Source: Candidatus Moranbacteria bacterium GW2011_GWC2_40_12
GTDB taxonomy: Bacteria > Patescibacteriota > Minisyncoccia > Moranbacterales > UBA11712
DNA: 64,000 nucleotides
Direction: 5' to 3'
Assembly: GCA_000995965.1 (NCBI GenBank)
Contig: LBYD01000001.1
Location: forward strand, 12,923 to 76,922
Positions 1 to 64,000 of the stretch are shown piece by piece (positions within the stretch are counted from its first letter, which is position 1; the number at the start of each line of letters is the position of its first letter). The notes below the pieces were generated by a model. That model was not told the origin of the DNA, did no database searches, and saw only the letters and a list, made by a program, of their open reading frames with translations. The translations under genes were made by a program, and so were the position numbers.

Positions 1-698
1 GCGCGCAAAAAAAGGGAAAAATCAAAATAAAAGTCCATAACCCGCGCGATTACGCGGCCGACAAACACAAGACGGTTGACGATACGCCGTATGGCGGGGG
101 TCCTGGCATGATCATGAAAGTGGAGCCGATTTATAAATGTCTCGAGAAAATAAAATCCGAAATCAAGAATTTTTCTAAGGTTCGGCCTTTCCCTTCCTCG
201 AGCAAAGCTCTCGGAATTCCTCAAGGCCAAACCTTAAAAAATTCCTCAAAGTCGAACTTTTTTGGAATTTCTCAAAGTCGAACTTTATTATTTTCCGCCA
301 AAGGGAAGGAATACACTCAAGCTGACGCGAAAAGGCTCGCGAAATATGAGAATATAATAATGATTTGCGGGCGATATGAAGGGGTTGACGAACGGGTCGC
401 GAAGCATCTGGCGGATGAAGAAATATCAATCGGAGATTATATATTAACGGGAGGTGAAATTCCCGCGATGGCTGTCGTTGATTCCGTCACGAGGTTATTG
501 CCGGAAGTTTTGGGGAACAAGGAATCGGCAACAAAAGAGTCATTTTCCAAAAAAGGATATCTGGAGCATCCGCAATATACCAGGCCGGCTGAATTTCATG
601 GGTGGAAAGTGCCGGAAGTTCTTCTTTCGGGAGACCACAAGGAGATTGAGGAATGGAGGAAAGAGAATGCAAAAATCAAAATGCAAAAATCAAAATGA
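1..698 (+). CDS. trmD: tRNA (guanine37-N1)-methyltransferase TrmD, 5'-partial (runs off window start)
   Basis: In-frame translation from nt 3 gives HNPRDYAADKHKTVDDTPYGGGPGM..., then CGRYEGVDERV and GDYILTGGEIPAM, which are canonical TrmD motifs. The ORF track lists only 108..698 because of the internal Met. It contains an in-frame tandem repeat insertion (see findings). Confidence 0.85.
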   Translation, partial: AQKKGKIKIKVHNPRDYAADKHKTVDDTPYGGGPGMIMKVEPIYKCLEKIKSEIKNFSKVRPFPSSSKALGIPQGQTLKNSSKSNFFGISQSRTLLFSAKGKEYTQADAKRLAKYENIIMICGRYEGVDERVAKHLADEEISIGDYILTGGEIPAMAVVDSVTRLLPEVLGNKESATKESFSKKGYLEHPQYTRPAEFHGWKVPEVLLSGDHKEIEEWRKENAKIKMQKSK

Positions 699-828
699 CA
701 ATTCAAAATGTTAAAGTGCCTTTGCTATTGAGGCTTTTAAGTTCAAAGTTTTTTTGCATTGTCATTTTTTCAGCCAAAGGCTGATCTGCCTCTGGCATGA
801 CATTTTTATTTTTTAATTTTACACTTGA

Positions 829-1932
829 GTGAAAAGCACGAACAAGCCTGACCAAATCCTCACCATCACCACCTTTGCCCTCATTGTTTTTGGGCTGGTT
901 ATGATTTCTTCAGCGGGAGTGGCGCTCTCTCAGCATCGCTTCAATGACGGCTATTATTTCTTCAAGCACCAGCTTTTTTACGGAGTTCTGCCGGGCCTTT
1001 TTATGATGTATATAGCCCAAAAAATAGATTATCATTTTTGGCGCCGAATCGCTTTTTTGCTTTTCGCGGCCAATCTAATTTTGCTGATCCTTGTTTTTAT
1101 ACCCGGTGTAGGGCTCCGGTTCCAGGGAGCCAGCCGCTGGATAACCCTTGGACCTTTTTCCTTCCAACCAACTGAAATGCTGAAACTCACGATGATCTTG
1201 TATCTTGCGGCCTGGCTTGAAAGCAAAAAAGATCTGAAGAGGGATTTATTCGAGGGATTTTTTCCCTTTTTGGCGATTCTTGGGATTGTGGGATTTCTCA
1301 TCATCAAGCAGCCGGATATGGGGACGCTCGGGACAATTGTTGTCATTTCAGTGATAATATTCTTTCTTTCCGGCGCCAAAACTGCTCACATCGCATCCAT
1401 GGCCGGCATGGGCATACTTGCTTTTTTTGCTTTGGTGAAATTTGAATCCTATCGAATGAACCGGCTTCTTGTGTTTCTTCATCCGGAGCTGGATCCGCGC
1501 GGGATAGGATACCAGATCAATCAGGCACTTCTCGCGATCGGATCAGGAGGCCTGTTTGGATTAGGATTGGGACATAGCCGGCAGAAGTTCAATTATCTTC
1601 CGGAACCAGTTGGAGATTCCATTTTTGCCATAATTTGCGAAGAAATCGGGCTCATTGGAGCGGCAATGCTGATATTGTTGTTCGTAGTTTTCGCCATGAG
1701 GGGGCTCAAAATTGCAAAAAAGGCACCGGATATGTTCGGAAAACTGATTGCAATCGGCATAACTTCCTGGATAATTTTTCAGGCTTTGATCAATATTTCT
1801 GCCATTACCGGCCTCATTCCGCTGACAGGAGTCACTCTTCCTTTCATCAGCTATGGCGGGACGTCGATTATTTTCTCCATGGTCGGAGTTGGAATCCTGT
1901 TGAATATTTCCAAAAAGTGTGGGAAAATATAA
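829..1932 (+). CDS. ftsW: SEDS-family peptidoglycan glycosyltransferase (FtsW/RodA)
   Basis: 367-aa polytopic membrane protein with an FtsW/RodA-like sequence (…GASRWITLGPFSFQPTEMLK…, PEPVGDSIFAII, SYGGTSI). It uses a GTG start and sits immediately upstream of murG. Confidence 0.8.
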   Translation: MKSTNKPDQILTITTFALIVFGLVMISSAGVALSQHRFNDGYYFFKHQLFYGVLPGLFMMYIAQKIDYHFWRRIAFLLFAANLILLILVFIPGVGLRFQGASRWITLGPFSFQPTEMLKLTMILYLAAWLESKKDLKRDLFEGFFPFLAILGIVGFLIIKQPDMGTLGTIVVISVIIFFLSGAKTAHIASMAGMGILAFFALVKFESYRMNRLLVFLHPELDPRGIGYQINQALLAIGSGGLFGLGLGHSRQKFNYLPEPVGDSIFAIICEEIGLIGAAMLILLFVVFAMRGLKIAKKAPDMFGKLIAIGITSWIIFQALINISAITGLIPLTGVTLPFISYGGTSIIFSMVGVGILLNISKKCGKI

Positions 1933-1934
1933 TT

Positions 1935-3044
1935 ATGAGAATTGTATTAACGGGCGGCGGAACGGGAGGACACATTTTTCCCATCATTGCCGTGGCACAG
2001 GAGCTTAGAAAACAGGCAGGGGAGAAGAATGATGTCGAATTTCTTTTTCTGGGACCGGACGGAGAATTGGAAAGGGAGGCTATGGAAAAAGAATTTGTCC
2101 CCATGAAAAAAATTCAATGCGGAAAGATGCGCCGGTATTTTTCGCCGCTTAATTTTCTCGATATTTTCAAAATTCCCGTAGGATTTTTCCAGTCTCTTTG
2201 GCATCTTCTGGTTTTTATGCCGGACGCGGTATTCGCAAAGGGCGGGTATGCCAGCATTCCGGTCGCCGCGGCTGCCTGGATATATCGAATTCCGATCCTG
2301 ATCCATGAATCAGACGTTGTACCGGGCTTGGCCAATCAACTGATGGCAAAAGTTGCCAAAAGAGTGGCTGCATCTTTTCCGGGATCAGAAAAATTTTTTC
2401 CTGAAAGCAAAGTTTTTTTGACTGGCAATCCAATCCGTGAAGAAATGATCCGGGATGATATGGCAGGGGGAAAGGAAAAATTTTCTCTCCAGCCTGAAAA
2501 AAAAACCATTTTGGTTATTGGCGGCAGCCAGGGATCCAGGGTTATTAATCAGGCCATCGTGACTTTGCTTCCAAAAATCCTCAAGAAATGGCAGCTTATT
2601 CATGTGACCGGAAAGAAAGAATTTGAAAGCGTTGTTTCTGAAGCGGGAAAACTGGGCATAAAAGCTGGCCGAGAAGGATATAAAGTCTTCCCGTTTCTCA
2701 CGAAGGAGCTCCCATATGCCTTCGCGGCGGCTGATTTGGTTGTGAGCCGGGCGGGAGCCGTTACGCTCACGGAAATCGCGGCAAACAAAAAGCCGGCGAT
2801 AATCATCCCCATCAAGGGGTCAGCCAATAAGCATCAGGAGCAAAACGCCTTTGTTTTTTCGCAAGCCGGAGCGGCGGTCGTGCTTGAGCAGGAAAATCTT
2901 GGTGAAAATATTTTGTATTCGAAAATTGATCAGATAATAGATGACAAAGGACTTGGATTTGAGTTGAGTGAAAGAGTGAAAAGATTCTATAATCCGGAAG
3001 CGGCAAGGTTGATTGCCGGAGAAATAGCTAAGATCGCAAGTTGA
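1935..3044 (+). CDS. murG: UDP-N-acetylglucosamine--N-acetylmuramyl-(pentapeptide) pyrophosphoryl-undecaprenol GlcNAc transferase MurG
   Basis: MRIVLTGGGTGGHIFP N-terminus and a GT28 fold. The ATG at 1935 is in frame with track ORF 1635..3044, whose 5' extension overlaps ftsW and was rejected. Confidence 0.9.
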   Translation: MRIVLTGGGTGGHIFPIIAVAQELRKQAGEKNDVEFLFLGPDGELEREAMEKEFVPMKKIQCGKMRRYFSPLNFLDIFKIPVGFFQSLWHLLVFMPDAVFAKGGYASIPVAAAAWIYRIPILIHESDVVPGLANQLMAKVAKRVAASFPGSEKFFPESKVFLTGNPIREEMIRDDMAGGKEKFSLQPEKKTILVIGGSQGSRVINQAIVTLLPKILKKWQLIHVTGKKEFESVVSEAGKLGIKAGREGYKVFPFLTKELPYAFAAADLVVSRAGAVTLTEIAANKKPAIIIPIKGSANKHQEQNAFVFSQAGAAVVLEQENLGENILYSKIDQIIDDKGLGFELSERVKRFYNPEAARLIAGEIAKIAS

Positions 3045-3046
3045 TT

Positions 3047-3088
3047 CTAAGGCTAAGCCTTGGCGGCTCTGCCAAGGCTTAGCCTTAG
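3047..3088. repeat. Family C perfect hairpin (CTAAGGCTAAGCCTTGGC-loop-GCCAAGGCTTAGCCTTAG); ends 9 nt before the patatin start codon
   Basis: 18-bp perfect inverted repeat with a 6-nt loop read directly from the sequence. Related copies are at 11986..12025 and 15329..15371. Confidence 0.8.
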
Positions 3089-3097
3089 AAAAATAAA

Positions 3098-4051
3098 ATG
3101 CAACGAAAGAAAATCGGTGTAGCCCTCGGCGGAGGAACAATGAGAGGGATGACCCACATCGGCGTTTTGGAGGTATTTGAGGAAAACAATCTCCCGATTC
3201 ATTTTCTTGTCGGCTGTTCAAGCGGGGCGATTGTCGCGGCCGCCTATGCATGCGGAAAATTGAAGGAACTCAAAGAAACGGCACTTCCTCTCAAAAACAA
3301 AGACCGCCGCAAAATGCTTGATTTGAGCTTTTCCGGCGGTGGCTTGATAAAAGGGGAACAATTGAGGTCCCTTTTTGATTTCTTGACCGATGGGAAAAAA
3401 TTTGAAGATATCAAAGGCTTGAAATTGGCTTTTGTGGGAACAGATGCCTTGACAGGAAACGAAGTCGTGATTGATTCCGGCAGCATTGCTGAAGCCCTTG
3501 AGATCACGACGGCTCTTCCTGGGCTTGCTCCGCTCAAGAGGCACCACGGGAGGCTGGTCTTTGATGGCGGGACAGCCATGCTTGTTCCAGCCAAAATTGC
3601 CTACAATTTTGGGGCGGAAGCTGTGATTGGGGTTGATGTGAGCGTAGGCAGAAGCGTTATCACTAGAACGGTAGGAGATTTCAGAAAAATGATGAGAAAA
3701 AGCACTTTGAGGCGGGTTTTGAATCCGGTTTTCAAAATGGGAGACAAGGCGTTGAATTCCAGCGAAGAAAAATTTTTCGGGAAAGTGCGGAATCTCATGA
3801 AAAAATTGAAACTGCTTGATGATTATGAAAAACATAAGTTCAATTTTTTCGAGGCTTATCTCATCGGTCTTCGAGCCATTAGCGCTGATTATAAAAAAGG
3901 CCTTTTCCTGGATGGCGACTGCGATATCGCGATTCGTCCGGACGTACTTCATTTCAAGCGCTCGGATATTTCCCAGACAAAAGAAATGATCGAAGAAGGA
4001 AGAAAGGCGGCAGAAAATATATTGGGAGAGATAAAAAAATTACTTTTGTAA
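3098..4051 (+). CDS. patatin-like phospholipase
   Basis: GGGTMRG oxyanion motif, GCSSG (GxSxG nucleophile) and a DGG catalytic Asp motif. Confidence 0.75.
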   Translation: MQRKKIGVALGGGTMRGMTHIGVLEVFEENNLPIHFLVGCSSGAIVAAAYACGKLKELKETALPLKNKDRRKMLDLSFSGGGLIKGEQLRSLFDFLTDGKKFEDIKGLKLAFVGTDALTGNEVVIDSGSIAEALEITTALPGLAPLKRHHGRLVFDGGTAMLVPAKIAYNFGAEAVIGVDVSVGRSVITRTVGDFRKMMRKSTLRRVLNPVFKMGDKALNSSEEKFFGKVRNLMKKLKLLDDYEKHKFNFFEAYLIGLRAISADYKKGLFLDGDCDIAIRPDVLHFKRSDISQTKEMIEEGRKAAENILGEIKKLLL

Positions 4052-4127
4052 TTTGCAATTGGTAATTTGAATTTGGATTTTTATTATTTCCTTATCCGAA
4101 TTACGGATTACTAATTACCAATTACGC
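4052..4127. repeat. Family B imperfect palindromic intergenic element (AATTGG/GAATTT-rich arms)
   Basis: aatttgcaattggtaatttgaatttgga ... tccgaattacggattactaattaccaatt, inverted arms. Family members are at 5511..5650, 7861..7975, 12397..12533 and 32172..32300. Confidence 0.6.
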
Positions 4128-5510
4128 ATGATAGATTTTTCAAAAGCGAAAAAAATATATTTTATCGGCATCAAGGGCTCTGGAATGGTGGCCCTGGTTG
4201 AAATTTTGCAGCGCCGGGGATGCCAGATTAGCGGGTCTGATACGGACGAAAAATTTTTCACGGACGATATTCTGAGGAAAAAACTGTTTGTGAAATTTCA
4301 CGAGGGATTTGACGCTGACCATATCACTGGCGACATTGACCTTGTCGTCTATTCCACGGCCTACAATGAAAAAAATAACGAAGAATGGAAAGCCGCGCGC
4401 TTCAAAAGGCTGCCGATGATTTCCTATCCCGAGCTCTTGGGGCTCCTTTTCAACGGCAAATACGGAATTGCGGTTTCAGGAACTCACGGGAAGACGACGA
4501 CTACGGCAATGCTCGCCGAAATTTTCAAGGCGTCCGGGTTTGATCCGACGGCTGTGGTGGGATCGCAAGTTCGCCAGTGGCGAAGTTCGGCTCTTGTCGG
4601 CCGGAGCGAGTTTATGATCATCGAAGCCGATGAATATCAGGGAAAATTCCGCTACTACAGCCCGCAGGCAGTCATTCTCACGAGTGTTGACTGGGACCAT
4701 CCGGACTTTTTTCCGACCTTTGAAGATTATAAAAAAACATTCGTTGAATTTGTCCAAAAAATTCCCCGCCATGGGTTTTTGGTAGTCTCGGGCGACCGGA
4801 GCGACACGCTTGAAATTGCCAAGGGCGCGAAATGCAATGTTTTGAAATATGGATTTGGGAAGGACAATGATCTGAAAATAAAAAACTATGAGATCGCGGG
4901 CGGAAAGCAAAATTTTGAGCTGGTATATGGCGGAAAAAACTTGGGGAAATTTGAGATTGAACTTCCCGGGCGCCACAACGCGCTGAATGCCGCGGCGGCT
5001 GTGGCAATGAGCTACAAATTCAACGCGGATATGAAAAAAGCGAAGGAGGCTCTGGCAAATTTTGAGGGAACAACGCGCCGATTTGAGTATATCGGCAAAC
5101 GAAACGGGGCGATTCTGATTGACGACTATGGCCATCATCCGGAAGAAGTGAAAGCCACTCTCAAGGCGGCGCGGGAATTTTTCCCCAAGCGCCGGATTTG
5201 GTGCGTTTTCCATCCCCATACTTTCACCCGGACAAAAGCCTTGCTTTCTGAATTTGCCCAAAGCTTTGAAGACGCGGACCGGGTGATTATTCTCGACATA
5301 TATGGCAGCGCGCGGGAAGTCCAGGGAGGAGTCCATTCAAAAGATTTGGTGGAACTCGCCAAAAAATACCACGTTAGTGTCGAATATATCCCGACGATTC
5401 CGGAAACGGTTGAATATCTCGCCGGCCAGATTGGCCGCGAGGACCTGGTCATCGCGATGGGAGCGGGAAATGTCTGGGAAGTAGCGGAGAAATTAGTATC
5501 TGAAATTTGA
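4128..5510 (+). CDS. murC: UDP-N-acetylmuramate--L-alanine ligase MurC
   Basis: IYFIGIKGSGM, GTHGKTTTTAML and the Mur ligase domain order. Confidence 0.9.
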   Translation: MIDFSKAKKIYFIGIKGSGMVALVEILQRRGCQISGSDTDEKFFTDDILRKKLFVKFHEGFDADHITGDIDLVVYSTAYNEKNNEEWKAARFKRLPMISYPELLGLLFNGKYGIAVSGTHGKTTTTAMLAEIFKASGFDPTAVVGSQVRQWRSSALVGRSEFMIIEADEYQGKFRYYSPQAVILTSVDWDHPDFFPTFEDYKKTFVEFVQKIPRHGFLVVSGDRSDTLEIAKGAKCNVLKYGFGKDNDLKIKNYEIAGGKQNFELVYGGKNLGKFEIELPGRHNALNAAAAVAMSYKFNADMKKAKEALANFEGTTRRFEYIGKRNGAILIDDYGHHPEEVKATLKAAREFFPKRRIWCVFHPHTFTRTKALLSEFAQSFEDADRVIILDIYGSAREVQGGVHSKDLVELAKKYHVSVEYIPTIPETVEYLAGQIGREDLVIAMGAGNVWEVAEKLVSEI

Positions 5511-5650
5511 AATTAGTTGGTGGAAATTAGAAATTTGTAATGGATAATTGAAATTGGGAATTGGTCCATTTTCTATTTTCCAGTTTCTATTACTATTTTC
5601 AATTTACCAAGAATCATTTTCTATTGAAATCTGAAAAATTAATACCAGAT
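5511..5650. repeat. Family B palindromic intergenic element
   Basis: gaaattagttggtggaaattagaaatttgtaatggataattgaaattgggaattgg ... ccagtttctattactattttcaatttacc, imperfect inverted arms. Confidence 0.55.
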
Positions 5651-6610
5651 ATGAACATTCAGGAGAACATCCCTTTGGCTCAATATACAACCCTGAAAGT
5701 CGGCGGGGCGGCGAGGTTTTTTTGTGAAGCAAAAAATGAAGAGGAAATTTCGGGAGCGGTGAAATTTGCCGAAGAAAAAAAACTGCCGGTTTTTGTGCTG
5801 GGCGGCGGAAGCAATATTTTGGTGAGCGACAAAGGGTTTGACGGAGTCGTTATACGACTCCGAAATTCGCAATTAGTAATTCGCAATTTGGATATTATTT
5901 GTCACGGTGGCTGCCAATTGAGTAAAGCCGTCAGTGAAAGCGTAAAAGCCGGCCTCACCGGCCTCGAGTGGGCGGCGGGGATTCCGGGAATGGTTGGGGG
6001 CGCGGTTTGGGGGAATGCGGGGGCGCCTTGGGGCTCGATGGCGGACTGTGTGGAATCTGTAAAAGTTTTGGATAAAAAAGATTTACGATTTAAGATTTAC
6101 GATTTAAAAAAATGCGATTTTGAATACAGAAACAGTATCTTTAAGCGAAATTCGAATTTGGTAATTTTATCTGTTAGCTTAAAGCTGAAAAAAGGCAAAA
6201 AAGAAGAAAGCGAAAAAAGAGTGAAAGAAATTTTGGCTCAAAGGAAAGAAAAGCAGCCCATGGATTTTCCTAGTTCGGGAAGCTTTTTTGCCAATCCCAC
6301 GATAAAAGATCAGAAAGTGATTAGTGAATTTGAAAGAGAAACGAATACGAAAGTAAAAGATAATAAAAATTTATACCAGAATTCCGGTTCGGAAGTAAAA
6401 ATACCCGCGGCTTATCTGATTGAAGAAGCCGGACTCAAGGGTAAAAAAATAGGCGGGGCGCAGGTGAGCGAAAAGCACGCAAATTTTCTGGTGAACGCGG
6501 GAAACGCGAAGGCGGAAGATTTCATCATCCTTGCCGCGGTCATCAAAACGCGCGTCCGAAACAAATTCGGCATCCAGCTCAGAGAAGAAGTGCAGATGGT
6601 GGGATTTTGA
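5651..6610 (+). CDS. murB: UDP-N-acetylenolpyruvoylglucosamine reductase MurB
   Basis: NIPLAQYTTLKVGGAARFF...VLGGGSNIL FAD-binding N-terminus and a MurB C-terminus. The start was chosen at ATG 5651, in frame with track ORF 5561..6610. It contains family A-like in-frame insertions. Confidence 0.85.
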   Translation: MNIQENIPLAQYTTLKVGGAARFFCEAKNEEEISGAVKFAEEKKLPVFVLGGGSNILVSDKGFDGVVIRLRNSQLVIRNLDIICHGGCQLSKAVSESVKAGLTGLEWAAGIPGMVGGAVWGNAGAPWGSMADCVESVKVLDKKDLRFKIYDLKKCDFEYRNSIFKRNSNLVILSVSLKLKKGKKEESEKRVKEILAQRKEKQPMDFPSSGSFFANPTIKDQKVISEFERETNTKVKDNKNLYQNSGSEVKIPAAYLIEEAGLKGKKIGGAQVSEKHANFLVNAGNAKAEDFIILAAVIKTRVRNKFGIQLREEVQMVGF

Positions 6611-6612
6611 AG

Positions 6613-6708
6613 TCATTACGAATTACTAATTCGCTTTGCTCTACGAATATACAAATTACGAATATTTTTGAATTTGTATATTCGTATAAGATTCGTAGTT
6701 CGTAAAGG
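6613..6708. repeat. Family A palindromic element (TACGAAT-type)
   Basis: cattacgaattactaattcgc...ctacgaatatacaaattacgaat / attcgtataagattcgtagttcgtaa. Left arms TTACGAAT x n, right arms ATTCGTA x n. Confidence 0.75.
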
Positions 6709-6737
6709 TTTACATTTTTCCAAAAAAAAATTATAAT
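6709..6737 (+). promoter_or_regulatory. sigma70-like promoter: TTTACA -N17- TATAAT, about 25 nt upstream of the DHS-like gene
   Basis: tttaca(6709-6714) + 17-nt spacer + tataat(6732-6737), read from the sequence. Confidence 0.5.
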
Positions 6738-6762
6738 TTAGAAGATATATTTTCTGAAAAAA

Positions 6763-7860
6763 ATGAAAGAAAAAAAATCTAAATTTAAAAAAATAGACGA
6801 AGCGTATGAGACAAAGCGCGATCTGAAGCATGACGGATTTTCCGATAACCTGAAACCGATTTCTTCGCTTGATTTGGGAAAAGCCGGGAACGTGGATGAG
6901 CTGGTGCGCGGAATGTCAAAGACCGCTTTCGGCGGAAGGAATCTCGGCGAAGCGGCGGATGTTCTCGAAGCGATGGTCCGTGACAAAGATTGCTTTGTCG
7001 TGCTGACGCTTTCCGGAGCAATGACGGTGGCAAAGATGGGCCTTTTGATTTGCGATATGATTGATCGCGGAATGGTGAACGCTGTTGTCTCAACAGGAGC
7101 GCTCATGACCCATGGCATGGTTGAGGGTTTTGGCATGAGCCACTTCAAGTATGACGAGGAAATGGACGATGAAAAACTTTACGCGTGCGGATATAACCGG
7201 GTTTATGACACGCTGGAACTTGAAAAAAATCTGGACGATCTGGAACTCATTGTATTCGAAGTTTTCAAAAGCCTGGATCATAAAAAAGTATATTCGAGCA
7301 ATGAAATCTTGAATGAAGTCGGAAAATATCTCCAAAAAAATACAGACAAAGAAAGAGCGATTCTCAAAAGCGCTTATGAAAAAAAAGTCCCGATATATAT
7401 TCCGGCCTTCACGGATTCTGAATTTTTTCTTGATATCGGGATCTTCAATCGGCGACAGAAACTTGAAAAGAAACCAATTCTGAACACAAGCGAATATCTG
7501 GACCTCGAACACTTCACGGAACTGATCAAAAAACAGAAAAAAATCGGTATTTTCACGATTGGCGGCGGTGTGCCGCGAAATTGGGCCCAGCAAGTGACAT
7601 GTTATCTCGACCTTATCGGGAAACGAGTGGGAGTCGGCGGAAAATTTTTGCGCTACAGTTATGGCGTCCGAATTTCCCCCGAGCCGGTGCACTGGGGCGG
7701 CCTCTCCGGATGCACGTATTCCGAAGGAGTGTCTTGGGGAAAAATGGTTCCTCCCAAAGAAGGCGGGCGCTTCGCCGAAGTTTATTGCGACGCGACGATC
7801 GCCTGGCCTATAATTTTGAAGGCGGTGATGGAACGGCTGGATAAAAAGTCTGGAAAATAG
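6763..7860 (+). CDS. deoxyhypusine synthase-like protein (DHS / homospermidine synthase family)
   Basis: CFVVLTLSGAMTVAKMGLL...MVNAVVSTGALMTHGMVEGFG, IGGGVPRNWAQQ and a C-terminal VYCDATIAWPIILKAV match the DHS family pattern. Confidence 0.75.
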   Translation: MKEKKSKFKKIDEAYETKRDLKHDGFSDNLKPISSLDLGKAGNVDELVRGMSKTAFGGRNLGEAADVLEAMVRDKDCFVVLTLSGAMTVAKMGLLICDMIDRGMVNAVVSTGALMTHGMVEGFGMSHFKYDEEMDDEKLYACGYNRVYDTLELEKNLDDLELIVFEVFKSLDHKKVYSSNEILNEVGKYLQKNTDKERAILKSAYEKKVPIYIPAFTDSEFFLDIGIFNRRQKLEKKPILNTSEYLDLEHFTELIKKQKKIGIFTIGGGVPRNWAQQVTCYLDLIGKRVGVGGKFLRYSYGVRISPEPVHWGGLSGCTYSEGVSWGKMVPPKEGGRFAEVYCDATIAWPIILKAVMERLDKKSGK

Positions 7861-7975
7861 TTGTATGAAGTTTGAAATTGGTAATGGAGAATAGAAAATT
7901 GAAATTCGTGACAATTTTCCAGTTTCAAATTTCCATTACAATTTTCCATTCTCTAAAAACAAATTTCAGATGATT
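7861..7975. repeat. Family B palindromic intergenic element
   Basis: gaaattggtaatggagaatagaaaattgaaattcgtgacaattttccagtttcaaatttccattacaattttccattctc, a long imperfect inverted repeat. Confidence 0.65.
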
Positions 7976-8022
7976 ACACAGTAAATATCTCAATCTTGAC
8001 ATGCAAAATAATATTCAGATTT

Positions 8023-8910
8023 ATGGATAAAAATCTTTACGAACAATGGCCGTTTAATTTTGGTTCGATCCATGAACAGGATTTTGAAAAGGCGAAAATT
8101 GTGATCGCGCAGATTCCCTATGACGCGACGAGCTCTTATGGAACCGGACAGCGAAACGGGCCCTTCGCGATCCTCAATGCGTCGCGCTATGTTGATGAGC
8201 TTTTGGACGCGCACGAAGGAAAATTGATCGGCCTCGAGCCAACTGACGTTTTCACGCTGGATGAAATTGTTGTTTCGCGAAACAGCGTTCCGGAAGCGAT
8301 GGCCGGAATTGAACAGGCAATCGAAAAAGAAATAGTTTCAAAAAACAAAAAACCGCTTGTTCTCGGCGGAGAGCATTCTATCACTTTTGGCGTCGTGAAA
8401 GCGCTCAAGAAAAAATACAAAGATTTATCGGTTTTGCAATTCGACGCGCATACGGATCTTTTGAACGAATATGAGGGCAGTAAACACTCCCACGCCTCGG
8501 TGATGCGGCGTATCCTTGATGAGGGAATTTCTTGTGCCCAAGTGGGAATCCGGAACATGAACGCGGAAGTTCAGGATTATATTTCGACGAACAAAAAACA
8601 CGCCAAAAATATCCATTTCGCGCCCGGAATCCCGCCGGTCGAAAATATTTTGAAAGGCCTCACAAAAAATGTTTATCTCACTTTTGATCTCGACGTTCTT
8701 GATCCGTCCATCATGCCGGCGGTCGGGACAGCCGAGCCGGGAGGGTTATACTGGAACGAAACAGTTGAGGCGATTGAAAAAATAAGCCAGAAAGTGAATA
8801 TCGTCGGCGCGGACGTGGTGGAACTTTGCCCGATTCCCGGCCTTGAAGCGCCAAATTTCTTGGCGGCGAAGCTGGTATATGAAATAATCAAAGCCATCTT
8901 GGCAAAATAA
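8023..8910 (+). CDS. speB: agmatinase / ureohydrolase family (arginase fold)
   Basis: GGEHSITFGVV, QFDAHTDL and TFDLDVLDPS Mn-binding motifs. The start was placed at ATG 8023, in frame with track ORF 7996..8910. Confidence 0.8.
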   Translation: MDKNLYEQWPFNFGSIHEQDFEKAKIVIAQIPYDATSSYGTGQRNGPFAILNASRYVDELLDAHEGKLIGLEPTDVFTLDEIVVSRNSVPEAMAGIEQAIEKEIVSKNKKPLVLGGEHSITFGVVKALKKKYKDLSVLQFDAHTDLLNEYEGSKHSHASVMRRILDEGISCAQVGIRNMNAEVQDYISTNKKHAKNIHFAPGIPPVENILKGLTKNVYLTFDLDVLDPSIMPAVGTAEPGGLYWNETVEAIEKISQKVNIVGADVVELCPIPGLEAPNFLAAKLVYEIIKAILAK

Positions 8911-8919
8911 CACAACCTG

Positions 8920-9504
8920 ATGGCGAGCAAAAATTTTGGAAAAGAATATTTTCGTTCCGGTTCGTATGAAGACTATAAAAAAGAAGCCGAACGGTGGGTG
9001 CCAAAAACTGCCCGGAAAATAAATAAAATTATCAGCAATAAACCGGCGAAGATCTTGGATGTCGGGTGCGCGCATGGGTACTTGATTGCCGAGCTCCAGA
9101 ATAAACATGGACATAGCGTGCGAGGGGTTGATTATTCGCCGTATGCCGTCAAAAATTCAGAAAAATCCGTTCGGGGAAAAATAAAGAGAGGAAATATTCA
9201 AAAACTAAATTTTCGGAAAAATGAGTTTGATGCCGTGATTTGTTTGGATGTAATAAATTACCTGGAAGAAAATAATATCCCAAAAGCCATTCAAAATCTG
9301 GCGGGAGTCTCGAAGAAATACATTTTTTTTGGCGCGATATTCAAGCATTCCTGGACGGCGAGCCAAAAATGGAATCCGGACAAGTTTCGGAAAAGCGTCC
9401 TCGCGAAAAAAGAATACATTGAAATTTTCAAGAAATACGGAGCAAAGTTTGCGGAAAGTTTCGATGGGGAAAATGGAGGTTCAATACTAGTGCTAAAGAA
9501 GTAA
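8920..9504 (+). CDS. class I SAM-dependent methyltransferase
   Basis: ILDVGCAHGYL (motif I), then VICLDVINYL. Lies 10 nt after the agmatinase stop. Confidence 0.7.
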   Translation: MASKNFGKEYFRSGSYEDYKKEAERWVPKTARKINKIISNKPAKILDVGCAHGYLIAELQNKHGHSVRGVDYSPYAVKNSEKSVRGKIKRGNIQKLNFRKNEFDAVICLDVINYLEENNIPKAIQNLAGVSKKYIFFGAIFKHSWTASQKWNPDKFRKSVLAKKEYIEIFKKYGAKFAESFDGENGGSILVLKK

Positions 9505-9522
9505 ATTTTGAAGATAACATAA

Positions 9523-10818
9523 ATGGCAAACGGCAACGGAGCGAAAAATTTCCTTTTTGTTTCCTGGATCGCCCTCAACGGCGATTTGGCCTGGAAAGTA
9601 AAAAAAGAAAACCATAACGTCAAATACTATATCGACGACAAAGAAGAAGCGGATGTCTATGACGGCCTTTTGGAAAAAGTGGACAAGTGGCGGGATCATA
9701 TCGGCTGGGCGGACGTGATTATTTTTGATGATACCGGATTCGGAGAAGAAGCGGAAAAACTCCGGAAAAAGGGGAAACTGGTTATCGGCGGGACGGTATA
9801 TACTGACCGGACGGAAGAAGACCGGGAATTCGGGCAGGGAGAAATGAAAAAATTCGGGATGAACATCCTGCCGAATTATAATTTCTCAAGCTTTGACGAA
9901 GCCATCGAATTTTTGAAAAAAAATCCCGGCCGCTATGTTTTCAAGCCCAATGGCAAGGCGGCGGATGAAAAAAATCTTCTTTTTATCGGTGAAGAGGACG
10001 ACGGGAAGGATATGATTGAAATTCTTGAAGACAACAAAGATTTTCTTTCCGGAAAAATTGAAAGTTTTCAGCTTCAAAAATTCGTAGCCGGGGTGGAGAT
10101 TGCGACTGGAGCCTTTTTCAACGGAAAAAAATTCGTCCATCCGATAAACATAAATTTTGAGCACAAAAGGCTTTTTCCGGGCGATCAGGGGCCTTTCACG
10201 GGCGATATGGGAGCGCTGATGTATTGGACGACTCCCAACGCGATCTATAACAATACTCTTCTTAAAATGGAAAGCGTGCTGGCTGAGCATGGCTATGTCG
10301 GCTACTATGACATAAACTGCATCGTGAACGGGCGGGGAATATACCCGCTCGAATTCACGGCCCGTTTCGGATATCCGACCATCAGCACGCAGGTGGAAGG
10401 AATCATCGAGCCGATGGGAGAGTTTCTTTTGAAATTGGCGCGGGGCGAAGATTTTGAAATCAAGACGAAAAGAGGCTTTCAAATCGGCGTGGTTTTGGCG
10501 GTTCCTCCTTATCCTTTCTTTAGCGAAGAAATATTTTCTGTCTATAAGGGATCTTCTATTCTGTTCAAAAACGAAGCGGCGATGGAAGGCATCAATTGGG
10601 GGGACGTGAAAATGACGGACGGAGTTTTGAAGTTGGCGGGGTCGTCCGGATACGCGCTCATTGTCACCGGTTCGGGAATCACGGTGGAGGACGCCCGGCG
10701 CCAAGCCTATAACCGGATAAAGAACATCCGGCTCCACGACATGTTTTTTCGCGTGGATATCGGCACAAGATGGTTTCAGGACAGCGATAAACTGCAGTCG
10801 TGGGGATACATACAATAA
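9523..10818 (+). CDS. PurD-like ATP-grasp ligase (phosphoribosylamine--glycine ligase homolog)
   Basis: Segments alignable to E. coli PurD: FEHKRLFPGDQGPFTGDMGALMYWT (PurD [21 protein letters not shown]), YPLEFTARFGYPT (EFNCRFGDPE), and a C-terminal ...EDARRQAYNRIKNIRLHDMFFRVDIG (...AEAQKRAY...CRKDIG). Confidence 0.7.
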   Translation: MANGNGAKNFLFVSWIALNGDLAWKVKKENHNVKYYIDDKEEADVYDGLLEKVDKWRDHIGWADVIIFDDTGFGEEAEKLRKKGKLVIGGTVYTDRTEEDREFGQGEMKKFGMNILPNYNFSSFDEAIEFLKKNPGRYVFKPNGKAADEKNLLFIGEEDDGKDMIEILEDNKDFLSGKIESFQLQKFVAGVEIATGAFFNGKKFVHPININFEHKRLFPGDQGPFTGDMGALMYWTTPNAIYNNTLLKMESVLAEHGYVGYYDINCIVNGRGIYPLEFTARFGYPTISTQVEGIIEPMGEFLLKLARGEDFEIKTKRGFQIGVVLAVPPYPFFSEEIFSVYKGSSILFKNEAAMEGINWGDVKMTDGVLKLAGSSGYALIVTGSGITVEDARRQAYNRIKNIRLHDMFFRVDIGTRWFQDSDKLQSWGYIQ

Positions 10819-10876
10819 ATGAAAAATTAAAAATTATTGTGTCGCGGAGCGACTTTACTATTAATACATTGAGAAT

Positions 10877-11395
10877 ATGATGCAAAATGTTCAAGTGTTG
10901 AAAATTACAAGAACTAAAGAAATAATTTTTTCTGCCGTTTTTACGGCGTTAGCGATTTATGCGCCGATGGTTGTCCATCACTTCGCGGGCGTGGACGGCG
11001 GGCGGAAATTTTTGCCGATGCCTTTTTTTGTTTTGCTCGCGGGGCTGACTCTCGGCTGGCGGGCGGGGATTGCAGCCGGACTCGCGAGCCCGGTTATAAG
11101 CTTCCTTCTTTCCGGAATGCCGATGCTCAATATTTTGCCGATTATTATCATACAGCTCTCCGCTTACGGTTTTTTGGCGGGGATATTGAAAGAAAAGTTC
11201 AACGGATTCATAGCACCTGCTGGCGCGATAGTTCTTGGCCTTATTTTGACCGGTTTTGCGGTTTTTTTATTTTCAGAAATGAATGCCGCGGCGTATGTTA
11301 TAAATGCCGTAAGGGATGGCTGGGTTGGAATTGCTCTCCAACTTCTTATTTTGCCGATTATTATAAAGTTTTCTAGAGATTATTTATTCGACTAA
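10877..11395 (+). CDS. small polytopic membrane protein (ECF-transporter S-component-like?)
   Basis: 172 aa with 5-6 predicted TM helices. The family assignment is tentative. Confidence 0.35.
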   Translation: MMQNVQVLKITRTKEIIFSAVFTALAIYAPMVVHHFAGVDGGRKFLPMPFFVLLAGLTLGWRAGIAAGLASPVISFLLSGMPMLNILPIIIIQLSAYGFLAGILKEKFNGFIAPAGAIVLGLILTGFAVFLFSEMNAAAYVINAVRDGWVGIALQLLILPIIIKFSRDYLFD

Positions 11396-11447
11396 TTTTC
11401 AGGGTAGTCATTTTTATCTACGTGGATATAACTGACTACTTTTAATT

Positions 11448-11849
11448 ATGACTGTAAAATATAATCTCGAATACTTTTTTGAGAAATCCTGGTCTTTTGT
11501 TTTGATGAAAAACGGGAAAATCGTTTTCAAGTCAAAAGCGCAGCATCTCAAGCCTTTGATATTTTGCATCAAAAGACATAAAAAAGAAATGCGCGGGGCG
11601 GTTGTTTTTGATAAGATTATCGGACAAGCGGCGGCGATATTTCTTGTTTATGCCAAAGTTAAAGAAGTTTGGACACCAACCATCAGCCGGTCTGGAAAAG
11701 CCTGTCTTGAGAAGCATAATGTGAAAATTGACTACAAAAATCTCGTCAGTTGCATAAAGAACCGCAAAGGCGATGATCTCTGCCCGATGGAAAAAATGAG
11801 CCGAAAAATGACAAAAAAAGAGTTTATTGAAAAAAAATTGGAAAATTAG
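11448..11849 (+). CDS. hypothetical protein (133 aa)
   Basis: ORF with no recognisable motif. Confidence 0.4.
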   Translation: MTVKYNLEYFFEKSWSFVLMKNGKIVFKSKAQHLKPLIFCIKRHKKEMRGAVVFDKIIGQAAAIFLVYAKVKEVWTPTISRSGKACLEKHNVKIDYKNLVSCIKNRKGDDLCPMEKMSRKMTKKEFIEKKLEN

Positions 11850-11905
11850 TCAAAATTAACATTATACAAGCCAAAAAATAGCTTACAAAAAACCGCTTTT
11901 CGGGC

Positions 11906-11934
11906 TTGATTTTTTACTGAAAATTTGCTATTAT
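11906..11934 (+). promoter_or_regulatory. sigma70-like promoter: TTGATT -N17- TATTAT
   Basis: Read from the sequence. Lies upstream of the family C hairpin and the 12028 gene. Confidence 0.45.
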
Positions 11935-11985
11935 ACAATAGTGGAAAAAGATGCGAAATAAACACAAAATTTGCCTTGTAGCTGT

Positions 11986-12025
11986 CTAAGGCTAAGCCTT
12001 AGCAGTTTCTGAGGCTTAGCCTTAG
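11986..12025. repeat. Family C hairpin (CTAAGGCTAAGCCTTAG ... GAGGCTTAGCCTTAG); ends 2 nt before the ATG at 12028
   Basis: Inverted repeat read from the sequence. Confidence 0.75.
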
Positions 12026-12027
12026 AA

Positions 12028-12396
12028 ATGACAGTCCGAACCTACCTTTGGGGAATGCGCCTCAGCACTCTTGCGGCGTTGGCCGCCTTGGGGGCAGTTC
12101 TATATTATGTTGATCCTGTCCGGGATGGAATTCTGGGAAGAGTGCTTTTCTATGTAAGCTTATTTTTCTCAATTACGGGAATGGCCACTCTTTTTTTATT
12201 TTGGGTCCGAAGACGATGGAATGTGAATGAAGTGGTCTACCAAAATGTCGGATTGAGTTTCCGCCAGGGAATGCTCGTGGCTTTCGCTGTTTGCGGAATG
12301 TTTGCCCTTCAAAGTTTCCGGCTTCTTGTCTGGTGGGACGCGGGGATAGTGATTGCGGGAATTCTGCTAATTGAATTGTGGTTTTTATCTAGATAA
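12028..12396 (+). CDS. small membrane protein (122 aa, about 4 TM)
   Basis: Hydrophobic ORF. Confidence 0.4.
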   Translation: MTVRTYLWGMRLSTLAALAALGAVLYYVDPVRDGILGRVLFYVSLFFSITGMATLFLFWVRRRWNVNEVVYQNVGLSFRQGMLVAFAVCGMFALQSFRLLVWWDAGIVIAGILLIELWFLSR

Positions 12397-14573
<2,177 letters not shown>

Positions 14574-14750
14574 TCCACTAGAAAATTCGGTTTCCAATTG
14601 AGAGATTTCATTGAAAAATGGCCATTTCAAGGCTTTTTTTTGTTGTGCTAAGTTCGACTATTGACTAAATTCCTAAAATATGCTAACATTACAAGTTGTC
14701 AATGAAGCCTTATTGGCAATGTTCCTAAAAATCAATTGGAGGTGCGAGAT

Positions 14751-15114
14751 GAAACAAGAACATCTCGAAAATTTACTTTGTCCGTCGTCAGTTTCACTCA
14801 TTGGGGATTTGAAAGGTTTTTGCGAAGATTTACGCAAAGCTTTGAAATCCGAAAAGCAGCGCGAAGACCTGGAAGCTCTCGGTATTGTGTATACCGAACC
14901 GGAGTGCCTGGAAGAGGACTGGGATGACCAGACAACGACCATGGCATCATATTGCTTCAATGATTTCTGGACTTATCCCGAAATTTTTGAGGATATGCTG
15001 GAGCTTCTGGATAGCTACAGATGGGGTGACCATGAATTTTACAGGTTGCCTTATCCTGGCCGGGACATTCTATTTGTTACCGAATATGGCGGACCGAAGT
15101 TGCTTTCGCTGTAA
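14751..15114 (+). CDS. acidic hypothetical protein (121 aa)
   Basis: A GGAGGTG Shine-Dalgarno sits 6 nt upstream of ATG 14751. The protein is Glu/Asp-rich. Local GC is clearly higher than the flanks. Confidence 0.45.
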
Positions 15115-15328
15115 GAAATACCTCGTGAAGAAAATTTGTTCTTTGATTTAGAAAAGGATAGTTTAGAACATAGCTCGAATGGATTTAAAAATCACGATTA
15201 TTACTTTACCGTCACTATGCTTAGAGGCGGTCTTTTTTTTGCCCGTTTGACACAATTTAATTCGTATTATAAGATATGAGCAGATAAAAAAGCCCCAAAG
15301 GCTTTTTAAAAAAGGCTCAACAGGGAAT

Positions 15329-15371
15329 CCTGAGACTAAGTCTTGGGAATTTCCCAAGACTTAGTCTCAGG
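15329..15371. repeat. Family C-like perfect 20-bp hairpin (CCTGAGACTAAGTCTTGGGA-attt-TCCCAAGACTTAGTCTCAGG); ends 5 nt before the secE ATG
   Basis: Perfect inverted repeat read from the sequence. Confidence 0.85.
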
Positions 15372-15376
15372 AAACA

Positions 15377-15562
15377 ATGAACAAGCTTTGGACATTCACC
15401 AAAGAATCCCGCGCGGAGCTTCGGAAAGTCAATTGGCCCACCCGCGCGCAGACAATCAAATTCACCGGTGTTGTGATCGGAGTGAGTTTGGGAGTGGCGG
15501 TATTTCTTGGAGCACTCGATTATTTTTTTGAATATTTATCGAGAACGTTTATTGTGAAGTAG
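15377..15562 (+). CDS. secE: preprotein translocase subunit SecE
   Basis: 61 aa with a single C-terminal TM. Conserved position immediately upstream of nusG. Confidence 0.75.
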   Translation: MNKLWTFTKESRAELRKVNWPTRAQTIKFTGVVIGVSLGVAVFLGALDYFFEYLSRTFIVK

Positions 15563-15651
15563 ATTTACGAATTACGAATCTCTTACGAATATACGAATAA
15601 AATTCGTAATTAGTATATTCGTAGAGCGAAGCGTATTCGTAATTCGTAATA
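15563..15651. repeat. Family A palindromic element between secE and nusG
   Basis: gatttacgaattacgaatctcttacgaatatacgaat ... attcgtaattagtatattcgtagagcgaagcgtattcgtaattcgtaa. Confidence 0.8.
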
Positions 15652-15656
15652 AGTTC

Positions 15657-16202
15657 ATGGCGAAGCAAACCCAACATCACGGCCGCGCCTGGTATGCGAT
15701 TCACACCTATTCCGGATATGAAGACAACGTGGCCAAAAATTTGAAACAGAGGATCGAATCACTTGATATGCAGGATCGAATTTTCGACGTGATGGTTCCC
15801 AAGGAAAAAAAGATAAAGATCAAAAGCGGCAAGCGGTCGGTTATCGAAGAAAGAATTTTTCCGGGATATGTTCTCGTAGAAATGGTGGTGACGGATGATT
15901 CATGGTATGTGGTCCGCAATACTCCTAATGTCACAGGTTTCATAGGGATCGGAACGACTCCAACGCCGATTGCCCAGCAGGAAATCGACCAAATGAAAAA
16001 AAGGATGGGTGTTTCCGAGCCGAAATACAAGATTGATGTTTTGCGCGGCGACGCGGTGAAAATTGTTGACGGGCCATTCAAAGAATTTGACGGGAAAGTT
16101 GACGAGATTGACGAAGCCCGCGGGAAAATAAAAGTTCTGGTCTCGATATTTGGGCGGGAAACTCCGGTGGAACTCGATTTTTTGCAGATAAAGAAGATAT
16201 AA
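15657..16202 (+). CDS. nusG: transcription termination/antitermination factor NusG
   Basis: NGN domain (WYAIHTYSGYE) and a KOW domain (KIVDGPFKEFDGKVDEID). Confidence 0.9.
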   Translation: MAKQTQHHGRAWYAIHTYSGYEDNVAKNLKQRIESLDMQDRIFDVMVPKEKKIKIKSGKRSVIEERIFPGYVLVEMVVTDDSWYVVRNTPNVTGFIGIGTTPTPIAQQEIDQMKKRMGVSEPKYKIDVLRGDAVKIVDGPFKEFDGKVDEIDEARGKIKVLVSIFGRETPVELDFLQIKKI

Positions 16203-16204
16203 AT

Positions 16205-16306
16205 AACTCGCGAATTAAGTAGCGAATCGAAAGCGAATATGAGCGAACTTTCTAAAATGATTAGCTCTAAATTTGCGATTAATTAGCTATTCATTAGCGA
16301 GTAGTT
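16205..16306. repeat. Family A variant inverted repeat (AGCGAAT-type) in the nusG-rplK spacer
   Basis: ctcgcgaattaagtagcgaatcgaaagcgaatatgagcgaac ... gcgattaattagctattcattagcgagtag. Confidence 0.45.
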
Positions 16307-16309
16307 ATT

Positions 16310-16732
16310 ATGGCAAAGAAAATTAAAACAATTGTCAAACTTCAAATCAAAGCCGGACAGGCCAATCCTGCTCCTCCGGTCGGGCCGGCTTTGGGACAGC
16401 ACGGGCTCAATATCCAGGATTTTTGCCTGAAGTTCAACGAAGCCACGAAAGATAAAATGGGGGATGTGATTCCGGTCGAGATAACCGTCTATGAAGACAG
16501 AAGTTTTGATTTTGTTCTCAAAACTCCTCCAGCTGCCGAACTTCTCAAAAAGGCCGCCAAAATTGAAAAAGGTGCGTCTGATCCCCTGAAACAAAAAGTG
16601 GGAACAGTGACCAAAGAACAAGTCCGCAAAATTGCCGAGACGAAGATGGTCGATCTCAATGCGAATGACGTCCAGCAGGCGATGAAAATCATTGAGGGAA
16701 CGGCCAGGAGCATGGGGATTAAAGTTGAGTAA
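16310..16732 (+). CDS. rplK: 50S ribosomal protein L11
   Basis: [35 protein letters not shown]. Confidence 0.92.
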
Positions 16733-16736
16733 TAAT

Positions 16737-16865
16737 TTTACGAATTACGAATCTCTTACGAATATACGAATCAAAAAATATTCGTAATCAGTACATTCGC
16801 AGAGTGAAGCGCCCGCCTGCAACGCTTTGCGCAGCAATGCGGGCAGGTATTCGTAATTCGTAAAG
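16737..16865. repeat. Family A palindromic element between rplK and rplA, carrying a nested 36-nt mini-element (16812..16847)
   Basis: The first 33 nt are identical to the 15563 copy (tacgaattacgaatctcttacgaatatacgaat). The right arm is interrupted by cccgcctgcaacgctttgcgcagcaatgcgggcagg. Confidence 0.8.
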
Positions 16866-16872
16866 AGATATC

Positions 16873-17517
16873 ATGGAAAAATCAGAAAGTATGCAATTAT
16901 CAATAACCGACGCTATCGCTGAAGTCAAAAAATCAGCGGTCGCCAAATTTGACGAGTCTGTTGAGGCGCATGTTCGCTTGGCGATCGATCCGAAGAAATC
17001 GGACCAGCAGGTGCGCGGCGTGGCTGAGCTTCCGCACGGGACGGGAAAGAAAAAGAAGATCGCTGTTTTCACAACGACGCAAAAGAAAGAAGCCGAAGAA
17101 GCGGGTGCGGATCTGGTCGGCGGTGAAGAGCTAATCGACAAAGTGAAATCTTCCGGAAAGATTGACGCTGACATTGCCGTTGCCACGCCTGAAATGATGC
17201 CGAAATTGGCGACAATAGCCAAAATTCTCGGTCCCAAGGGCTTGATGCCAAATCCTAAGAACAAAACGGTCACTCCCAAAGTAAAAGAAATCATTGAGGC
17301 GCTCAAAAAAGGGCGGGCTGATTTCAAAAATGACGATTCCGGAAATATCCATCAAGTCATCGGAAAAAAATCATTTGAAAACGTGAAACTCGAAGAAAAT
17401 TTCAAAGTATTTTTGGAGGCGCTCCGGAAATCAAAACCGGAGGGAGTCAAAGGAAAATTCATTAAAAGTGTTTCGATCTGCTCAACGATGGGAAAATCAG
17501 TCAAAATAAGCCAATAA
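16873..17517 (+). CDS. rplA: 50S ribosomal protein L1
   Basis: L1 family sequence (…VRLAIDPKKSDQQVRGVAELPHGTGKK…). Confidence 0.9.
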   Translation: MEKSESMQLSITDAIAEVKKSAVAKFDESVEAHVRLAIDPKKSDQQVRGVAELPHGTGKKKKIAVFTTTQKKEAEEAGADLVGGEELIDKVKSSGKIDADIAVATPEMMPKLATIAKILGPKGLMPNPKNKTVTPKVKEIIEALKKGRADFKNDDSGNIHQVIGKKSFENVKLEENFKVFLEALRKSKPEGVKGKFIKSVSICSTMGKSVKISQ

Positions 17518-17547
17518 TGAAGCAATATTTTCTTTATTTGATAAGGG

Positions 17548-17576
17548 TTGACATTGTTTTCAAAAAATTATAGTAT
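17548..17576 (+). promoter_or_regulatory. candidate rRNA promoter TTGACA -N17- TAGTAT
   Basis: Read from the sequence, about 450 nt upstream of the 23S 5' end. Confidence 0.35.
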
Positions 17577-17715
17577 TACAAAGCGAAACAAAACTAATCC
17601 TTAGGCATTCTAAATGAGAAAATTTGTTGTCAGTCTAATAATAAGAAGCGGATAAACTTTTGCGTTTTTCTTTTGCGCTCGAGCCCGCTTCACTGGAAGC
17701 GGTTTTTGTTTTTAG

Positions 17716-17756
17716 GTTACGAATTACGAAGCTATCACGAATATACGAATTACGAG
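17716..17756. repeat. Family A half-element (left arm only)
   Basis: ttacgaattacgaagctatcacgaatatacgaattacgag. Confidence 0.6.
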
Positions 17757-17835
17757 TTTTTAGCGCCGAGACGTTGGCTTATAAAAGTTATAATTCAACG
17801 TTTCCGTGCTAAAGGGAACTTTGACAATTTATGTA

Positions 17836-17872
17836 CCCGCCTGCAACGCTTTGCGAAGCAATGCGGGCAGGG
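17836..17872. repeat. Stand-alone copy of the 36-nt mini-element (cccgcctgcaacgctttgcgaagcaatgcgggcagg)
   Basis: Differs by 1 nt from the copy nested at 16812..16847. Confidence 0.7.
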
Positions 17873-18586
17873 GTGAAGCTGAAATTATGTTTTGATTCCA
17901 AGTCGGCGCGGGAAAATCCAAGCATAAGCCAAACAGCTTCAAAATATGGCGATTAGCATCAATTTAGTGGTTGCTAATTGCTGGTCTGTATCGTTCGCAC
18001 TCAAATGCGAGCGATGCAATTGCGATAGAGCGGTATTCATGAAGGGCGTATGGTGGATGCCTTGACTCAAGTGAGCGATGAAGGACGTAGCGATCTGCGA
18101 TAAGCCTCGGGGAGCTGATGAGCAAGCTTTGATCCGGGGATTTCCGAATGCGGCAACGCATCTCGATTCATATCGGGATATTACTGTCTGAATTCATAGG
18201 ACAGTGAAGCGTACCCAGGGAACTGAAACATCTTAGTACCTGGAGGAAAATAAATCCAAAAGATTCCGTCAGTAGTGGCGAGCGAAAGCGGAGAAGCCTA
18301 AACCGTTTCACTTCGGTGAAGCGGGGTTGCGAGATAATAACGTCCTATCTTGTAAAACGTTGAATATAGTTGTCAGCGTTTTACTCGACGGGAGTGAAGT
18401 TACAAATTGTTTTGTTAGCTGAACAATTCTGGAAAGTGAGACCAAAGAGGGTAATAGTCCCGTAAGCGAAAACGAAACAACTTTATTGTTATTATTCTCA
18501 AGTAAGGCGGGACCGGAGAAATCCCGTCTGAAGCCGGGGCCACTATAGCTCCAAGGCTAAATATCACTTGAGATCGATAGCGAACT

Positions 18587-18617
<31 letters not shown>

Positions 18618-20242
18618 GATGAGGGGAGTGAAATAGAACTGAAACCATATGCTTACGTAGAGTTGGAGCCCCGACGCAAGTCGGGGTGACAGCGTGCTTT
18701 TTGCAGAACGAGCCAACGAGTTAATTTTATGCGGCAAGTTTAACCCAGCATTGAATTTATAAAGTAAAAAACTTTAAGGAGGTTCCACAGTGGGAGACAA
18801 AAAGGAAATGAAATTATGGTTAATCATCCTTAGTTGTCCCTTTTTATGGTATATGGCAATAGCTTTAATATTGTCATATTTCTAAAGATAGAGGATCTCT
18901 ACGGCGTGGCGTGCGGAAATACTTCGTGCGCCCGCCGCAACTTTATAAGTTTGATGCTGGGGAAAACGTAGTGAAAGCGAGGCTTAATCGCCGAAAATAA
19001 GTCGCATGGATTAGACCCGAAGCCGGGCGAGCTACATATGAGCAGGGTGAACGCAGAGTAACATCTGCGGGAGGCCCGAACCCACGCGCCGTACAACACG
19101 CGGGGATGACTTGTGTGTAGAGGAGAAATTCCAATCGAGCTCGGCCATAGCTGGTTCTTCCCGAAATAGCTTGAGGGCTAGCGTCGGATAAATGATCACA
19201 GGAGGTAGAGCTACTGAATGAGGGATCGTGGAGCAATCCTAGGTCTCTCAACCAAACTCCGAATGCCTGATGATTTTATCCCGACAGTCAGAACGTGGGG
19301 GCTAAGCTTCACGTTCGAGAGGGAAACAGCCCAGATCGCAGTCTAAGGTCCCTAAATCTATGTTAAGTGGTAAAGGAAGTGAAGTCTCCGAGACACCTAG
19401 GAGGTTGGCTCAGAAGCAGCCATCCTTTAAAGAGTGCGTAACAGCTCACTAGTCTAGAGATTTCGCGCCGAAAATTCAACGGGGCTCAAACATAGTACCG
19501 AAGACGCGGACTCCAGCGCTTGCGCTGGTTTGGTAGGGAAGTGTCCTCATCTGCTGCGAAGCGGAAGGCGTGAGCCACCGTGGAGCGTTGAGGAGTAAGA
19601 ATGTTGGCATGAGTAACCGCAATGTGAGTGAGAACCTCACACGCCGAAAGTCCAAGGTTTCCTGGGCAATGTCGATCAACCCAGGGTTAGGCGGTCCTAA
19701 GGCGAGGCCGAAAGGCGTAGTCGATGGACAGCCGGTTAATATTCCGGCCCCGCAATATTATTCGATGGAGTGACGTACTCTAGTAGTCTCTGCCCCTTAT
19801 TGGATTGGGGTAGGCGCATTGAGGACGTTCGCGAGGAAAATCCCGCGAGCACAAATCCAAGATGCGACTGGAAGTCCGATTTATCGGGCGAACGGAGATG
19901 AGCAGGGTACCAGGAAAAACTTCTAAGGTTAATAATATTGCGTCCGTACTTAAAACCGACACAGGTGGACAGGGCGAGTAGCCCAAGGCGAACGGGAGAA
20001 CCCTCGTTAAGGAACTCGGCAAAACAACTAGACGTAACTTCGGGAGATGTCTTCCCCGACGCAAGTCGGGGTGCAATTAAAGATTCCAAGCGACTGTTTA
20101 TCAAAAACACAGGTCTCCGCAAACCCGCAAGGGGAAGTATGGGGGCTGACGCCTGACCAGTGCTGGAACGTTAACGGGAGCGGTGCAAGCCAATCCCCGA
20201 AGCGCCAGTGAACGTCAGCGATAACTATAATCGTTCTAAGGT

Positions 20243-20527
20243 TGAGGACATTTGCAAAAGTGACCTCAAGGACTGGAACGATTATAGTGAAAGTGTGAAA
20301 ATCTAGTTGAAGAGTTCAAAAAAAATGAGACACAAAATAGCTGCTTCATTCTGCAGCAATGCAGAATTGGTCCTAAAATACATGGCTATATGCTGGGAAG
20401 TCCCGACTCGTCGGGATGATCAGCAGGGAAGGCCCCGACACAAGTCGGGGAACCCTCAGATACCATACGCCGTGCCCCCGGCATAATGTCGGGGAGAAGA
20501 TATGGTACATCGCCCAAAGGAGCGATC
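20243..20527 (+). mobile_element. ORF-less intron-like insertion in 23S at the E. coli ~1917 site (CTAAGGT | AGCGAAATTCC)
   Basis: The exon sequence is interrupted by about 285 nt. The insertion contains GNRA-type hairpins (ccccgacacaagtcgggg, ccccggcataatgtcgggg). Confidence 0.5.
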
Positions 20528-20549
20528 AGCGAAATTCCTTGTCAGGTAA

Positions 20550-21261
20550 TGATGTCAGATATTTGCCTGAATATCGCAGCAATGCGATAAAAGTAAACTG
20601 GCTAATAACGGTGAAGGCTAAATTTTGCGCAAGCAGGATATGCTAATACCGTGGGAAGTCCTTCGATGGATTATCGGAGTGACCCCGTAACGACTGAGGC
20701 GAAAGCCAAGATCCCGAAAAAACGGGATAACACGCCAGCGCTTATCAAATAAAAGAAACATATGGATTTTGCTTCTTATGTGACAGGCTTTATCGATGGC
20801 GAAGGATGCTTTTCAGTGTCTTTCAATTATCGAGAGAAGCTGAAAACTAAAATTGAGGTGCGTCCGAGCTTTGCAATCGGACAAAACAAGCGCAGCCTGG
20901 AAATTCTGAAAAAGATTCGCCAATTTTTCACTTGCGGATACATAAGATTTTCCAAAAGCGATCAATGCTTCAAGTATGAAGTGAGAAATATTGACGAATT
21001 GCGCAAATTCATAATCCCTCATTTTAGAAAGTTTCCCTTGATGACCACAAAAAAGGCGGATTTTGAAATATTTTCAATAATCTGCGGCAAAGTGGCGCAA
21101 ATGAAACATAGAAATTCAGAGCACTTGAAAGAAATTATTCAAATGGCTTTCAGGATGAATTGTTCTGGAAAAAGGAAATACAAAGAAGCAGAACTCCTAA
21201 GTGTTTTAGATAAGCTGAAGATATAGTCTGATTTTTCGCGAAAGCGATCAAACGAAATGAA
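20550..21261 (+). mobile_element. group I intron with a LAGLIDADG ORF at the 23S E. coli ~1931 site (GGGTAA | GTTCCGACC)
   Basis: The exon ends at ...cttgtcaggtaa and resumes at (a)gttctgacccgca. It shares ctaataacggtgaa and ataccgtgggaagtc blocks with the second intron. Confidence 0.7.
20762..21226 (+). CDS. LAGLIDADG homing endonuclease (intron-encoded)
   Basis: YVTGFIDGEGCFSVSF N-terminal LAGLIDADG motif. 154 aa, inside a 23S intron. Confidence 0.85.
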   Translation: MDFASYVTGFIDGEGCFSVSFNYREKLKTKIEVRPSFAIGQNKRSLEILKKIRQFFTCGYIRFSKSDQCFKYEVRNIDELRKFIIPHFRKFPLMTTKKADFEIFSIICGKVAQMKHRNSEHLKEIIQMAFRMNCSGKRKYKEAELLSVLDKLKI

Positions 21262-21914
21262 GTTCTGACCCGCATTAAAGGCGTAACGACTCGGAAACTG
21301 TCTCAACGAGGGACCCGGTGAAATCGCAATGGCAGTGAAGATGCTGCCGACCTACGGCAAGACGAAAAGACCCCGTGGAGCTTTACTACAACTTGGTATT
21401 GGGTTGTGATTTTAGCTGCCTAGCATAGGTGGGAGGCTTTGAAGCCTCGACTTCGGTCGAGGTGGAGCCGCCAGTGTAATACCACCCTGCTGAAGTCGCA
21501 ATTCTAACCCTGGTCTGTTAGTTGAATTATATAATTTTCAATTGATGGTACTCGGAACAAGAGTAAAGAATTCACATGAGAGTATCATCGATGATGATTA
21601 TAATTTTCACTATACCCAAAATATATAATTCAGCTACCAGACCGGGGACAGTGCCTGGTGGGTAGTTTGACTGGGGCGGTCGCCTCCCAAAAGGTAACGG
21701 AGGCGTTTACAAAGGTTGGCTAGCTCCGGATGGAAATCGGAGCGATAGCGCAAACGCAAAAGCCAGCTTTACTGGAAGACCCATAAGTCGACCAGTCACG
21801 AAAGTGGAAGTTAGTGAACCGACCATCGCTTGTAGGAGCGTGGAAGATCATCAGATAAAAGTTACCCCGGGGATAACAGGCTTATTCCTCCCAAGAGTTC
21901 ACATCGACGGAGGA

Positions 21915-21972
<58 letters not shown>

Positions 21973-22015
21973 TGGCTGTTCGCCAATTAAAGCGGTACGC
22001 GAGCTGGGTTCAACG

Positions 22016-22778
22016 TAGGCGCCGTTGCTTGAGAAGAGTCTTTCTTAGTAAGAAAATTGCTACTTTTTCGAGTAATCGAAATTGAAAATCCGACTAATAA
22101 CGGTGAAACCTTCATAAAATTGTGGCCAATTGAGCTTATTTCTTTGCGGTCCAGAGAAAATATGCTAGAATAAACTTACTTGAGGACCATAATTTTATAA
22201 GGCAATACCGTGGGAAGTCGTCCCAAAACTAATTTAGCTTATATAGCTGGTTTTCTTGACGGAGACGGAAGCCTGATGATGCAAATAAAAAAACGAAGCG
22301 ATAACCAAAAAAATCGCTTTATGCTCACAATTTGCATGTATCAGGACACTCGTCATGAAAAACCGTTGCTTTGGATCAGAAAAGAACTTGAAATTGGATA
22401 CATCTGCCGGAGAAACGACAATATTACGGAACTGCGGGTGAATGGCTACCAGCAGGTGGAAAGAATATTAAAATTATTGATTCCGTATATCAAGTTCAAG
22501 AAAATCCAAGCCGTAACATTGCTGAAATCCGCGAAAATTCTTCGTAAAAAAAAATTTTCTCAAAGAGATTTGAGAAAATTAGTTGACTATATTCTGGCGA
22601 TTCAAAAAGAAAATTATGTCTCGCGAAGAAAGAAAAGCAAAAAAGAGCTAATGAAAATTTTAGGATTGACCCCGTAACGACTTTGGTCCGACGTCACGTC
22701 GGACCAGAATAGCGAGTTAATAAAAAATCTAAACCGCTATAATATGTCGGCCCCGCCCAAATTTCTTCGAAAATTGCG
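22016..22778 (+). mobile_element. group I intron with a LAGLIDADG ORF at the 23S I-CreI-type site (E. coli ~2593; GGGTTCAACGT | CGTGAGACAG-like)
   Basis: The exon ...gagctgggttcaacgt is interrupted and the downstream exon resumes near cgggtgaagatatagtctgggccc (divergent). Boundaries are approximate. Confidence 0.65.
22210..22677 (+). CDS. LAGLIDADG homing endonuclease (intron-encoded)
   Basis: LAYIAGFLDGDGSLMMQI LAGLIDADG motif. 155 aa, inside a 23S intron. Confidence 0.85.
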   Translation: MGSRPKTNLAYIAGFLDGDGSLMMQIKKRSDNQKNRFMLTICMYQDTRHEKPLLWIRKELEIGYICRRNDNITELRVNGYQQVERILKLLIPYIKFKKIQAVTLLKSAKILRKKKFSQRDLRKLVDYILAIQKENYVSRRKKSKKELMKILGLTP

Positions 22779-22887
22779 GCGGGTGAAGATATAGTCTGGG
22801 CCCGCAGAAATGCGGGATTACAACCGACGAGAGGACCGGAAAGAACGAACCTCTGGTGTACCAGTTGATCCTGCCAAGGGCAATGCT

Positions 22888-22925
<38 letters not shown>

Positions 22926-23269
22926 ATAAGCGGGAAGCCCACTTCAAGATTAGGCAACTCTAGTGCTTGCACTAGATGGCTTCCTGGGAGATGACCAGGT
23001 TGATAGGCTTCAGGTGTAAGTGCGGCAACGCATTGAGCCGAGAAGTACTAATAAGCCGAAGAATATCCTCTATCGTTACTTCCGCCCAAATTTTTTGCGA
23101 AAAAAATTTAGGCGGATTCGACCAGCAATTAGGAGTCACTAAAATCTCAATGAAAGATTGCAAACAGAGTTTTATTTTGGCATTTTCTGTTTTGGCTGTT
23201 ATTGTTTTATCGGTTGTTTTTTTCATATTCACATCTCCAGTGATCAAAGCGTTCTAAGGTTTGAGCTTA

Positions 23270-23385
23270 TTGTTCCTAGTGCTTCTAGCGACAGGGTCAC
23301 ACCCGATCCCATCCCGAACTCGGCAGTTAAGCCTGTCAGCGCCGATGGTAGCCGCAAGGTGAGAGTAGGCCAGTGCTAGGAACAA
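23270..23385 (+). rRNA. rrf: 5S ribosomal RNA
   Basis: CCCGATCCCATCCCGAACTCGGCAGTTAAGC...GCCGATGGTAGC core. The termini ttgttcctag / ctaggaacaa pair as helix I. 116 nt. Confidence 0.8.
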
Positions 23386-23408
23386 TGAACTCAAATATAG
23401 CATCGGCT

Positions 23409-23436
23409 AAAAAATCCCTTATAAAAGGGATTTTTA
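23409..23436 (+). terminator. rho-independent terminator after 5S (aaaaatccctt-ataaa-agggattttt)
   Basis: Hairpin plus T-run read from the sequence. Confidence 0.6.
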
Positions 23437-23520
23437 TGTTGTTATATTGACTTAACATGTATCCCGTGCTAGAAATTTAATAGAAAAATTGCGATCAAAA
23501 AATCGTTACAGGGGGCTGGT

Positions 23521-23916
23521 ATGGATTCGGAAATAAAGGAATTTTTTAAGGATTTAGCCGAAGCAGCGCAAAAATACGCTGAGTTTAAAAAGCTCTATGA
23601 CCAGCACAAGGAGGTGCCGCCAAGTCTCCAGATAGTTATCGATGATTATCTGAAAACGGCGCTCCCATCGCACCTCGCTGTTGAAGCCCAAAAATGTGAA
23701 TTTTTGTTTGGCGCCTTTCACAACGGCTGCGAGGCGGGAGGGGTTCGCCTAACAATAAAATTGCCGTTTAAACGGGAGGAGGTTGCGGAAGATTTTGTCG
23801 ATTTACTGGCTGATTTCAAGGTCAACGTGAAAAGTGACCTGGCTGAAAAATTTTCCGTCAGCGCCAAGTGCTTTTGGATCGAGACTTTGTTTAAACCAAA
23901 GTTCGATTACGACTGA
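23521..23916 (+). CDS. hypothetical protein (131 aa)
   Basis: ORF with no recognisable motif. Confidence 0.4.
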   Translation: MDSEIKEFFKDLAEAAQKYAEFKKLYDQHKEVPPSLQIVIDDYLKTALPSHLAVEAQKCEFLFGAFHNGCEAGGVRLTIKLPFKREEVAEDFVDLLADFKVNVKSDLAEKFSVSAKCFWIETLFKPKFDYD

Positions 23917-23946
23917 TTAAGCCAATTGAAAAATAAGACAGAAAAA

Positions 23947-23984
23947 GCCGGAGATCCTCAGGGTCTCCGGCTAATTTATTTTTG
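23947..23984. terminator. bidirectional rho-independent terminator (gccggagatcctcagggtctccggc + T-tract), between convergent genes
   Basis: 10-bp GC-rich stem with U-runs on both strands. Confidence 0.65.
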
Positions 23985-23994
23985 AAATTATTCT

Positions 23995-25164
23995 TTATTC
24001 TGCTCTTACATCAAATCCCACCTGTCCCTCAAAACTCGGCACTGACTTCACCCAAAAAGGAAAAAACTTGACCTCGATAGAATCGATTTCCGGAAATTGA
24101 GTGAAACGTTCCCGAAGGGCCGATTTGTTGTAGCCGGCGATGGCTTTTTTGTCGAGCATTTTGCTCGGAAGTTTCGGGGTGAGAATGGCGGGCACGGAAA
24201 CCTTTACTTCGGCCTTGCCGTCCGCGCCGCTGATGTCAGAAAGCTCATATTTGATGCTATTCTCGTCAATTTCCGAAATTTCCAGGTTGGCGCCGATTTG
24301 AGCTTTGAAGCGCTCGATGGCGGTGTCTTTCAGATCTCTTTCATTGAAAACGATTGAAGAAATATTTCCCCGGACAAACATGTCAAAGTTGCCTGTTTGG
24401 GTTTCCGGAGCGGCGCTGGCGCGGGATTCCAGAATTTCCACTCTTGTGAGGGCGGGGGACAGCTTTGAATCAGCGGGAACCTGATTTTTCATTTTTTCAA
24501 TCTCCTGTTTTCCCAGTTCTTCGGCTGTCGTTTGGGTAGCGCGGGAAATATCGTCAGGAGAAACAACTTTTGTCTCGATTTCACCTCCGGTGAAATTTTC
24601 GCCGTTTTCCGCCCAGATTCGTTCGCGGTTCCATTTGCTCATCCGCAGAAAATAAAATTTACCCGGGGGAATATTTCCGGAAAAGCCCTTGTTTTTGGCA
24701 GTCGCAGTGGCCGTCACTTCGCTTTCAGCCGTGGCAACGGTATTAGTGTCTAAAATAAAAACATTTTTTATTCCAAAGCCAACCGCTTCAGGCGATTCGC
24801 CCTGGACAAGCTGTGCTCCTTTTTGCAAAAAGAAATCTTTTTTCCAGATGTTTTTTATTTTCACAGCTCCCTTGGCAAAATCTTCAGTTTTTCGAAGCGA
24901 CACTTCGGAGATATTTTTTGTGATTTCTCCCTGGGATTCAAGAATCCTTCCCGGCAGGATTCCGTTTGCCGGATCGGGCTTCAGATTTTTCGTGTCGATC
25001 GTCAGGCTGACGGCACTTTCTTTTTTCTCTATTTTCGGGCGGATGACGATGGTCGCGCGGGCGATGGTGAAGTTTATGATAATGGCGGCGCCAACAACCG
25101 TCAAAAAAACGAAGATCCAGAAAATTTTGCGCGATGGAGAATTGTCGTAGCGTCCTAAATGCAT
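23995..25164 (-). CDS. membrane-anchored hypothetical protein (389 aa, N-terminal TM)
   Basis: N-terminal hydrophobic segment IFWIFVFLTVVGAAIIINF. The rest of the protein looks extracytoplasmic. Confidence 0.45.
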   Translation of the reverse strand: MHLGRYDNSPSRKIFWIFVFLTVVGAAIIINFTIARATIVIRPKIEKKESAVSLTIDTKNLKPDPANGILPGRILESQGEITKNISEVSLRKTEDFAKGAVKIKNIWKKDFFLQKGAQLVQGESPEAVGFGIKNVFILDTNTVATAESEVTATATAKNKGFSGNIPPGKFYFLRMSKWNRERIWAENGENFTGGEIETKVVSPDDISRATQTTAEELGKQEIEKMKNQVPADSKLSPALTRVEILESRASAAPETQTGNFDMFVRGNISSIVFNERDLKDTAIERFKAQIGANLEISEIDENSIKYELSDISGADGKAEVKVSVPAILTPKLPSKMLDKKAIAGYNKSALRERFTQFPEIDSIEVKFFPFWVKSVPSFEGQVGFDVRAE

Positions 25165-25172
25165 AGTTTCCT

Positions 25173-25264
25173 TTTACGAATTACGAATCCGCATCGCTCT
25201 ACGAATATACGAATTACGAATTATATGCATTCGTATATTCGTAAAAGATTCATAATTCGTAAAG
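25173..25264. repeat. Family A palindromic element
   Basis: tttacgaattacgaatccgcatcgctctacgaatatacgaattacgaat ... attcgtatattcgtaaaagattcataattcgtaa. Confidence 0.8.
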
Positions 25265-25265
25265 A

Positions 25266-28200
25266 CTAAGGCTTTTGTAATATTTCCCGAATTTTATCCG
25301 CCACATTTTTATCATAATCAATCCGATACGGCGTTTCAAGCCGGTTCAGGCTGACAGATTTTCCGTCCTGAAATTCGAGAAATATTTTGCAATTTCCGGA
25401 TTTCGCCTCGCTCAAAATGCCGGATATTTTTCGCAGGAGCTCTGAATTTGATTCTCGAGGAAGCTTCAAAAATATTTTTTTTTGGCTCTTTTCACGTTCG
25501 TCCTCTGTTTTCCTCTGATTTTCTAGGGCCCGGAATCTTTCGATTTCTTCCTGGTTGACTATTCTTGCATTGTCGCAAAGCAGCTTCATTGTCCCGTCCT
25601 TGTCGGAAATTTTTCCCGTTGCCAGAATAATTTTTCCTTCTTCGAACAGGCCGCCATATTGATCGAGTGTTTTGGGAAAGGCGATTATTTCCATTTTCTG
25701 GCCGCCGGCATCTTCAACGCTGATGAATGCCATGCTCTTTTGGGATTTCAGAAAAATTTTCTTTACTTTTTCTATTATGCCGCCGATTGTCACGGATTGG
25801 CCAACAAAGCTCTCGTCAATTTCTGAGACCGGCTTTGAAAACTGGCGAAAAAAATCCAAATATTCAGCCAGAGGATTATCGCTTATATAAAGCCCAAGAA
25901 GCTCTTTTTCCCACGCGAGCTTCTGCATTTTTTCAGCCGGATCAGCCTCAGCCAGGCTGATTTCAGGCATCTTTATCTCTACGCCGCCGGATCCGAAAAG
26001 GCTGGCTTGGCTGGAAGCGGCCTGGCGCTGAAAATCCTTCGAATAGCCCAGTATATTTTCAACATTGGCGAGCAGCCGGTTGCGTTCGCCAAATTCCTCC
26101 ATAGTTCCGCTTTTAATGAGGCTCTCAAGAGATTTTTTATTGAGGTCTTTCACCCTTATTCTTTCAATGAAATCAGTGAGGCTTTTATACCTGCCGCTTC
26201 TTTTTCTTTCATCAATGATTTCATTCGCAACATTTTTCCCCACATTCTTGATTGCGCCGAGGCCGAATCGGATTTTTTCTCTGCTCCTCAGCACTTCCTC
26301 TTTTTTGCCATCGCGTAAACCATTATTATTTTGATTATTTTTTTCTGGAGAAGTGGTGAGGGGCAAGGCGGCAAATGTGACAAAACTCTCGTTGATGTCC
26401 GGGGGAAGAACTTCGATTCCCATGGTCCGGCATTCTTCAATTTCAATGGCGATGCGGTCGATATTGTCCTGGTCAGAAGTGAGGAGAGCGGCCATGAACT
26501 CGGTTGGATAGTGGGCCTTGAGATAGGCCGTCTGGTATCCGATCAGGGCATAACAGGCGGCATGCGAGCGGTTGAAGCCATATCCGGCGAACGGCTCGAT
26601 GAAGGCGAAAACTTTTTCGGCAATGCGGCGATCAATGCCATTTTCCACGCATCCATCAATGAATTTCACTTTTTCTTCACGAATAAGCTCCGGAATTTTT
26701 TTCCCCATCGCTTTTCGGAGCATATCAGCTTCAGAAAGGGAAAAACCGGCGAGGGCTCGCGCAATTTGCATTACCTGTTCCTGATATACAGCTACGCCAT
26801 AAGTGTTTTTTAGGATCGGTTCCAATTGGGGATGGACGTAAGTGATTTTTTTCCTTCCATGTTTTCTGGAAATGAAATCCGGTATCCAATCCATCGGGCC
26901 GGGCCGATACAGGGCCACCATGGCGATCACGTCTTCAAAAGTTGTCGGCTTGAGCTGTTTCAGGTATCTTTTCATTCCGCCGGATTCAAGCTGAAAAACG
27001 CCGGTGGTGATTGCGTTTTGAAGAAGTTCGAATGTTTTCCTGTCATCGAGCGGAATTTCATCAATAACGATTTTCACGTCCTTGGTTTTTTCGATAATCT
27101 TGATGGCATGCTGAATGATAGTGAGATTTTTGAGCCCCAGGAAATCCATCTTGAGAAGGCCGATTTTTTCAACATAACTTGATTTTGTCGAGGCCGAGTA
27201 TTGCGTGACAACGTTCTCCGTGTCTCCGGAGACATACTGGAGAGGAGTATAATTCACAACAGGTTCAGGCGTGATGACCACGCCGCAGGCATGCATCGAA
27301 GCGTGCCGACAGACGCCCTCAAGCCTGGAGGCGCTGTCAAGAAGTTTTTTGGCGGCGGGATCAGATCTGTATAAATTGGACAGTTCCGGAACGCCGGCAA
27401 TCGCGTCCCGGATTGGCATATTCATCGGGATAAGCTTGGCGGTCAGGTCGCAGAAAGCATAAGGATATCCAAGCGCCCGGCCCGCGTCACGCACCGCCGC
27501 CCGGGCAGCCATTGTCCCGAAAGTTATGATTTGGGCCACGTGGTCATTGCCGTATTTTTCCCTTACATACGCTAAAACCTCATCACGACGGGTGTCGGCA
27601 AAATCCATGTCGACATCTGGCATGGAGATTCTTTCCGGATTGAGAAATCTTTCAAATAGAAGATTATATTTTATGGGATCAATATTAGTGATGCCTAAAA
27701 TATAGGAAACAAAGCTGCCCGCCGCGCTGCCGCGTCCCGGGCCAACAATAATTCCCTGGTCTTTTGCCCAATTGACGAAATCCTGAACAATCAAAAAGTA
27801 GGAAGCAAATCCGGTTTTGGAGATGACGGAAAGCTCAAATTCCATCCGGTCGCGGTACTCTTTGGGCGTGCTCTTTTCAAAACGTTTCTTGAGCCCTCCT
27901 TCGCACAGCTTTTCGAGATATGATTCGGGCGTGAAGTTTTTAGGAACCTTGTAGAAGGGAAGTTTGGTATTTCCGAGCTCGATTTCCAAATCGCACATTT
28001 CGGCGATCCGGCTGGTATTTTCAAGCGCCTCCGGGATATCGGCGAAACTTTTTTTCATTTCCTCGGGGCTTCGCATGAAAAGTTCGAAATCCATGAGATT
28101 CATCCGGTTCGTATCGCTCACTTTGCGGTTGGTTTGAACGCAAAGCAAAATATCCTGGATAGAATTGTCGTCAGGACGAACATAGTGCATATCGGTCGTG

Positions 28201-28838
28201 GCGACGAGGGGGATGCCGGTGCGCTTTGAAATTCCAATCAGGGCGTCATTTGCCATTTTTTGGTTGGGAAATCGGGGGTGATCTTGGATTTCGAGGTAAA
28301 AATGCCCTTTTCCAAAAATTTCTTCGTATTCAAGGGCGATTTTTTCCGCCTCGTCAATTTTTCCGGAAAGAGCGACGGAGGGAACTTCCCCCTCGACGCA
28401 AGCAGAAAGTCCGATGAGTCCTTCAGAATACTTTCTTAAAACCTCTTTATCAATGCGCGGCTTATAATAAAATCCTTCAAGATGGGCGATGGTAACCAGT
28501 TTCATGAGATTTTTATATCCCGTTCCGTTTTTGGCAAGAAGGATCAGGTGGTGTCGAGTGTCGTCTATTTTCGGCCGCTTGTTTTGCCGGCCATTGGGCG
28601 CGAGATACATTTCGCAGCCAATTATGGGCTTTATGCCTTTCTTTTTCGCTTTTTCATAAAATTCAATCGCGCCATACAGAACCCCATGGTCAGTGAGGGC
28701 CAAAGAGTCCATTCCCAGTTCTTTCGCGCGGTCAAGAAGTTCGTCGATCTTGGCGAGACCGTCGAGCAATGAATAGTGCGAATGCACGTGGAGGTGGACG
28801 AAATTTGATTTGTTGGTATTTTTATCTAACATTAACAA
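25266..28838 (-). CDS. dnaE: DNA polymerase III alpha subunit
   Basis: PHP domain (HLHVHSHYSLLDGLAKIDEL), polymerase core and OB fold. 1190 aa. Confidence 0.92.
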   Translation of the reverse strand: MLMLDKNTNKSNFVHLHVHSHYSLLDGLAKIDELLDRAKELGMDSLALTDHGVLYGAIEFYEKAKKKGIKPIIGCEMYLAPNGRQNKRPKIDDTRHHLILLAKNGTGYKNLMKLVTIAHLEGFYYKPRIDKEVLRKYSEGLIGLSACVEGEVPSVALSGKIDEAEKIALEYEEIFGKGHFYLEIQDHPRFPNQKMANDALIGISKRTGIPLVATTDMHYVRPDDNSIQDILLCVQTNRKVSDTNRMNLMDFELFMRSPEEMKKSFADIPEALENTSRIAEMCDLEIELGNTKLPFYKVPKNFTPESYLEKLCEGGLKKRFEKSTPKEYRDRMEFELSVISKTGFASYFLIVQDFVNWAKDQGIIVGPGRGSAAGSFVSYILGITNIDPIKYNLLFERFLNPERISMPDVDMDFADTRRDEVLAYVREKYGNDHVAQIITFGTMAARAAVRDAGRALGYPYAFCDLTAKLIPMNMPIRDAIAGVPELSNLYRSDPAAKKLLDSASRLEGVCRHASMHACGVVITPEPVVNYTPLQYVSGDTENVVTQYSASTKSSYVEKIGLLKMDFLGLKNLTIIQHAIKIIEKTKDVKIVIDEIPLDDRKTFELLQNAITTGVFQLESGGMKRYLKQLKPTTFEDVIAMVALYRPGPMDWIPDFISRKHGRKKITYVHPQLEPILKNTYGVAVYQEQVMQIARALAGFSLSEADMLRKAMGKKIPELIREEKVKFIDGCVENGIDRRIAEKVFAFIEPFAGYGFNRSHAACYALIGYQTAYLKAHYPTEFMAALLTSDQDNIDRIAIEIEECRTMGIEVLPPDINESFVTFAALPLTTSPEKNNQNNNGLRDGKKEEVLRSREKIRFGLGAIKNVGKNVANEIIDERKRSGRYKSLTDFIERIRVKDLNKKSLESLIKSGTMEEFGERNRLLANVENILGYSKDFQRQAASSQASLFGSGGVEIKMPEISLAEADPAEKMQKLAWEKELLGLYISDNPLAEYLDFFRQFSKPVSEIDESFVGQSVTIGGIIEKVKKIFLKSQKSMAFISVEDAGGQKMEIIAFPKTLDQYGGLFEEGKIILATGKISDKDGTMKLLCDNARIVNQEEIERFRALENQRKTEDEREKSQKKIFLKLPRESNSELLRKISGILSEAKSGNCKIFLEFQDGKSVSLNRLETPYRIDYDKNVADKIREILQKP

Positions 28839-29089
28839 AATAACCTCCTTTACCCCGTATCAATTTTAGCTGACTGTTCAAAGACTCAACTGATGCAAGG
28901 CGGAGCCGTTTCGCTCTCTGCGCGTGAAATAAGATAACGGATGGCTGGAATTGATGCTGGGGCCAATAAAAAGGCTTTTTTATGTTTTTTGTTATTATAT
29001 ATGATTTACGAGAAAGTTGAAAGTTTCAGAAAAACACCCGAAAGCTGATTTCTCGGGCATTTCGATGAAAAAAACAAATAATTTTGCTA

Positions 29090-29698
29090 TTATGACGGAA
29101 GAAGCGATTCCAGATCGTCATAATCGTCGTCGTCTAAAACTTCAACCCACTTTGTTTTTGTGATAGTGTTCTTCGAGTCGTTCCATTTTCCGCGGACAAG
29201 CACTTTGTCGTCTTCTTTGAGGCTCGAAAATTCAATGTTGCGTCCGTCTTCATCTTCGATATCTGTCGATTTAAGAATGGCTACGGTTTGATCACCACGT
29301 TCCAATGTTTCAATCTTGAAAGTATTGGAGCTTTCGGTAAGTGAATCGATCACGCCATAGAAAGTCGTCGTATGCTTGTGATAATAGCTCAAATTGCGGA
29401 TTTTGGTAGCCGTCACATTTTCATCGTCAAAAGATCCTTCGATATTGATCACATCGCCCTCTTTTATTTTTGAGTAGGTGATTTTGTGGCTCCCAGAACT
29501 TCCCCTTCTTATTTTAGCGCTAGAGGCGTTCACAACATATGTTGTCCCGTTTTTCACCGCTTCAAGTGTTTTTGCGTCATAATCTATTTTCTCAACAATG
29601 GCGTTTTTGACAGTTTTTGCTTCGGCGCCCTGAACTGCAAAAAATCCGGACAAAGCTAATCCGAAAACCAGAACGGGAAGAAATATAATTTTTTTCAT
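29090..29698 (-). CDS. secreted hypothetical protein with two internal repeats (signal peptide MKKIIFLPVLVFGLALSGFFAVQGAEA)
   Basis: Signal peptide, then two OB-like repeats (…GDVINIEGSFDDENVTATKI… / …DDKVLVRGKWNDSKNTITKT…). Confidence 0.5.
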   Translation of the reverse strand: MKKIIFLPVLVFGLALSGFFAVQGAEAKTVKNAIVEKIDYDAKTLEAVKNGTTYVVNASSAKIRRGSSGSHKITYSKIKEGDVINIEGSFDDENVTATKIRNLSYYHKHTTTFYGVIDSLTESSNTFKIETLERGDQTVAILKSTDIEDEDGRNIEFSSLKEDDKVLVRGKWNDSKNTITKTKWVEVLDDDDYDDLESLLPS

Positions 29699-29760
29699 TT
29701 ATATTTTTTTGATTAAATTATTATTACCTATATAATACAACTAAGCTTGAAAAAAGCAAA

Positions 29761-30438
29761 ATGATATTACCAACCCTAAACTGCGAAAAAAAATATTGGG
29801 AAGGAGGCGTGAAAATCGTCGCCGGAATTGACGAAGCCGGGCGGGGGCCGCTTGCCGGACCGGTGGTGGCGGCAGCGGTTGTCGTGTTTCCTGAAACGCT
29901 GGAAGAGATCAAAAAAGACGCTCTTTTCGGGCTGATACGTGACTCAAAAACCCTTTCTTTTCGCCAGCGGGAGCGGGCCTATGAACTGATCACGGCCAGT
30001 TTCCCTTTTGGAGTTGGATGGTCGAGCCATGAAACAATTGACCGGGTCAACATACTGCAGGCGGCTTTTTTAGCCATGAAAAAGGCTATTTCAGATCTTA
30101 AAAGCAATTTGAAAAATGAAATCGGAATAGTGCTGGTTGACGGCCGTAAGCCAATTCCGAATATTTCGGTGAGGCAGGAAAATATTGTCGGTGGCGACAA
30201 AAATATTTTTTCCATCTCTGCCGCTTCGATCGTCGCTAAAGTGACCCGCGATCGGACGATGCTTGATCTCCATGAAAAATTTCCCGAGTATGGTTTCGCG
30301 CGACATAAGGGATATGGGACAAAATTTCATTTTGAAATGATCGAAAAGCACGGACCTTGCGAAGCGCACAGAAAAAGTTTTCGACTAAAACCAAAAAAGG
30401 GCTTGACAAACTTTTCAAAGAATCTAAAATCAAGTTAG
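29761..30438 (+). CDS. rnhB: ribonuclease HII
   Basis: IVAGIDEAGRGPLAGPVVAAAVV. Confidence 0.85.
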   Translation: MILPTLNCEKKYWEGGVKIVAGIDEAGRGPLAGPVVAAAVVVFPETLEEIKKDALFGLIRDSKTLSFRQRERAYELITASFPFGVGWSSHETIDRVNILQAAFLAMKKAISDLKSNLKNEIGIVLVDGRKPIPNISVRQENIVGGDKNIFSISAASIVAKVTRDRTMLDLHEKFPEYGFARHKGYGTKFHFEMIEKHGPCEAHRKSFRLKPKKGLTNFSKNLKSS

Positions 30439-30471
30439 TAAGAAATAATTTTCTAAATTTCCACAAAAATC

Positions 30472-30687
30472 ATGTCGGTTCCAAAACAGCGTCACACGAA
30501 AGGAAGGAGAGACCGGAGGAGAGCGAACATAAAAATTGTTTCAAAAAATCTCGTGAATTGTTCGCAATGCAAAAAAAAGATAAAACGGCATACGGCTTGT
30601 CAGTTTTGCGGATACTACAAAGGTAAAAAGACGATTGATATAAAGATAAAGAAAAAGAAGGGGAAAGCCGGAAAGAAAAAAGGATAA
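30472..30687 (+). CDS. rpmF: 50S ribosomal protein L32 with a Lys-rich C-terminal tail
   Basis: MSVPKQRHTKGRRDRRR...CxxC...CxxCGYYKGK zinc-ribbon pattern of bL32. Confidence 0.7.
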   Translation: MSVPKQRHTKGRRDRRRANIKIVSKNLVNCSQCKKKIKRHTACQFCGYYKGKKTIDIKIKKKKGKAGKKKG

Positions 30688-30691
30688 AGCC

Positions 30692-30720
30692 TTGCTGTAA
30701 AAAAACATTCGCAGTATAAT
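30692..30720 (+). promoter_or_regulatory. canonical sigma70 promoter TTGCTG -N17- TATAAT, driving the speH-like gene with a ~125-nt leader
   Basis: Read from the sequence. Confidence 0.55.
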
Positions 30721-30850
30721 TTTAATGAAAATAATTTTTTCGACTACCGGTATGGACTTTATCTCGCCTGATTGCATCGCTCTGGAGCGTTGCGGGCAGG
30801 AGGAGGTTTTCAAAATTTAATCATTAGGCCAAAAACCCAAAACACAAAAA

Positions 30851-31270
30851 ATGAAAAACGAAAAGTTGGGGGGCGGGGAAACCTGCACCTTTGGGGTACA
30901 CCTTACCCTAGATGGTTACGGGGGAAGTCCGGAAAAGCTCAACGATCCAAAACGGATCGAAAAAGCGCTCATCGAGCTTACGGATAAACTGGGAATGGAG
31001 AGAATGATGGAGCCAGTAGTGAAATACGCCGAACCGCGAAACATCAAAGACAGCGGCGGATATTCGGGCTTCGTGATGATCGTCGAGTCTCATATCAGCA
31101 TCCATACCTTTCCCAAGAAAAGGTTTGTAAGCATCGACGCCTACACCTGCAAGGACATAATGGACAAGGATACGGTCGTAAGATACTTCAAGAAAATGTT
31201 TGGTCTTGAAGACACAGAAGTTCAGTTTTTCAAGCGCGGTCTCAAATTTCCTTCGCAGGATTTGGTTTAA
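30851..31270 (+). CDS. speH: pyruvoyl-dependent decarboxylase proenzyme, SpeH class (S-adenosylmethionine decarboxylase or its arginine decarboxylase paralog)
   Basis: FVMIVESHISIHTFP (self-cleavage ES|H serine) and SIDAYTCKD, typical of archaeal/bacterial class 1b AdoMetDC. Confidence 0.75.
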   Translation: MKNEKLGGGETCTFGVHLTLDGYGGSPEKLNDPKRIEKALIELTDKLGMERMMEPVVKYAEPRNIKDSGGYSGFVMIVESHISIHTFPKKRFVSIDAYTCKDIMDKDTVVRYFKKMFGLEDTEVQFFKRGLKFPSQDLV

Positions 31271-31391
31271 GTTAAATTAGGTCTATGAAATCAGCCGCAA
31301 AAAGTTTCTGCCTGACGGAAACTTTTTACCTGCAAAGATAAGAAAAAAAGCCATTTTTATTTCAGTGATAATATCCTTTTGACACCTTTTA

Positions 31392-32171
31392 ATGGCTAAA
31401 AGGCATGAAAATTATTGGGAATTGGTCTGGGCGCTGGCCCGGACTGATTTTAAATTGCGCTACCACGGCTCGCTTCTTGGCTATATATGGGCGCTTCTCA
31501 AGCCTCTCCTCACTTTTTTGATCCTCAACTTTGTTTTCTCGACGATTTTCAACCCGAAAAATTCCGGTATTCAGCATTTTTCACTCCAGCTCCTCACTTC
31601 CATTATGCTTTTCAATTTTTTTGCCGAAGGAACGCTGGCGGGGCTCAATTCGCTTCTTGGAAAAGCATCGCTTGTGACCAAGATTTATGTTCCGCGCTGG
31701 ACGATCGTGGCGGCTTCGACGATAAACGCAACTTTGATATTCGGGATGAACTTGATTATCATCGCCGCATTTTTTGTTTGGCAGGGATTTTGGCCGGGAA
31801 TTCCGGCAATCCTGATGTTTGTTTTTTTTATAGTTTTGACTTTTCTTCTCATCCTTTCTTTTGCATTCATTGCCGCGCCCCTTTATGTGAAGTTCCGCGA
31901 CTTGTCGCAAATCTGGGAAGTGGCGGTTCAGGCGCTTTTTTATGGGTCGCCGATTGTTTATCCGCTTCAGATTATTCCCCAAAAATACCATGCGATTCTC
32001 CTTGCCAATCCGATAGGCTTCATAATCCATTTCAATAAGCTGGCTTTGACGGAAAGCCATTATCCGACATGGGCGCAAATCAGCGTATTTACGACGCTGG
32101 TTTTTGTTTTGTTTATCGCGAGCCTTTTCGTTTTCAAAAAGCTTGAGCCAAAAGTGGCGGAGAATATATAA
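31392..32171 (+). CDS. ABC-2 type polysaccharide exporter permease (Wzm/TagG/KpsM-like)
   Basis: WELVWALARTDFKLRYHGSLLGYIWALLKPLL signature. 6 TM. 259 aa. Confidence 0.8.
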   Translation: MAKRHENYWELVWALARTDFKLRYHGSLLGYIWALLKPLLTFLILNFVFSTIFNPKNSGIQHFSLQLLTSIMLFNFFAEGTLAGLNSLLGKASLVTKIYVPRWTIVAASTINATLIFGMNLIIIAAFFVWQGFWPGIPAILMFVFFIVLTFLLILSFAFIAAPLYVKFRDLSQIWEVAVQALFYGSPIVYPLQIIPQKYHAILLANPIGFIIHFNKLALTESHYPTWAQISVFTTLVFVLFIASLFVFKKLEPKVAENI

Positions 32172-32300
32172 AATTGAAAATGTAAAAAAAATGAAAAATG
32201 ACAGTAAGAAGTTCAAAATAGTCAAATGTCGAAATCGATTTCGGGATTCAAAAAATTTTTCATTTTGAATTGCCATTTTTCATTTTGAGATTTCAATTTT
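32172..32300. repeat. Family B-like palindromic intergenic element (aaaattgaaaatg... / ...cattttgagatttcaatttt)
   Basis: Inverted repeat read from the sequence. Confidence 0.55.
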
Positions 32301-34219
32301 ACATCTTTCTTGTGTTAAAACACAAATACAAGCTCGCCGCTATTTTTATCTGCCTTTTATTTTTCTTTTTGGCGCTTTTCTCAAGCGCCGGTTTTTCGCG
32401 GAAAAACATGAAATACTCCGGAAACGGCATTCTGGCGGACGAGATTCCCCATATCGCCGGCGGCTACTACTATCTCAAAACAAATCGCTATTATATCAAT
32501 CCTGAACACCCTCCTCTCGTAAAAGACATCGCGGGTCTGGGAGAGCTTCTCATCAGTCCAAAACTTCCAAATATCACAAACCAAACGGAACTGCCGGCAG
32601 ATTTTCATCGTGCCGAATATCCATTCGTTGGCGCTCAGTTTCCAAAAGCTCTCGAGTGGCAGAACAATCAGGATCATTTCGGGACGATGTTTCTTTACCA
32701 GCCGCAAAATAATCCGGACAAAATCGCTTTTTTTGCGCGGCTGGCTGTTATTCTTGCCAATACGCTCTTATTATATTCATTATTTTATCTTCTCGCGGAA
32801 ATATGGTCCGAAAGAGCGGCGCTACTCGGGCTATTCTTCTTCTCTGTTTCCCAATTCAGCATCGCCCACGGATCGTTTGTTGTGATAGATTTCATGTCGG
32901 CGCTTCTCACGGGCATTGCGATCGCCGCCTTGGCGATTTATCTCAAAAGATACGCGGATGGCAGTCACGCCTCGAGATACTTCTTCATCACTTCGCTTTT
33001 TTTTGCGCTGGCGCTTCTTGCGAAATTTTCTTCCGTCGTTCTTCTTCCCGCCGCATTTTTCGGCGGGCTAATTCATGTAATCTTTACAAAGGTCCGGCTT
33101 TCCCGGGAGGATCGAACCATATTTGCGGCAAAATATATTTTTTCCTATGCGGCGATTGTGATTCTCGCGCTGTTTTTCATTTCCGCGTTCTATGTTTTTC
33201 ATACCTACAAGATGGAAAATGAAATTCTGGTCCAGAAGCTCCATGAAAACTATCCCGAAGAAAATCTGCCCGCCTTGGGGCATAGAATTCTCGAGCTGAT
33301 GGTCTATCTTAATCCTTTCACAAAGGGCCTGGCGGCGTATATAAACGGGGCTTTTATGGTTGTCAGCCGGATGGTTGTTTCCGCACAGAACACCTATTTT
33401 CTCGGCCATGTCTTCGGCAATGAAGGAGCCGGCTGGAAATATTGGCCCGTGCTATATTTCACAAAACTGTCGCTCGGGCTGCATTTTTTCACACTGCTGG
33501 TTATGTCACTGATTTTTTTCGGCCTGTTCAAGAAAAAAAGAAAAATAAAGCAAAAATTGGCGGGTTTTATTTCCAATCCGCTCTCAGTGTTACTGCTAGT
33601 CTTCATAATGGCCTACATGGCCGTCACACTCCACTCGACTTTTCAAATTGGTCTTCGGCACATAATGCCCGTCATTCTGGCCGCCTCGCTTTTGACTGGA
33701 AAAGGTGCCAATTCTTTTTGGGAGTTTTCATTTTTAAGGCCGAACCTTAAAAATTTGAGAAGGTTTGACCTTAGGTTGAAACATTTATTTTTCGCCGTCG
33801 CGGTGCTCATGCTTTTCTCCGTTTTTTGCTCATTTCCGTATTATCTTGAATACTACAATATCTTGGGCGGGGGAACGGACAAAGGGTATAAAGTTGCGAC
33901 TGATTCCAATTATGACTGGGGGGGATCGGATGTGCGGCGGCTCGCCAAGTGGACGCGGGATAACAACGTCAAGGAAATTTATACTCAAATGTTCGCGGAT
34001 GTGCCTTTGAAATACTATCTCGGCGACGGGCAGAAATATTTCAATTTGCAGGACGAGGGACATCTGCCGCCCTCCGGGTCGTATCTGGCTGTTTCAGTTT
34101 TTGAATATATGAACAATCTTTATTCCTGGTATATCCCGCCGGAGCGAAAATACACGATTCTCAAGGACAATCTTGTGGCGAGAGTTGGGAAGACAATATT
34201 CGTGTATCGCATCCCCTGA
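32270..34219 (+). CDS. GT-C fold glycosyltransferase, family 39/PMT-like (polyprenyl-phosphate-sugar dependent). Start uncertain (alternative GTG at 32312)
   Basis: DEIPHIAGGYYYL...NPEHPPLVKDIAG in the first loop (PMT/ArnT DE...EHPPL motif). About 12 TM. Confidence 0.7.
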   Translation: MPFFILRFQFYIFLVLKHKYKLAAIFICLLFFFLALFSSAGFSRKNMKYSGNGILADEIPHIAGGYYYLKTNRYYINPEHPPLVKDIAGLGELLISPKLPNITNQTELPADFHRAEYPFVGAQFPKALEWQNNQDHFGTMFLYQPQNNPDKIAFFARLAVILANTLLLYSLFYLLAEIWSERAALLGLFFFSVSQFSIAHGSFVVIDFMSALLTGIAIAALAIYLKRYADGSHASRYFFITSLFFALALLAKFSSVVLLPAAFFGGLIHVIFTKVRLSREDRTIFAAKYIFSYAAIVILALFFISAFYVFHTYKMENEILVQKLHENYPEENLPALGHRILELMVYLNPFTKGLAAYINGAFMVVSRMVVSAQNTYFLGHVFGNEGAGWKYWPVLYFTKLSLGLHFFTLLVMSLIFFGLFKKKRKIKQKLAGFISNPLSVLLLVFIMAYMAVTLHSTFQIGLRHIMPVILAASLLTGKGANSFWEFSFLRPNLKNLRRFDLRLKHLFFAVAVLMLFSVFCSFPYYLEYYNILGGGTDKGYKVATDSNYDWGGSDVRRLAKWTRDNNVKEIYTQMFADVPLKYYLGDGQKYFNLQDEGHLPPSGSYLAVSVFEYMNNLYSWYIPPERKYTILKDNLVARVGKTIFVYRIP

Positions 34220-34274
34220 GATATTTTTTTTGATTGGCCGTTTTTTTTATTTTCTATCTAGTAAGAGAAAAAAG

Positions 34275-37022
34275 ATGAAAAGTGGCAGAAATCTGATGAT
34301 AATCGCGCTGGCGCTGGCTGGCACGCTGTTTTTTGCGTTTCCGCGGAATATTTTCGCAAAGGTGGAACTTGGTTCAGGCGACCCGATTCCGCCCGTCTGG
34401 AGCAAATCTGACAGCCCTTATGTCATAAAGAACACTATCCAGGCAGCGAGTCCTGTCACGATTGAGCCAGGCGTCGTGGTCAAGTTCAAATACGCGGCTT
34501 CGGCAACTTTTCTTGATTCAATCACCGCCATCGGGACCGAAAAAGAAAGAATCGTGTTCACGGCCTGGACGGATGATGAGAACGGGGGAGACACAGACGG
34601 TGATCTCGGATCGCACCCTCCCCAAAAAGGATATTGGTACAGAATTCTGATTGGCTCGAGCGCCAAGGCTCAATTCGAAAATACCTCTTTCCTTTATGGA
34701 GGAGAGCATCCCTGGGGGACACTGTCGTTTGATTCAGCCTCGAAAAACAGCGTAAGCGTGAGAAATTCCGCTTTCAAGCACAACCAATATGCGGGAATTT
34801 ACATCAACTATAATCCTGATCAAATCATCGAAAACAACACTTTCTTGGATAATGGAGAGGGGATTGTGCTGAATGATTGCTATCACGGCTTGTCCGCAAC
34901 AATTTCCGGGAATTCTTTTGAGAAAAATGCCAATTTCGGCGTGAGGGTCGCTTATCCTTCCTATAACACGCTGGATGCGAGAAATAATTGGTGGGGCGAT
35001 CGGTCCGGTCCCTATCAATCAACAAAAAATCCCAGCGGGAAAGGAGATAAAATTTCAAACGGAGTCTTGTTTGATCCCTGGATTGGAAAAGGAGGATTTG
35101 TTCCAGTGGTTGTTGTTCCCGGTGTAATGGCGTCCTGGGAAAAAGACGGGGAATGGCAGATTGATCCGATTTTTCATACTTACGACAATTTGCTGGAAGA
35201 ATTCAAAAATGAAGGATATATCCCGGAAAAAGAACTTTTCACTTTTCCCTATGAATGGCGGGACAGCAACGTGAGCAATGCGGTGAAACTAAAAGATAAA
35301 ATTCAGGAAATAAAAAACCAAACCGGATTTCCAAAAGTTGATATTGTCGCCCATTCCATGGGCGGGCTTCTCGCCAGGCAGTATATTGAATCGGATGATT
35401 ATCAAGATGACGTGAGACAGTTGATCACGGTTGCAACTCCGCATTTAGGAGCGCCGAAAGTTTATGTGAAGTGGGAAGCCGGCGCGTTTTTTTCGGATAT
35501 TTTTGAGACGGTGGGAAAATATATCTTCGAGCAAGAAGCCAAAGAAAACGGATACGGCAGCGTATTTCACTATATTCGGGACCGGATTGCTTCCGTCAAG
35601 GAACTTTTGCCGGTTTATGATTATCTTTGGGACGACAACGGGACAGATTATGATTTGCGAGTGGGCTACCCGGAAAATTATCCAAGAAATGAATTTTTGG
35701 AAAATTTGAATAGCGCGGAAAAAGTGAAAAAGTTGGAAAATGTTGAGTTTACGAAGATAATAGGAAAACCGGAAGGCGCAAAAACAACAATCTCCGGTTA
35801 TAATGTAGTTGACGCTGATATAAGGGAGTTGTGGGAGCATGGATATCCGCATGGATTTGAAATTTCCAAATTAGGAGATCAGGGAATAAATAAAGATTAT
35901 GGAGACGAGACCGTGCCACTATATTCGGCGGAATCATCTAATATTCCAAATAACAAAACATTATATTTTGAATCCGAACATAACATTATTCCTACTGATG
36001 CCCAACGAGATATTCTTCAAATTCTCACCGGGAAAAAACCGGAAAATGAAGTGAAAAATTGGGTGATTGATGATATTCTTATCGGGCTGGTTTTTTCTCC
36101 GGTTGATATTCAAATAGTTTCGCCTAGCGGAAAAAGACTTGGAAAAAATTTCGAAACAGGCGGGGAATACGGCGAAATCGAAGGAGCCTACTATAGTGGT
36201 TTCAAAAATGACACCGAATTTTTCACCATTCCGAATCCTGAAGACGGCGAATATAAAATATTCGCGCAGGGGACGGGCGAAGGCGGCAGCTATAAAATCG
36301 AAGTGGCCGAAATTTCAGAAAATCCGGCTGATCCAGACAATGCCAAAGAATCTTCCGTCGTGATTGAGGATGAGGCTCAAGCGGGGAAAACACGGGAAGC
36401 CAAAGTGGAAGTGACCGAGGATCAGATAAGATACAATCCCGACAAGACGCCGCCGACGATCACGGTTTCCTCTCCGGAAAAAAAAGATTATACTAATGAT
36501 GAGATTCTGGCAATCGATTACGAAGTTCAGGATCCTGAATCAGGAGTGGCAAGCAATGTTTGGCAGGTTGAAAAAGACGGCCAAAATGTTGGATGGCAGA
36601 AAAATGCTGTTGATCTTTCGTTCGAGCATCTTGGGAACTATGTTTTGCGGATAAATGCCGCAGATAATGCCGGGAATTCGATCGAAAAGGAGGCGAATTT
36701 TCAGGTGGTGACGAGCCTTGAGGCAATTCGAAACAATCTCAACCATTATTTCAGCCTGGGGCTTATCAAAAAGAAAGTCGCCCACAAATATTTCGATGCC
36801 AAATTCAGAAATTTGGAAAAACTCTTGAGTCTTCTCAAAAAAGCAGAAAATTCAAATCTGAAACCCAAGCCGAAACAGGAAGTAGTTGCATCACTTGAGA
36901 AAAAAATCAGCAAGAGTATCAGCGTAATTATTCGTCAGATCAACCGAAAAACTCCCCAATGGATTGACCCGAAAGCGGCAAATTTTCTCATTGAAGATCT
37001 CAACTATATTAGAAATAATTAA
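34275..37022 (+). CDS. secreted multidomain protein: parallel beta-helix repeats + alpha/beta-hydrolase lipase domain (LCAT/PGAP1-like, AHSMGG) + C-terminal Ig-like/pre-peptidase-like domains
   Basis: Signal peptide MKSGRNLMIIALALAGTLFFAFP. PbH1-type repeats (NSAFKHNQYAGIYI, NNTFLDNGEGIVL, GNSFEKNANFGVRV). DIVAHSMGGLLARQYIE nucleophile elbow. Confidence 0.65.
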   Translation: MKSGRNLMIIALALAGTLFFAFPRNIFAKVELGSGDPIPPVWSKSDSPYVIKNTIQAASPVTIEPGVVVKFKYAASATFLDSITAIGTEKERIVFTAWTDDENGGDTDGDLGSHPPQKGYWYRILIGSSAKAQFENTSFLYGGEHPWGTLSFDSASKNSVSVRNSAFKHNQYAGIYINYNPDQIIENNTFLDNGEGIVLNDCYHGLSATISGNSFEKNANFGVRVAYPSYNTLDARNNWWGDRSGPYQSTKNPSGKGDKISNGVLFDPWIGKGGFVPVVVVPGVMASWEKDGEWQIDPIFHTYDNLLEEFKNEGYIPEKELFTFPYEWRDSNVSNAVKLKDKIQEIKNQTGFPKVDIVAHSMGGLLARQYIESDDYQDDVRQLITVATPHLGAPKVYVKWEAGAFFSDIFETVGKYIFEQEAKENGYGSVFHYIRDRIASVKELLPVYDYLWDDNGTDYDLRVGYPENYPRNEFLENLNSAEKVKKLENVEFTKIIGKPEGAKTTISGYNVVDADIRELWEHGYPHGFEISKLGDQGINKDYGDETVPLYSAESSNIPNNKTLYFESEHNIIPTDAQRDILQILTGKKPENEVKNWVIDDILIGLVFSPVDIQIVSPSGKRLGKNFETGGEYGEIEGAYYSGFKNDTEFFTIPNPEDGEYKIFAQGTGEGGSYKIEVAEISENPADPDNAKESSVVIEDEAQAGKTREAKVEVTEDQIRYNPDKTPPTITVSSPEKKDYTNDEILAIDYEVQDPESGVASNVWQVEKDGQNVGWQKNAVDLSFEHLGNYVLRINAADNAGNSIEKEANFQVVTSLEAIRNNLNHYFSLGLIKKKVAHKYFDAKFRNLEKLLSLLKKAENSNLKPKPKQEVVASLEKKISKSISVIIRQINRKTPQWIDPKAANFLIEDLNYIRNN

Positions 37023-37059
37023 AAATTAATTGAAATAATTTCCGCGAAACGAAAATTAC

Positions 37060-37371
37060 GTGGGAGTTATAAGAAAAATTATGTTACTTCTGGGAAGTGC
37101 TCGAGCAGATATTTGGATTACGCTTTTTTTGCTGAGTATATCTTTTATTGTTTCGCTTATATTTTTTGCTGTGGCGAGAAGAAAGATTCTGGCTCTGATC
37201 GTATTTTCTGTTTTGGCAAATATATCTGTGTTGTTAAATGCAGGATCAGGGATGTTTGATTTTTACAGTATCGGGTGGCTGAAAACCTTCTCCGTCTTAA
37301 TCTGGCCGCTTCTCAACATTTTTTTCATAATTCGCTATGTGCAGACGAAGCCTGCCAAGCCGAAGAAATAG
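37060..37371 (+). CDS. small membrane protein (103 aa)
   Basis: Two or three hydrophobic helices. Confidence 0.35.
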   Translation: MGVIRKIMLLLGSARADIWITLFLLSISFIVSLIFFAVARRKILALIVFSVLANISVLLNAGSGMFDFYSIGWLKTFSVLIWPLLNIFFIIRYVQTKPAKPKK

Positions 37372-37447
37372 CGCCAAAATAAAGCAAAAATAGTCAGTGA
37401 AAAATCCTCGACAAAACGGGGATTTTTTGGTATCCTTTTATTGTTGC

Positions 37448-37546
37448 TATGGAAAAAGAAATTGCTATCAAAGCCGAAAATATAAGCAAAACCTTCCGCA
37501 TTCCCAACGAGAAAATCCCAACTCTGCGGGGGGCTTTGCGCAGTTG
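37448..37546 (+). pseudogene. duplicated 5' fragment of the wzt-like ABC ATPase gene (32 codons, then stop)
   Basis: About 95 nt are near-identical to 38843..38940 (atggaaaaagaaattgctatcaaagccgaaaatataagcaaaaccttccgcattccc...). It translates to MEKEIAIKAENISKTFRIPNEKIPTLRGALRS*. Confidence 0.7.
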
Positions 37547-37689
37547 ATTATAAATACTAAGTTTATGATTAGTTGGGTAATCATAAAGTGAAATAATTGA
37601 AAAAGAGCTTATTTTCAGGGAAATTTTGGCTTAATTATCGAAGTTGATGAGCTATAATAAAAGCAAAAACCTTTGAAATCAAAAGCGAA

Positions 37690-38156
37690 TTGGAACCGCG
37701 ATACAACAAAAGGATATTGAAAAGATACAAAAACCGCGAAAAGTTATTCAAGGAACGGACGGAAATTATCCGAAAAAGGCGCTATGATTTGCCACAGCCC
37801 TTGAATTATGTCGATTGGCGGAGCCCCTACGACAATATTTTTGTGTGGCAAGAGAAAGGAAAAAATATTTTCGAAAAGGCGGAAGCGGATCGTCTGGAGC
37901 GCGGCAAACCAATTCGGAATTCATTTTCGGTTTCGTACTTATAAACAAAACAAATCCGGTCAAATCGTATCTGTTTTTGTACGCGGACGATAATCAACTC
38001 TATTTTATCAAAGAATTTCCATCTCTGGCTGTTCCGTGCTATGAAATCGGATCAAACTATTTTCAGCCAAATCGCGAGGGAGAGAAGATTTTTTCGAGAA
38101 CAAGATTGATGGAATGGGAAAGCTTCTATAAGGCGGAAAAGATAATCATAAAGTGA
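37690..38156 (+). pseudogene. degraded paralog (multiple frameshifts) of the 38242..38676 gene
   Basis: Pieces in three frames (KRRYDLPQPLNYVDW..., LYADDNQLYFIKEF...) align to KRRPYVRSAYFRKEKIF... and LTADNELFCIQIKE of the intact downstream copy. Confidence 0.45.
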
Positions 38157-38241
38157 AAAGCACAAACTCTTTGATCTTCGACAAGTCAGGCCTTTTTTGG
38201 TAAACTTGATTTATCGATTATGAGATTTCATAAAAAATATA

Positions 38242-38676
38242 ATGAGAGTTTATCAAACAAAAGCGAAAAAGTTGTCCGGAACTGATTTTCAGGAAGTCAA
38301 CCGCAAGGCCCACGAAATTTATACTCAAATAAAAAAGAAATCAAAAAGACGCCCCTACGTCCGTTCAGCGTATTTTAGGAAAGAGAAAATATTTCTGGAA
38401 TTGTTTTGGAAACATTTATACGGAAAAGAAAATTGGCGGGACAGAATGAGGCGACTGAAATACTTTGCTTGCGTGATTGAATTGATCCAAAAATCCCGCT
38501 TTGCGCCGACTTCCAAGAAAAATCCAAACAAATCAAAAGAAATGCTTCATCGGTTTTATGGACTCACGGCAGATAATGAATTGTTCTGCATCCAAATCAA
38601 GGAAGATGTCAAAAACAAGCAAAAATTTTTGATTTCCGTTTTCCCAACCGACGGACCATGGGATTGGGATATGTGA
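38242..38676 (+). CDS. hypothetical basic protein (144 aa), intact copy of a tandem pair
   Basis: ORF with a paralogous degraded copy immediately upstream. Confidence 0.45.
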   Translation: MRVYQTKAKKLSGTDFQEVNRKAHEIYTQIKKKSKRRPYVRSAYFRKEKIFLELFWKHLYGKENWRDRMRRLKYFACVIELIQKSRFAPTSKKNPNKSKEMLHRFYGLTADNELFCIQIKEDVKNKQKFLISVFPTDGPWDWDM

Positions 38677-38842
38677 ACAAAAAAGGACCTTCCGCTATGC
38701 GTGGTGTATAAACCACAGGCCGAAGGACCTTTCTATGAATAATACTACCAAACTAGAAAAATTCTGTCAATATGCAATTTATTGCTTTATACAAGCTAAA
38801 ATAGACAATCAGGATAATTTTTGCTAGGCTGAAATATAGGTT

Positions 38843-40066
38843 ATGGAAAAAGAAATTGCTATCAAAGCCGAAAATATAAGCAAAACCTTCCGCATTCCCC
38901 ACGAGAAAATCTCGACGCTTAGGGGAGCTTTTGTGAACGCATTCAGCCGGAACAAAGGATATGAGGAATTCAAGGCGCTGGACGGCGTGAGCTTCGAGGT
39001 GAAAAAAGGGGAGTTTTTCGGGATCATTGGGCGAAACGGCAGCGGGAAATCAACACTTCTCAAGATCCTCGCCGGGATATACCAACCGGACAAGGGGAAG
39101 GTGAAAATCAACGGTCTCATTTCACCATTTCTTGAGCTCGGCATCGGCTTCAATCCGGAGCTTTCGGGACGAGACAATATATATCTCAATTCCGCTGTTT
39201 TGGGGCTCACGCACAAGCAGATCGATGAAAAATTTCAAGATATTGTGGATTTTTCGGAGCTCGGGCGCTTTATTGACCAAAAGGTGAAAAATTATTCTTC
39301 GGGAATGTATGTCCGTCTCGCATTTTCAGTGGCCATCCATGCGAACCGGGATATTCTGCTGATGGATGAAGTTCTCGCAGTGGGGGACACAAATTTTCAG
39401 AGTAAGTGCTTGACAGAGTTTAACAAATACAAAGACGCGGGGAAGACCGTGGTTTTGGTGACGCATGATATCGCGACAGTCCAAAGATATTGTGACCGGG
39501 CGATGCTTCTTCGCAACGGAAAGATTGAAATGATCGGAGATCCGCAAGAAGTCGGCAGTAAATATGTCTATCAAAATATGAGTGACGAGGAAAGAAGAAT
39601 GGCTGAAGAAAAAGGAAGAATAAAAAGGGAGATTTTGCGAAAGAAGGGAGAGGAAAAAAGCAAGGTAGTGGAAATAGCAAGAGTAGAATTCTTGGACAGA
39701 TACGGAAAAGAAAAAAATGTTTTTGAAACCGGGGAGAATATGTCAGTAAGAGTTTATTTCAAAAAAAATAAAAAAGTTTCTAAGCTCAATTTTGGAGTTG
39801 CGATTTATAATCAGGAAAATAATTATATCTTTGGCATTAATACGGTTATCGACAAAGTTAACACGCAAAAATACATAGAAAATAGTTACTTTCAAGTCGA
39901 TTATGAAAATATTCCGCTAAAAACGAACACTTATTTCATCAAGACCGGAATTTCTGGGGAAAATGGTGCGGTTGCTTATGATTTTCTTGACAGGTCAAAG
40001 ATTTTTAAAGTAATTTCAAAAAATCATAATGAAGGTTTAGTTGATTTATGTTACAGATGGAATTAA
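38843..40066 (+). CDS. ABC transporter ATP-binding protein, Wzt/TagH-like, with a C-terminal glycan-binding extension
   Basis: Walker A GRNGSGKST, signature YSSGMYVRLAF, Walker B LLMDEVLAVGD. About 150 extra C-terminal residues, as in Wzt O-antigen exporters. Confidence 0.85.
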   Translation: MEKEIAIKAENISKTFRIPHEKISTLRGAFVNAFSRNKGYEEFKALDGVSFEVKKGEFFGIIGRNGSGKSTLLKILAGIYQPDKGKVKINGLISPFLELGIGFNPELSGRDNIYLNSAVLGLTHKQIDEKFQDIVDFSELGRFIDQKVKNYSSGMYVRLAFSVAIHANRDILLMDEVLAVGDTNFQSKCLTEFNKYKDAGKTVVLVTHDIATVQRYCDRAMLLRNGKIEMIGDPQEVGSKYVYQNMSDEERRMAEEKGRIKREILRKKGEEKSKVVEIARVEFLDRYGKEKNVFETGENMSVRVYFKKNKKVSKLNFGVAIYNQENNYIFGINTVIDKVNTQKYIENSYFQVDYENIPLKTNTYFIKTGISGENGAVAYDFLDRSKIFKVISKNHNEGLVDLCYRWN

Positions 40067-40073
40067 TTATTAT

Positions 40074-40655
40074 ATGAAAAATAAGAAAATAATAAAAGGA
40101 CGGGTTGTCTGGCTGACTGGTTTGTCTTGCAGTGGCAAGACGACTATCTCGAAAGAACTGATAAAATATTTCAAGAAAAATAAATTGCCTGTCCAGTGGC
40201 TGGACGGCGATGTTGTGCGAAAAACCATAAACAAAGATTTGGGGTTTTCAAAAAAAGACCGGGATGAAAATATAGAGCGCGTGACACATATTGCGCAGAT
40301 GCTGGCTGAAAATGGCGTGAATGTAGTTGCGGCCTTTGTTTCACCGTATCGTAAAATGCGAAATTTCGCGAGAAAAATTTGTCCCAATTTCATCGAGGTT
40401 TATGTCGAATGCGACATCAAAGAATGTATCAGAAGGGACACAAAAGGCTTGTATAAAAAAGCACTGGCGGGAAAAATAAGGGATTTTACCGGGATTCAGG
40501 ATCCGTACGAACTGCCAAAAAAACCGGAAATTATCATTAATACGGAAGGAAAAAAAGCGGGAGAAAGCGCCCGAGAGCTGATTAGTCGGCTTGAAAGATT
40601 GGCCAGGTGGCCTAAATATACCGATCATATAAACGACAATTCGACGAGATCCTAA
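40074..40655 (+). CDS. cysC: adenylyl-sulfate (APS) kinase
   Basis: GLSCSGKTTIS P-loop, LDGDVVR and AFVSPY motifs. Confidence 0.85.
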   Translation: MKNKKIIKGRVVWLTGLSCSGKTTISKELIKYFKKNKLPVQWLDGDVVRKTINKDLGFSKKDRDENIERVTHIAQMLAENGVNVVAAFVSPYRKMRNFARKICPNFIEVYVECDIKECIRRDTKGLYKKALAGKIRDFTGIQDPYELPKKPEIIINTEGKKAGESARELISRLERLARWPKYTDHINDNSTRS

Positions 40656-40678
40656 GCACGCTAAAATGACCTCGGATA

Positions 40679-50610: not shown

Positions 50611-51734
50611 TGTAATATTGGGTCCAAGTCATATATCGTGTTTATCTTTCCAGACAACACAGATATAAAAGTCGGATTATTAGAAAATTGGCGGATAACG
50701 GTTGGCCTTGAATCATCCAGTTCTGACATTTTTAGAATTGGCTTTATGGCGAAATAAGAATCTTTATATTTTATTTTAACTTCTTCATTTAAGTATTTCT
50801 TTGCAAGCTGATTCATATAGCAATAAGCCGATTTTGGCCGAGCTGGGCAGTTATTGCAATTCTCGAGTTTTTTAGGTGTGCATTTTGGATTTTTATTTTG
50901 ACAGGTAAAAACTGGGAGTTCTTTCTGGGAGTCAAGATGCGGTGTGAATTCAACAGCGGTTAGGGAATGGGTTTTTGTGAGCCCAAAGGGCATTACTGAG
51001 AAAAACGGACCATCCATAACCGTAATGCCCATGTCTTTTAGGCTGTTGGAAACTTCGCATGTAATGATTTCGCAAATTTCATATTTGATCTTAAATTTTT
51101 CAAAACCGAATAAATCTATAATCTGATTAACCCCTGAATATGTAGCGTTTATAACAAATCCGCTGGTGAAAATTCCTTTTTCGCTGTTGAGTTCCAGCTC
51201 ATATTTATCTTGTTTCTTTTCAACCGCAACAGGGTGTGTATTATAGAAAATTGTGACATTCACATGCTTTTTTAACTCGGTTATAAAGTAATCCCTTATT
51301 TTATCTGCATCGAAAGAAAATTCCTTGGTTTCGTAGGTCTTTGCAATGGTGTCGTAATTTAAAATATTGTTTAATTTTATTTCATTGCAAGGAATTTTAG
51401 CGTTCTCGCAAAATTTTTCGAATTGTATCCCATCGGTAAATGAGAAATTTTTTGCGATAGCATATACTTTCTTGAAAGAAGAATTAATAGCAAAATCAAA
51501 ATCTTTATTGAATTTGTCGAAATATGACGCTGATTTCAAAGCCGTTGAAAGACTTCTTGGGTAATGATAACCATTATGAACGCGTGCCTGGTTTATGAAA
51601 CTAGCTCGCTTGAATGAAGCACTGTCGTGTTCGAGAACGGCAATCTTATAATTTTTCTTGCCAAGTTGGAGAGCAGAATATAGGCCGAATATTCCTGCCC
51701 CAATAATCATATAATCAAAATTTTCCCGTCTCAT
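50607..51734 (-). CDS. FAD-dependent oxidoreductase (Rossmann GxGxxG type)
   Basis: DYMIIGAGIFGLYSALQLGKKNYKIAVLE dinucleotide-binding motif. Confidence 0.65.
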   Translation of the reverse strand: MRRENFDYMIIGAGIFGLYSALQLGKKNYKIAVLEHDSASFKRASFINQARVHNGYHYPRSLSTALKSASYFDKFNKDFDFAINSSFKKVYAIAKNFSFTDGIQFEKFCENAKIPCNEIKLNNILNYDTIAKTYETKEFSFDADKIRDYFITELKKHVNVTIFYNTHPVAVEKKQDKYELELNSEKGIFTSGFVINATYSGVNQIIDLFGFEKFKIKYEICEIITCEVSNSLKDMGITVMDGPFFSVMPFGLTKTHSLTAVEFTPHLDSQKELPVFTCQNKNPKCTPKKLENCNNCPARPKSAYCYMNQLAKKYLNEEVKIKYKDSYFAIKPILKMSELDDSRPTVIRQFSNNPTFISVLSGKINTIYDLDPILQ

Positions 51735-51742
51735 ATAGTTGC

Positions 51743-52525
51743 TTATGGATTATACCAATGCAATGCCAGTTTAAACAGAATCTGGATTAGTTTCAAATTC
51801 CCTTTGATCGGACTTATTTTTGTGGGGATATTTCCTTTCTCCGGGTATCTTCTTTCAACCGGTATTTCTTTTACCTTGAATCTAAGCTGAGGAGCCCTGG
51901 CAGAAAGATATGCTAATAATTCGTAAGTTTCAAATATATTCCTGAAGGGAAGAACTCTCTTATCCATCAGGAATTTTTTTGAATAAGCGCGGTATCCATT
52001 TGTTGTGTCAGTGTAATGAAAACCTGAAAGAAGTGATATAAACGGAGCATGTATCAGCTTTATTGCAAGAAGCCTAAAGGTCGGTGTGTTAATTGCCTTC
52101 CCGCCGGGAATGAATCTCGACCCCTGGACAAGATCATATCCGATTTCCAGCTCCCTGATGAAAGAGGGGATAGCGCTCGAATTGTCTTTGTTGTTTCCAT
52201 CAATAGTGATAATTCCATTATATCCTTCGCGAAGGGCATAGGAATATCCCATTCTTAATTGCGCGCTTAGCTTCCCTGGTCCTGTTTTGACCAGAAGAGA
52301 ACGAACATTATTTTTTTTTAGAAAATCGAGATCAGTCGAACCATCAGTGCTGCCTCCATCGCAAATAATTATGTCAGCTAAGTGGGATAATTTTGCAACT
52401 TCAACTAATTGCTTTTTGAATTTTTGTCCCTCGTTAATAATCGGAATACAGATACAATAATTTTTTTTCTTCGGATGCAGTTCAAATTTTTTGAAGGCAG
52501 GAATTTGCCAAGGCTGGTCAGTCAT
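51743..52525 (-). CDS. GT2 family glycosyltransferase
   Basis: YCICIPIINEGQKF...IICDGGSTDGS and a DxD region. Confidence 0.65.
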   Translation of the reverse strand: MTDQPWQIPAFKKFELHPKKKNYCICIPIINEGQKFKKQLVEVAKLSHLADIIICDGGSTDGSTDLDFLKKNNVRSLLVKTGPGKLSAQLRMGYSYALREGYNGIITIDGNNKDNSSAIPSFIRELEIGYDLVQGSRFIPGGKAINTPTFRLLAIKLIHAPFISLLSGFHYTDTTNGYRAYSKKFLMDKRVLPFRNIFETYELLAYLSARAPQLRFKVKEIPVERRYPEKGNIPTKISPIKGNLKLIQILFKLALHWYNP

Positions 52526-53342
52526 TGTATATATTGCCTATGAAATTTAATGTTTCTTGGATGTTCTTTATGTTGGAAATTTCAGGTTCGCCACCTTTCA
52601 TTTCAACAGAAAGAGCAGATGAGTAGCCATACTTATGCAGTAATTCTTTGATTTTTTTATGCTTATCTTTATTGTTATCTATTTTTTTCAGAAATGGCTC
52701 GCTGATATGAAAATGGCCCGCGTGCGGAATAGCGGTTCGAAGAGCTGTTTCAATGTCTTCTCCGTTGGCAGTTATTGTTCCAAGATCTATATTCAATTTG
52801 AATCCAGGGTGATTTACATTTTTTACCAACTCAATTGCTTCACCAGTTGTAAGAATAAAATCCCCCCCATATATTTTTGGGTTTGGCTCTATGCAAAAGC
52901 AAGTATTATTTTCGAAAGCAAACCTTCCAAGCTCCCCAAAAAATGTTAATGCAATGTTGTGAGCCTCCTCTTTTTCCATATCACCAATTATTCTATTTTT
53001 GGGCGATCCAAAAACCAGTGCTTTGGCATCAAATTTTCCTGCCAAGATTATATTTTTTTTGAGATATTCCATTGTGTCATTTCTTGTTTTTTCATCCTGA
53101 AAAATTGCAAATTCAGGATGTCCGAATAAAAGAGACTGAAATCCCACGACGGTTATGCCTTTTTCGCCGAGTAACTCCAAAAAAATGTTAATGGTTTTAT
53201 CATCTTGTTCATATGGATTTTCCCATGTCCGGGAAGGAGCGATTTCCAGTCCAAATACTCCATTTTTTTTCATTAAAGAATAGACTTCTCCATCTTCATC
53301 CTTTCTCCAAGCAATGTTTGATATCGCTATCTTATAATGCAT
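52518..53342 (-). CDS. sugar phosphate isomerase/epimerase (xylose-isomerase-like TIM barrel)
   Basis: AP_endonuc_2-like pattern (LEIAPSR..., FCIEPNP, HFHISE). Confidence 0.6.
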   Translation of the reverse strand: MHYKIAISNIAWRKDEDGEVYSLMKKNGVFGLEIAPSRTWENPYEQDDKTINIFLELLGEKGITVVGFQSLLFGHPEFAIFQDEKTRNDTMEYLKKNIILAGKFDAKALVFGSPKNRIIGDMEKEEAHNIALTFFGELGRFAFENNTCFCIEPNPKIYGGDFILTTGEAIELVKNVNHPGFKLNIDLGTITANGEDIETALRTAIPHAGHFHISEPFLKKIDNNKDKHKKIKELLHKYGYSSALSVEMKGGEPEISNIKNIQETLNFIGNIYND

Positions 53343-54096
53343 AGTTTTCGATAAAATCTTTTAGTTGTCTAATTATTTCTTTTTTGTCATATAAATAGTT
53401 ACCCTTTTTTCCATAAAAAGAAGCATATTTCGTGTGCATGTCATAAGAAGCGGGCGGATTTGGGGTAATATTCATAAAATCTACATTGAAGCATCCTTGG
53501 CATATTTCCGCAACGCTCAATGGTTCTGTAGCAAAATTTATCAGTGAAATTGAATTTTGCAAGGCGATTTCAATATCTTTCCAAATATCATCAAGACAGT
53601 AGAACTGAAAAACACTGTCCCTGTGAGTGAATTCTGATTTTTTGCTATTAAGCATATCGAAGACAAAATTTTTCTTCAAGCCCTTTCCGAATAATCCGGG
53701 CAATCTTATGATTAAATGCTTCACGAAATTTTTTCGAATAAAATTTTCCAAATAAAATCGATGTTTTCCATAAGCATGGTTTTGTTCAGGATCAATAATC
53801 GTTTCTTCGTCTACACCTTTCGGATTTTCATATACATCCACAGTTGAAATCAATACGACTTGTTTTGCTTTTATTGATGATATTGTGCTAATTAAATTCT
53901 GAATTTTTCGGAGGTCTTTCTCCGGATTCTGATTGGCTTTCCATTTTTCAGCCGATGGAGCTGCGATAACCAGCAAGTCGAAATATCGTCCTTCGATATC
54001 CGAAATATTCGTAGTATTAAAAGAATAATCAAAATTAGATTGGGCGATAATATTACCACCGACGAATCCAGTATAGCCAATAATTGCTTTTTTCAT
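53332..54096 (-). CDS. short NAD(P)-binding Rossmann protein (epimerase/reductase-like, 254 aa)
   Basis: MKKAIIGYTGFVGGNI N-terminal dinucleotide fold. Confidence 0.5.
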   Translation of the reverse strand: MKKAIIGYTGFVGGNIIAQSNFDYSFNTTNISDIEGRYFDLLVIAAPSAEKWKANQNPEKDLRKIQNLISTISSIKAKQVVLISTVDVYENPKGVDEETIIDPEQNHAYGKHRFYLENFIRKNFVKHLIIRLPGLFGKGLKKNFVFDMLNSKKSEFTHRDSVFQFYCLDDIWKDIEIALQNSISLINFATEPLSVAEICQGCFNVDFMNITPNPPASYDMHTKYASFYGKKGNYLYDKKEIIRQLKDFIENYAL

Positions 54097-54124
54097 ATAA
54101 TTTTTTTCTTATGGATACGATGGG

Positions 54125-55489
54125 TTAAAATAACTTTTTTATTTTAAAGACTTTCGGAATTAGCTTGCTGATAAGCTCTTCGTCTGGATAAAGGGCAAAA
54201 ATCCTGAAACATTTTTTATATTTGCTCGGAGGTGATGTCTTGTAACAATCCAAAGCCTCCTGCTTTCCGATTGTTACCATTTTTGTATAGCTTCTTATGG
54301 GAGAAGTCAAGAATACCACATTATAGGTGAGGAAAAATATCAGAGCTAATTTAAGATAAACTCCTCTTTTGTATTGGGAAAAAATAAAAAAAATGCCGAT
54401 CGGGATAAGAAGGGCAAAGGTTACATATCGCGAAGCAAGAGCTTGAGCTGCACCAAGTGAAGACCGGCCGACTGTTATGATGGAAATAAAGGCAAGAGCG
54501 AAAGCTATTGAAGATGCTCCAACTACGAGATTCATGTGCCATTTTTTTTTAATAAATATTTCATATAAAGCAATCGCTAAAATAAAAAGAGTGATTATTA
54601 GAAGAAAATAGCTAATTAAGGAGTATTCCTTTGGATATAAAAATCCGTTGCTTACTGCTAATGAAAAATACTCGATTGATTTTTTTGAAACGCCAGGGAA
54701 CGACGCAGGTTGAAAGATTCTTTTGTAGTTTATAAAATATGATCCGATGATGGAAATATTCAAAAAAACAAAAAACAACAAATTACCGATCTTCCCGCTC
54801 TTTTTTCTGAAAAAATCATAAGCGATGTGTCCTATTGTGATGACAGGAAGAATCAGCCCATGAAAACTTGAATACGCGCTCATTAGGGAAAGCGTTGAAA
54901 AGGCAGCATTTCTTTTTTTTGTATTTTTGATCCTAAGCACTGCAAGCCAGAGGCAGAAAAAAAACAGGGGAAGAATAAAAGAAATTTGAAATCCCCAGTC
55001 GATATTTTCAAATTGGAAAATATTCAGAAATAGCAAGGGGATTATCAGGTCCAGAATTTCTATTTTTTTACTTATTGACCTTTTTAGAAATAAAATGACA
55101 AGCGAGGAAGAAATCATCAGTAAAGACACAAATTTTATTTCCAAAATTTGGCTCCAATGAGAAATTATTGCAAGGAACTTGATTATAATCAAGCCGACTC
55201 CAATTCGATGTTCATTATGTTGGTATTGAAATAATTCCCACAAGCTTGCTTTTTTGGCCAATATTTCCACTATACTCCACTGATCCCAAAAAGGCACGTC
55301 AACTGCGTTCCTACCGACAAAGAAAACAAAATTGTATAGTATGAGCAAAAATCCCGCCGAAAAAACAACGAATTTTATTTTTTTAGAATTTTCTTCCTGT
55401 TTCATTTTTTGGATCAGGGTGCTTAGCATTTTTCTGGTTTCATATTTTAGGTGTCTTCCGATAATCTCCCCGCGAAAGCCATTTTTCAA
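54125..55489 (-). CDS. polytopic membrane protein (454 aa), possibly a polymerase/ligase-type or GT-C protein
   Basis: About 12 TM segments. No motif recognised. Confidence 0.4.
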   Translation of the reverse strand: MKNGFRGEIIGRHLKYETRKMLSTLIQKMKQEENSKKIKFVVFSAGFLLILYNFVFFVGRNAVDVPFWDQWSIVEILAKKASLWELFQYQHNEHRIGVGLIIIKFLAIISHWSQILEIKFVSLLMISSSLVILFLKRSISKKIEILDLIIPLLFLNIFQFENIDWGFQISFILPLFFFCLWLAVLRIKNTKKRNAAFSTLSLMSAYSSFHGLILPVITIGHIAYDFFRKKSGKIGNLLFFVFLNISIIGSYFINYKRIFQPASFPGVSKKSIEYFSLAVSNGFLYPKEYSLISYFLLIITLFILAIALYEIFIKKKWHMNLVVGASSIAFALAFISIITVGRSSLGAAQALASRYVTFALLIPIGIFFIFSQYKRGVYLKLALIFFLTYNVVFLTSPIRSYTKMVTIGKQEALDCYKTSPPSKYKKCFRIFALYPDEELISKLIPKVFKIKKLF

Positions 55490-56183
55490 GGAGGCAATAA
55501 AGGATAATAAAAAAATACCGGCTGCCCATTTCTTTGATCTTGAGTTTGGATTCTCCTTCTTTCCGATTCGTCCAGTGGTTGGGGACGACGGTGTAGGAAT
55601 ATCCGCGGACGATGGCTTTGAGAGGCAGTTCTGCCAATATATTGAAATGATGGCTCAAAAATGGTTTGAGGCCATCTATCGTTTCCCTTGAATACAACTT
55701 AAACGCGTTCGTGACATCATTGTATTTTATTCCGAACAGTATTCGAATAGCAGTATTGGCGAGTCGGTTCAGCACGTATTTGAATTTCGGGTAGTCAATC
55801 GTTTTTCCGCCCTTGATGAAGCGCGAACCGAATACACAATCGAAACCTTCTTCGAACTTCCGAAAATATCGGACGAGATCTTCGGGACGGTCGGAAATGT
55901 CGGCCATCACAATCGCCACGCAATCACCCTGGTAATTTGCGAGCCCCTTTCGGATGGCGAAACCAATTCCGTTGGGCGGGATGTTATTCACATAACGAAT
56001 TTGATGATTTTCCGCCGACAATTTTTGGAGTATTTCTTCGGTGCTGTCCCGACTGTTGTCATTCACGATCAGAATTTCGTTATCTATATGCTCTTTTTCG
56101 AGCTCATCATGAAAAGCGCGGACCGTATCTTCAATCTGGCCTTCCTCGTTGTGAGCAGGGATGACAACGGATAATTTGGGCAT
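55440..56183 (-). CDS. GT2 family glycosyltransferase (DPM1-like soluble type)
   Basis: LSVVIPAHNEEGQI...ILIVNDNSRDST...DADISD. Confidence 0.75.
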   Translation of the reverse strand: MPKLSVVIPAHNEEGQIEDTVRAFHDELEKEHIDNEILIVNDNSRDSTEEILQKLSAENHQIRYVNNIPPNGIGFAIRKGLANYQGDCVAIVMADISDRPEDLVRYFRKFEEGFDCVFGSRFIKGGKTIDYPKFKYVLNRLANTAIRILFGIKYNDVTNAFKLYSRETIDGLKPFLSHHFNILAELPLKAIVRGYSYTVVPNHWTNRKEGESKLKIKEMGSRYFFIILYCLLEKWLSRGDYRKTPKI

Positions 56184-56190
56184 TATAATT

Positions 56191-57261
56191 TTAGGATAAA
56201 ATTGGTTTTAGCAGCTCCTTGTTTTCGTTTATCCAATCGGCGATGTCTTTGATTGTTTCCTCGGCGTTTTTTTTCGGTTTCCAGCCGGTGAGCTTTTTTA
56301 TTTTTGTCGAATCAGTGATGAACATTTTTAGATCCGCCGGGCGATTATCTTTCACCGAATCAATTTCAATTTTGTTTCCCGTCACTTTTTCGCAAATTTC
56401 GGTGAGTTCCTTGAGAGACACGCTGCTTTCGAGACCCCCGCCGATATTCCAGATATTTCCGTTGAATTTTTCAATGTCGTTGAGTTGAATGTCGAGAATA
56501 TCAAAAAGATCATCAATATGGATGAAGTCCCGGACTTGTTTTCCTTCTCCGCCGTAGCCTATATACGATAATTTTCCGCTGAAAATATGCCGCGCGACCC
56601 AAAGGACAAAAACCCCCTGATCAACTTTTCCCATCTGCCAGGGGCCGGTGATGACGCCGCAGCGGTTGATGATTCCCTTTATTCCATAGTTATAAATATA
56701 TTCCTGAAGCAGAAGTTCTGAGCAAAGTTTGGAGGTTCCATAGAGCGAGCGGGCGCCTTCGAGAGGAAAATTTTCGGCAATCCCTTCTTTTGAAGCGCCG
56801 ATTGTGGCTTGTTTGTCGGCCAGATTGAATCTTTTTTCTTCCTCGACGTATACCAGATTATTTATCGGATCGATCGGATAGACCCGGCTGGTCGAAAGAA
56901 AGACGAAAGCCGCCCTGTTTTGGCGGGCGAATTCAAGGCAGTTGATTGTGCCGACAAGATTGGTGTTGATGAGATAAGACGGCGAAGATGTGATTCCGGC
57001 CAAAACTGAAGGCTCGGCCGAGCATTCAAGAATCAGGTCATTTTTCCCGATTTCCTCAAAATCTTCTTTGTTTCGGATATCACCGTGAACAAAATTCACT
57101 CCCGCGGCTTTGAGACGGGGAATGTTCAGCTCCGAACCGCGGCGCTTGAGATTGTCCATGCAAAAAATTTCAGCGCCTCTGTATTTCGCTTTCAGCTTCA
57201 AAGCTAAATTTGATCCGACGAAACCTGCTCCGCCGGTGATTAAAATATTTTTATAATCCAT
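56191..57261 (-). CDS. NAD-dependent nucleotide-sugar epimerase/dehydratase
   Basis: [14 protein letters not shown] and a YxxxK context. 356 aa. Confidence 0.8.
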   Translation of the reverse strand: MDYKNILITGGAGFVGSNLALKLKAKYRGAEIFCMDNLKRRGSELNIPRLKAAGVNFVHGDIRNKEDFEEIGKNDLILECSAEPSVLAGITSSPSYLINTNLVGTINCLEFARQNRAAFVFLSTSRVYPIDPINNLVYVEEEKRFNLADKQATIGASKEGIAENFPLEGARSLYGTSKLCSELLLQEYIYNYGIKGIINRCGVITGPWQMGKVDQGVFVLWVARHIFSGKLSYIGYGGEGKQVRDFIHIDDLFDILDIQLNDIEKFNGNIWNIGGGLESSVSLKELTEICEKVTGNKIEIDSVKDNRPADLKMFITDSTKIKKLTGWKPKKNAEETIKDIADWINENKELLKPILS

Positions 57262-57264
57262 TTC

Positions 57265-58314
57265 TTAAAAGTGGCCGCTTTCGCAAATTTCTTTCAGGAT
57301 ATCGTCAATTCCATATTTGAAATCCCAATCGGGATAATGCTTTTTGAATTTCGAAACGTCGCTGATATACCAGATATGGTCGCCGACGCGGTTGGTTTCA
57401 TTATACTCCGTAACGGCTTTTTTTCCAAGGATATTTTCCAGTTTTTCGATGGCTTCGAGCATCGAAATATTGGAGTGCCGTGCGCCACCGGCGTTATAAA
57501 CTTCGCCCTGCCGCGGATTTTGGTAAAAATGCCAAAACATATTGACGAGGTCGAAACTGTGGATATTGTCGCGGACTTGTTTTCCCTTGTAGCCAAAAAT
57601 CGTGTATTTTTGTCCCGTCGCGACGCATTTGGCGAGATAGGCGAGGAAGCCGTGAAGCTGGGCGCCGCTGTGCTGGGGGCCGGTGAGGCAACCTCCGCGG
57701 AAAGTTCCGGTCTTGAGGCCGAAATAGCGTCCGTATTCCTGGACCATGATGTCGGCCGCAACTTTCGAGGCGCCGAAAACACTGTGTTTTGACTGGTCGA
57801 TCGACATAAATTCATCGATTCCGTTCCAATAGGGGTGCCCTTTTTCAATTTCCCACCTTTTTTCGAGTTCGACGAGCGGCAGTTCATTGGGCTTGTCGCC
57901 ATAGACTTTGTTGGTTGAGGTGAAAATGAAAACGGCTTCCGGGCAGTGCTTACGGAAAGCTTCCAGGAGATTCAAGGTCCCGTTGGCGTTCACGGTGAAA
58001 TCAGTGATCGGCTCCTTGGCGGCCCAGTCATGGGAAGGCTGGGCGGCGGTATGGATGATGAGATCAAATTTGATTTCCTCGAAAATCTTTTCGATCGTCT
58101 TTTCGTTGCGGATATCGAGATCGATCGGGATGAAATTCGAGTATTTTTCCTTGAGCAGGTTATTGTTCCACTTGGTGCTGGCTTCTTCGCCGAAAAAATA
58201 GCTGCGCATGTCGTTGTCGATGCCCACAACCAAAAATTCTTTTTCAGCGAAAAATCTCACCGATTCGGACCCAATCAGCCCTCCTGATCCGGTAATCAAG
58301 ACTCTTTTTTTCAT
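57265..58314 (-). CDS. NAD-dependent nucleotide-sugar epimerase/dehydratase
   Basis: [13 protein letters not shown]. 349 aa. Confidence 0.8.
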
Positions 58315-58482
58315 TTTGCGTTTGATTTAGGTTTGTTAGGTGCTTCCAAAAAGAAATACAGCCTCCTAATGCTGCTCATCAAAGTATAGCTCTTTTGGCC
58401 CAAAAAAATCAAGCTTTTGGCTTGAAAATTGGCGAGCGGCCCGGATTCGCGTTTCGCGAATGGGCCGCTCGGGAGTTCGGGA

Positions 58483-59619
58483 TCATTTTCCAAAAACTTC
58501 TTGAAGTTGCAGGAGAGCATCTAAGTCATCGTGATACCCTCCCGGGTAGAGATGTCCTCCATCGATTTCAACGGCGTACCAGATATTTCCGCCTCTTTTC
58601 TCGTCCAGCTCTTGCATAAGCCGGAGGATGAGGGGCCAGGGCATAATGGGGTCATTCCACCGGATCGGCGGAGTGATGTGGCGCAGAGGATCCTCCACCT
58701 GGGCGACGTGGAAGGTAATGGGACCCATGACGTCACGCAGGCAGTGAAATTGAGCCTCCCAAGTCCAGAGGTCGGGGTTATGAGAACCGCTTGGCATGAA
58801 GGGCGGGAATATCAGCTGATGTCCCAACCCTTGTTGCTGCTCCTCGAGGTACCTAATTTGCTCGCCCACAGTTGTCAATTTCCGATATATGGATAAAGGA
58901 TGCATATCCTTTCCCTGAAGACAAGCCAGTGCCATCCCGAGGTGCTGGAGGTCGGCCGTGACGCCCCAGCCGTATGATAGGCCATTAATCATCTCTGAAA
59001 ACAGCCGGTTGCCGGAATGGAGCAAATTGGCCTGTTGGTCAGAGGTCGTCGGCTCGTTTTCAATGGAAATACCGACTGGGGATAATTTTCCAAATTCTCC
59101 TCCTCTGAAAACTAAATCTCTAAATTCTTTGCGTCGCTGTATTTCCCATTCCCAAAGTTTGTTTTGGATGTAGAGGGCGGACTGGAGACGTCTGTTCCAG
59201 TCTTGTTCAAAGAAAAACCGGGGCCAAGTCAGCATAGGATGATAGGAAATGTCGACCTGTAACCCAGTCTTTTCATGGAGATAATGCAACGCTTTCAAAA
59301 TGCTGAGAGCATAGCAGTAGCGGTCAGCGTCCAGAAAGGTCGTAGCTGCCACGTCAACATTTATGTTATTCTCCTTGGTCGTTATCAGCGGCCAGCAGTT
59401 GAGCGCCACAGAGACGCGCTTCAGGAACGGAAATTTTTCCGCGAGCGCAAAGAGCCGCTCGTGGAAGGTGAGGAGGTTTTTCGGCAGCATGTCGGTGGCC
59501 AGACTGATAATCTGGACTCCCTCGATGTTTTCCACGCCGTTGGTGATCAGCCACTCGATTTTTGAGGGCTTGCCAATTCCCATTAGGCTATCGTAGTCGC
59601 CCAAAACCAGTTTCCGCAC
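58483..59619 (-). CDS. hypothetical protein (378 aa) in a high-GC island
   Basis: ORF with Trp-rich sequence. Local GC is about 55% versus about 40% for the flanks (estimated by eye). Confidence 0.45.
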   Translation of the reverse strand: MRKLVLGDYDSLMGIGKPSKIEWLITNGVENIEGVQIISLATDMLPKNLLTFHERLFALAEKFPFLKRVSVALNCWPLITTKENNINVDVAATTFLDADRYCYALSILKALHYLHEKTGLQVDISYHPMLTWPRFFFEQDWNRRLQSALYIQNKLWEWEIQRRKEFRDLVFRGGEFGKLSPVGISIENEPTTSDQQANLLHSGNRLFSEMINGLSYGWGVTADLQHLGMALACLQGKDMHPLSIYRKLTTVGEQIRYLEEQQQGLGHQLIFPPFMPSGSHNPDLWTWEAQFHCLRDVMGPITFHVAQVEDPLRHITPPIRWNDPIMPWPLILRLMQELDEKRGGNIWYAVEIDGGHLYPGGYHDDLDALLQLQEVFGK

Positions 59620-59790
59620 GGCTCATTCCTCCCTTTTATTTTTTAAAGTTAAAGCGGCCAAATAAGCCACTTTCCGGTGTCTTTTTAGACTTTTCAATAT
59701 ACAGAAGGTTTGCTAATAAGTCAAGTATTTTCGCAGAAAAAAACCCTTGCTTAAGGGCTTGTAATCCGTTTTTATTTAGGTTTAAAGTTT

Positions 59791-60138
59791 CTATTTCACT
59801 GAAACCAGCGAAACTCCAAGCATTATGAGAAATATTCCGGCAAGATTCACCGCGCTCAATTTTTCCCCGAAAAGAAAGTAGGCTCCGATAGCAGTAAGAA
59901 TATATGTTATGCTCAAAAGAGGATAAGCAACTGAAAGTTTCATTGATGTCAGAATCTGAGTCCAAGTCAGGGTTCCAACAGCGAAAAAAGAAATGGCCGC
60001 GTAGAACCAGGGATTATAAAAATATTTTGAAACAAGACTCCAATCGCTGTGTTGGTTCAAGAAAACCGCCGCCTGCTTGAAAAAAAGCTGGCCGATAGTC
60101 ATCAAAACCATATTTACTGCGAGAAGAAGATAAGGCAT
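59791..60138 (-). CDS. small 4-TM DMT/SMR-type protein, ArnE/EamA-like flippase subunit
   Basis: 115 aa with four hydrophobic helices. Lies directly downstream of a GT2 polyprenyl-P-glycosyltransferase, as in arnC-arnE/F and gtrB-gtrA arrangements. Confidence 0.55.
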   Translation of the reverse strand: MPYLLLAVNMVLMTIGQLFFKQAAVFLNQHSDWSLVSKYFYNPWFYAAISFFAVGTLTWTQILTSMKLSVAYPLLSITYILTAIGAYFLFGEKLSAVNLAGIFLIMLGVSLVSVK

Positions 60139-60148
60139 AGAAATTATT

Positions 60149-60870
60149 TTACCGGCTAAACAAATTATACTTAATTATGCACCAAATGGCTTCAATTCCG
60201 TCTTTCCAGCCGATTTTCTTTCCTTCCTTGTATGTCCGGCCGGAATAAGAGATTCCGACTTCATAAACGCGACAGGCTCCCTTTTTATTCAGTTTCGCAA
60301 CTTTTGCCACAATCTCCGGCTCAATTCCGAATCTTTTCGATTTCAGTTGATGCTTTATTTGTTGCAGAATTTCTTTTGTAAATACTTTGTAGCCGGACTC
60401 AATGTCAGTAAGGTTCAGATTGGTCAGGATATTTGAAAAATTAGTGATAATTTTGTTGCCGACATAATGCCAAAAATACAAAACTCGATGCGGCCGATGG
60501 CTCAAAAACCTTGAAGTGAAAACGGCATCAGCTTTTCCATCCAGTACCGGTTGAATAATTTCCGAATATTCGTTCGGATCGTATTCAAGATCTGCGTCCT
60601 GAATCACAATAATATCCCCCGTCACGTTTTGAAAACCGGTTTTAAGGGCGGCGCCTTTTCCTTTATTAATTTTGTGATGATGGATTTTGTGTCTATCTTT
60701 ATATTTCTCAAGAATTTCTTTTGATTTGTCGCTGGAACAATCGTTCACCAGGATAATTTCTTTTTCCAGATGAAAAGTATCCGCATTTTCAACGGCAGAG
60801 ATGATTTTCTCGAGAGTTTTTTCTTCATTAAAATCGGAACGACTATGCTGATTTTGGAAAAATTTTTCAT
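60149..60870 (-). CDS. GT2 polyprenyl-phosphate glycosyltransferase (ArnC/GtrB-like) with an apparent 1-nt frameshift near codon 15
   Basis: The track ORF 60149..60748 lacks the first GT2 beta-strand. A different frame upstream encodes MKNFSKISIVVPIL from ATG 60870. Restoring one A in the run at 60830-60833 would join ...SIVVPILNEEKTLEKI... Confidence 0.6.
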
Positions 60871-60997
60871 ATGCCGTGAAATAGGCTACTCTTCCATAAT
60901 AAATCTTTTTTCCGTAAAGCTCAAGCCAGCTCGGCCGGGCTTGCCCGAAACGGCCGCGTTGGCTAGTATATGGAGGTAATCAATAAACTTTGAACAC

Positions 60998-62293
60998 ATG
61001 AAAGTCTTTATCGTCGGGGTCGGCTATGTCGGCCTGGTAACAGCGGCATGTCTCGCGGAACTTGGCCACCAGGTTTGCGGGGCGGACATTGACGCGGAAA
61101 AAATTGAAAAACTCAAAAAAGGAGAATGTCCCATTTATGAGCCGGGCCTCGAAGCAATAATCAAAAAAAATATCAAAGCCGGCCGGGTCAAATTTCAGGT
61201 CGGAATCGACAAGAATATCAACAAGTTCGATCTGGCGATGATCGCCGTGGGCACTCCCGAAAGGGAATCCGACGGACGGGCGGATCTTTTCTACGTGAGC
61301 GAAACAGCGAAGCATGTCGCCCAGAACTGTTCGAAAAAGGATTTTGTGGTGATCGGAAAATCAACCGTTCCGATCGGAACTGCCATGCAAATCAGGCAGT
61401 CTCTGGCCACCTATAGCGGCGGAAAAACCCGTTTCCACGTCGGATCGAACCCGGAAACGCTTCGGGAGGGAAACGCCGTGTCCGATTTCATGAACCCGGA
61501 CCGGATCATCATCGGGGGCGATAAAAAAGCTCAAGTTGCGCTTCTCAAGCTCTACGAAAAAATAGACTGTCCTAAAATCGTCACGAACGCCCGGAGCGCG
61601 GAAATGATCAAGCTGGCGGCGAATTTCATGCTGGCGCTTCGCGTTTCGGCGACCAATATGCTTTCCCGAGTTTGCGACGTCACCGGAGCGGATATTGAAA
61701 AAGTGATGGAAGGCGTGGGGATGGATAAGCGCATCGGCCCGCAGTTTTTGAAAGCCGGAATCGGATACGGCGGATCATGTTTTCCGAAAGATACCAAGAG
61801 CATTCGCGCCATTTCAGACCATCATCGCCTGGACACTTCGATCTTTGACGCGGTGATAGGCATCAACGCCGATCAGAGAAAATGGTTCTGCCAGAAAGTG
61901 GATGAAATCACTTTGTTCACGCTGAAAAACAAAAAAGTCGCTGTTTGGGGATTGGCGTTCAAGCCTGATACCGATGACACCAGGGAAGCCCCGGCGGTTG
62001 ACGTGATCAAATGGCTTCTCGAAGAGGGGGCGCATGTCAATGTTTATGATCCGGTTGCCAGCGTGAAAAAAATATTCGGCAGCGAAATAAAGCACTGCCG
62101 CGATATGTATGAAGCGGCCGAAGATTCAGAAGTTTTGCTCGTTGTCACCGAATGGGACGAGTTCAAAAAAGCCGATCTCAAAAAAGTGAAAGAAAAAATG
62201 CTGGTTCCGAAAATTGTTGACGGAAGGAATGTTTATGACCCGAAAGCGGTGAGAAATTTGGGATTTGAGTATGTGAGTATGGGGAGGCCATAG
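60998..62293 (+). CDS. ugd: UDP-glucose 6-dehydrogenase (nucleotide-sugar dehydrogenase family)
   Basis: MKVFIVGVGYVGLVTAACLA N-terminal Rossmann, the GGSCFPKD catalytic Cys motif and a C-terminal UDP-binding domain. Confidence 0.88.
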   Translation: MKVFIVGVGYVGLVTAACLAELGHQVCGADIDAEKIEKLKKGECPIYEPGLEAIIKKNIKAGRVKFQVGIDKNINKFDLAMIAVGTPERESDGRADLFYVSETAKHVAQNCSKKDFVVIGKSTVPIGTAMQIRQSLATYSGGKTRFHVGSNPETLREGNAVSDFMNPDRIIIGGDKKAQVALLKLYEKIDCPKIVTNARSAEMIKLAANFMLALRVSATNMLSRVCDVTGADIEKVMEGVGMDKRIGPQFLKAGIGYGGSCFPKDTKSIRAISDHHRLDTSIFDAVIGINADQRKWFCQKVDEITLFTLKNKKVAVWGLAFKPDTDDTREAPAVDVIKWLLEEGAHVNVYDPVASVKKIFGSEIKHCRDMYEAAEDSEVLLVVTEWDEFKKADLKKVKEKMLVPKIVDGRNVYDPKAVRNLGFEYVSMGRP

Positions 62294-62353
62294 CTAAATT
62301 AAAAATGAAAAATGAAAAAGTAAAAATTTTTGTGTCCCGCCGTACGGGACGGA

Positions 62354-63304
62354 CTATTTTTGGCCATCTAAAACAGTCCGGAAATAATCTATTGTTTTCT
62401 TGAGGCCTTCTTCCAGTCTTATTTTCGGTTCCCAAGTCAGCTCTTTTTTTGCCAGCGAAATATCCGGTTTTCTTTGTTTCGGGTCGTCTTGAGGCAAATC
62501 TTGATAAACGATTTTGCTTTTGCTTTCGGGAAGCATTTCAAGAATTTTTTCGGCCAGTTCTTTCACGGTGAATTCGTCCGGGTTTCCTAGATTCACCGGG
62601 CCGAGAAAATTTTTTTCATTATCCATCATTTTTATGATTCCTGCGACAAGGTCGTCAATATACTGGAAACTTCTGGTTTGCATTCCGTCGCCATAGATGG
62701 TCAGATCTTCATTTTTGAGTGCCTGGGTGATGAAATTTGACACTACGCGGCCGTCATCGGGATCCATATTCGGTCCGTAGGTATTGAAAATTCGGACGAC
62801 GCGGATATCTGTTCCGTATTTTCGCTGATAATCAAAAAATAATGTTTCAGCGGCGCGTTTTCCTTCGTCATAGCAAGACCTCACTCCGATCGGATTGACG
62901 TTTCCCCAATAGCTTTCCGGCTGGGGATGAACTTTCGGATCGCCATAAACTTCGCTCGTGGAAGCTTGCATTATCCTGGCGTTATTTTTTCGGGCGAGTT
63001 CGAGCATATTGAGCGAACCTAAAATGGAAGTTTTCATCGTTTGGATAGGATCTTTTTGGTAGCGGGGCGGGGAGGCGGGGCAGGCAAAATTGAAAATCTG
63101 ATCGATTTTCTCTCCGGGCTCAAGCGGTTTTGCGATATCACGCTCAATAAATTTGAAATTTTGGTTCGTCAAAAAATCGGCGATATTTTCTTTCCGGCCG
63201 GTTGAAAAATCATCAACACAAATCACTTTGTGGCCATTGTCCAAAAAATGTTTGCAAAGGTGCGAGCCGATAAATCCCGCACCACCGGTGATAAGCATTC
63301 TCAT
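62354..63304 (-). CDS. uxs: UDP-glucuronate decarboxylase (UDP-xylose synthase)
   Basis: [16 protein letters not shown]...[15 protein letters not shown], a UXS-like extended SDR. It is convergent with ugd. Confidence 0.8.
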
Positions 63305-63361
63305 GTTTACTTTTGTTTATTTCTAAACTAAGATTATAAGCGTAAGCAGATTAATCTTATC

Positions 63362-64000
63362 ATGAATATAAGATATATCAAGGCACGGATTAAACGCTTC
63401 CTCAAAAAATACCGGGGACTTTCAAGGCTTTTGTGGGACGAATTCAAGTTCGGAGGTTTTTCCGACACGGTTTTCGCGGTGCGGCGGCATTTCAAAAAGC
63501 GGAAAGGGGAGTGGAAGGGAGGATATCCGGCGGCCGATGATTTTCAGAAAAATCTGGTGACCATCGCCATTCTTTCAAAAGACCATCTGGAGCTCTTGAA
63601 GACATGCCTTGAGTCTGTTGAGGCTAATTTAAGCCAAAAATATGATGTAGAAATTTTGGTCGGCGACACAGGAAGCCGCCAATGGAAAGTTTGGAAATTC
63701 TATCGCGAGGCCAGGAAAAAATGGAAAAATGTGAAAGTGGTGAAATTCCGGCGTTATTTTTTCTCAAAGAACTATAACCAGCTGATTGAAAATCACGCCA
63801 AGGGGGAATATCTGATACTTCTCAATAATGACACAATCGTGAAAGGAAACTGGATTGATGAACTGGTAGACCCTCTTCGAAACAAACAAATTGGGGCTGT
63901 TGGCGGAAAGCTTCTATATAAAGACGAGACAATCCAGCACGCAGGAATGGAATTTCAAGATAGCAACGCGATAGCAGTTTTTGCGAAAGAAAAAAAGGAT
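63362..64000 (+). CDS. GT2 family glycosyltransferase, 3'-partial (runs off window end)
   Basis: LVTIAILSKDHLELLKTCLESV...ILVGDTGS, LLNNDTIV, TIQHAGMEF. No stop before nt 64000. Confidence 0.6.
   Translation, partial: MNIRYIKARIKRFLKKYRGLSRLLWDEFKFGGFSDTVFAVRRHFKKRKGEWKGGYPAADDFQKNLVTIAILSKDHLELLKTCLESVEANLSQKYDVEILVGDTGSRQWKVWKFYREARKKWKNVKVVKFRRYFFSKNYNQLIENHAKGEYLILLNNDTIVKGNWIDELVDPLRNKQIGAVGGKLLYKDETIQHAGMEFQDSNAIAVFAKEKKD

Follow-up and report, generated by a model that had tools for sequence, protein, structure and literature searches.

Start-adjacent hairpins of a Moranbacteria genome as probable copies of a dispersed REP/REPIN-type palindrome with a cognate RAYT-like enzyme

The locus raises the question of why three long hairpins of one sequence family stand directly before the start codons of unrelated genes. 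It was studied in a stretch of 64 kb (the window) of Candidatus Moranbacteria bacterium GW2011_GWC2_40_12. The first-pass annotation had described the hairpins as abutting the starts of the patatin gene, of a membrane-protein gene at 12028 and of secE, and had proposed for them a role in translational control. The three hairpins (H1, H2 and H3 in Table 1) exist as described. They are the longest three GC-moderate perfect hairpins of the window, with stems of 18–22 bp, dG values of −33 to −40 kcal/mol and ends located 1–7 nt before the ATG. H1, with perfect arms of 20 bp around a loop of 6 nt (RNA dG −38.2 kcal/mol, z = −8.4), fills the spacer between the stop codon of murG (3042–3044) and the ATG of the patatin gene (3098); its first base is 1 nt past the stop and its last base 7 nt short of the ATG, or 9 nt when the gap is counted from the CTTAG core, as in the first-pass annotation. 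H2 has an 18-bp stem with one U·G on the + strand (dG −32.7, z = −5.6), the ATG at 12028 comes 1 nt after its end, and an outer helix of 4–5 bp (GCUGU/ACAGU) encloses the AUG. H3 has 22-bp perfect arms (dG −39.5, z = −9.2), with the secE ATG (15377) beginning 4 nt beyond. The identities of MurG, patatin and SecE were confirmed by Pfam matches, while the product of the 12028 gene was without a Pfam match; an Rfam search of the window returned only the 23S and 5S rRNAs. The 13-mer core of the hairpins was matched nine times in the window, versus 0.59 matches expected from shuffles, and none of 100 shuffles reached nine.

Table 1. Palindromes and promoter-like sites located in the window.
Feature	Coordinates	Strand	Description
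Composite palindrome	168..244	+	Outer arms TTTTTCTAAGGTTCGGCCTT / AAGGCCAAACCTTAAAAAA plus inner hairpin; in frame in trmD; R1 29.4 bits
H1, family-C palindrome	3045..3090	.	TTCTAAGGCTAAGCCTTGGC-ggctct-GCCAAGGCTTAGCCTTAGAA; covariance-model R1 63.8 bits
Promoter-like TTGATT-17-TATTAT	11906..11934	+	Upstream of H2
H2, family-C palindrome	11985..12026	.	5′ leader of 122-aa membrane-protein gene
Promoter-like TTGACA-17-TAAGAT	15247..15275	+	Upstream of H3
H3, family-C palindrome, GA subtype	15328..15372	.	Compensatory changes on both arms
Degenerate family-C-like copy	33727..33781	+	TTTTTAAGGCCGAACCTTAAAAA...GAAGGTTTGACCTTAGG; in frame in PMT_2-like ORF 32270–34219; R1 31.3 bits, E = 2e-5

Concerning the sequence context, the lack of a Shine-Dalgarno (SD) motif and the A-rich spacers pointed out at the three genes were seen, but they are not a special feature of these genes, because the lack of SD is genome-wide. 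An SD core at −20 to −4 occurs in 4 of the 39 ATG genes of the window, compared with 14% of random 17-mers. A-rich leaders are likewise general, the A fraction at −12 to −1 being 0.48 in the window ATG genes versus 0.29 genome-wide. The location of H2 in a 5′ leader, downstream of a promoter-like site, also holds, and H3 lies downstream of a promoter-like site too. In the empty-site relative L052 (relatives are designated here by their contig numbers), a similar TTGTCA-17-TAGAAT site was read from the sequences.

The hairpins belong to a family of palindromes of 40–46 nt (family C, CTAAGRCTAAGYCTT...), which was found in about 45 other contigs of the Candidate Phyla Radiation (CPR). In a pattern scan the element occurred in Moranbacteria, Parcubacteria and Uhrbacteria metagenome-assembled genomes (MAGs) and in 38 metagenome contigs, and its core CTAAGRCTAAGYC was confined to CPR-type contigs in two scans, both run on collections that do not include the source genome itself. 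The 17-nt arm is by itself a near-palindrome, CTAAGGC-TAA-GCCTTAG, and two inverted arms form the 18–22-bp hairpin; lone 17-nt monomers were observed in L001 (3850–3880 and 347–377) and on both sides of the Y1 gene of L054 considered below. Over 30 sequences, 95.8% of the stem cells were paired. The loop GGGACGCTCCC was seen at unrelated loci both as such and in reverse complement, and the loops showed no preferred orientation with respect to the downstream gene (five ACGCT versus four AGCGT). A strand asymmetry of G·U versus A·C pairs was considered as a sign of function in the sense RNA and rejected, since U·G and "other" cells were balanced at the two outer pairs, 8 versus 8, "other" being read as C·A without a direct count. 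The copy number is apparently low (three good plus two degenerate copies in the 64 kb; two strict matches per GTDB MAG) with respect to classical REPs, which are present in hundreds of copies.

About 23 family-C copies lie 1–17 nt upstream of the starts of unrelated housekeeping genes (rplC, rplK, secE, atpG, atpF, rsmH, pth, rbfA, gmhB-like, GT2 and others), and many of them are also located 0–12 nt past the preceding stop. At the loci with long upstream spacers (H2, H3, rplC, gmhB-like, atpF and GT2), the hairpin was start-adjacent and not mid-spacer in six out of six independent cases. A positional bias toward start codons had been named in the first-pass annotation as the point to be checked, the absence of such a bias, or the constant presence of U-tracts, being what would speak against its reading. 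As the bias recurs at about 23 loci in other contigs, without U-tracts, neither of these was found. It should be added that other hairpin families also fill stop-to-start spacers in the window.

Approximately one-fourth of the distinct loci are intragenic. Family-C copies were found in frame within genes at no fewer than eight loci, including the two degenerate ones of the window, in trmD and in the PMT_2-like ORF. The copy in the leucyl-tRNA synthetase (LeuRS) gene corresponds to a 14-aa insertion relative to the solved structure 1h3n, and in the comparison of the window TrmD with the solved TrmD 8byh, 41 query residues face 5 residues of the chain, so that the gap amounts to about 36 aa. Further in-frame hosts are MetRS, RsmI (in three contigs), Lgt, a MiaB-like protein and PMT_2-like proteins. 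As to the latter, window positions 33599–34206 align with L018 2742–3349, in reverse orientation and with 73% identity, and the L018 copy at 3175–3213 falls at about 33735–33773 by coordinate mapping, the copies not being directly aligned.

The occupation of orthologous sites varies among relatives. At secE, the H3 site is empty in L053 and L058, and L052 has a hairpin of another family there. H2 has a counterpart at the orthologous site of L028 but none in L052. The nusG-rplK spacer is occupied by family C in L032, and by other families in L052, in L053 and in the window itself. Where H2 is shared with L028, the two copies differ by three substitutions and one indel at a flank identity of about 76%, the arms being near-perfect although the flanking genes have diverged by about 25%, and the outer helix around the AUG is maintained by a compensatory change from U-A to A-U. 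The GG and GA subtypes are exchanged at the orthologous rplC and rsmI sites. The near-perfect arms, together with the subtype exchanges, need either selection on pairing or concerted replacement as an explanation. The conservation of H1 in L049 was also considered as a sign of selection, but it was rejected: the L049 contig is 87% identical to the window overall, and the perfect match of H1 is uninformative because the 350 nt around it are 100% identical. Another contig, L023, of 2.5 kb, is 99.96% identical to the window.

The palindromes are linked to genes of Y1 transposases (Y1_Tnp) in the relatives. All seven independent genes of this kind (L001, L047/L009, L034, L054, L055, L057 and L058) contain an in-frame palindrome, placed at one hypervariable position, and each carries its own palindrome again 0–18 nt from its start and/or its stop. 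In L054 the palindrome is that of family C: monomers lie 7 nt before the ATG and 2 nt past the stop, and the gene itself holds a dimer (67.5 bits); the 42 nt of the in-gene copy are the same as those of the rsmI copies in L026 and L035. A LytR gene of L057, 10 kb away, also contains the cognate palindrome in frame. No Y1 gene was found in the 64-kb window by tblastn; for this genome, accordingly, the link to the enzyme depends on relatives. The Y1 protein scores above the cut-off of Pfam Y1_Tnp (PF01797), and His94, His96 and Tyr154 (the HUH motif and the catalytic tyrosine) are invariant among 37 homologues. Its sole NCBIfam match is the REP-associated tyrosine transposase (RAYT) model NF047646, whose cut-off of 80 bits lies above the scores obtained, 35.6 and 24.2 bits. 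Judged from these scores, the protein is a distant relative of RAYT and not an equivalog. Since PDB searches by sequence only, with the Y1 protein or with the profile of 37 sequences, gave no matches, a fold search was needed. The AlphaFold model (pLDDT 91) had as its best PDB match 4er8, a RAYT bound to a REP hairpin (E = 4.9e-6), and the predicted fold is structurally nearer to RAYT than to the TnpA of IS608.

Taken as a whole, it is likely that H1–H3 represent a short (about 40–46 bp), dispersed REP/REPIN-type palindrome, for which a RAYT-like enzyme is the cognate partner, and that they are selfish rather than translation switches. The making and moving of copies, probably as single-stranded DNA, would be the work of Y1 HUH transposases from a CPR clade; among solved proteins, the nearest to these is the E. 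coli REP-associated tyrosine transposase. The copies may survive only in harmless places, such as short spacers at ORF boundaries and tolerant protein loops entered in frame; in a genome with SD-less starts and A-rich leaders, the harmless spacers would include the 1–17 nt directly before an ATG. Survival limited to harmless sites would account for the position of the hairpins next to start codons. Transcribed copies should necessarily form very stable RNA hairpins lacking U-tracts, and if these had any influence on mRNA processing, on stability or on initiation, it would be secondary. All six long-spacer loci are, however, start-adjacent, so neutral parking does not fully explain the placement. 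It is conceivable, if rather unlikely, that dispersed copies were recruited as start-adjacent hairpins for the processing or initiation of SD-less mRNAs, while the Y1 gene keeps an in-frame master palindrome, in what would be an undescribed CPR system similar to REPIN-RAYT. Hints of recruitment are the AUG-enclosing helix of H2, with its compensatory change, and the six long-spacer hairpins hugging the start.

Among known systems, the REP/REPIN-RAYT elements of E. coli and Pseudomonas (PMC3116915, PMC5581495, PMC6006769) share with family C the short palindromic unit, with inverted doublets forming a longer hairpin, the dispersal in intergenic spacers and within operons, and the cognate copies beside a Y1 HUH transposase gene, the latter seen here in the relatives. 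The differences are that the host here belongs to CPR/Patescibacteria, that the spacer between units is only 1–12 nt, that many copies are in frame in genes, that the sampled Y1 genes always contain the cognate in-frame palindrome (CTAAGGCTAAGCC being the family-C one), and that the conserved 5′ tetranucleotide GTAG/CGTC was absent from the hairpin foot, where the flanks are variable T/C runs. Rickettsia palindromic elements (PMC10969869) resemble the present copies in being in-frame palindromes that add a short peptide to unrelated essential genes of a reduced genome; they differ in length (about 100–150 bp versus 40–77 bp here, without direct comparison of the sequences) and in having no known cognate transposase, whereas the palindromes described here are Y1-linked and most copies lie at ORF boundaries. 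The Correia/NEMIS elements of Neisseria are MITEs found mostly immediately upstream of genes and co-transcribed with them, and their hairpins act on mRNA via RNase III (PMC10969869). They measure 100–200 bp and are equipped with terminal inverted repeats, a TA duplication, internal promoters as well as IHF sites. No such feature was seen here; specifically, comparisons of filled and empty sites revealed no direct repeats at the boundaries that could represent a target-site duplication. With IS200/IS605 there is in common a Y1 gene bracketed by subterminal hairpins near start and stop, but the family-C hairpins are dispersed alone, far from any transposase gene. Within the literature collection that was searched, nothing relevant was found on hairpins, palindromes or RAYT in CPR, Parcubacteria or Patescibacteria.

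Other interpretations have to be weighed against the dispersed palindrome. The reading of the first-pass annotation stood as far as the start-abutting position, the non-terminator character and the promoter-like site upstream of H2 (H3 has one as well) are concerned, while translational control or a standby site gained no specific support. A translational operator, standby site or insulator selected by the host 5′ of the SD-less AUG would account for the true start-proximal bias (about 23 loci, six out of six with long spacers), for the retention of H2 in L028 and for the compensatory change in its AUG-enclosing helix, and a stem of 20 bp located at −2 to −45 can be expected to have a physical effect on the loading of 30S. 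We nevertheless regard it as improbable, in view of the genome-wide lack of SD with A-rich spacers, the in-frame copies inside different genes (LeuRS, MetRS, RsmI, Lgt and TrmD among them), the orthologous sites that are empty or taken by unrelated hairpins, the presence of both orientations without sense-strand wobble bias, and the transposase genes flanked by cognate copies of a RAYT-like repeat. Somewhat less doubtful, although still unlikely as the main role, would be a co-opted determinant of mRNA processing or stability, compatible with a mobile origin. By analogy with Correia elements and REPs elsewhere, RNase III cutting or an exonuclease block might uncouple cistrons or stabilise the upstream message. 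The perfect stems without a U-tract, the stop-to-start spacers of operons filled by these copies and by other hairpin families of the window, and the cleavage of Correia-containing transcripts by RNase III (PMC10969869) are consistent with it. On the other hand, the copies at different loci and in different genomes share their sequence as well as their structure, a degree of conservation beyond what RNase III requires, cleavage of the in-frame copies would be harmful, and the empty orthologous sites indicate that the element is dispensable. A role of this kind, which the first-pass annotation gave as its alternative, may exist as a side effect.

It is very improbable that the two tandem 17-bp palindromes (CTAAGGCTnAGCCTTAG), 22–25 bp apart, are operator DNA for a dimeric regulator and define a regulon. 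Each arm is a near-perfect 17-bp palindrome, and the copies are few and adjoin promoters and starts. But the adjoining genes are functionally unrelated, copies occur in coding sequences and between co-transcribed cistrons, the centre-to-centre spacing is variable, and pairing between arms persists even where the palindrome within an arm is broken, as it often is (TTGG, TTCG). Still harder to sustain is the view of the copies as intrinsic, possibly U-tract-less, terminators of the upstream genes, in spite of the start of H1 1 nt past the murG stop and of the many copies 0–12 nt behind a stop. No T-run follows H1, H2 or H3 on either strand; the polarity, with a T-run 5′ and an A-run 3′ on both strands, means that they are not intrinsic terminators. 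A terminator scan of the window flagged none at the hairpins, yet canonical terminators are present elsewhere in it (e.g., 23410–23435 and 31299–31327). Moreover, H2 and H3 lie inside leaders, downstream of promoters, and some copies are within ORFs, so that this reading is already contradicted at the sequence level.

If the dispersed-palindrome interpretation is correct, the REP/REPIN-RAYT association would be extended to the Candidate Phyla Radiation, and a second group of reduced genomes, independent of Rickettsia, would have undergone a comparable invasion of essential genes by palindromes. Those who annotate CPR MAGs should reckon with core enzymes that carry palindrome-encoded insertions of 14–36 aa, and should avoid labelling a long hairpin at an operon junction as a terminator or a riboswitch-like leader. 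The presence of the cognate palindrome in frame in every sampled Y1 gene could bear on substrate recognition or regulation.

The first-pass annotation had noticed stable hairpins abutting start codons, an observation confirmed for H1, H2 and H3, located before the patatin gene, a 122-aa membrane-protein gene and secE, respectively (see the table). They belong to family C, a dispersed palindrome with CTAAGGC-type arms that occurs as a monomer (one 17-nt arm) or a dimer (two inverted arms). They are the three longest among the GC-moderate perfect hairpins of the window, and the 9 matches of their common core are far above chance (0.59 expected). H1 starts 1 nt past the murG stop, promoter-like sites are found upstream of H2 and of H3, and the sequence changes between H1 and H3 in one arm are compensated in the other. 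No T-run was found 3′ of H1–H3 on either strand, and the flanks, T-rich in 5′ and A-rich in 3′, show the opposite of terminator polarity, which excludes a terminator reading. The patatin gene lies within the dcw cluster (ftsW, murG, patatin, murC, murB) and has a further palindrome downstream (4052-4127). Window positions 2785-5501 (2.7 kb) have an overall identity of 87% to contig L049, but a stretch of at least 350 nt that includes H1 is 100% identical; this mosaic suggests recombination between related populations.

Table. Positions of the features considered in the window
Feature	Position	Properties
H1	3045-3090	perfect 20-bp stem; RNA dG -38.2 kcal/mol; z-score -8.4; 7 nt to patatin ATG (3098)
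H2	11985-12026	18-bp stem, one U.G; RNA dG -32.7 kcal/mol; z-score -5.6; 1 nt to ATG (12028)
H3	15328-15372	perfect 22-bp stem; RNA dG -39.5 kcal/mol; z-score -9.2; 4 nt to secE ATG (15377)
Patatin-like phospholipase gene	3098-4051	
Other long intergenic hairpins	4052-4127, 6611-6762, 7861-7995, 11396-11447, 12397-12533	words TACGAAT/ATTCGTA, GAATTG, others
Other long intergenic hairpins	15563-15656, 16203-16309, 16733-16872, 25165-25265	words TACGAAT/ATTCGTA, GAATTG, others
Small hairpin AAAAAGCC-CCAA-AGGCTTTTT	15286-15307	with A- and T-runs; between promoter-like site and secE
Composite palindrome in trmD	168-244	in frame; outer family-C-like arms and inner hairpin
Degenerate family-C copy	33727-33781	inside a coding gene, in frame
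Low-GC block	36000-56000	GC 0.37-0.40 vs 0.43-0.47 elsewhere
23S rRNA gene	18030-22065	4,036 nt
LAGLIDADG endonuclease ORF	20762-21226	inside 23S rRNA gene
Second LAGLIDADG ORF	22210-22677	between 23S and 5S
5S rRNA gene	23275-23381	

The dispersal of family C was estimated with a single pattern, CTAAGYCTT-N4-30-RAGRCTTAGYCTYAG, which yielded 13 loci in GTDB genomes and 38 in JGI metagenomes, nearly all on Moranbacteria, Parcubacteria or Uhrbacteria-type contigs. The ATG of a long ORF lies 1–17 nt past the hairpin in ~23 distinct loci, ~13 of which have a preceding co-directional stop within -6 to +12 nt. So, the suspected bias towards start codons was upheld, neither its absence nor U-tracts being found. 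The downstream genes are unrelated housekeeping ones: rplC (four genomes), rplK, secE, atpG, atpF, rsmH, pth, rbfA (after infB), a gmhB-like gene, a glycosyltransferase gene and others. Across 30 aligned copies, 95.8% of the stem cells are paired, and two stem positions switch jointly from G-C to A-U in 11 sequences with zero broken pairs. As the four bases involved can pair inside each arm too, this switch marks two subfamilies, GG and GA, and not a series of independent compensatory changes. Between rpsJ and rplC, L004, L020 and L021 share a conserved, structured spacer of 100–200 nt, possibly an r-protein leader or attenuator, in which a stem and then TTTTTT come immediately before the family-C hairpin. 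In L021 the spacer also contains an inserted GC-rich palindrome (GTCATCCTGAGCGAAGCGAAGGATCC...).

The lack of a Shine-Dalgarno (SD) sequence stressed in the first-pass annotation is true of the hairpin genes, but it is a property of the genome: only 4 of the 39 ATG genes of the window have an SD core at -20..-4, compared to 14% of random 17-mers, and the A content of the last 12 nt before starts is 48%, versus 29% genome-wide. Neither is filling of junctions confined to family C. In the first 17.5 kb, a long hairpin fills almost every spacer of at least 50 nt between co-directional genes, starting 0–5 nt past the stop and ending 0–17 nt before the next ATG, and most of these represent other word-repeat families (TACGAAT- or GAATTG-based). 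The other intergenic hairpins of the table likewise fill stop-to-start spacers and mostly, not always, end 0–17 nt before the next ATG. In relatives, the same junctions carry different hairpin families. The low-GC block, with tightly packed, often overlapping genes, contains no junction hairpins and may be a distinct gene island. The 23S rRNA gene, directly after rplA, exceeds the 2,925-nt Rfam model by ~1.1 kb; neither 16S nor any tRNA gene was found in the 64 kb. This is a CPR genome of Moranbacteria type, and its NusG has its nearest homologues in Moranbacteria and Patescibacteria.

That family C is a piece of DNA which is copied and inserted is indicated by its orthologous sites, which may be filled or empty. 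Upstream of secE, family C (H3) is present in the window, L053 and L058 are empty, and L052 has a different long hairpin; the leader of the 122-aa gene is filled in the window (H2) and L028, and empty in L052; the nusG-rplK spacer holds family C in L032, and other families in the window, L052 and L053. The small hairpin at 15286-15307 is conserved in L052, L053 and L058, and thus predates the insertion of family C; its distance to the secE ATG is ~16–20 nt in L053 and L058. Possible roles are those of an attenuator or a bidirectional terminator.

Copies also occur in frame inside genes. In LeuRS, the hairpin coincides exactly with a 14-aa insertion (SKAKPSGLLRLSLR) in the alignment to 1h3n, and other in-frame copies were found in MetRS, RsmI (three contigs), Lgt, a MiaB-like gene and a PMT_2-like gene. 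In trmD, the composite palindrome is followed by a tandem duplication (CTCAAAGTCGAACTTT twice), which together (168-290) add ~36 aa, matching the gap in the alignment to a solved TrmD. A near-twin of this composite lies just past the LeuRS stop of L011 (6364-6440).

Concerning the enzyme, an IS200-like Y1_Tnp gene is beside or around the hairpins in L001, L009/L022/L044/L047 and L034. A homologue search gave 3,210 matches, largely from Parcubacteria-group CPR, several with the JGI annotation 'REP element-mobilizing transposase RayT'. The protein passes Pfam Y1_Tnp, and its only NCBIfam match is the RAYT model, below the cut-off of that model. Its AlphaFold model (pLDDT 91) has as best PDB match 4er8, a RAYT-REP hairpin complex (E = 4.9e-6); the TnpA structures of IS608 and ISDra2 rank lower. 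Seven independent Y1 genes (L001, L034, L047, L054, L055, L057, L058) were inspected at the DNA level. In every case an in-frame palindrome occupies one hypervariable position, between DYxRFL and LVEIICYCLNPNHYH, and the same palindrome recurs 0–18 nt from the gene's own start and/or stop; this in-frame cognate copy is the most unusual feature. The L054 gene carries family C itself, as a monomer 7 nt before the ATG, a full dimer inside (67.5 bits) and a monomer 2 nt past the stop, and its 42-nt internal copy matches those in frame in rsmI of L026 and L035 without a single difference. The cognate palindrome of the L057 gene has a further in-frame copy 10 kb off, in a LytR gene. Among 120 homologues, the variable protein segment spans 26–97 aa with mirror peptides (e.g. 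ELSSEASELSS, GSLASTMEAKLP, KAKPSEFLRLSLR), and is modeled by AlphaFold as a helical hairpin. At 8288-9561 of L058, some 0.5 kb upstream of its RAYT-like gene, a bAvd-like gene and a reverse transcriptase gene (RVT_1) suggest a diversity-generating retroelement.

The best explanation of H1–H3, and in our judgment a rather probable one, is a REP/REPIN-like mobile palindrome, for which the monomer/dimer architecture, the dispersal, the in-frame copies, the presence or absence at orthologous sites and the association with cognate RAYT-like genes are direct observations. The main reservation is that the enzyme is linked to this genome through its relatives, the 64-kb window having no Y1 gene. The translational control of SD-less starts proposed earlier found no support as the primary explanation: the loop GGGACGCTCCC, common to unrelated loci, faces the downstream gene in either orientation (5 versus 4), and wobble cells are equally frequent on the two strands (8 versus 8), so there is no sign of the sense RNA as the selected form. 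On the other hand, mobility leaves some observations unexplained. At loci with long upstream spacers the hairpin is still next to the start (6/6 independent loci), at orthologous sites the arms are nearly perfect although flanking genes have diverged by ~25%, the GG subtype is exchanged for GA or vice versa between orthologous sites of rplC and of rsmI, and the H2 AUG is surrounded by a small outer helix whose pairing is maintained by a compensatory change. These points would be compatible with targeted insertion, concerted replacement or a secondary recruitment of the palindrome as an RNA element; in the latter case it might be processed by RNase III, as has been reported of Correia elements (PMC10969869).

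REPINs are defined as inverted REP doublets, almost always flanking RAYT genes (PMC5581495, PMC3116915). Family C, with inverted doublets and cognate copies flanking RAYT-like genes, works like REP/REPIN plus RAYT, and it enters genes in frame like the Rickettsia RPEs. However, it lacks the GTAG tag, its copy number seems low, the Y1 protein is below the RAYT equivalog cut-off, and RPEs are much longer units, so strictly speaking it belongs to neither class. No description of such elements in CPR was found in a literature search. It seems reasonable to interpret that the Y1 enzyme would mobilise the palindrome on single-stranded DNA and that copies would persist only at harmless sites. As an SD-less genome has no SD there, the bases just before the ATG would be free space for such copies, which could be why two palindrome families occupy the same 12–16 nt interval upstream of secE.

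Follow-up and report, generated by a model that had tools for sequence, protein, structure and literature searches.

Heptamer-armed hairpins in conserved operon spacers of a Moranbacteria genome: probable gene-less miniatures of a mobile palindromic repeat

Several families of short palindromic repeats are known in bacterial genomes. MITEs and other small palindromic repeats (Correia/NEMIS of Neisseria, ERIC, RUP and the enterobacterial RU-1/2/3) are elements of about 90-130 nt with inverted arms and many dispersed intergenic copies; they may be co-transcribed with the flanking genes, present or absent between relatives, nested, and accompanied by longer relatives that carry an ORF. REP/BIME sequences are extragenic palindromes at gene ends within operons, with species-specific variants and a proposed single-gene partner, RAYT (TnpA-REP). 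A REP is a G+C-rich imperfect palindrome of 20-40 nt that contains the tetranucleotide GTAG/CTAC, and RAYT is a transposase of the HUH Y1 type. The RPEs of Rickettsia lie between genes and also in frame within essential genes, at permissive surface sites. In the intervening sequences (IVS) of 23S rRNA genes, which sit in an essential and strongly transcribed unit, long complementary arms enclose a loop with a small ORF whose function is unknown; the ORF family is the four-helix-bundle PF05635. Finally, among the long SSRs of bacteria, heptamer repeats are given as the class with the strongest over-representation (Mrazek 2007, cited in PMC4679880 and PMC4692102). The cyanobacterial STRR, the Xanthomonas GGGAATC and the TAACTGA repeats have a 7-nt unit, intergenic positions adjacent to start codons and in r-protein operons, a patchy cross-phylum spread that includes Bacteroidetes, and unknown function (PMC4679880, PMC4692102). 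TAACTGA direct repeats, found in Beggiatoaceae, Cyanobacteria and Bacteroidetes, lie just upstream of start codons, also in r-protein operons (PMC4679880).

We analysed a 64-kb stretch of the Candidatus Moranbacteria bacterium GW2011_GWC2_40_12 genome (hereafter the window), and identified four full TACGAAT hairpins, A+T-rich and about 90-130 nt each, together with a single arm and a diverged variant, in agreement with the intergenic copies listed by a first-pass annotation of this DNA. Its proposal that they form a dispersed palindromic family was also borne out: the arm word TACGAATTACGAAT has 20 matches with at most 2 mismatches, against 0.78 expected from shuffles, and the arm word TACGAATATACGAAT has 8, against 0.12. 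The first element, TTACGAAT...GTTCGTAAA (6616-6706, minus strand; -31.3 kcal/mol, z -5.6), starts 5 nt past the murB stop codon (6608-6610), and the sigma-70-like promoter of the next gene (6709-6737) begins 2 nt beyond it. The second (15563-15651, plus strand, z -5.5) occupies the entire secE/nusG spacer, from the base after the stop codon to 5 nt before the nusG ATG, and the third (16737-16865, plus strand, z -6.25) fills the rplK/rplA spacer. The fourth (25173-25264, minus strand; z -6.5 on the plus strand and -8.3 on the minus strand) separates two minus-strand genes (23995-25164 and 25266-28838). The folding energies that had been suggested as a check thus place all four full copies far beyond shuffles (z -5.5 to -8.3). 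The diverged hairpin (16203-16309, plus strand), which fills the nusG/rplK spacer and pairs a GCGAAT arm with an ATTAGC return arm, folds weakly (z -2.3), and the single TACGAAT arm (17716-17757, plus strand), which has no return arm and lies between the rplA terminator (17685-17712) and the downstream 23S rRNA gene, does not fold above shuffles (z +1.05).

The copies fill entire spacers, adjoining stop and start codons, and have a characteristic internal build. Each arm consists of two heptamers, a 3-5-nt spacer and TACGAAT-A-TACGAAT, forming a 33-nt unit with a conserved outer CTC. An asymmetric 10-nt bulge (GAGCGAAGCG and variants) orients copies 15563 and 16737 on the plus strand and copies 6616 and 25173 on the minus strand, the orientation of 6616-6706 being read from the bulge CGCTTTGCTC on its 5' side. 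Copies 15563 and 16737, described earlier as identical over 33 nt, are indeed identical, but over 35 bases (TTTACGAATTACGAATCTCTTACGAATATACGAAT). Element 16737 additionally contains a G+C-rich palindrome of 36 nt (CCCGCCTGCAACGCTTTGCGCAGCAATGCGGGCAGG; 16812-16847, plus strand), placed between its inner and outer return arms, and a free-standing second copy of this palindrome was identified at 17836-17871 (plus strand); these 2 copies in the window compare with 0 expected, and a related palindrome occupies the equivalent position within the element in the relatives L031 and L105.

This build sets the elements apart from two of the systems introduced above. They are like REP/BIME in their placement, in their species-specific variants and in having a possible single-gene partner, but they are not REPs, being 90-130 nt long, A+T-rich and heptamer-periodic, with two-part arms and a partner candidate of PD-(D/E)XK type. 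The 7-nt unit, the intergenic position and the other features listed for heptanucleotide repeats recur here. However, repeats of the STRR and TAACTGA type are direct arrays, with inverted forms exceptional (one case in BOGUAY, few in Xanthomonas), whereas the normal form here is an inverted pair with 2 + 2 units per arm, a spacer and a variable loop; a different word is used, and the arms enclose a specific protein family. Tandem 7-nt intergenic units are found in both, but the direct head-to-tail arrays of one word that define the STRR type are not the form of the window elements.

The TACGAAT arms represent just one of the word families in this genome, where heptamer-periodic hairpins are numerous. 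We identified sibling hairpins at 4052-4127 (right arm TCCGAAT TACGGAT TACTAAT TACCAAT TACGC), at 5511-5610 upstream of murB (GAAATTn and ATTTTCn words), at 7861-7960 (AATTTTCCA words) and at 12397-12533 (nnnGAAT words); in the spacer orthologous to the last, L066 has a hairpin of TACGAAC/TACGAAA words and L213 one of TAAATCC words. The region 12534-14573 was considered as fusA, which was ruled out, Pfam matches on the L213 ortholog identifying it as gyrB. A lag of 7 was the best in 12 of 24 window spacers, compared with 2 of 72 coding controls, and TRF likewise finds tandem units of period 7 in intergenic DNA. Of 58 start codons, 37 have an element end no more than 10 nt away, as do 33 of 50 stop codons, and some hairpins are located between convergent genes.

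Equivalent spacers in relatives at 65-80% nt identity are also occupied. An element is likewise placed after murB in L089; the secE/nusG spacer holds hairpins with TACGAAT words in L066 and with AACACGA words in L213; the nusG/rplK spacer of L066 holds a canonical TACGAAT element, and that of L122 shares words of the window variant 16203-16309; and L041, the flanking genes of which have 75% nt identity, has an element in the spacer matching 25173-25264. All four window copies have the GAGCGAAGCG bulge, which the copies of L066 and L041 lack. Heptamer words are replaced wholesale between relatives at equivalent spacers, and the nusG/rplK and rplK/rplA elements are near-identical within each of L117, L123 and L213, loops included. 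We additionally identified empty nusG/rplK spacers, which read TAG-TT-ATG in L118 and TAG-GAAATATTT-ATG in L119, in contrast to L117, where TAG is followed by a 115-nt element, GAAATATT and ATG, and to the window, L066 and L213, which are also filled. Another window hairpin, at 11396-11447, is absent from L213. No target-site duplication flanks the copies, the comparison of L117 with L119 corresponding to an insertion directly after the stop codon, and no other transposition footprint was seen between filled and empty spacers. The near-identical copies within genomes, the genome-specific words and the empty spacers in close relatives together indicate that the hairpin family turns over by what appears to be copy-paste, not as a conserved RNA. 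Gene conversion between spacers, without a dedicated enzyme, could also give the homogeneity within genomes.

The suggestion that the family is peculiar to this kind of genome did not hold. A 28-base pattern was found at more than 116 loci among the matches listed, in many CPR lineages and in Bacteroidota, and the 33-nt arm unit is also present in many CPR classes and in Bacteroidota, the loci of which bear typical non-CPR genes. The breadth of the family outside these two groups is uncertain, because some taxon labels of the matched MAGs are unreliable (CAZIWW, labelled 'Bdellovibrionales', is syntenic with the window). About half of the listed matches to the 28-base pattern are single arms and not hairpins, and the outer end of the single arm adjoins a gene boundary in 44 of 61 among the matches listed (26 start codons and 18 stop codons). 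A phage vector was considered and rejected, the arm pattern having 0 matches in 2.9 million viral contigs, and the route of cross-phylum transfer is thus not accounted for. The view that the family is uncatalogued was sustained: a literature search on the arm words, GxxExxY and heptamer repeats in CPR found no paper with the arm words and no description of the TACGAAT hairpin family, Rfam 15 at the gathering threshold matched only the 23S and 5S rRNA genes of the window, and no covariance model matched the elements in region 15300-17900 at E<=1.

Spacers dominated by period 7, in a domain where heptamers are the most over-represented class of long SSR, might suggest ordinary heptanucleotide microsatellites (STRR/long-SSR), generated by in-place polymerase slippage and later inverted duplication, with no mobility and no dedicated protein. 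Array length does vary, reaching at least 12 units in L209 and L036, and long direct heptamer arrays were seen only in some Bacteroidota-type loci (these same two). We nonetheless consider this explanation very unlikely: the cross-phylum unit is a fixed 33-nt arrangement with an outer CTC, not a pure array, copies of one genome have a non-repetitive bulge and loops in common, and in-place slippage has no means of placing near-identical complex copies in separate spacers. This explanation would also leave unaccounted for the fixed-polarity link to one protein family, as follows.

Heptamer arms flank a GxxExxY gene, with constant polarity, at 13 distinct loci, four of them from the DNA scan and nine distinct ones found by protein homology alone. 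Upstream of the ORF, all 13 have arms of the nCGAAT type (one CACTAAT), and the enclosed ORF matches only TIGR04256/PF13366. This is a large and widespread orphan family, common in Bacteroidota, Cyanobacteria and CPR genomes. Inverted 6-mers common to the 5' and 3' flanks exceed those of 327 control genes (Mann-Whitney p 1.8e-5), with 6 of 9 GxxExxY loci above the 95th percentile of controls; this measure replaced the RNAduplex energy between gene flanks, which failed to discriminate (controls median -32 kcal/mol, p 0.015). Residues D72, E82 and K84 are invariant, and the best Foldseek matches of the AlphaFold model (pLDDT 85.9) were Cas4 SSO0001, lambda exonuclease, tRNA-splicing endonucleases and a PD-(D/E)XK homing endonuclease, all confined to the generic PD-(D/E)XK core (TM 0.43-0.48); a sequence search against solved structures gave no match. 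The arrangement is like that of the 23S rRNA IVS, but the ORF here belongs to PF13366, the IVS arms are not heptamer arrays, and the window copies are located in mRNA spacers. In L066, the 23S rRNA gene itself contains inserted heptamer-arm hairpins.

No GxxExxY gene lies within the 64-kb window. In L129, the nusG/rplK spacer contains GCGAAT x3 and GCTAAT x1, a GxxExxY ORF, and ATTCGC/ATTAGC x4, and the GCGAAT/ATTAGC words equal those of window 16203-16309, which therefore appears to be the gene-less counterpart of the L129 element. From the shared spacer and words, the window hairpins may be read as gene-less miniatures of a nuclease-like cassette. Alternatively, the GxxExxY ORF could be a passenger inserted into hairpin loops, and not the mobilising agent.

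The elements also resemble MITEs and related repeats, all of the features of which, as outlined above, recur here. The TACGAAT family has terminal inverted repeats, dispersed copies and insertion polymorphism between relatives, and the GxxExxY-bearing versions at the 13 loci provide longer relatives with matching ends, the mobilising role of which is putative. In contrast to MITEs, the arms are 7-nt periodic units and not unique terminal inverted repeats, the ORF encodes a small protein of PD-(D/E)XK fold and not a known transposase, no target-site duplication was seen at the TACGAAT copies, and the arm word is common across phyla.

We consider it probable (about 0.6), from these sequence comparisons, that the TACGAAT elements are gene-less miniatures of a mobile or copy-and-paste palindromic repeat, with GxxExxY as the putative mobiliser. 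The GxxExxY protein would be a nuclease that mobilises or 'homes' the cassette, possibly by cleaving the extruded arms or the hairpin, with a filled copy then serving as repair template, and the short hairpins would be non-autonomous derivatives or landing pads of this cassette. The window copies, presumably co-transcribed in secE-nusG-rplK-rplA and at the 3' end of murB, would form long mRNA hairpins with a role limited to that of passive stabilisers or processing sites, and array turnover and conversion may also reach permissive in-frame sites, giving two concerted heptamer arrays in murB. More tentatively, GxxExxY (PF13366/TIGR04256) proteins in general might be homing or mobilising nucleases of cross-phylum heptamer-armed palindromic elements, which in CPR bacteria would, together with their gene-less miniatures, invade spacers of essential operons, expansion sites of rRNA and permissive in-frame positions in proteins such as MurB, and which might be the source of much of the bacterial heptamer excess; we rate this wider proposal as possible but somewhat doubtful. 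If true, it would give the orphan GxxExxY family its first functional context, tie heptamer repeats to small palindromic mobile elements, and provide a mechanistic handle on the over-representation of 7-nt repeats in bacteria, which has been an open question since 2007. A further consequence would be that repeats with fast turnover are tolerated by the tiny, streamlined CPR genomes not only within the most conserved operons but also inside the reading frame of an essential enzyme of the cell wall, which bears on annotation, MAG binning, assembly and CPR genome evolution.

The secE-nusG-rplK-rplA unit has a promoter-like site at 15247-15275 and a terminator-like site at 17685-17712, the latter being the sole plus-strand call of the terminator scan near the operon, and a consensus scan found no promoter-like or terminator-like site within its three spacers. 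As the only such sites fall outside the spacers, the elements are most naturally taken to be co-transcribed within the unit; their placement inside this operon, as first annotated, therefore stands, while the claim that they must be transcribed as long hairpins is softened to this natural reading. Two functions for the arms were considered and rejected. A promoter inside the arm is suggested by a TATATT hexamer in the reverse arm, yet the consensus scan finds none in any element, and many arms are placed after stop codons. For an intrinsic terminator (a G+C-rich stem with a T-run), no T-run follows any element and none was called by the terminator scan.

Long and stable stems inside one predicted transcription unit, with an end no more than 10 nt from the start codon in 37 of 58 cases and with hairpins in equivalent operon spacers of relatives at 65-80% nt identity, would also fit cis-acting RNAs under selection, as mRNA 3'-end stabilisers, RNase III processing sites punctuating a polycistronic mRNA or translation-initiation modulators, and not mobile DNA; the recurrence in equivalent spacers would then be a sign of function. 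However, when the sense and antisense folds of 23 hairpins between co-directional genes were compared, the sense strand was better in 10 and worse in 12 (mean +2.0 kcal/mol), and with no folding advantage of the sense strand there is no G:U signature of RNA-level selection; structured RNA was dropped as the primary explanation on this basis. Nor would structural selection alone lead one to expect wholesale word changes between relatives alongside near-identical spacers within a genome. Close relatives lack the element (L118, L119), half of the pattern matches listed are single arms, and hairpins also occur between convergent genes. RNA selection in place of mobility is thus unlikely, and is compatible with the mobile-repeat explanation as a secondary, exapted effect.

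A further explanation is that the heptamers are binding sites of a trans-acting S1, Csp or CsrA-like protein and mark a post-transcriptional regulon, as proposed for the TAACTGA repeats of Beggiatoaceae. The single arms that adjoin gene boundaries (44 of 61 among the matches listed, 26 at start codons) resemble TAACTGA repeats, which stop short of start codons by a few nt and are also found inside r-protein operons (PMC4679880), and the recurrence of one identical word in different phyla suggests that a protein reads it sequence-specifically. Against this, 18 of the 44 boundary-adjoining arms come after stop codons, some lie between convergent genes, and close relatives differ completely in words at the matching gene, which argues for no stable regulon; the sole candidate binder is the GxxExxY protein itself. 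We regard such a regulon as highly improbable.

Two segments within murB had been proposed as in-frame copies of the element, inserted in this lineage and analogous to RPEs. Segment 1 (AATTCGC AATTAGT AATTCGC AATTTGG; 5864-5888, plus strand, coding RNSQLVIRNL) is a 21-nt (3 x 7) internal repeat; TRF detects it, like segment 2, as a 7-nt tandem array. Segment 2 (6078-6105, plus strand, coding DLRFKIYDL) consists of four in-frame heptamers (GATTTAC GATTTAA x2) with 18 of 21 lag-7 matches, and is the sole coding stretch in the window with at least 17/21, a level at which codon shuffles give 0.005 regions per window; segment 1 is weaker and under this threshold. Both segments align to Staphylococcus aureus MurB (PDB 1hsk), with one 1-residue gap per segment region, and without gap to 29 orthologs, with no gain in length, and neither folds (z -0.13 and +0.89), so that the claim of lineage-specific insertions was not upheld.

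Both segments are heptamer arrays in frame, and their units change together in the manner of repeat arrays, a behaviour that would also suit microsatellites. The two 7-aa copies of segment 1 covary within each of about 25 orthologs (for example QDTRYKIQDTK, HNTLYKIHNTS, SNFKFQISNFT), and 87 in-frame nt starting at 5892 are missing from L213, a contig that is identical in other respects. Unit by unit, the segment 2 heptamers TTTACGA TTTAAGA TTTACGA are one base away from the arm ATTACGA ATTACGA. However, the L089 word at these codons is GAATTAn (GAATTAG/A/T/A), the T-to-A difference being repeated in all four units, codon by codon, so that the word varies between lineages.

The site of segment 2 is a hot spot of MurB for in-frame repeat insertions. 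Many Moranbacteria orthologs have 10-50 extra in-frame residues there, which at the DNA level are heptamer arrays and palindromes. The analogy to RPEs consequently applies to the orthologs, in a CPR and Bacteroidota lineage, but not to the window segments, which add no residues and do not fold; the in-frame insertions of L214 and L215 at this site, which are comparable to RPEs, fold with z -5.6 and -6.2.

We recovered all of the TACGAAT-armed palindromic copies (family A) reported by the first-pass annotation, comprising four full copies (6616-6706, 15563-15651, 16737-16865 and 25173-25264), a single arm (17716-17757) and a diverged copy in the nusG|rplK spacer (16203-16309). Within the window, these arm words greatly exceed expectation, with 20 matches to TACGAATTACGAAT at up to two mismatches (0.78 expected) and 8 matches to TACGAATATACGAAT (0.12 expected). 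The proposed folding also held for the four full copies (z -5.5 to -8.3 against dinucleotide shuffles); by the same measure no signal was found for the single arm at 17716-17757 or for two heptamer segments within murB. Alignment of the copies resolved a unit whose outer arm comprises two heptamers and is joined by a short spacer to an inner arm TACGAAT-A-TACGAAT, followed by a variable loop, return arms and a 10-nt bulge, GAGCGAAGCG. Because this bulge is asymmetric each copy has an orientation, and both orientations are present.

Copy 6616 is flanked on one side by the murB stop codon and on the other by a near-consensus promoter for the following gene, and a 36-nt G+C-rich palindrome is nested in copy 16737, with a free-standing copy at 17836-17871. 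This palindrome (CCTGCCTGCCGGTAGGCAGG or CCCGCCTGC...GCGGGCAGG) occurs between the inner and outer return arm of TACGAAT or TAGTAAT elements in different genomes (loci L031, L105 and L127, and window 16812-16847), and this constancy of position points to a site favoured for nesting. Family A copies are all found within the first 26 kb of the window. The region 36000-56000 has a G+C content of 35-40%, versus about 44% elsewhere, and contains tightly packed genes, almost no spacers and no heptamer hairpins.

In the secE-nusG-rplK-rplA operon, a single promoter-like site precedes the genes (15247-15275), a single terminator-like site follows them (17685-17712), and the three spacers have neither, so that co-transcription of the three elements that these contain may reasonably be supposed. 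A GTGGGAG...ACCAC motif resembling an L1-binding autoregulatory site is conserved upstream of rplA in many relatives (rplK|rplA spacers of loci L121-L193); it is absent from this spacer in the window, which a family A element occupies instead.

Across relatives, the hairpin is retained in the same spacers but its sequence is not. In CAZIWW01 (L066; CAZIWW010000003), which is labelled 'Bdellovibrionales' yet is syntenic with the window at about 70% nucleotide identity, secE|nusG and nusG|rplK both hold TACGAAT elements and rplK|rplA holds a degenerate one, whereas the position of the window's GAATTGG-type hairpin is taken by one with TACGAAC/TACGAAA words. Elements were likewise identified at positions orthologous to copies 25173 (L041) and 6616 (L089). 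The metagenome contig L213 matches window 346-9050 at 100% identity apart from one 87-nt deletion and drops to 80-88% beyond, a switch that marks it as a mosaic or chimera; it has the same spacers filled with wholly different words (AACACGA, GGTCATT, TAAATCC), and its nusG|rplK and rplK|rplA copies are paralogous to one another. Among 80 metagenome loci around rplK relatives, the nusG|rplK spacer was either empty (0-30 nt), including in L118 and L119 (RplK identity 89%), or occupied by heptamer hairpins with genome-specific words (TACGAAA, AACGTTC, GCGAAT/ATTAGC, nnnGAAT, TACAAAA, GGTAGG/CCTACA, TTAACGA, GGAAATT, AAAGTTC). Comparison of filled and empty spacers showed that the insertion immediately follows the nusG stop codon and that the target is not duplicated. 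Two loci (L117 and L123) contain near-identical copies, loops included, in both spacers flanking rplK, and the GAGCGAAGCG bulge is common to all four window copies and absent from their positional orthologs. Together, these data show copying between spacers and rapid turnover of the elements. A conserved structured RNA does not fit the turnover of words, the empty spacers, or the lack of any sense-strand folding advantage over antisense in 23 co-directional cases. Separately, in L119 (2923-3050) and L183, rplK ends in a new stop codon followed by a palindrome-containing segment of about 95 nt (CCTCGATTTT..GCCAAATC.AAGATTTGG..AAAATCGGGAA) and a duplicate rplK 3' end (11 residues), as if an element had inserted into the 3' end of the gene and supplied its own replacement C-terminus.

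The first-pass annotation had proposed a scan beyond the window, and this placed the family well outside this genome, with at least 116 loci matching a 28-base pattern (TACGAATTAYKAAT-N3-15-ACGAATATACRAAT) searched in one genome per species. The matches listed are mostly from the candidate phyla radiation (CPR; Moran-, Falkow-, Uhr-, Nealson-, Yanofsky- and Doudnabacteria, Paceibacterota and Saccharibacteria-labelled MAGs), along with about 19 Bacteroidota MAGs, of which two inspected loci contained typical non-CPR genes (deoC, and genes for an MsbA-like ABC transporter, an MlaD-like protein and an OstA-like protein). The window itself is from a CPR (Patescibacteria) genome, Candidatus Moranbacteria, and its MurB shows 100% identity to a protein listed by NCBI under 'Candidatus Moranbacteria bacterium GW2011_G...'. 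NCBI labels (Bdellovibrionales, Gammaproteobacteria) clash with content in L025, L059, L066 and other 'TPA_asm: uncultured ...' MAGs; since some labels are wrong, we did not rely on lone Bathyarchaeia, Methylomirabilis and 'Gammaproteobacteria' labels. Hairpins account for 60 of the 125 distinct matches listed, the remainder being single 33-nt arms. Among these matches, element ends lie within 10 nt of 37/58 neighbouring start codons and 33/50 stop codons, and single arms are polar, with the outer end within 15 nt of a gene boundary in 44/61 and the inner end in 8/61.

Four of the loci matched by the DNA pattern (L036, L006, L047 and L097) have, between a TACGAAT arm and an ATTCGTA arm, a gene matching NCBIfam TIGR04256, 'GxxExxY protein' (Pfam PF13366, PDDEXK_3). 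As an independent test, we searched by protein, without use of the DNA pattern, and examined the encoding contigs. This identified CPR homologs (L197, L200, L201 and L202/203; 44-88% identity) and homologs of the Bacteroidota protein (L204, L205/206, L209 and L210; 50-89% identical) on metagenome contigs of unconfirmed taxonomy. All have nCGAAT-type arms 5' of the ORF, with CACTAAT instead in L197, and most have an inverted arm after the stop codon; the arms are at greater distance from the gene in L210 and L205. A tblastn sweep added L129, whose nusG|rplK spacer holds a frameshifted GxxExxY gene with GCGAAT (three copies) and GCTAAT (one) upstream and four ATTCGC/ATTAGC downstream, which are the words of the window copy in the same spacer (16203-16309). 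Polarity is identical in all 13 distinct loci (5' nCGAAT arm, ORF, 3' ATTCGn arm), with the return arm not seen in L201. The 5' and 3' flanks of the nine homology-found genes have far more inverted 6-mers in common than do the flanks of 327 CPR-locus control genes (Mann-Whitney p 1.8e-5), six of the nine exceeding the control 95th percentile. GxxExxY genes are associated with heptamer arms, and none was found within the 64-kb window.

The GxxExxY family, listed as of unknown function with 'multiple transfers' between divisions (PMC3424549), has an invariant D...E-x-K triad throughout. Its predicted structure (pLDDT 85.9) matches PD-(D/E)XK nucleases, including Cas4 SSO0001, lambda exonuclease, splicing endonucleases and the homing endonuclease I-Bth0305I, with matches limited to the core fold (TM 0.43-0.48). 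We infer an enzymatic role for the protein. An ORF-bearing cassette would encode the putative nuclease, and the short hairpins would be its gene-less miniatures, or landing pads. The most likely explanation, to which we assign a probability of about 0.6, is a copy-and-paste family of heptamer-armed palindromic elements linked to GxxExxY nuclease-like genes, in which GxxExxY may be the agent or may be carried as cargo. Effects on mRNA, if any, would come second.

Our literature searches found neither the arm words nor a link between GxxExxY proteins and repeats. The nearest descriptions include the cyanobacterial STRR repeats and the Xanthomonas GGGAATC repeats (PMC4692102), both direct arrays with no known partner gene. 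The TAACTGA repeats of Beggiatoaceae, Cyanobacteria and Bacteroidetes adjoin start codons and are found in r-protein operons, and their occurrence across phyla is patchy (PMC4679880); these too differ from the heptamer-armed elements in forming direct arrays with no known partner gene. Dispersed inverted-arm copies, insertion polymorphism, nesting and a longer ORF-bearing form are shared with MITE or REP-like elements. The heptamer-armed family has, however, no target-site duplication and no known transposase, and we therefore file it among small palindromic repeats, outside every named family.

The observation of the first-pass annotation stands, as does its reading of a dispersed palindromic family; its view of the two murB segments as insertions does not, as neither showed length gain when aligned to Staphylococcus aureus MurB (1hsk) and 29 orthologs. 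Nonetheless, the segments are not ordinary coding sequence. Segment 2 (6078-6105) consists of four in-frame heptamers (GATTTAC/GATTTAA) with a lag-7 score of 18/21, codon shuffles yielding 0.005 such regions per window. Its L089 ortholog has GAATTAG/A/T/A at the same codons, hence the same T-to-A difference in all four units. In segment 1, an internal repeat of 21 nt (3 x 7), the two 7-residue copies vary together in each species of the ortholog set (e.g., QDTRYKIQDTK, HNTLYKIHNTS, SNFKFQISNFT, RDTRYAIRDTR); here a repeat array within an essential gene evolves in concert. Insertions are concentrated at the segment 2 position, a hot spot where at least 11 of 30 aligned MurBs have 10-50 extra residues, encoded by nested palindromes in L214 (z -5.6) and L215 (z -6.2) and heptamer arrays (4x AAATTTC and 4x ATATCCA) in L214 and L216. 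In-frame elements like those of Rickettsia, as had been suggested, are accordingly real in this lineage at this site in orthologs, the window gene having only the zero-length-gain form. A third hot spot of in-frame insertions follows FFKNP (alignment columns 301-355; window about 6300), where peptides such as LRQGFGGQA, LHQGYGGQVDA and LLRQGSGGQAG resemble what the G+C-rich palindrome CCyGCCTGC...GCrGGCAGG would encode; the window MurB and a subset of orthologs share an 11-residue indel there, NKNLYQNSGSE. The L213 murB lacks 87 in-frame nt (29 aa, DIICHGGCQLSKAVSESVKAGLTGLEWAA) at 5545-5546 (window 5892-5976), beginning exactly where segment 1 ends; this could be a defective allele, a repeat-mediated deletion or an assembly artefact.

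Many further word families accompany family A. Hairpins of 7-nt periodicity with other words occupy further window spacers (660-772, 4052-4127, 5511-5610, 7861-7960, 12397-12533 and 32163-32307), and the best autocorrelation lag is 7 in 12/24 window spacers versus 2/72 coding controls. A separate family of perfect 18-22-bp hairpins (TCTAAGGCTAAGCCTTAG... and TCCTGAGACTAAGTCTTGGGAA...; 3045-3090, 11985-12026 and 15328-15372) sits directly 3' of stop codons or directly 5' of starts.

The interval from rplA to the 23S rRNA gene contains a unit of about 125 nt (17548-17712) that is bounded by a near-consensus promoter (TTGACA-17-TAGTAT) and by an intrinsic terminator (17685-17712), with a similar layout in L066 (about 5990-6180); it has no Rfam match and may be a small RNA. 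The 23S rRNA gene begins about 500 nt past rplA (18030-23050), followed by the 5S rRNA gene (23275-23381). In the manner typical of CPR, the 23S gene is interrupted by at least two insertions with LAGLIDADG endonuclease ORFs (20762-21226 and 22210-22677); further inserted segments have inverted-repeat borders (18738-18967 and 21508-21647). The Rfam 23S match stops at 22065, and 23S-like sequence continues beyond the second intron. In the 23S rRNA gene of L066 (6841-7328), we identified inserted heptamer-armed hairpins (TTTCTAA x4 paired with TTAGAAA; CAAAACG/GCAAAAC words), indicating that repeats of this kind have spread to rRNA expansion sites as well.

Follow-up and report, generated by a model that had tools for sequence, protein, structure and literature searches.

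The question raised by this locus is what four neighbouring genes of a small-genome bacterium do, which encode a deoxyhypusine synthase (DHS) homologue, an agmatinase-family ureohydrolase, a methyltransferase and a PurD-like ligase. The window analysed, i.e. the whole 64,000-nt stretch of DNA, originates from Candidatus Moranbacteria (Patescibacteria/CPR). The best explanation, which we consider probable, is a polyamine operon comprised of a homospermidine core and two accessory enzymes. Genes 1 and 2 match a pathway type that has already been characterised, and the interest of the locus lies in genes 3 and 4. A preliminary description had proposed either a hypusine-like modification of a translation factor or a polyamine-tailoring pathway; taken as a whole, its interpretation is partly supported.

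Organization of the locus

The four ORFs are all located on the plus strand, between positions 6763 and 10818, behind a sigma-70-like promoter, and the operon-like layout of co-directional genes described earlier was borne out. They are (i) ORF 1 (6763-7860; 365 aa), (ii) ORF 2 (7996-8910; 304 aa counted from a TTG codon), (iii) ORF 3 (8920-9504; 194 aa) and (iv) ORF 4 (9523-10818; 431 aa). The spacer between genes 1 and 2 is 135-162 nt long. Genes 2 and 3 are separated by 9 nt and genes 3 and 4 by 18 nt; the tight spacing first reported stands, with a trivial correction of its figures (10 and 19 nt). The start of gene 2 is probably the ATG at 8023 (295 aa) rather than the TTG at 7996, because alignments with its orthologues begin only at residue 8-12. 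HMM searches agreed with the family assignments originally made for all four products: PF01916 for gene 1, PF00491 plus TIGR01230 for gene 2, a generic class I SAM-dependent methyltransferase for gene 3, and the GARS_A and GARS_C domains for gene 4.

The promoter, TTTACA-N17-TATAAT (6709-6737, plus strand), was read directly from the sequence. It matches the consensus at 11 of 12 positions, with 25 nt between its last base and the start codon of gene 1 (ATG, 6763). The earlier claim of a promoter in front of gene 1 was borne out: a pattern scan ranked this site first among the promoter-like sites within 6400-11500, a region in which such sites, taken together, show no enrichment (12 versus 7.4 +/- 3.1 in shuffles).

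A strong hairpin (or near-perfect palindrome) is present between the murB stop codon and the promoter (6611-6710, plus strand). Its RNA fold (-31.3 kcal/mol, z = -5.6) was equalled in none of 200 shuffles, and an Rfam search revealed no family above threshold. It is probably the end of the murB transcript, or an operator. The AT-rich spacer downstream of gene 1 (7861-8022, plus strand) contains an imperfect 31-nt inverted repeat (7875-7965); its fold has a z value of -2.6, and its sole Rfam match was a spurious sub-threshold hairpin. The pattern scan also identified a weak terminator-like hairpin 3′ of the ligase stop codon (10841-10853, plus strand), whose fold is no better than that of shuffled sequences (z = -0.56).

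The next two genes, recognized with Pfam, encode an ECF-transporter S component (10877-11395, plus strand) and a DUF1893/TM1506 protein (11448-11849, plus strand). They are syntenic downstream neighbours in Moranbacteria, and in one related locus (L101) the same pair lies directly 3′ of the ureohydrolase gene, with overlapping stop and start codons. Their inclusion in the operon is uncertain.

The predicted route from agmatine to homospermidine

The product of gene 1 is a speY-like DHS homologue, covered over its full length by the DS domain (PF01916, 1.7e-78). Alignment with human DHS revealed that Lys327, Glu321 and Trp325 are conserved (human K329, E323 and W327), including the catalytic lysine expected of such a protein, and that the GGG motif at 267-269 corresponds to the NAD-site glycines G282-284. 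Leu314 occupies the position of human D316, as does Leu286 of CdmS, and the two proteins have a common L-7-E-6-K spacing (PMC10981699); this leucine is not discriminating, because archaeal DHS structures contain it as well. The position of CdmS Phe204 is taken by Asp224, beside an indel. Gene 1 is below every NCBIfam equivalog cut-off, scoring 277 bits against a model named "DHS" and 218 against the G44G-synthase model (cut-off 500). It belongs to a clade spanning CPR, DPANN and Omnitrophica, which includes members in Woesearchaeota and Omnitrophica (62-69% identity) that have no ureohydrolase gene nearby.

Gene 2 (8023-8910, plus strand) is predicted to encode a G44G (diagmatine) ureohydrolase of the agmatinase family. 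Its product matches Arginase PF00491 and the TIGR01230 agmatinase model (228 bits; equivalog cut-off 174) and aligns with the solved agmatinases 3lhl and 3pzl, with intact GGEHS, DAHTD, DLDVLDP and DVVEL metal motifs.

The preliminary description considered neither of its two proposed functions to be characterised in this context, which is out of date. The agmatine-dependent homospermidine pathway of SpeY/CdmS (caldomycin synthase, also called G44G or "diagmatine" synthase) and its ureohydrolase (DUH) has been characterised (Kobayashi et al. 2024, PMC10981699; Li et al. 2026, PMC13625781): SpeY joins two agmatines to form G44G, from which the ureohydrolase frees homospermidine. All seven bacterial SpeY proteins tested (that of Thermus and six from five phyla) converted agmatine into G44G, and homospermidine appeared only when agmatinase was present (PMC13625781). 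Gene clusters of the speDA-speY-speB type had been described earlier in Woesearchaeota (DPANN) (PMC10407285).

Orthologues of genes 1 and 2 (58-78% identity) are flanked by arginine decarboxylase (ADC) genes of two folds. The gene orders are AR-fold ADC-DS-small membrane protein-arginase-family (L096 and L100; 78% identity), PvlArgDC-DS-x-arginase-family (L101; 65% identity) and AR-fold ADC-DS-AGM (L035). The SpeY proteins shown to make G44G, and the ureohydrolases specific for it, come from clusters of this type (PMC13625781). By analogy with the characterised homologues, it is highly probable that genes 1 and 2 encode the same route from agmatine to homospermidine. The DHS homologue, using NAD+ and Lys327, would oxidise one agmatine, keep the 4-guanidinobutyl moiety bound as an imine of the enzyme, and pass it to a second agmatine, yielding N1,N9-bis(guanidino)homospermidine (G44G, "caldomycin"). 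The neighbouring ureohydrolase would then take off two ureas to give sym-homospermidine. The initial proposal that agmatinase first forms putrescine does not fit this order of steps, since in the SpeY pathway the DHS homologue comes first and its bis-guanidino product is the substrate of the ureohydrolase.

Agmatine would probably be supplied by a decarboxylase encoded elsewhere or, alternatively, by uptake from a host. The window contains no gene for SpeE or another ADC, and its only candidate for agmatine supply is a solitary, divergent homologue of SpeD, the pyruvoyl AdoMet-decarboxylase (30851-31270, plus strand; PF02675, 5e-27). This protein scores barely above the TIGR03330 cut-off (78.7 versus 75.65, compared with 132.8 for a SpeE-linked copy) and carries the motif ESHISIHTFPKK instead of the HTWPE of SpeE-linked copies. 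The protein may have been neofunctionalised into an arginine (or ornithine) decarboxylase, which could provide the diamine precursor.

The methyltransferase and the PurD-like ligase

Gene 3 (8920-9504, plus strand) encodes a class I SAM-dependent methyltransferase with a Methyltransf_25/11 match and no specific NCBIfam match. Its family is small (55 homologue clusters) and restricted to Parcubacteria-type CPR. Homologues are found in polyamine clusters together with the PurD-like ligase (L016, L104 and L105), adjoining this ligase alone (L057), or beside a different, LAL-type ATP-grasp ligase (L106). Conservation of the four-gene arrangement in relatives is incomplete: two close relatives (L006 and L007) keep the other three genes and lack the methyltransferase.

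Gene 4 (9523-10818, plus strand) encodes an ATP-grasp ligase that resembles PurD (GARS_A plus GARS_C) but falls into a separate paralogue family, of which we found no description in the searchable literature. The family is large (>6000 hits), with 52-93% identity across CPR and DPANN; distant members occur in unrelated settings, namely in phage virion modules and as a solitary gene in Halorussus. Inteins are also present in the family.

The ligase gene has polyamine genes as neighbours in at least seven configurations, which represent several gene orders and two chemistries: SpeY-AGM-(MT)-ligase in Moranbacteria, SpeE-SpeD-SpeY-AGM-ligase (L006), murB-ligase-SpeE-SpeE-decarboxylase-SpeD-MT (L016, L104), PvlArgDC-SpeD-SpeE-MT-ligase-AGM (L105), ligase-ADC-SpeY-AGM (L035), ligase-AGM with an 8-nt overlap (L014), ligase-SpeD-SpeD-SpeE (L015), and an archaeal (DPANN) DS gene divergent from the ligase (L055). 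Since both enzymes occur in polyamine operons of related genomes, they may modify the polyamine. Judged from gene neighbourhoods, we give such a role a little less than an even chance. Genes 3 and 4 would then be co-transcribed accessories of the polyamine operon. Our committed guess is that the ligase would turn a small carboxylate into an acyl-phosphate and join it in an amide bond to a primary amino group on the triamine or on an intermediate, and that this polyamine or conjugate would be the methyl acceptor of the methyltransferase.

There is also close to an even chance that genes 3 and 4 are unrelated to polyamines. The ligase would in this case be a housekeeping CPR/DPANN enzyme with another essential role, as the size and strong conservation of its family suggest, and it and the methyltransferase would simply share a conserved murB...HPF...secA block that has also received polyamine genes. 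The four genes may be transcribed together without forming a single pathway. Outside Moranbacteria, a polyamine gene is immediately adjacent in 5 of 76 ligase loci and within about five genes in 7 of 76, about 90% of the loci having no polyamine neighbour. Non-recurrent genes fill 104 of 135 immediate-neighbour slots, and HPF (7), SET (5), DUF192 (5) and LPG_synthase_C-like (5) genes are each about as frequent there as all polyamine genes together (5). Moreover, the polyamine-linked loci mostly belong to a single clade in the ligase phylogeny, and three ADC-SpeY-ureohydrolase clusters (L096, L100 and L101) lack both the ligase and the methyltransferase. Genes murB, HPF and secA flank the ligase and SpeY clusters alike; because ligase and polyamine genes are thus found in one conserved block, shared gene-order ancestry could explain part of the pattern. 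However, the adjacency is kept though the order is shuffled: the ligase gene is inside the cluster in L105 (SpeE-MT-ligase-AGM) and before or after it elsewhere. In L014 and L016 there is overlap between coding regions, the partners come from two different polyamine chemistries, and the DS gene also adjoins the ligase in a DPANN archaeon (L055). Furthermore, all methyltransferase homologues seen outside Moranbacteria lie in polyamine clusters or beside an ATP-grasp ligase. The tailoring originally proposed is partly supported: it is favoured by the recurrence of both enzymes in polyamine operons of different chemistry and in other lineages, and opposed by the two relatives without the methyltransferase and by the majority of ligase-family loci, which have no polyamine gene nearby.

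Alternative chemistries and comparison with known systems

The core pair could instead form a putrescine- or spermidine-dependent homospermidine synthase system, in which agmatine is hydrolysed to putrescine by the agmatinase and the DHS homologue joins this putrescine to spermidine or to another putrescine, like eukaryotic DHS/HSS. A GW2011 Candidatus Moranbacteria protein 100% identical to the gene 1 product is annotated as "Homospermidine synthase (spermidine-specific)" (P0121), gene 2 exceeds the TIGR01230 "agmatinase" cut-off, and the SpeD homologue of the window resembles ornithine-decarboxylase-type copies at some positions. In relative L006 spermidine could be available, because SpeE and SpeD are encoded directly upstream of the pair. 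We nevertheless regard this chemistry as unlikely: the spermidine-binding residues D316 and H288 of human DHS are replaced by Leu and Asn in gene 1, SpeE is missing from the window, and the orthologue clusters contain arginine, not ornithine, decarboxylases. In addition, G44G was the product of every bacterial SpeY assayed and was not made by human or plant DHS, and SpeY-linked ureohydrolases are G44G-specific and inactive on agmatine (PMC13625781).

It is very improbable that gene 4 is a genuine but divergent PurD (GAR synthetase). This is its annotation at NCBI and JGI ("phosphoribosylamine--glycine ligase"), PurD gives its top matches by sequence and by Foldseek (15-24% identity to the structures, E about 1e-20), and a Woesearchaeota contig with a DS gene also carries a PurL-like gene. 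However, the protein scores 113 bits against a TIGR00877 cut-off of 288, Pfam detected no GARS_N domain, and no other purine gene is present in 93 ligase loci. The residues of PurD that bind glycine or the PRA amine (PMC2978367) are replaced (Asp295 by Tyr284, Glu297 by Thr286), as are those of the PRA site (Arg13/Glu14 by Leu18 and Ser or Asn19), Asp217 (by Glu) and the asparagine of EFN (by Thr). The same changes are shared by 40 members of the family, among them sequences from phages, haloarchaea and proteobacteria. We therefore regard gene 4 as a protein that has the PurD fold and is not a GAR synthetase.

Hypusine-like modification, in which an aminobutyl or guanidinobutyl group would be put on a lysine of a translation factor (e.g. 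EF-P) and trimmed by the agmatinase, is likewise very improbable, even with the catalytic lysine conserved, Woesearchaeota proteins at 62-69% identity to the clade possibly acting on aIF5A, a ribosome hibernation factor gene often near the clusters, and a model, though unproven, for Haloferax aIF5A (PMC5178350). The archaeal arrangement cited in the preliminary description is real, since DHS, agmatinase and aIF5A genes cluster in Euryarchaeota, but these clusters include the aIF5A gene itself (PMC5178350), whereas a search of the window and of 106 loci surrounding DS or ligase genes (107 sequences) turned up neither EF-P nor aIF5A. Moreover, aIF5A is absent from bacteria, flanking by an arginine decarboxylase and a ureohydrolase is the signature of a small-molecule pathway, the spermidine-binding residues are changed, and we found no report of DHS-dependent EF-P modification in the literature.

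Gene 1 shares with archaeal and eukaryotic DHS the fold and the NAD-dependent lysine-imine chemistry and, with the euryarchaeal enzymes, physical linkage to an agmatinase-like gene (PMC5178350). It differs in the replaced spermidine-binding residues, in a cluster devoid of IF5A/EF-P genes, and in orthologous clusters flanked by agmatine-making genes. The likeness to SpeY/CdmS includes (i) a DHS-superfamily protein with catalytic Lys and Glu and with Leu at the D316 position, (ii) an agmatinase-family ureohydrolase directly after it, (iii) close orthologues clustered with arginine decarboxylases of different folds and (iv) a bacterial host without aIF5A. The differences are the CPR/DPANN/Omnitrophica clade with its sub-cut-off NCBIfam scores, Asp in place of Phe204 of CdmS, and a Moranbacteria operon that lacks a decarboxylase gene and has two extra enzymes; the text of the SpeY paper, figures aside, mentions neither a methyltransferase nor a PurD-like ligase.

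Gene 4 resembles PurD, PurK and PurT in its three-domain ATP-grasp fold, and retains three conserved residues of the PurD machinery for acyl-phosphate formation, Lys, Glu and Arg (human Arg292). Its family departs from PurD in D295 (Tyr, Trp or Phe), E297 (non-acidic), the loss of R13/E14, the changes of EFN to EFT and TGGMG to TGEMG, and a setting outside the purine pathway; it is also found in phage virion modules and contains inteins. Glutathionylspermidine/trypanothione synthetase is an ATP-grasp enzyme that forms an acyl-phosphate and then an amide bond to a polyamine amine. No sequence similarity between it and gene 4 was detected; the chemistry proposed for gene 4 would be similar, as a purely functional analogy.

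Organization of the operon and its flanks

The operon is composed of four ORFs located on the forward strand, encoding (i) a homologue of deoxyhypusine synthase (DHS; gene 1, 6763-7860), (ii) an agmatinase-family ureohydrolase (gene 2, 7996-8910), (iii) a methyltransferase (gene 3, 8920-9504) and (iv) a PurD-like ATP-grasp ligase (gene 4, 9523-10818). Gene 2 probably starts at the ATG at position 8023, since its orthologues align only from residue 8-12 onward. The distances separating genes 1/2, 2/3 and 3/4 are 135-162, 9 and 18 nt, respectively. A promoter sequence on the same strand (TTTACA-N17-TATAAT; 6709-6737), which stops 25 nt upstream of the gene 1 ATG, matches 11 of the 12 sigma-70 consensus positions and is the top such site in region 6400-11500, which shows no general enrichment of promoter-like sites. 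The ORF calls, the promoter match and the domain searches confirmed the anatomy given in the preliminary description, i.e. four co-directional genes, their promoter and their family assignments.

A near-perfect long palindrome, with the potential to form a hairpin (fold -31 kcal/mol, z = -5.6), is placed between the murB stop codon and the operon promoter (6611-6710); it matched no Rfam family. The terminator-like hairpin 3' of gene 4 folds at chance level. The spacer between genes 1 and 2 (7861-8022) contains direct repeats spaced by 27 nt, together with an imperfect inverted repeat of 31 nt (z = -2.6); in three related loci (L096, L100 and L101; L numbers denote loci around homologues of genes 1, 3 or 4) its position is filled by a gene encoding an SMR-like membrane protein of about 110 aa. 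A riboswitch or other known RNA in the leader or in the 162-nt spacer was rejected, as the Rfam search of region 6400-11500 (E <= 1) returned just two spurious, sub-threshold matches.

The operon is flanked upstream by murC and murB, and downstream by genes for an ECF-transporter S component and a DUF1893/TM1506 protein, followed by gyrB. A role in peptidoglycan metabolism, suggested by the proximity of murB and murC, was dismissed, since the mur genes adjoin the syntenic block as a whole, and ligases of this family are also found in archaea and phages. The S component and the DUF1893/TM1506 protein (10877-11849) are always encoded 3' of the cluster. Their counterparts in L101 (9335-10256) directly follow the ureohydrolase gene, with overlapping stop and start codons, and the two proteins may therefore be part of the polyamine locus. 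The S component region (10877-11395) gave only a weak match to folate-family S components.

At some distance from the operon, the 23S rRNA gene (within 18030-23381) is 4036 nt long, compared with 2925 nt of the model, and thus carries an insertion of approximately 1.1 kb. A LAGLIDADG ORF (20762-21226) lies inside this insertion, and a second one (22210-22677) is placed between the 23S rRNA end and the 5S rRNA gene (23275-23381). No tRNA genes were found across the whole window.

The DHS homologue and the ureohydrolase

The DS domain (PF01916) covers the gene 1 protein over profile positions 1-287 of 288 (1.7e-78). Nevertheless, the protein falls under the cut-off of every NCBIfam equivalog, including the best-scoring model, NF002006 'DHS' (277 bits, cut-off 434), and that of the synthase of bis-guanidino-homospermidine (G44G; 218 bits, cut-off 500). 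The protein belongs to a clade that the existing models miss. It is 100% identical to one encoded by a Candidatus Moranbacteria GW2011 genome, and the closest genome contigs likewise come from Moranbacteria; the DNA belongs to a bacterium of the CPR/Patescibacteria. Woesearchaeota and Omnitrophica encode members of the same CPR/DPANN/Omnitrophica clade, 62-69% identical to the gene 1 protein, without a neighbouring ureohydrolase gene.

Residues of the gene 1 protein were compared with those of human DHS, using a sequence whose index positions were checked, and with those of the Thermus homologue CdmS, through the residue numbers published for that enzyme (PMC10981699). The catalytic lysine, which the preliminary description had proposed to check, is present: both Lys327 (CdmS K299, human K329) and the guanidino-binding Glu321 (E293, E323) are kept within an EGVSWGK motif. 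Trp325 (human W327), the GGG motif and the NAD-site Asp are also conserved. Of the spermidine-binding and catalytic residues of human DHS, D243, E323 and W327 are retained, and D316 and H288 are replaced by Leu314 and Asn273, respectively. Leu314 aligns with CdmS Leu286, and Leu occupies this position in the archaeal DHS structures 8put and 7cmc as well; the Leu-7-Glu-6-Lys spacing is the same in the gene 1 protein and CdmS. Asp224 aligns with human D243 and CdmS Phe204, beside a 1-residue indel and close to Phe221/Phe222. The gene 2 protein scores above the cut-off of TIGR01230, the agmatinase equivalog (228 versus 174 bits), and its alignment to the solved agmatinases 3lhl and 3pzl revealed that all of the metal-ligand motifs (GGEHS, DAHTD, DLDVLDP and DVVEL) are intact.

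The preliminary description regarded this pair of genes as uncharacterized, a statement overtaken by published work. CdmS joins two agmatines to form G44G, which a ureohydrolase converts to homospermidine; human Asp243 and Asp316 correspond to Phe204 and Leu286 in this enzyme, whose catalytic Lys299 is preserved (Kobayashi et al. 2024, PMC10981699). The SpeY homologues studied from five further phyla all make G44G, which human and plant DHS do not, and the agmatinase homologues linked to SpeY hydrolyse G44G specifically, being inactive on agmatine (Li et al. 2026, PMC13625781). By analogy with this linkage, the gene 2 protein is predicted to prefer G44G over agmatine. SpeY clusters contain arginine decarboxylases (ADCs) of three unrelated folds (PMC13625781), and SpeDA-speY-speB clusters, one of them in a Woesearchaeota archaeon, were known earlier (Li et al. 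2023, PMC10407285).

Related loci show comparable arrangements. The order murB - HPF (ribosome hibernation factor) - AR-fold ADC - DHS homologue - small membrane protein - arginase-family protein - x - secA was found around orthologues of 78% identity of the Portnoybacteria/WWE3 type (L096, L100), and murC - murB - HPF - pyruvoyl ADC - DHS homologue - x - arginase-family protein - ECF S component - TM1506 around a 65% identical orthologue (L101). The latter corresponds to the window neighbourhood plus a decarboxylase gene and minus genes 3 and 4. L035 contains AR-fold ADC - DHS homologue - agmatinase, and L006, from a Moranbacteria-like relative, SpeE - SpeD - DHS homologue - agmatinase - ligase. 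The ureohydrolase gene adjoins that of the DHS homologue in the window, and clusters also including an ADC are present in L096, L100, L101 and L035.

The rival reading of the preliminary description, a hypusine-like modification of a translation factor such as EF-P, was rejected as unsupported: a tblastn search with E. coli and B. subtilis EF-P and an archaeal IF5A detected no EF-P/aIF5A homologue, either in the window or among the 106 loci fetched, the spermidine-site residues D316 and H288 are changed, and the gene context of the relatives fits the SpeY pathway. In Euryarchaeota, the aIF5A gene itself is located inside the DHS/agmatinase cluster (PMC5178350). Because of this context and of the lack of EF-P/aIF5A in the loci, genes 1 and 2 are predicted, with considerable confidence, to encode an agmatine-dependent homospermidine pathway.

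The operon itself contains no decarboxylase gene, and no ADC of the AR, pyruvoyl or AAT fold was recognized in the window, nor were SpeE and other types of arginine/ornithine decarboxylases found there. The only candidate agmatine source in the window is a solitary homologue of SpeD, the pyruvoyl AdoMet decarboxylase (30851-31270, forward strand; PF02675). It narrowly passes the AdoMet decarboxylase equivalog (78.7, cut-off 75.65), compared with a score of 132.8 for a SpeE-linked copy, and reads ESHISIHTFPKK / HTFPKK at the site of HTWPE in SpeE-linked copies. Neofunctionalized SpeD homologues decarboxylating arginine or ornithine have been documented, including in CPR and DPANN (PMC10407285), and the solitary homologue is probably such a decarboxylase.

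The PurD-like ligase and the methyltransferase

In the gene 4 protein, Pfam recognized only GARS_A and GARS_C, with GARS_N undetected, and the score against the PurD equivalog TIGR00877 is 113 bits (cut-off 288). Its AlphaFold model (pLDDT 73, low in the C-terminal third) retrieved PurD as all of the top 15 Foldseek matches (E 1e-20 to 1e-17, TM 0.63-0.70, 15-24% identity), with PurK next, which is consistent with a PurD-type three-domain ATP-grasp fold. PurD binds glycine through Asp217, Arg292, Asp295 and Glu297, and the proposed PRA site contains Arg13 and Glu14 (human GARS numbering; Welin et al., PMC2978367). Just one of these residues, Arg292 (Arg281), survives in the gene 4 protein; D295, E297 and D217 are replaced by Tyr284, Thr286 and Glu213, and R13/E14 by Leu18/Asn19 (Ser19 in most family members). 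Moreover, the asparagine of the EFN motif is changed to Thr, and TGGMG to TGEMG, throughout the family. Judged by these scores and replacements, the gene 4 product is not PurD (GAR synthetase), despite the PurD fold.

These replacements are shared by 40 family members of 27-93% identity, encoded by phage contigs and by CPR, archaea, Halorussus and Polaromonas, whereas two PurDs included in the alignment have the canonical residues. The family has an active-site signature of its own (EHK, E-x-T-x-R-x-x-[Y/W/F] and TGEMG), and the acidic residues D21, D64, D69, D70, E213 and D228 are invariant. The family comprises more than 6000 matches in a word-indexed search, or 486 clusters at 50% identity (E <= 1e-30), and its identity across Parcubacteria-type CPR and Woesearchaeota is 52-93%. 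No description of a PurD-like CPR/DPANN family, or of a link between ATP-grasp enzymes and polyamines, was found in the literature searched.

Some members (e.g. P0297 and P0299) are enlarged to 750-1120 aa by one or two inteins (Hint, Intein_splicing and LAGLIDADG domains), inserted at residue ~231-234 and at ~280, the latter within the conserved E-F-T-x-R-F-G-Y active-site motif. Such elements are typically found at conserved sites of important proteins.

The distant contexts of the ligase (Halorussus, Polaromonas, viral) did not clarify its function. The Halorussus homologue is a solitary gene. Relatives of 27-41% identity with the non-PurD active-site signature are encoded in 33 IMG/VR contigs (L110-L142), in which their neighbours are virion structural genes, with no polyamine genes in the vicinity; in a 1236-aa protein (P0364), the ligase is fused with a phage portal domain and a Mu F-like head protein. 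In Polaromonas aquatica, a cultured betaproteobacterium, a 35% identical ligase is encoded between an MTS-type methyltransferase, non-homologous to that of gene 3, whose stop codon overlaps the ligase start, and a diiron oxygenase-like protein (Haem_oxygenas_2) (L108/L109, 7228-10887). This set resembles a small biosynthetic gene cassette, in a host amenable to experiments.

The gene 3 protein contains a class I, Rossmann-type SAM-binding domain (Methyltransf_25, 1.7e-15; Methyltransf_11, 5.5e-15), and no specific NCBIfam model exceeded its cut-off. Its family is tiny (55 clusters), and the contexts of three distant members were looked up: (i) murB - ligase - SpeE - SpeE - decarboxylase - SpeD - methyltransferase (L104), (ii) pyruvoyl ADC - SpeD - SpeE - methyltransferase - ligase - arginase-family protein (L105) and (iii) an 802-aa LAL-type ATP-grasp ligase - MR_MLE-family epimerase - methyltransferase 42% identical to that of gene 3 (L106, 2532-6630). 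Since the L106 homologue follows a LAL-type enzyme, members of the methyltransferase family are found with two distinct types of ATP-grasp ligase. In the ligase gene of L105 (3280-4572), an in-frame TAG stands precisely in place of the TGG codon of the invariant Trp56, which may reflect an error of sequencing, pseudogenization or recoding.

Possible linkage of genes 3 and 4 to polyamine metabolism

The gene order DHS homologue - agmatinase - (methyltransferase) - ligase - ECF S component - DUF1893 is conserved in Moranbacteria. Of the four genes whose joint conservation the preliminary description proposed to examine, the methyltransferase is missing from L006 and L007. Outside Moranbacteria, 76 ligase loci sampled without bias include five in which a polyamine gene directly adjoins the ligase gene and seven in which one lies within about five genes. 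The five direct neighbours encode an agmatinase (8-nt overlap), SpeE (16-nt overlap), SpeD, an ADC and a divergent archaeal DHS homologue. Also recurrent beside the ligase are HPF (7), SET-domain (5), DUF192 (5), LPG_synthase_C-like (5) and murB (3), and non-recurrent genes fill 104 of the 135 neighbour slots. The small SET-domain protein recurs beside the ligase in 6 CPR loci (L035, L020-L033), and in L094 (Woesearchaeota, no agmatinase) such a protein adjoins a 65% identical DHS homologue gene.

Polyamine operons of both the dcSAM/SpeE and the agmatine/SpeY chemistry contain or adjoin the ligase and methyltransferase genes, which occur there in no fewer than seven different orders. Three observations speak against a functional link: most of the polyamine-linked ligase loci form one clade of the ligase tree, the ligase and polyamine genes both lie within the conserved murB...HPF...secA block, and the SpeY pathway occurs with neither ligase nor methyltransferase in L096, L100 and L101. 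From these gene neighbourhoods, a functional link of genes 3 and 4 to polyamines is tentative, and we hold it with slightly more doubt than belief.

Should such a link exist, the ligase would most probably work like the PurD/PurK/PurT group, activating a small carboxylate as an acyl-phosphate that would amidate a polyamine amine, with gene 3 adding a methylation. The polyamine-tailoring pathway of the preliminary description survives in this modified form. As a complete proposal, i.e. a module in which the ligase and, where present, the methyltransferase carry out ATP-dependent acylation and methylation of a triamine (homospermidine here, spermidine in relatives), it is rather unlikely. Were it true, a modified polyamine or a polyamine conjugate would result, important enough to hold the ligase at its high identity across CPR and DPANN, and the ligase would represent a new enzyme activity mis-annotated as PurD.

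The predicted core pair carries the agmatine-to-homospermidine (SpeY) route into CPR bacteria, whose biosynthetic capacity is very small; a retained polyamine pathway hints at what their hosts do not supply. The PurD-like ligase is the more valuable lead. It is among the most conserved proteins common to CPR and DPANN, and public databases label it as a purine enzyme; the PurD substrate residues are gone. A real link with polyamines would correct the annotation of thousands of public protein-cluster entries and would point to a polyamine derivative that is new and made by ultra-small microbes.

In comparison with the known systems, the core formed by genes 1 and 2 differs from canonical DHS: no substrate-protein gene was detected in the window or the 106 loci, and the spermidine site is altered. 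It is predicted to be a new member of the SpeY/ureohydrolase pathway, and the operon as a whole to be a SpeY homospermidine module extended by two uncharacterized enzymes.

Follow-up and report, generated by a model that had tools for sequence, protein, structure and literature searches.

A CPR protein family with a predicted BECR-like fold and a convergent hairpin RNA gene, found in a putative insertion hotspot at the start of wzt

Upstream of the wzt gene of Candidatus Moranbacteria bacterium GW2011_GWC2_40_12, within the 64,000-nt stretch of contig LBYD01000001.1 analysed here (the window), lies a segment of 1,446 nt. Read from its sequence, this segment is a composite of a displaced 5' end of wzt (wzt'), a leader resembling the 3' end of a gene termed here famB, an AAA_14 ATPase gene reduced to a stub of 12 codons, a truncated famB gene (famB'), and a module comprising the gene for a 144-aa protein (p144) and a small RNA gene. 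The features of the region are, from left to right:

37060..37371, plus strand: orf103, a small membrane-protein gene (from the ORF list), the native left flank of the putative hotspot
37398..37437, plus strand: a terminator-like hairpin overlapping a promoter-like TCGACA-17-TATCCT (motif scan), a native element 3' of orf103
37448-37537, plus strand: wzt', the displaced wzt 5' end, with an ORF of 32 codons (37449-37547)
37548..37595, plus strand: leader aligning with the famB 3' end and holding copy 1 of a 16-mer (37578-37593)
37596..37634, plus strand: stub of an AAA_14/DUF4143 ATPase gene, with ATT for ATG, 12 codons (IEKELIFREILA) and a stop
37651..38156, plus strand: famB pseudogene, lacking its 5' part and one nucleotide of an A-run; copy 2 of the 16-mer (38143-38158) falls on its last codons
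38178..38206, plus strand: promoter-like TCGACA-17-TAAACT with TG before p144 (consensus match only)
38242..38676, plus strand: p144, an intact gene for a basic 144-aa protein with a predicted BECR-like fold, a candidate RNase/toxin
38679..38736, minus strand: predicted gene for a small hairpin RNA, about 55 nt long (hairpin 38733-38681 and a U6 tract), convergent with p144
38742..38770, minus strand: predicted RNA promoter TTGACA-17-TG-extended TAGTAT (scan; 10 of 12 consensus positions plus TG)
38802..38830, plus strand: weak promoter-like site TAGACA-17-TAGGCT before wzt, read from the sequence and below the scan threshold
38843-40066, plus strand: wzt, the functional ABC-transporter ATPase gene (Pfam ABC_tran and Wzt_C), anchor of the putative hotspot

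The second copy of the wzt 5' end lies 1,394 nt upstream of the first (58 nt exact, 91 nt at 91%). Its identity is mosaic: positions 37448-37505 match 38842-38899 at 58 of 58 nucleotides, the following 32 nt agree at 25, and similarity ends at 37537. At the protein level wzt' corresponds to wzt residues 1-29 at 93% identity (tblastn). The first-pass annotation, made from the sequence of the window, had described precisely such a recurrence of the wzt start at 37448, in a frame that closes after 32 codons, and both statements hold. The 3' junction of wzt', GGGGCTTT/RCRCAGTTGATTATAAAT, is common to the window and the related loci L113 and L095. The left flank of the insert is native, since the element at 37402-37437 is found just 3' of orf103 in several relatives: it is 82-94% identical to DNA located 26-43 nt 3' of orf103 in L096, L098-L101, L122 and L131, and L120 also matches it. 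Homologs of orf103 themselves lie upstream of wzt and 3' of a homolog of the gene lcat949 in L096, L098-L101, L112, L122, L131 and L139. The site at 38802-38830, which aligns loosely with 37408-37436, may serve as the promoter of the functional wzt.

It had also been proposed that the insert separates wzm from wzt. The two genes are indeed separated, but mainly by three other genes (32270-37371) that follow wzm (31392-32171); the 1.4-kb segment is not the cause, because lcat949 and orf103 are also present upstream of wzt in related loci. The same annotation cautioned that the duplication could be an assembly chimera or a collapsed repeat. Apart from the general risk attached to metagenome-assembled genomes, nothing speaks for this explanation, and we regard its probability as negligible: the 1,446-nt segment is identical base for base in six further assemblies (L009-L011 and L175-L177, from NCBI, ENA and JGI), all 24 of the 24 contigs read that carry this exact Wzt share the arrangement, and many related loci hold analogous wzt fragments. 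Among these 24 contigs we found no empty site, variant arrangement or circular form for this species.

Analysis of the DNA between wzt' and p144 reveals remnants of an ATPase gene and of famB. Positions 37544-37627 are 88% identical to L095 (12-95) and 86% identical to L113 (544-630), and in both loci the matched stretch comprises the upstream region and the first codons (MEKELILREIF) of genes for ATPases with AAA_14 and DUF4143 domains. A remnant reading EKELIFREILA, at one stage taken for the N-terminus of famB, was reassigned on the basis of this match to the start of the AAA_14 ATPase gene. The leader, which in L095 and L113 likewise precedes the AAA_14 ATPase genes, reads ...NTKFMISWVIIK where the famB end reads ...TRLMEWESFYKAEKIIIK in the alignment. 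FamB is a rare family (P0121-P0128); the reconstructed pseudogene shows 79% identity to P0121 over the full query, and its deletion involves 1 nt within the A-run 37860-37865, where the homolog L014 reads GGTAAGAAATAT. The AF2 model of famB (pLDDT 51) is too poor for a structure search, and famB was not found adjoining p144 at any other locus.

The region 37690-38156 had been interpreted as a frameshift-riddled paralog of p144. Our comparisons contradict this on both counts: the defects amount to a single 1-nt deletion and a missing 5' part, and famB is an unrelated family, as p144 gives no tblastn match to the famB region, the HMM of the p144 family reaches 3.1 bits in it, which places it 19th among 2,720 six-frame fragments, and hhalign of the famB family against the p144 family returns a probability of 0.5%. 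The 16-mer TAATCATAAAGTGAAA occurs exactly twice in the 64 kb (chance expectation 0); of its two reported positions, 37578 is correct, while the other is 38143 and not 38141. It recurs because two famB 3' ends are present, one of them a remnant. A local tandem duplication with a decayed upstream copy, of which the wzt 5' repeat would be part, could have been suggested by the two adjacent same-strand ORF regions of similar size and by the exact 16-nt repeat near both; we consider it extremely improbable, as the profile comparisons refute a relationship between p144 and famB and an ATPase-gene stub intervenes between wzt' and famB'. The position of this stub indicates instead that the segment is a stack of decayed cassettes.

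Comparison of related loci places this stack in a broader context. One or two upstream wzt 5' fragments are present in 18 of the 56 related wzt loci, i.e. of those wzt relatives with enough upstream DNA, and L095 and L098 carry two each. The fragments start mostly at wzt residue 1-4 (tblastn). Five extend as far as the start codon, their first positions lying between -8 and +2 (blastn). The 3' ends of the fragments vary from +65 to +473. The cargo between the fragments includes AAA_14+DUF4143 ATPases, NYN, Polbeta-NTase+HEPN (HEPN/MNT), 23S_rRNA_IVP and a Schlafen/AlbA_2 ATPase; in L129 a Fic gene occupies the same position, and no wzt N-terminal fragment was detected there. Across the related loci all cassettes have the same orientation. 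The comparison proposed in the first-pass annotation proved informative, in that more distant relatives have wzm and wzt only 5 to about 56 nt apart and no fragments. Given the wzt fragments in 18 of 56 loci and the different cargo between them, the wzt start looks like a recurrent insertion hotspot throughout this clade of Moranbacteria-related genomes. The earlier notion of a cassette integrated or duplicated at the wzt 5' end thus stands as regards the inserted cargo and the displaced wzt fragment, but not as regards a single integration event. For annotation, the short wzt 5' pseudo-copies and the frameshifted cargo should not be called genes.

Displaced gene-fragment arrays have been attributed to homology-facilitated illegitimate recombination (PMC5361080), and the wzt loci, with their serial orphan fragments, differing cargo and single orientation, have the form of such an array. 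They resemble the Rhs, CDI and T6SS effector arrays, where new modules repeatedly reach a conserved anchor and leave behind orphaned anchor fragments and old cargo (PMC5361080). They differ in that the anchor is a housekeeping ABC-ATPase gene displaced at its 5' end, with fragments located upstream and cargo lacking a functional link to the anchor gene, whereas in the effector arrays it is the 3' toxin tip that is displaced. We infer that DNA would enter the wzt locus by recombination anchored in conserved wzt sequence, either through homology-facilitated illegitimate recombination of transformed DNA or through single-crossover integration of a circle bearing a wzt 5' fragment. By either route, the incoming piece would supply a working wzt 5' end and the old end, now wzt', would be displaced upstream. 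Subsequent events would have overwritten an AAA_14 ATPase cassette, reducing it to the 12-codon stub, and would have introduced the p144 module as well as famB, which has since become a pseudogene. Neither route alone predicts the "identical first, diverged later" pattern of the repeat, so an additional gene-conversion step would be needed.

Alternatively, a site-specific integrase encoded elsewhere or on the incoming element could use an attachment site in the first wzt codons. Integrases that target icd or tRNA genes act on elements that carry a replacement for the gene end, and the wzt stack, in which incoming DNA restores the interrupted gene end, resembles such insertions (e.g. e14 in icd); like integron arrays and e14 in icd, it also holds same-orientation cassettes at one fixed position 3' of a promoter, and the edge of the repeats that faces the cargo lies at or very near the start codon. 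Nonetheless we judge an integrase to be improbable, and targeting of the wzt 5' end by a recombinase was not corroborated. None of the six neighbouring proteins scanned (31.4-40.1 kb) contains a recombinase domain and the 1.4-kb insert holds no integrase-sized ORF; the fragments end at widely different positions, in contrast to the single crossover core (and terminal integrase gene) expected for islands of the icd/e14 type; and in the left copy wzt homology continues past the identical core for another 32 diverged nucleotides. The cargo is heterogeneous, and we noticed no shared recombination-site motif and no attC-like hairpin between cassettes, in which the loci also differ from integrons, whose arrays have an intI integrase beside them and attC sites between the cassettes; the recurring unit is the wzt 5' fragment itself. 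Recombination anchored in wzt is the route we prefer. CPR bacteria have tiny genomes and few classical mobile elements, and almost all of them are uncultured; the wzt-anchored cassettes suggest that they may trade defence or addiction genes through homology to a conserved gene, without a dedicated recombinase.

The p144 ORF is, as had been stated, intact and encodes a basic protein (pI 10.0; 34 K+R against 16 D+E). The family counts 535 homologs after clustering at 90% and forms 288 clusters at 50%, with 206 relatives in species-representative genomes, and it spans hundreds of CPR lineages; wherever the source genome is named, it belongs to a CPR bacterium. The homologs occur in unrelated, variable genomic contexts, in 2-3 copies in some genomes. 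Searches of 50,697 phage records, 72,556 plasmids and IMG/VR found no p144. The promoter-like site before p144 is not conserved in other p144 loci, nor is any other upstream element, and eight other loci show no flanking target duplication around p144. Near the p144 locus of L006 there is an unrelated 230-nt repeat. The first-pass annotation had left the cargo family unrecognised and called for a profile search; for p144, Pfam, NCBIfam, PHROGs, PADLOC and the sequences in PDB yielded nothing usable, nor did Pfam for all 40 family members with E allowed up to 10, and neither sequence nor profile comparison links p144 significantly to RelE, PBECR or any other toxin family. Fusions to STAND/NACHT NTPases occur in two family members, one of which also has an HNH domain.

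Structure prediction proved more revealing. The AF2 model of p144 is confident (pLDDT 89.6) and contains helices 53-61, 65-72 and 75-84 followed by strands 90-93, 100-108, 114-122 and 127-135, i.e. the arrangement of helices and a four-stranded sheet by which the BECR fold is defined (PMC5512222). A Foldseek search of viral structures retrieved polyvalent, MuF-C and PolyVal proteins with E-values from 3e-4 to 1e-3 and TM about 0.5; the similarity is modest, and the matches are large phage proteins for which the matched part is not given. Against the PDB, Foldseek gave weak matches to HigB2, RelE and CdiA-CT. In an alignment of 40 sequences H58 is nearly invariant and S132 invariant, and the model places H58 in a helix and S132 in the last strand, the structural elements in which the common BECR active-site pattern has its His (helix) and its Ser/Thr (strand 4; PMC5512222). 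On the strength of this model, p144 probably has RNA-cutting activity. The predicted structure shares with the BECR RNases (RelE/HigB, colicin D/E5, CdiA-CT and PBECR/MuF-C) the helices and the four-stranded sheet, and its helix His and last-strand Ser may correspond to theirs; it differs from them in lacking detectable sequence or profile similarity and in having an additional N-terminal helix and hairpin of about 50 residues. Further differences are that p144 was detected in chromosomes of CPR bacteria alone, with no member among phages or plasmids, and that its predicted partner is an RNA, whereas theirs is a protein antitoxin or immunity protein.

The predicted RNA partner, the main feature of the cargo and one absent from the first-pass annotation, is encoded on the opposite strand, with its end 3-5 nt from the p144 stop codon. 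The hairpin was found on the minus strand 3' of all 86 p144 copies examined (83 loci). The promoter layout is retained at 8/12 or better in 86 of 88 loci, and in 83 of the 88 the end of the -10 element lies 6-9 nt before the hairpin. As MAFFT and RNAalifold recovered only the inner stem, owing to 1-nt indels, the full structure was obtained with a hand-seeded covariance model (R1). In the resulting alignment 97.3% of cells are paired and 11 of 19 pairs show compensatory changes, values reached by none of 500 shuffles. The mean pairwise identity of the RNA is 81%, compared with 41% for third and 77% for second codon positions of p144. The hairpin has a fold z-score of -4.6, and the plus strand also folds. 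Transcription from the minus strand is favoured because R1 scores 58.9 bits (E 4e-12) on this strand and 25.6 bits on the plus strand, and because about 10% of cells are G.U pairs, where the plus strand would have C.A mismatches. The RNA occurs without a p144 gene at least four times (L053, L065, L094 and L167), and p144 never without the RNA. Altogether, conservation, covariation, the promoter and the strict linkage to p144 predict a small RNA gene. Two further candidates were dismissed: a G.G mismatch in the RNA, suspected of covariation, proved to be a conserved feature (75 of 84 sequences have G/G and 2 have A/A), and the complementarity of the RNA loop to the p144 start region is too short and AU-rich. 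Rfam searches at E up to 10 over 37300-38900 gave no match at the hairpin, and Rfam searches of seven related loci yielded nothing relevant.

How might the two genes act together? As a BECR-type protein resembling RelE, colicin D and PBECR, p144 would cut RNA. The hairpin RNA, made from its own promoter, would share a two-way terminator with the p144 mRNA and would most likely restrain p144, by pairing with the 3' hairpin of that mRNA, by binding the protein, or both, so that the pair would form an addiction or defence module of the toxin/RNA-antitoxin kind. Taken jointly, the interpretation we favour, with somewhat better than even confidence, is an RNase toxin paired with an antitoxin RNA, the two residing in a wzt-anchored recombination hotspot; to the anatomy, conservation, covariation, promoter, RNA-protein linkage and hotspot read from the sequences it adds RNase activity and toxicity for p144 and an antitoxin role for the RNA, all three by inference. 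The complementarity of the RNA to the p144 mRNA over the 3' hairpin is an automatic consequence of their overlap, and a purely cis-antisense regulator does not require such strong sequence conservation; an RNA bound by the protein, as in type III systems, would explain it.

A more modest explanation is that the hairpin serves mainly as a two-way terminator and as the place where p144 binds its own mRNA, p144 being a harmless RNA-binding regulator or chaperone and the minus-strand promoter tuning its expression by antisense, with neither toxin nor antitoxin involved. The hairpin lies exactly where a p144 terminator is expected and folds on the plus strand too, p144 is very basic, no toxin family matches it, and inactive BECR domains may only bind RNA (PMC5512222). 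Yet both the covariance-model scores and the distribution of G.U pairs speak for the minus strand, a separate promoter is kept at a fixed distance in 86 of 88 loci, orphan RNAs exist while p144 never occurs without the RNA, and a His/Ser pair resembling the pattern of active BECR RNases is conserved, so that we regard this explanation as unlikely. Far less probable still is an autonomous mobile element inserted before wzt, whose protein would act on a DNA hairpin in the manner of IS200/IS605 or REP/RAYT. A gene of about 140 aa always located beside a conserved imperfect palindrome, in variable contexts and in several copies in some genomes, would suit such an element; but those families are characterized by a HUH/Y1 transposase and by hairpins at two ends or in many copies, and p144 has no HUH/Y1 transposase (Y1_Tnp) match, the hairpin is present on one side only with nothing conserved upstream of p144, the R1 search finds a single hairpin in the 64-kb window, and other p144 loci lack target duplications. 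The conserved promoter, the U-tract and the G.U asymmetry point to an RNA.

Within the favoured interpretation, an RNase toxin restrained by an RNA, the pair can be compared with the known RNA-based toxin-antitoxin systems, and it fits neither type I nor type III. Known type I toxins are small membrane peptides, and the antitoxin RNAs of this type act by base pairing, which blocks translation of the toxin or destabilises its mRNA. The type III systems (ToxIN) consist of an endoribonuclease restrained by a structured, sequence-conserved RNA that it binds; the type III antitoxins are tandem repeats located upstream of the toxin on the same strand and processed by it. The gene layout is that of the type I system par (Fst/RNA II) of Enterococcus pAD1, with convergent promoters and a shared hairpin, the RNA being here about 55 nt as predicted from sequence: the promoter at 38770-38742 reads into a hairpin that abuts the p144 stop codon. 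In par of pAD1 the convergent promoters likewise share a terminator, and the two RNAs first make contact through the complementary loops of this terminator (PMC7472228). The par RNAs, however, have further pairing regions in direct repeats close to the start of the toxin, whereas the CPR RNA is essentially a hairpin only, and antisense pairing alone would call for much less sequence conservation than it shows. The proteins differ as well, Fst being a 33-aa membrane peptide and p144 a basic protein of 144 aa with an RNase-like predicted fold, modelled as soluble helix and sheet rather than as the small hydrophobic membrane peptide of type I.

With systems of the ToxIN type the p144 pair shares a conserved structured RNA and, by prediction, an endoribonuclease. 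In contrast to type III, the RNA is a single hairpin, located downstream on the other strand and with its own promoter, and the toxin folds differ; tandem repeats were not found, the window having one hairpin and no hairpin-like direct repeat upstream of p144. If the favoured interpretation is correct, the pair might combine a type I gene layout with the protein-RNA logic of type III, a proposal we put forward as tentative. To our knowledge, very few regulatory RNAs or toxin-antitoxin systems have been characterised in CPR bacteria, and the p144-RNA pair, whose protein is without a Pfam match and whose RNA is without an Rfam match, appears to be new. It is conceivable, although we would not yet bet on it, that p144 and its 55-nt RNA represent an undescribed, CPR-specific and widespread conflict module, in which a BECR RNase would be neutralised, guided or processed by an RNA recognised by its sequence, and that the start of wzt is an integrase-free exchange site where gene fragments serve as handles.

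The segment between 37.4 and 38.8 kb, around which every gene lies on the plus strand, is, as judged from its sequence, a composite. The features of this region are:

31392-32171, plus strand: wzm (ABC2_membrane)
32270-34219, plus strand: PMT_2-like membrane protein
34173-37022, plus strand: beta-helix/lipase protein
37060-37371, plus strand: orf103, a 103-aa membrane protein that precedes the inserted segment
37448-37537: wzt', displaced copy of the wzt 5' end
37596-37634: 12-codon stub of an ATPase gene
37651-38156: pseudogene of a rare family, here termed famB
38242-38676, plus strand: p144, intact gene for a 144-aa basic protein
38679-38736, minus strand: gene for a hairpin RNA of about 55 nt, convergent with p144
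38843-40066, plus strand: wzt (ABC_tran and Wzt_C)

The duplication of the wzt start reported in the first-pass annotation was borne out: the second copy lies 1,394 nt upstream, 37448-37505 and 38842-38899 agree at 58/58 positions, the 32 nt that follow match at 25, and the similarity stops past 37537. In the 47 nt preceding the two copies 24/47 positions agree, chiefly in promoter-like blocks; the displaced copy is a 32-codon ORF. The reported repeat of the 16-mer TAATCATAAAGTGAAA is also real, with occurrences at 37578 and 38143 only and 0 expected by chance. No artefact underlies this arrangement: six other assemblies contain an identical 1,446-nt segment, and the layout is the same in all 24 of the contigs read in which exactly this Wzt is encoded.

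The order within the segment is wzt', a leader resembling the famB 3' end, the ATPase stub, truncated famB, p144 with its RNA, and wzt. The left flank is native: at 37402-37437 a promoter-like site and a terminator-like hairpin overlap, and this element is found just 3' of orf103 in several relatives. After wzt', the stretch 37544-37627 shows 86-88% identity to the upstream region and first codons (MEKELILREIF) of an AAA_14/DUF4143 ATPase gene in two related loci, L095 and L113; in the window only the stub of this gene is left. The leader 5' of the stub aligns to the famB 3' end, and the 16-mer is thereby accounted for, each of its copies being the final famB codons (...IIK, stop). The joint between wzt' and the leader, GGGGCTTT/RCRCAGTTGATTATAAAT, is common to the window, L113 and L095, thus the left junction is either old or travels with the cassette.

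The first-pass reading was partly right, namely as to an insertion at the wzt start, but the tandem pair of paralogs that it proposed, with 37690-38156 as a decayed copy of the p144 gene, was not borne out. Comparison of p144 with this stretch by tblastn gave no match, the p144 family HMM scored 3.1 bits, i.e. noise, and hhalign of the p144 family against famB returned a probability of 0.5%. Instead, ORF pieces 37651-37941 and 37815-38153 combine into one protein of famB, a family with homologs of its own (P0121-P0128); the reconstructed query is 79% identical to P0121 over its full length. The window copy lacks the 5' part and carries a lone 1-nt deletion in the A-run 37860-37865, where the nearest intact homolog reads GGTAAGAAATAT. 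The frameshift site (37858-37866) falls on GGA AAA AAT and fits the A_AAA_AAT slippery pattern of -1 frameshifting, and a -1 slip there would bring back the family frame. Nonetheless, the 5' truncation and the sequence of the intact homolog make a plain 1-nt deletion more likely than a programmed slip. Only 8 famB proteins were found, with an invariant GGSGxS motif and blocks SYLFxY and IGSNY; they have no match in Pfam, PADLOC or PHROG, and the quality of the AF2 model was too low for use. Their neighbors elsewhere (loci L012, L013, L014) are AbiEii, RNase_T or NYN genes.

Analysis of 80 metagenomic loci with Wzt relatives (42-88% identity over the best segment), 56 of which have usable upstream DNA, reveals one or two upstream copies of the locus's own wzt 5' end in 18/56. 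The fragments start mostly at residue 1-4 according to tblastn, or at -8 to +2 by blastn where the start codon is reached, and end at +65 to +473. The cargo between them varies by locus:

L095: two AAA_14 ATPases and a NYN gene
L098: nucleotidyltransferase and HEPN pair, AAA_14 ATPase, 23S_rRNA_IVP protein
L125, L139, L149, L161: NYN
L132: Schlafen/AlbA_2 ATPase
L129: Fic gene at the same position, with no N-terminal wzt fragment detected

In remoter relatives the wzm-wzt gap is 5 to about 56 nt and fragments are absent. The insert contains no integrase-sized ORF, and no recombinase domain was found in the six neighboring proteins scanned; the site is apparently a hotspot for cassettes that operates without an integrase and is recognizable by its serial wzt 5' fragments. 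Cassettes may enter by homology-facilitated illegitimate recombination anchored in wzt. Equally compatible would be the excision of circles comprising cargo and wzt' by direct-repeat recombination, with the circles re-integrating through a single crossover at any wzt start. The mosaic identity (58/58, then 25/32) is not accounted for by either route alone and would require a later gene-conversion tract in addition.

The p144 protein is identical to a hypothetical protein from Candidatus Moranbacteria bacterium GW2011_GWC1_45_18 (CPR/Patescibacteria) and has 535 homologs at 90% clustering (288 clusters at 50%), mostly solo proteins of about 135-145 aa, the others being mainly shorter pieces or forms with N-terminal extensions. 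The hosts of 80 fetched loci are Moran-, Uhr-, Magasanik-, Peregrini-/Peri-, Komeili-, Buchanan-, Kuenen-, Doudna-, Gracili-, Berkel- and Saccharibacteria, with a few records bearing other or no labels; some genomes possess two or three copies. The genomic contexts are mutually unrelated, e.g. near T4SS-like genes, in a clpB/Glycos_transf_4 glycosyltransferase interval, or within an array of genes flanked by repeats, close to an integrase. No homolog was found in phage, plasmid and IMG/VR collections, and no protein-family library matched. The AF2 model is of high confidence (pLDDT 89.6): a long N-terminal helix and a small hairpin are followed by three helices and a four-stranded sheet. Foldseek related it to phage polyvalent, PolyVal and MuF-C proteins (E 3e-4 to 1e-3, TM about 0.5) and, in the PDB, only weakly to HigB2, RelE and CdiA-CT. 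The MuF-C and PBECR domains of polyvalent proteins have been assigned to the BECR RNase fold, in which an N-terminal helix is joined by four or five strands and the helix commonly bears a His, strand 4 a Ser/Thr (Iyer et al., PMC5512222). In p144, H58 (helix 53-61) is nearly invariant and S132 (last strand) invariant; on the basis of the model, a BECR-fold RNase is plausible, but not proven. The domain also occurs C-terminally in two STAND/NACHT NTPases (P0176, residues 548-679; P0210, residues 579-711); an HNH nuclease domain forms the N-terminus of one of the two. Fusions of this kind are a typical conflict-system context.

Alignment of p144 loci shows that about 95 nt 3' of the stop are conserved better than the gene itself, and the same hairpin recurs no more than about 25 nt past the stop of every p144 copy. 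On the minus strand, TTGACA (or TTGATT) is separated by 16-17 nt from a TG-extended -10, and a further 6-9 nt lead to AAAAAGGCUUUCGGCCGUGGUUUAUAUACCACACUUAGCGGAAGGUCUUUUU. With a covariance model derived from 19 sequences, 89 minus-strand matches were obtained in 83 loci, 86 of them one per p144 copy and three extra; the window has exactly one (38681-38733), scoring 58.9 bits on the minus strand versus 25.6 on the plus. In the model-fitted alignment 97.3% of cells pair, with compensatory changes in 11/19 pairs, and none of the shuffle and slid controls came near the observed pairing and covariation. G.U makes up about 10% of cells, for which the plus-strand equivalents are mismatches. Mean pairwise identity is 81% for the RNA versus 41% and 77% for the third and second codon positions of p144, which argues that the sequence itself, beyond the fold, is under selection. 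A G opposite G between stems P1 and P2 (model positions 13/40; window 38721/38693) is present in 75/84 distinct sequences, and the apical loop UU(A/C)AUA(U/C/A) and a 3' bulge are also well conserved; all three are candidate protein-contact points. Second copies occur in tandem after the first in L094 (3414-3465 and 3502-3553) and L065 (1757-1809 and 1947-1999), and upstream of the p144 gene in L053 (2832-2883). In L167, 5' of a wzt relative, an orphan copy (74.7 bits) without adjacent p144 lies beside a wzt' remnant with the GCGGGGGGCTTT variant, as in the left copy of the window. Rfam has no entry for this RNA.

The p144 gene never occurs without the RNA, which at times occurs without p144, a strict one-way dependence that a toxin/antitoxin pair predicts. 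The layout, as read from sequence, resembles the par locus of pAD1 with its convergent promoters, shared terminator and tiny antitoxin RNA (PMC7472228); unlike in par, p144 is a soluble RNase-like domain and its RNA is conserved in sequence, features that fit a type III-like contact between protein and RNA. In the main rival reading p144 would be a regulator that binds RNA and does no harm, its terminator being conserved. The layout, the sequence conservation of the RNA and the one-way dependence lead us to favor an RNase toxin that the small RNA would restrain, the pair acting as selfish or defensive cargo, all functional steps of which we infer. Other cargo in the same hotspot includes NYN, HEPN, Fic and AAA_14 genes. 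The p144/small-RNA pair, an undescribed, CPR-wide module, and the apparently integrase-free hotspot are the most valuable results beyond the first-pass annotation.

A conserved leader of about 100 nt precedes the NYN cassettes and the IVS-protein cassette of L098 (L167 449-545; L139 about 3300-3407; L161 about 470-571; L095 3255-3422; L098 about 3400-3549). In L167 it comprises TTGACA, then a hairpin AAAACCACCCGC...GCGGGGTTTT and a T-run. It may represent another small RNA that has an RNase gene as its partner; it has no Rfam match, and gene callers render it as a conserved peptide tail joined to wzt' (...AKTTRYDPLGMAGF). In L110 (1541-2659) a glycosyltransferase-like ORF, judged to be GT2 by its sequence, has a wzt 5' fragment of about 40 codons joined to it in frame; apparently, displaced wzt fragments can come to serve as new N-termini. 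In L006 (Magasanikbacteria) there are three copies (3483-3716, 5550-5784, 6476-6702; 97-100% identity) of a repeat of about 230 nt, each lying 5' of a small gene that differs from copy to copy (lipase, acetyltransferase, MFS fragment). The p144 homolog is located between the first two copies, and upstream, on the opposite strand, lies a tyrosine recombinase gene; this looks like another type of cassette array. Finally, APS kinase and ATP sulfurylase genes lie directly 3' of wzt in the window (40041-41749), so the glycan exported via Wzt may be sulfated; they are followed by a gene for a DUF4915 protein and then by a large methyltransferase/glycosyltransferase gene.
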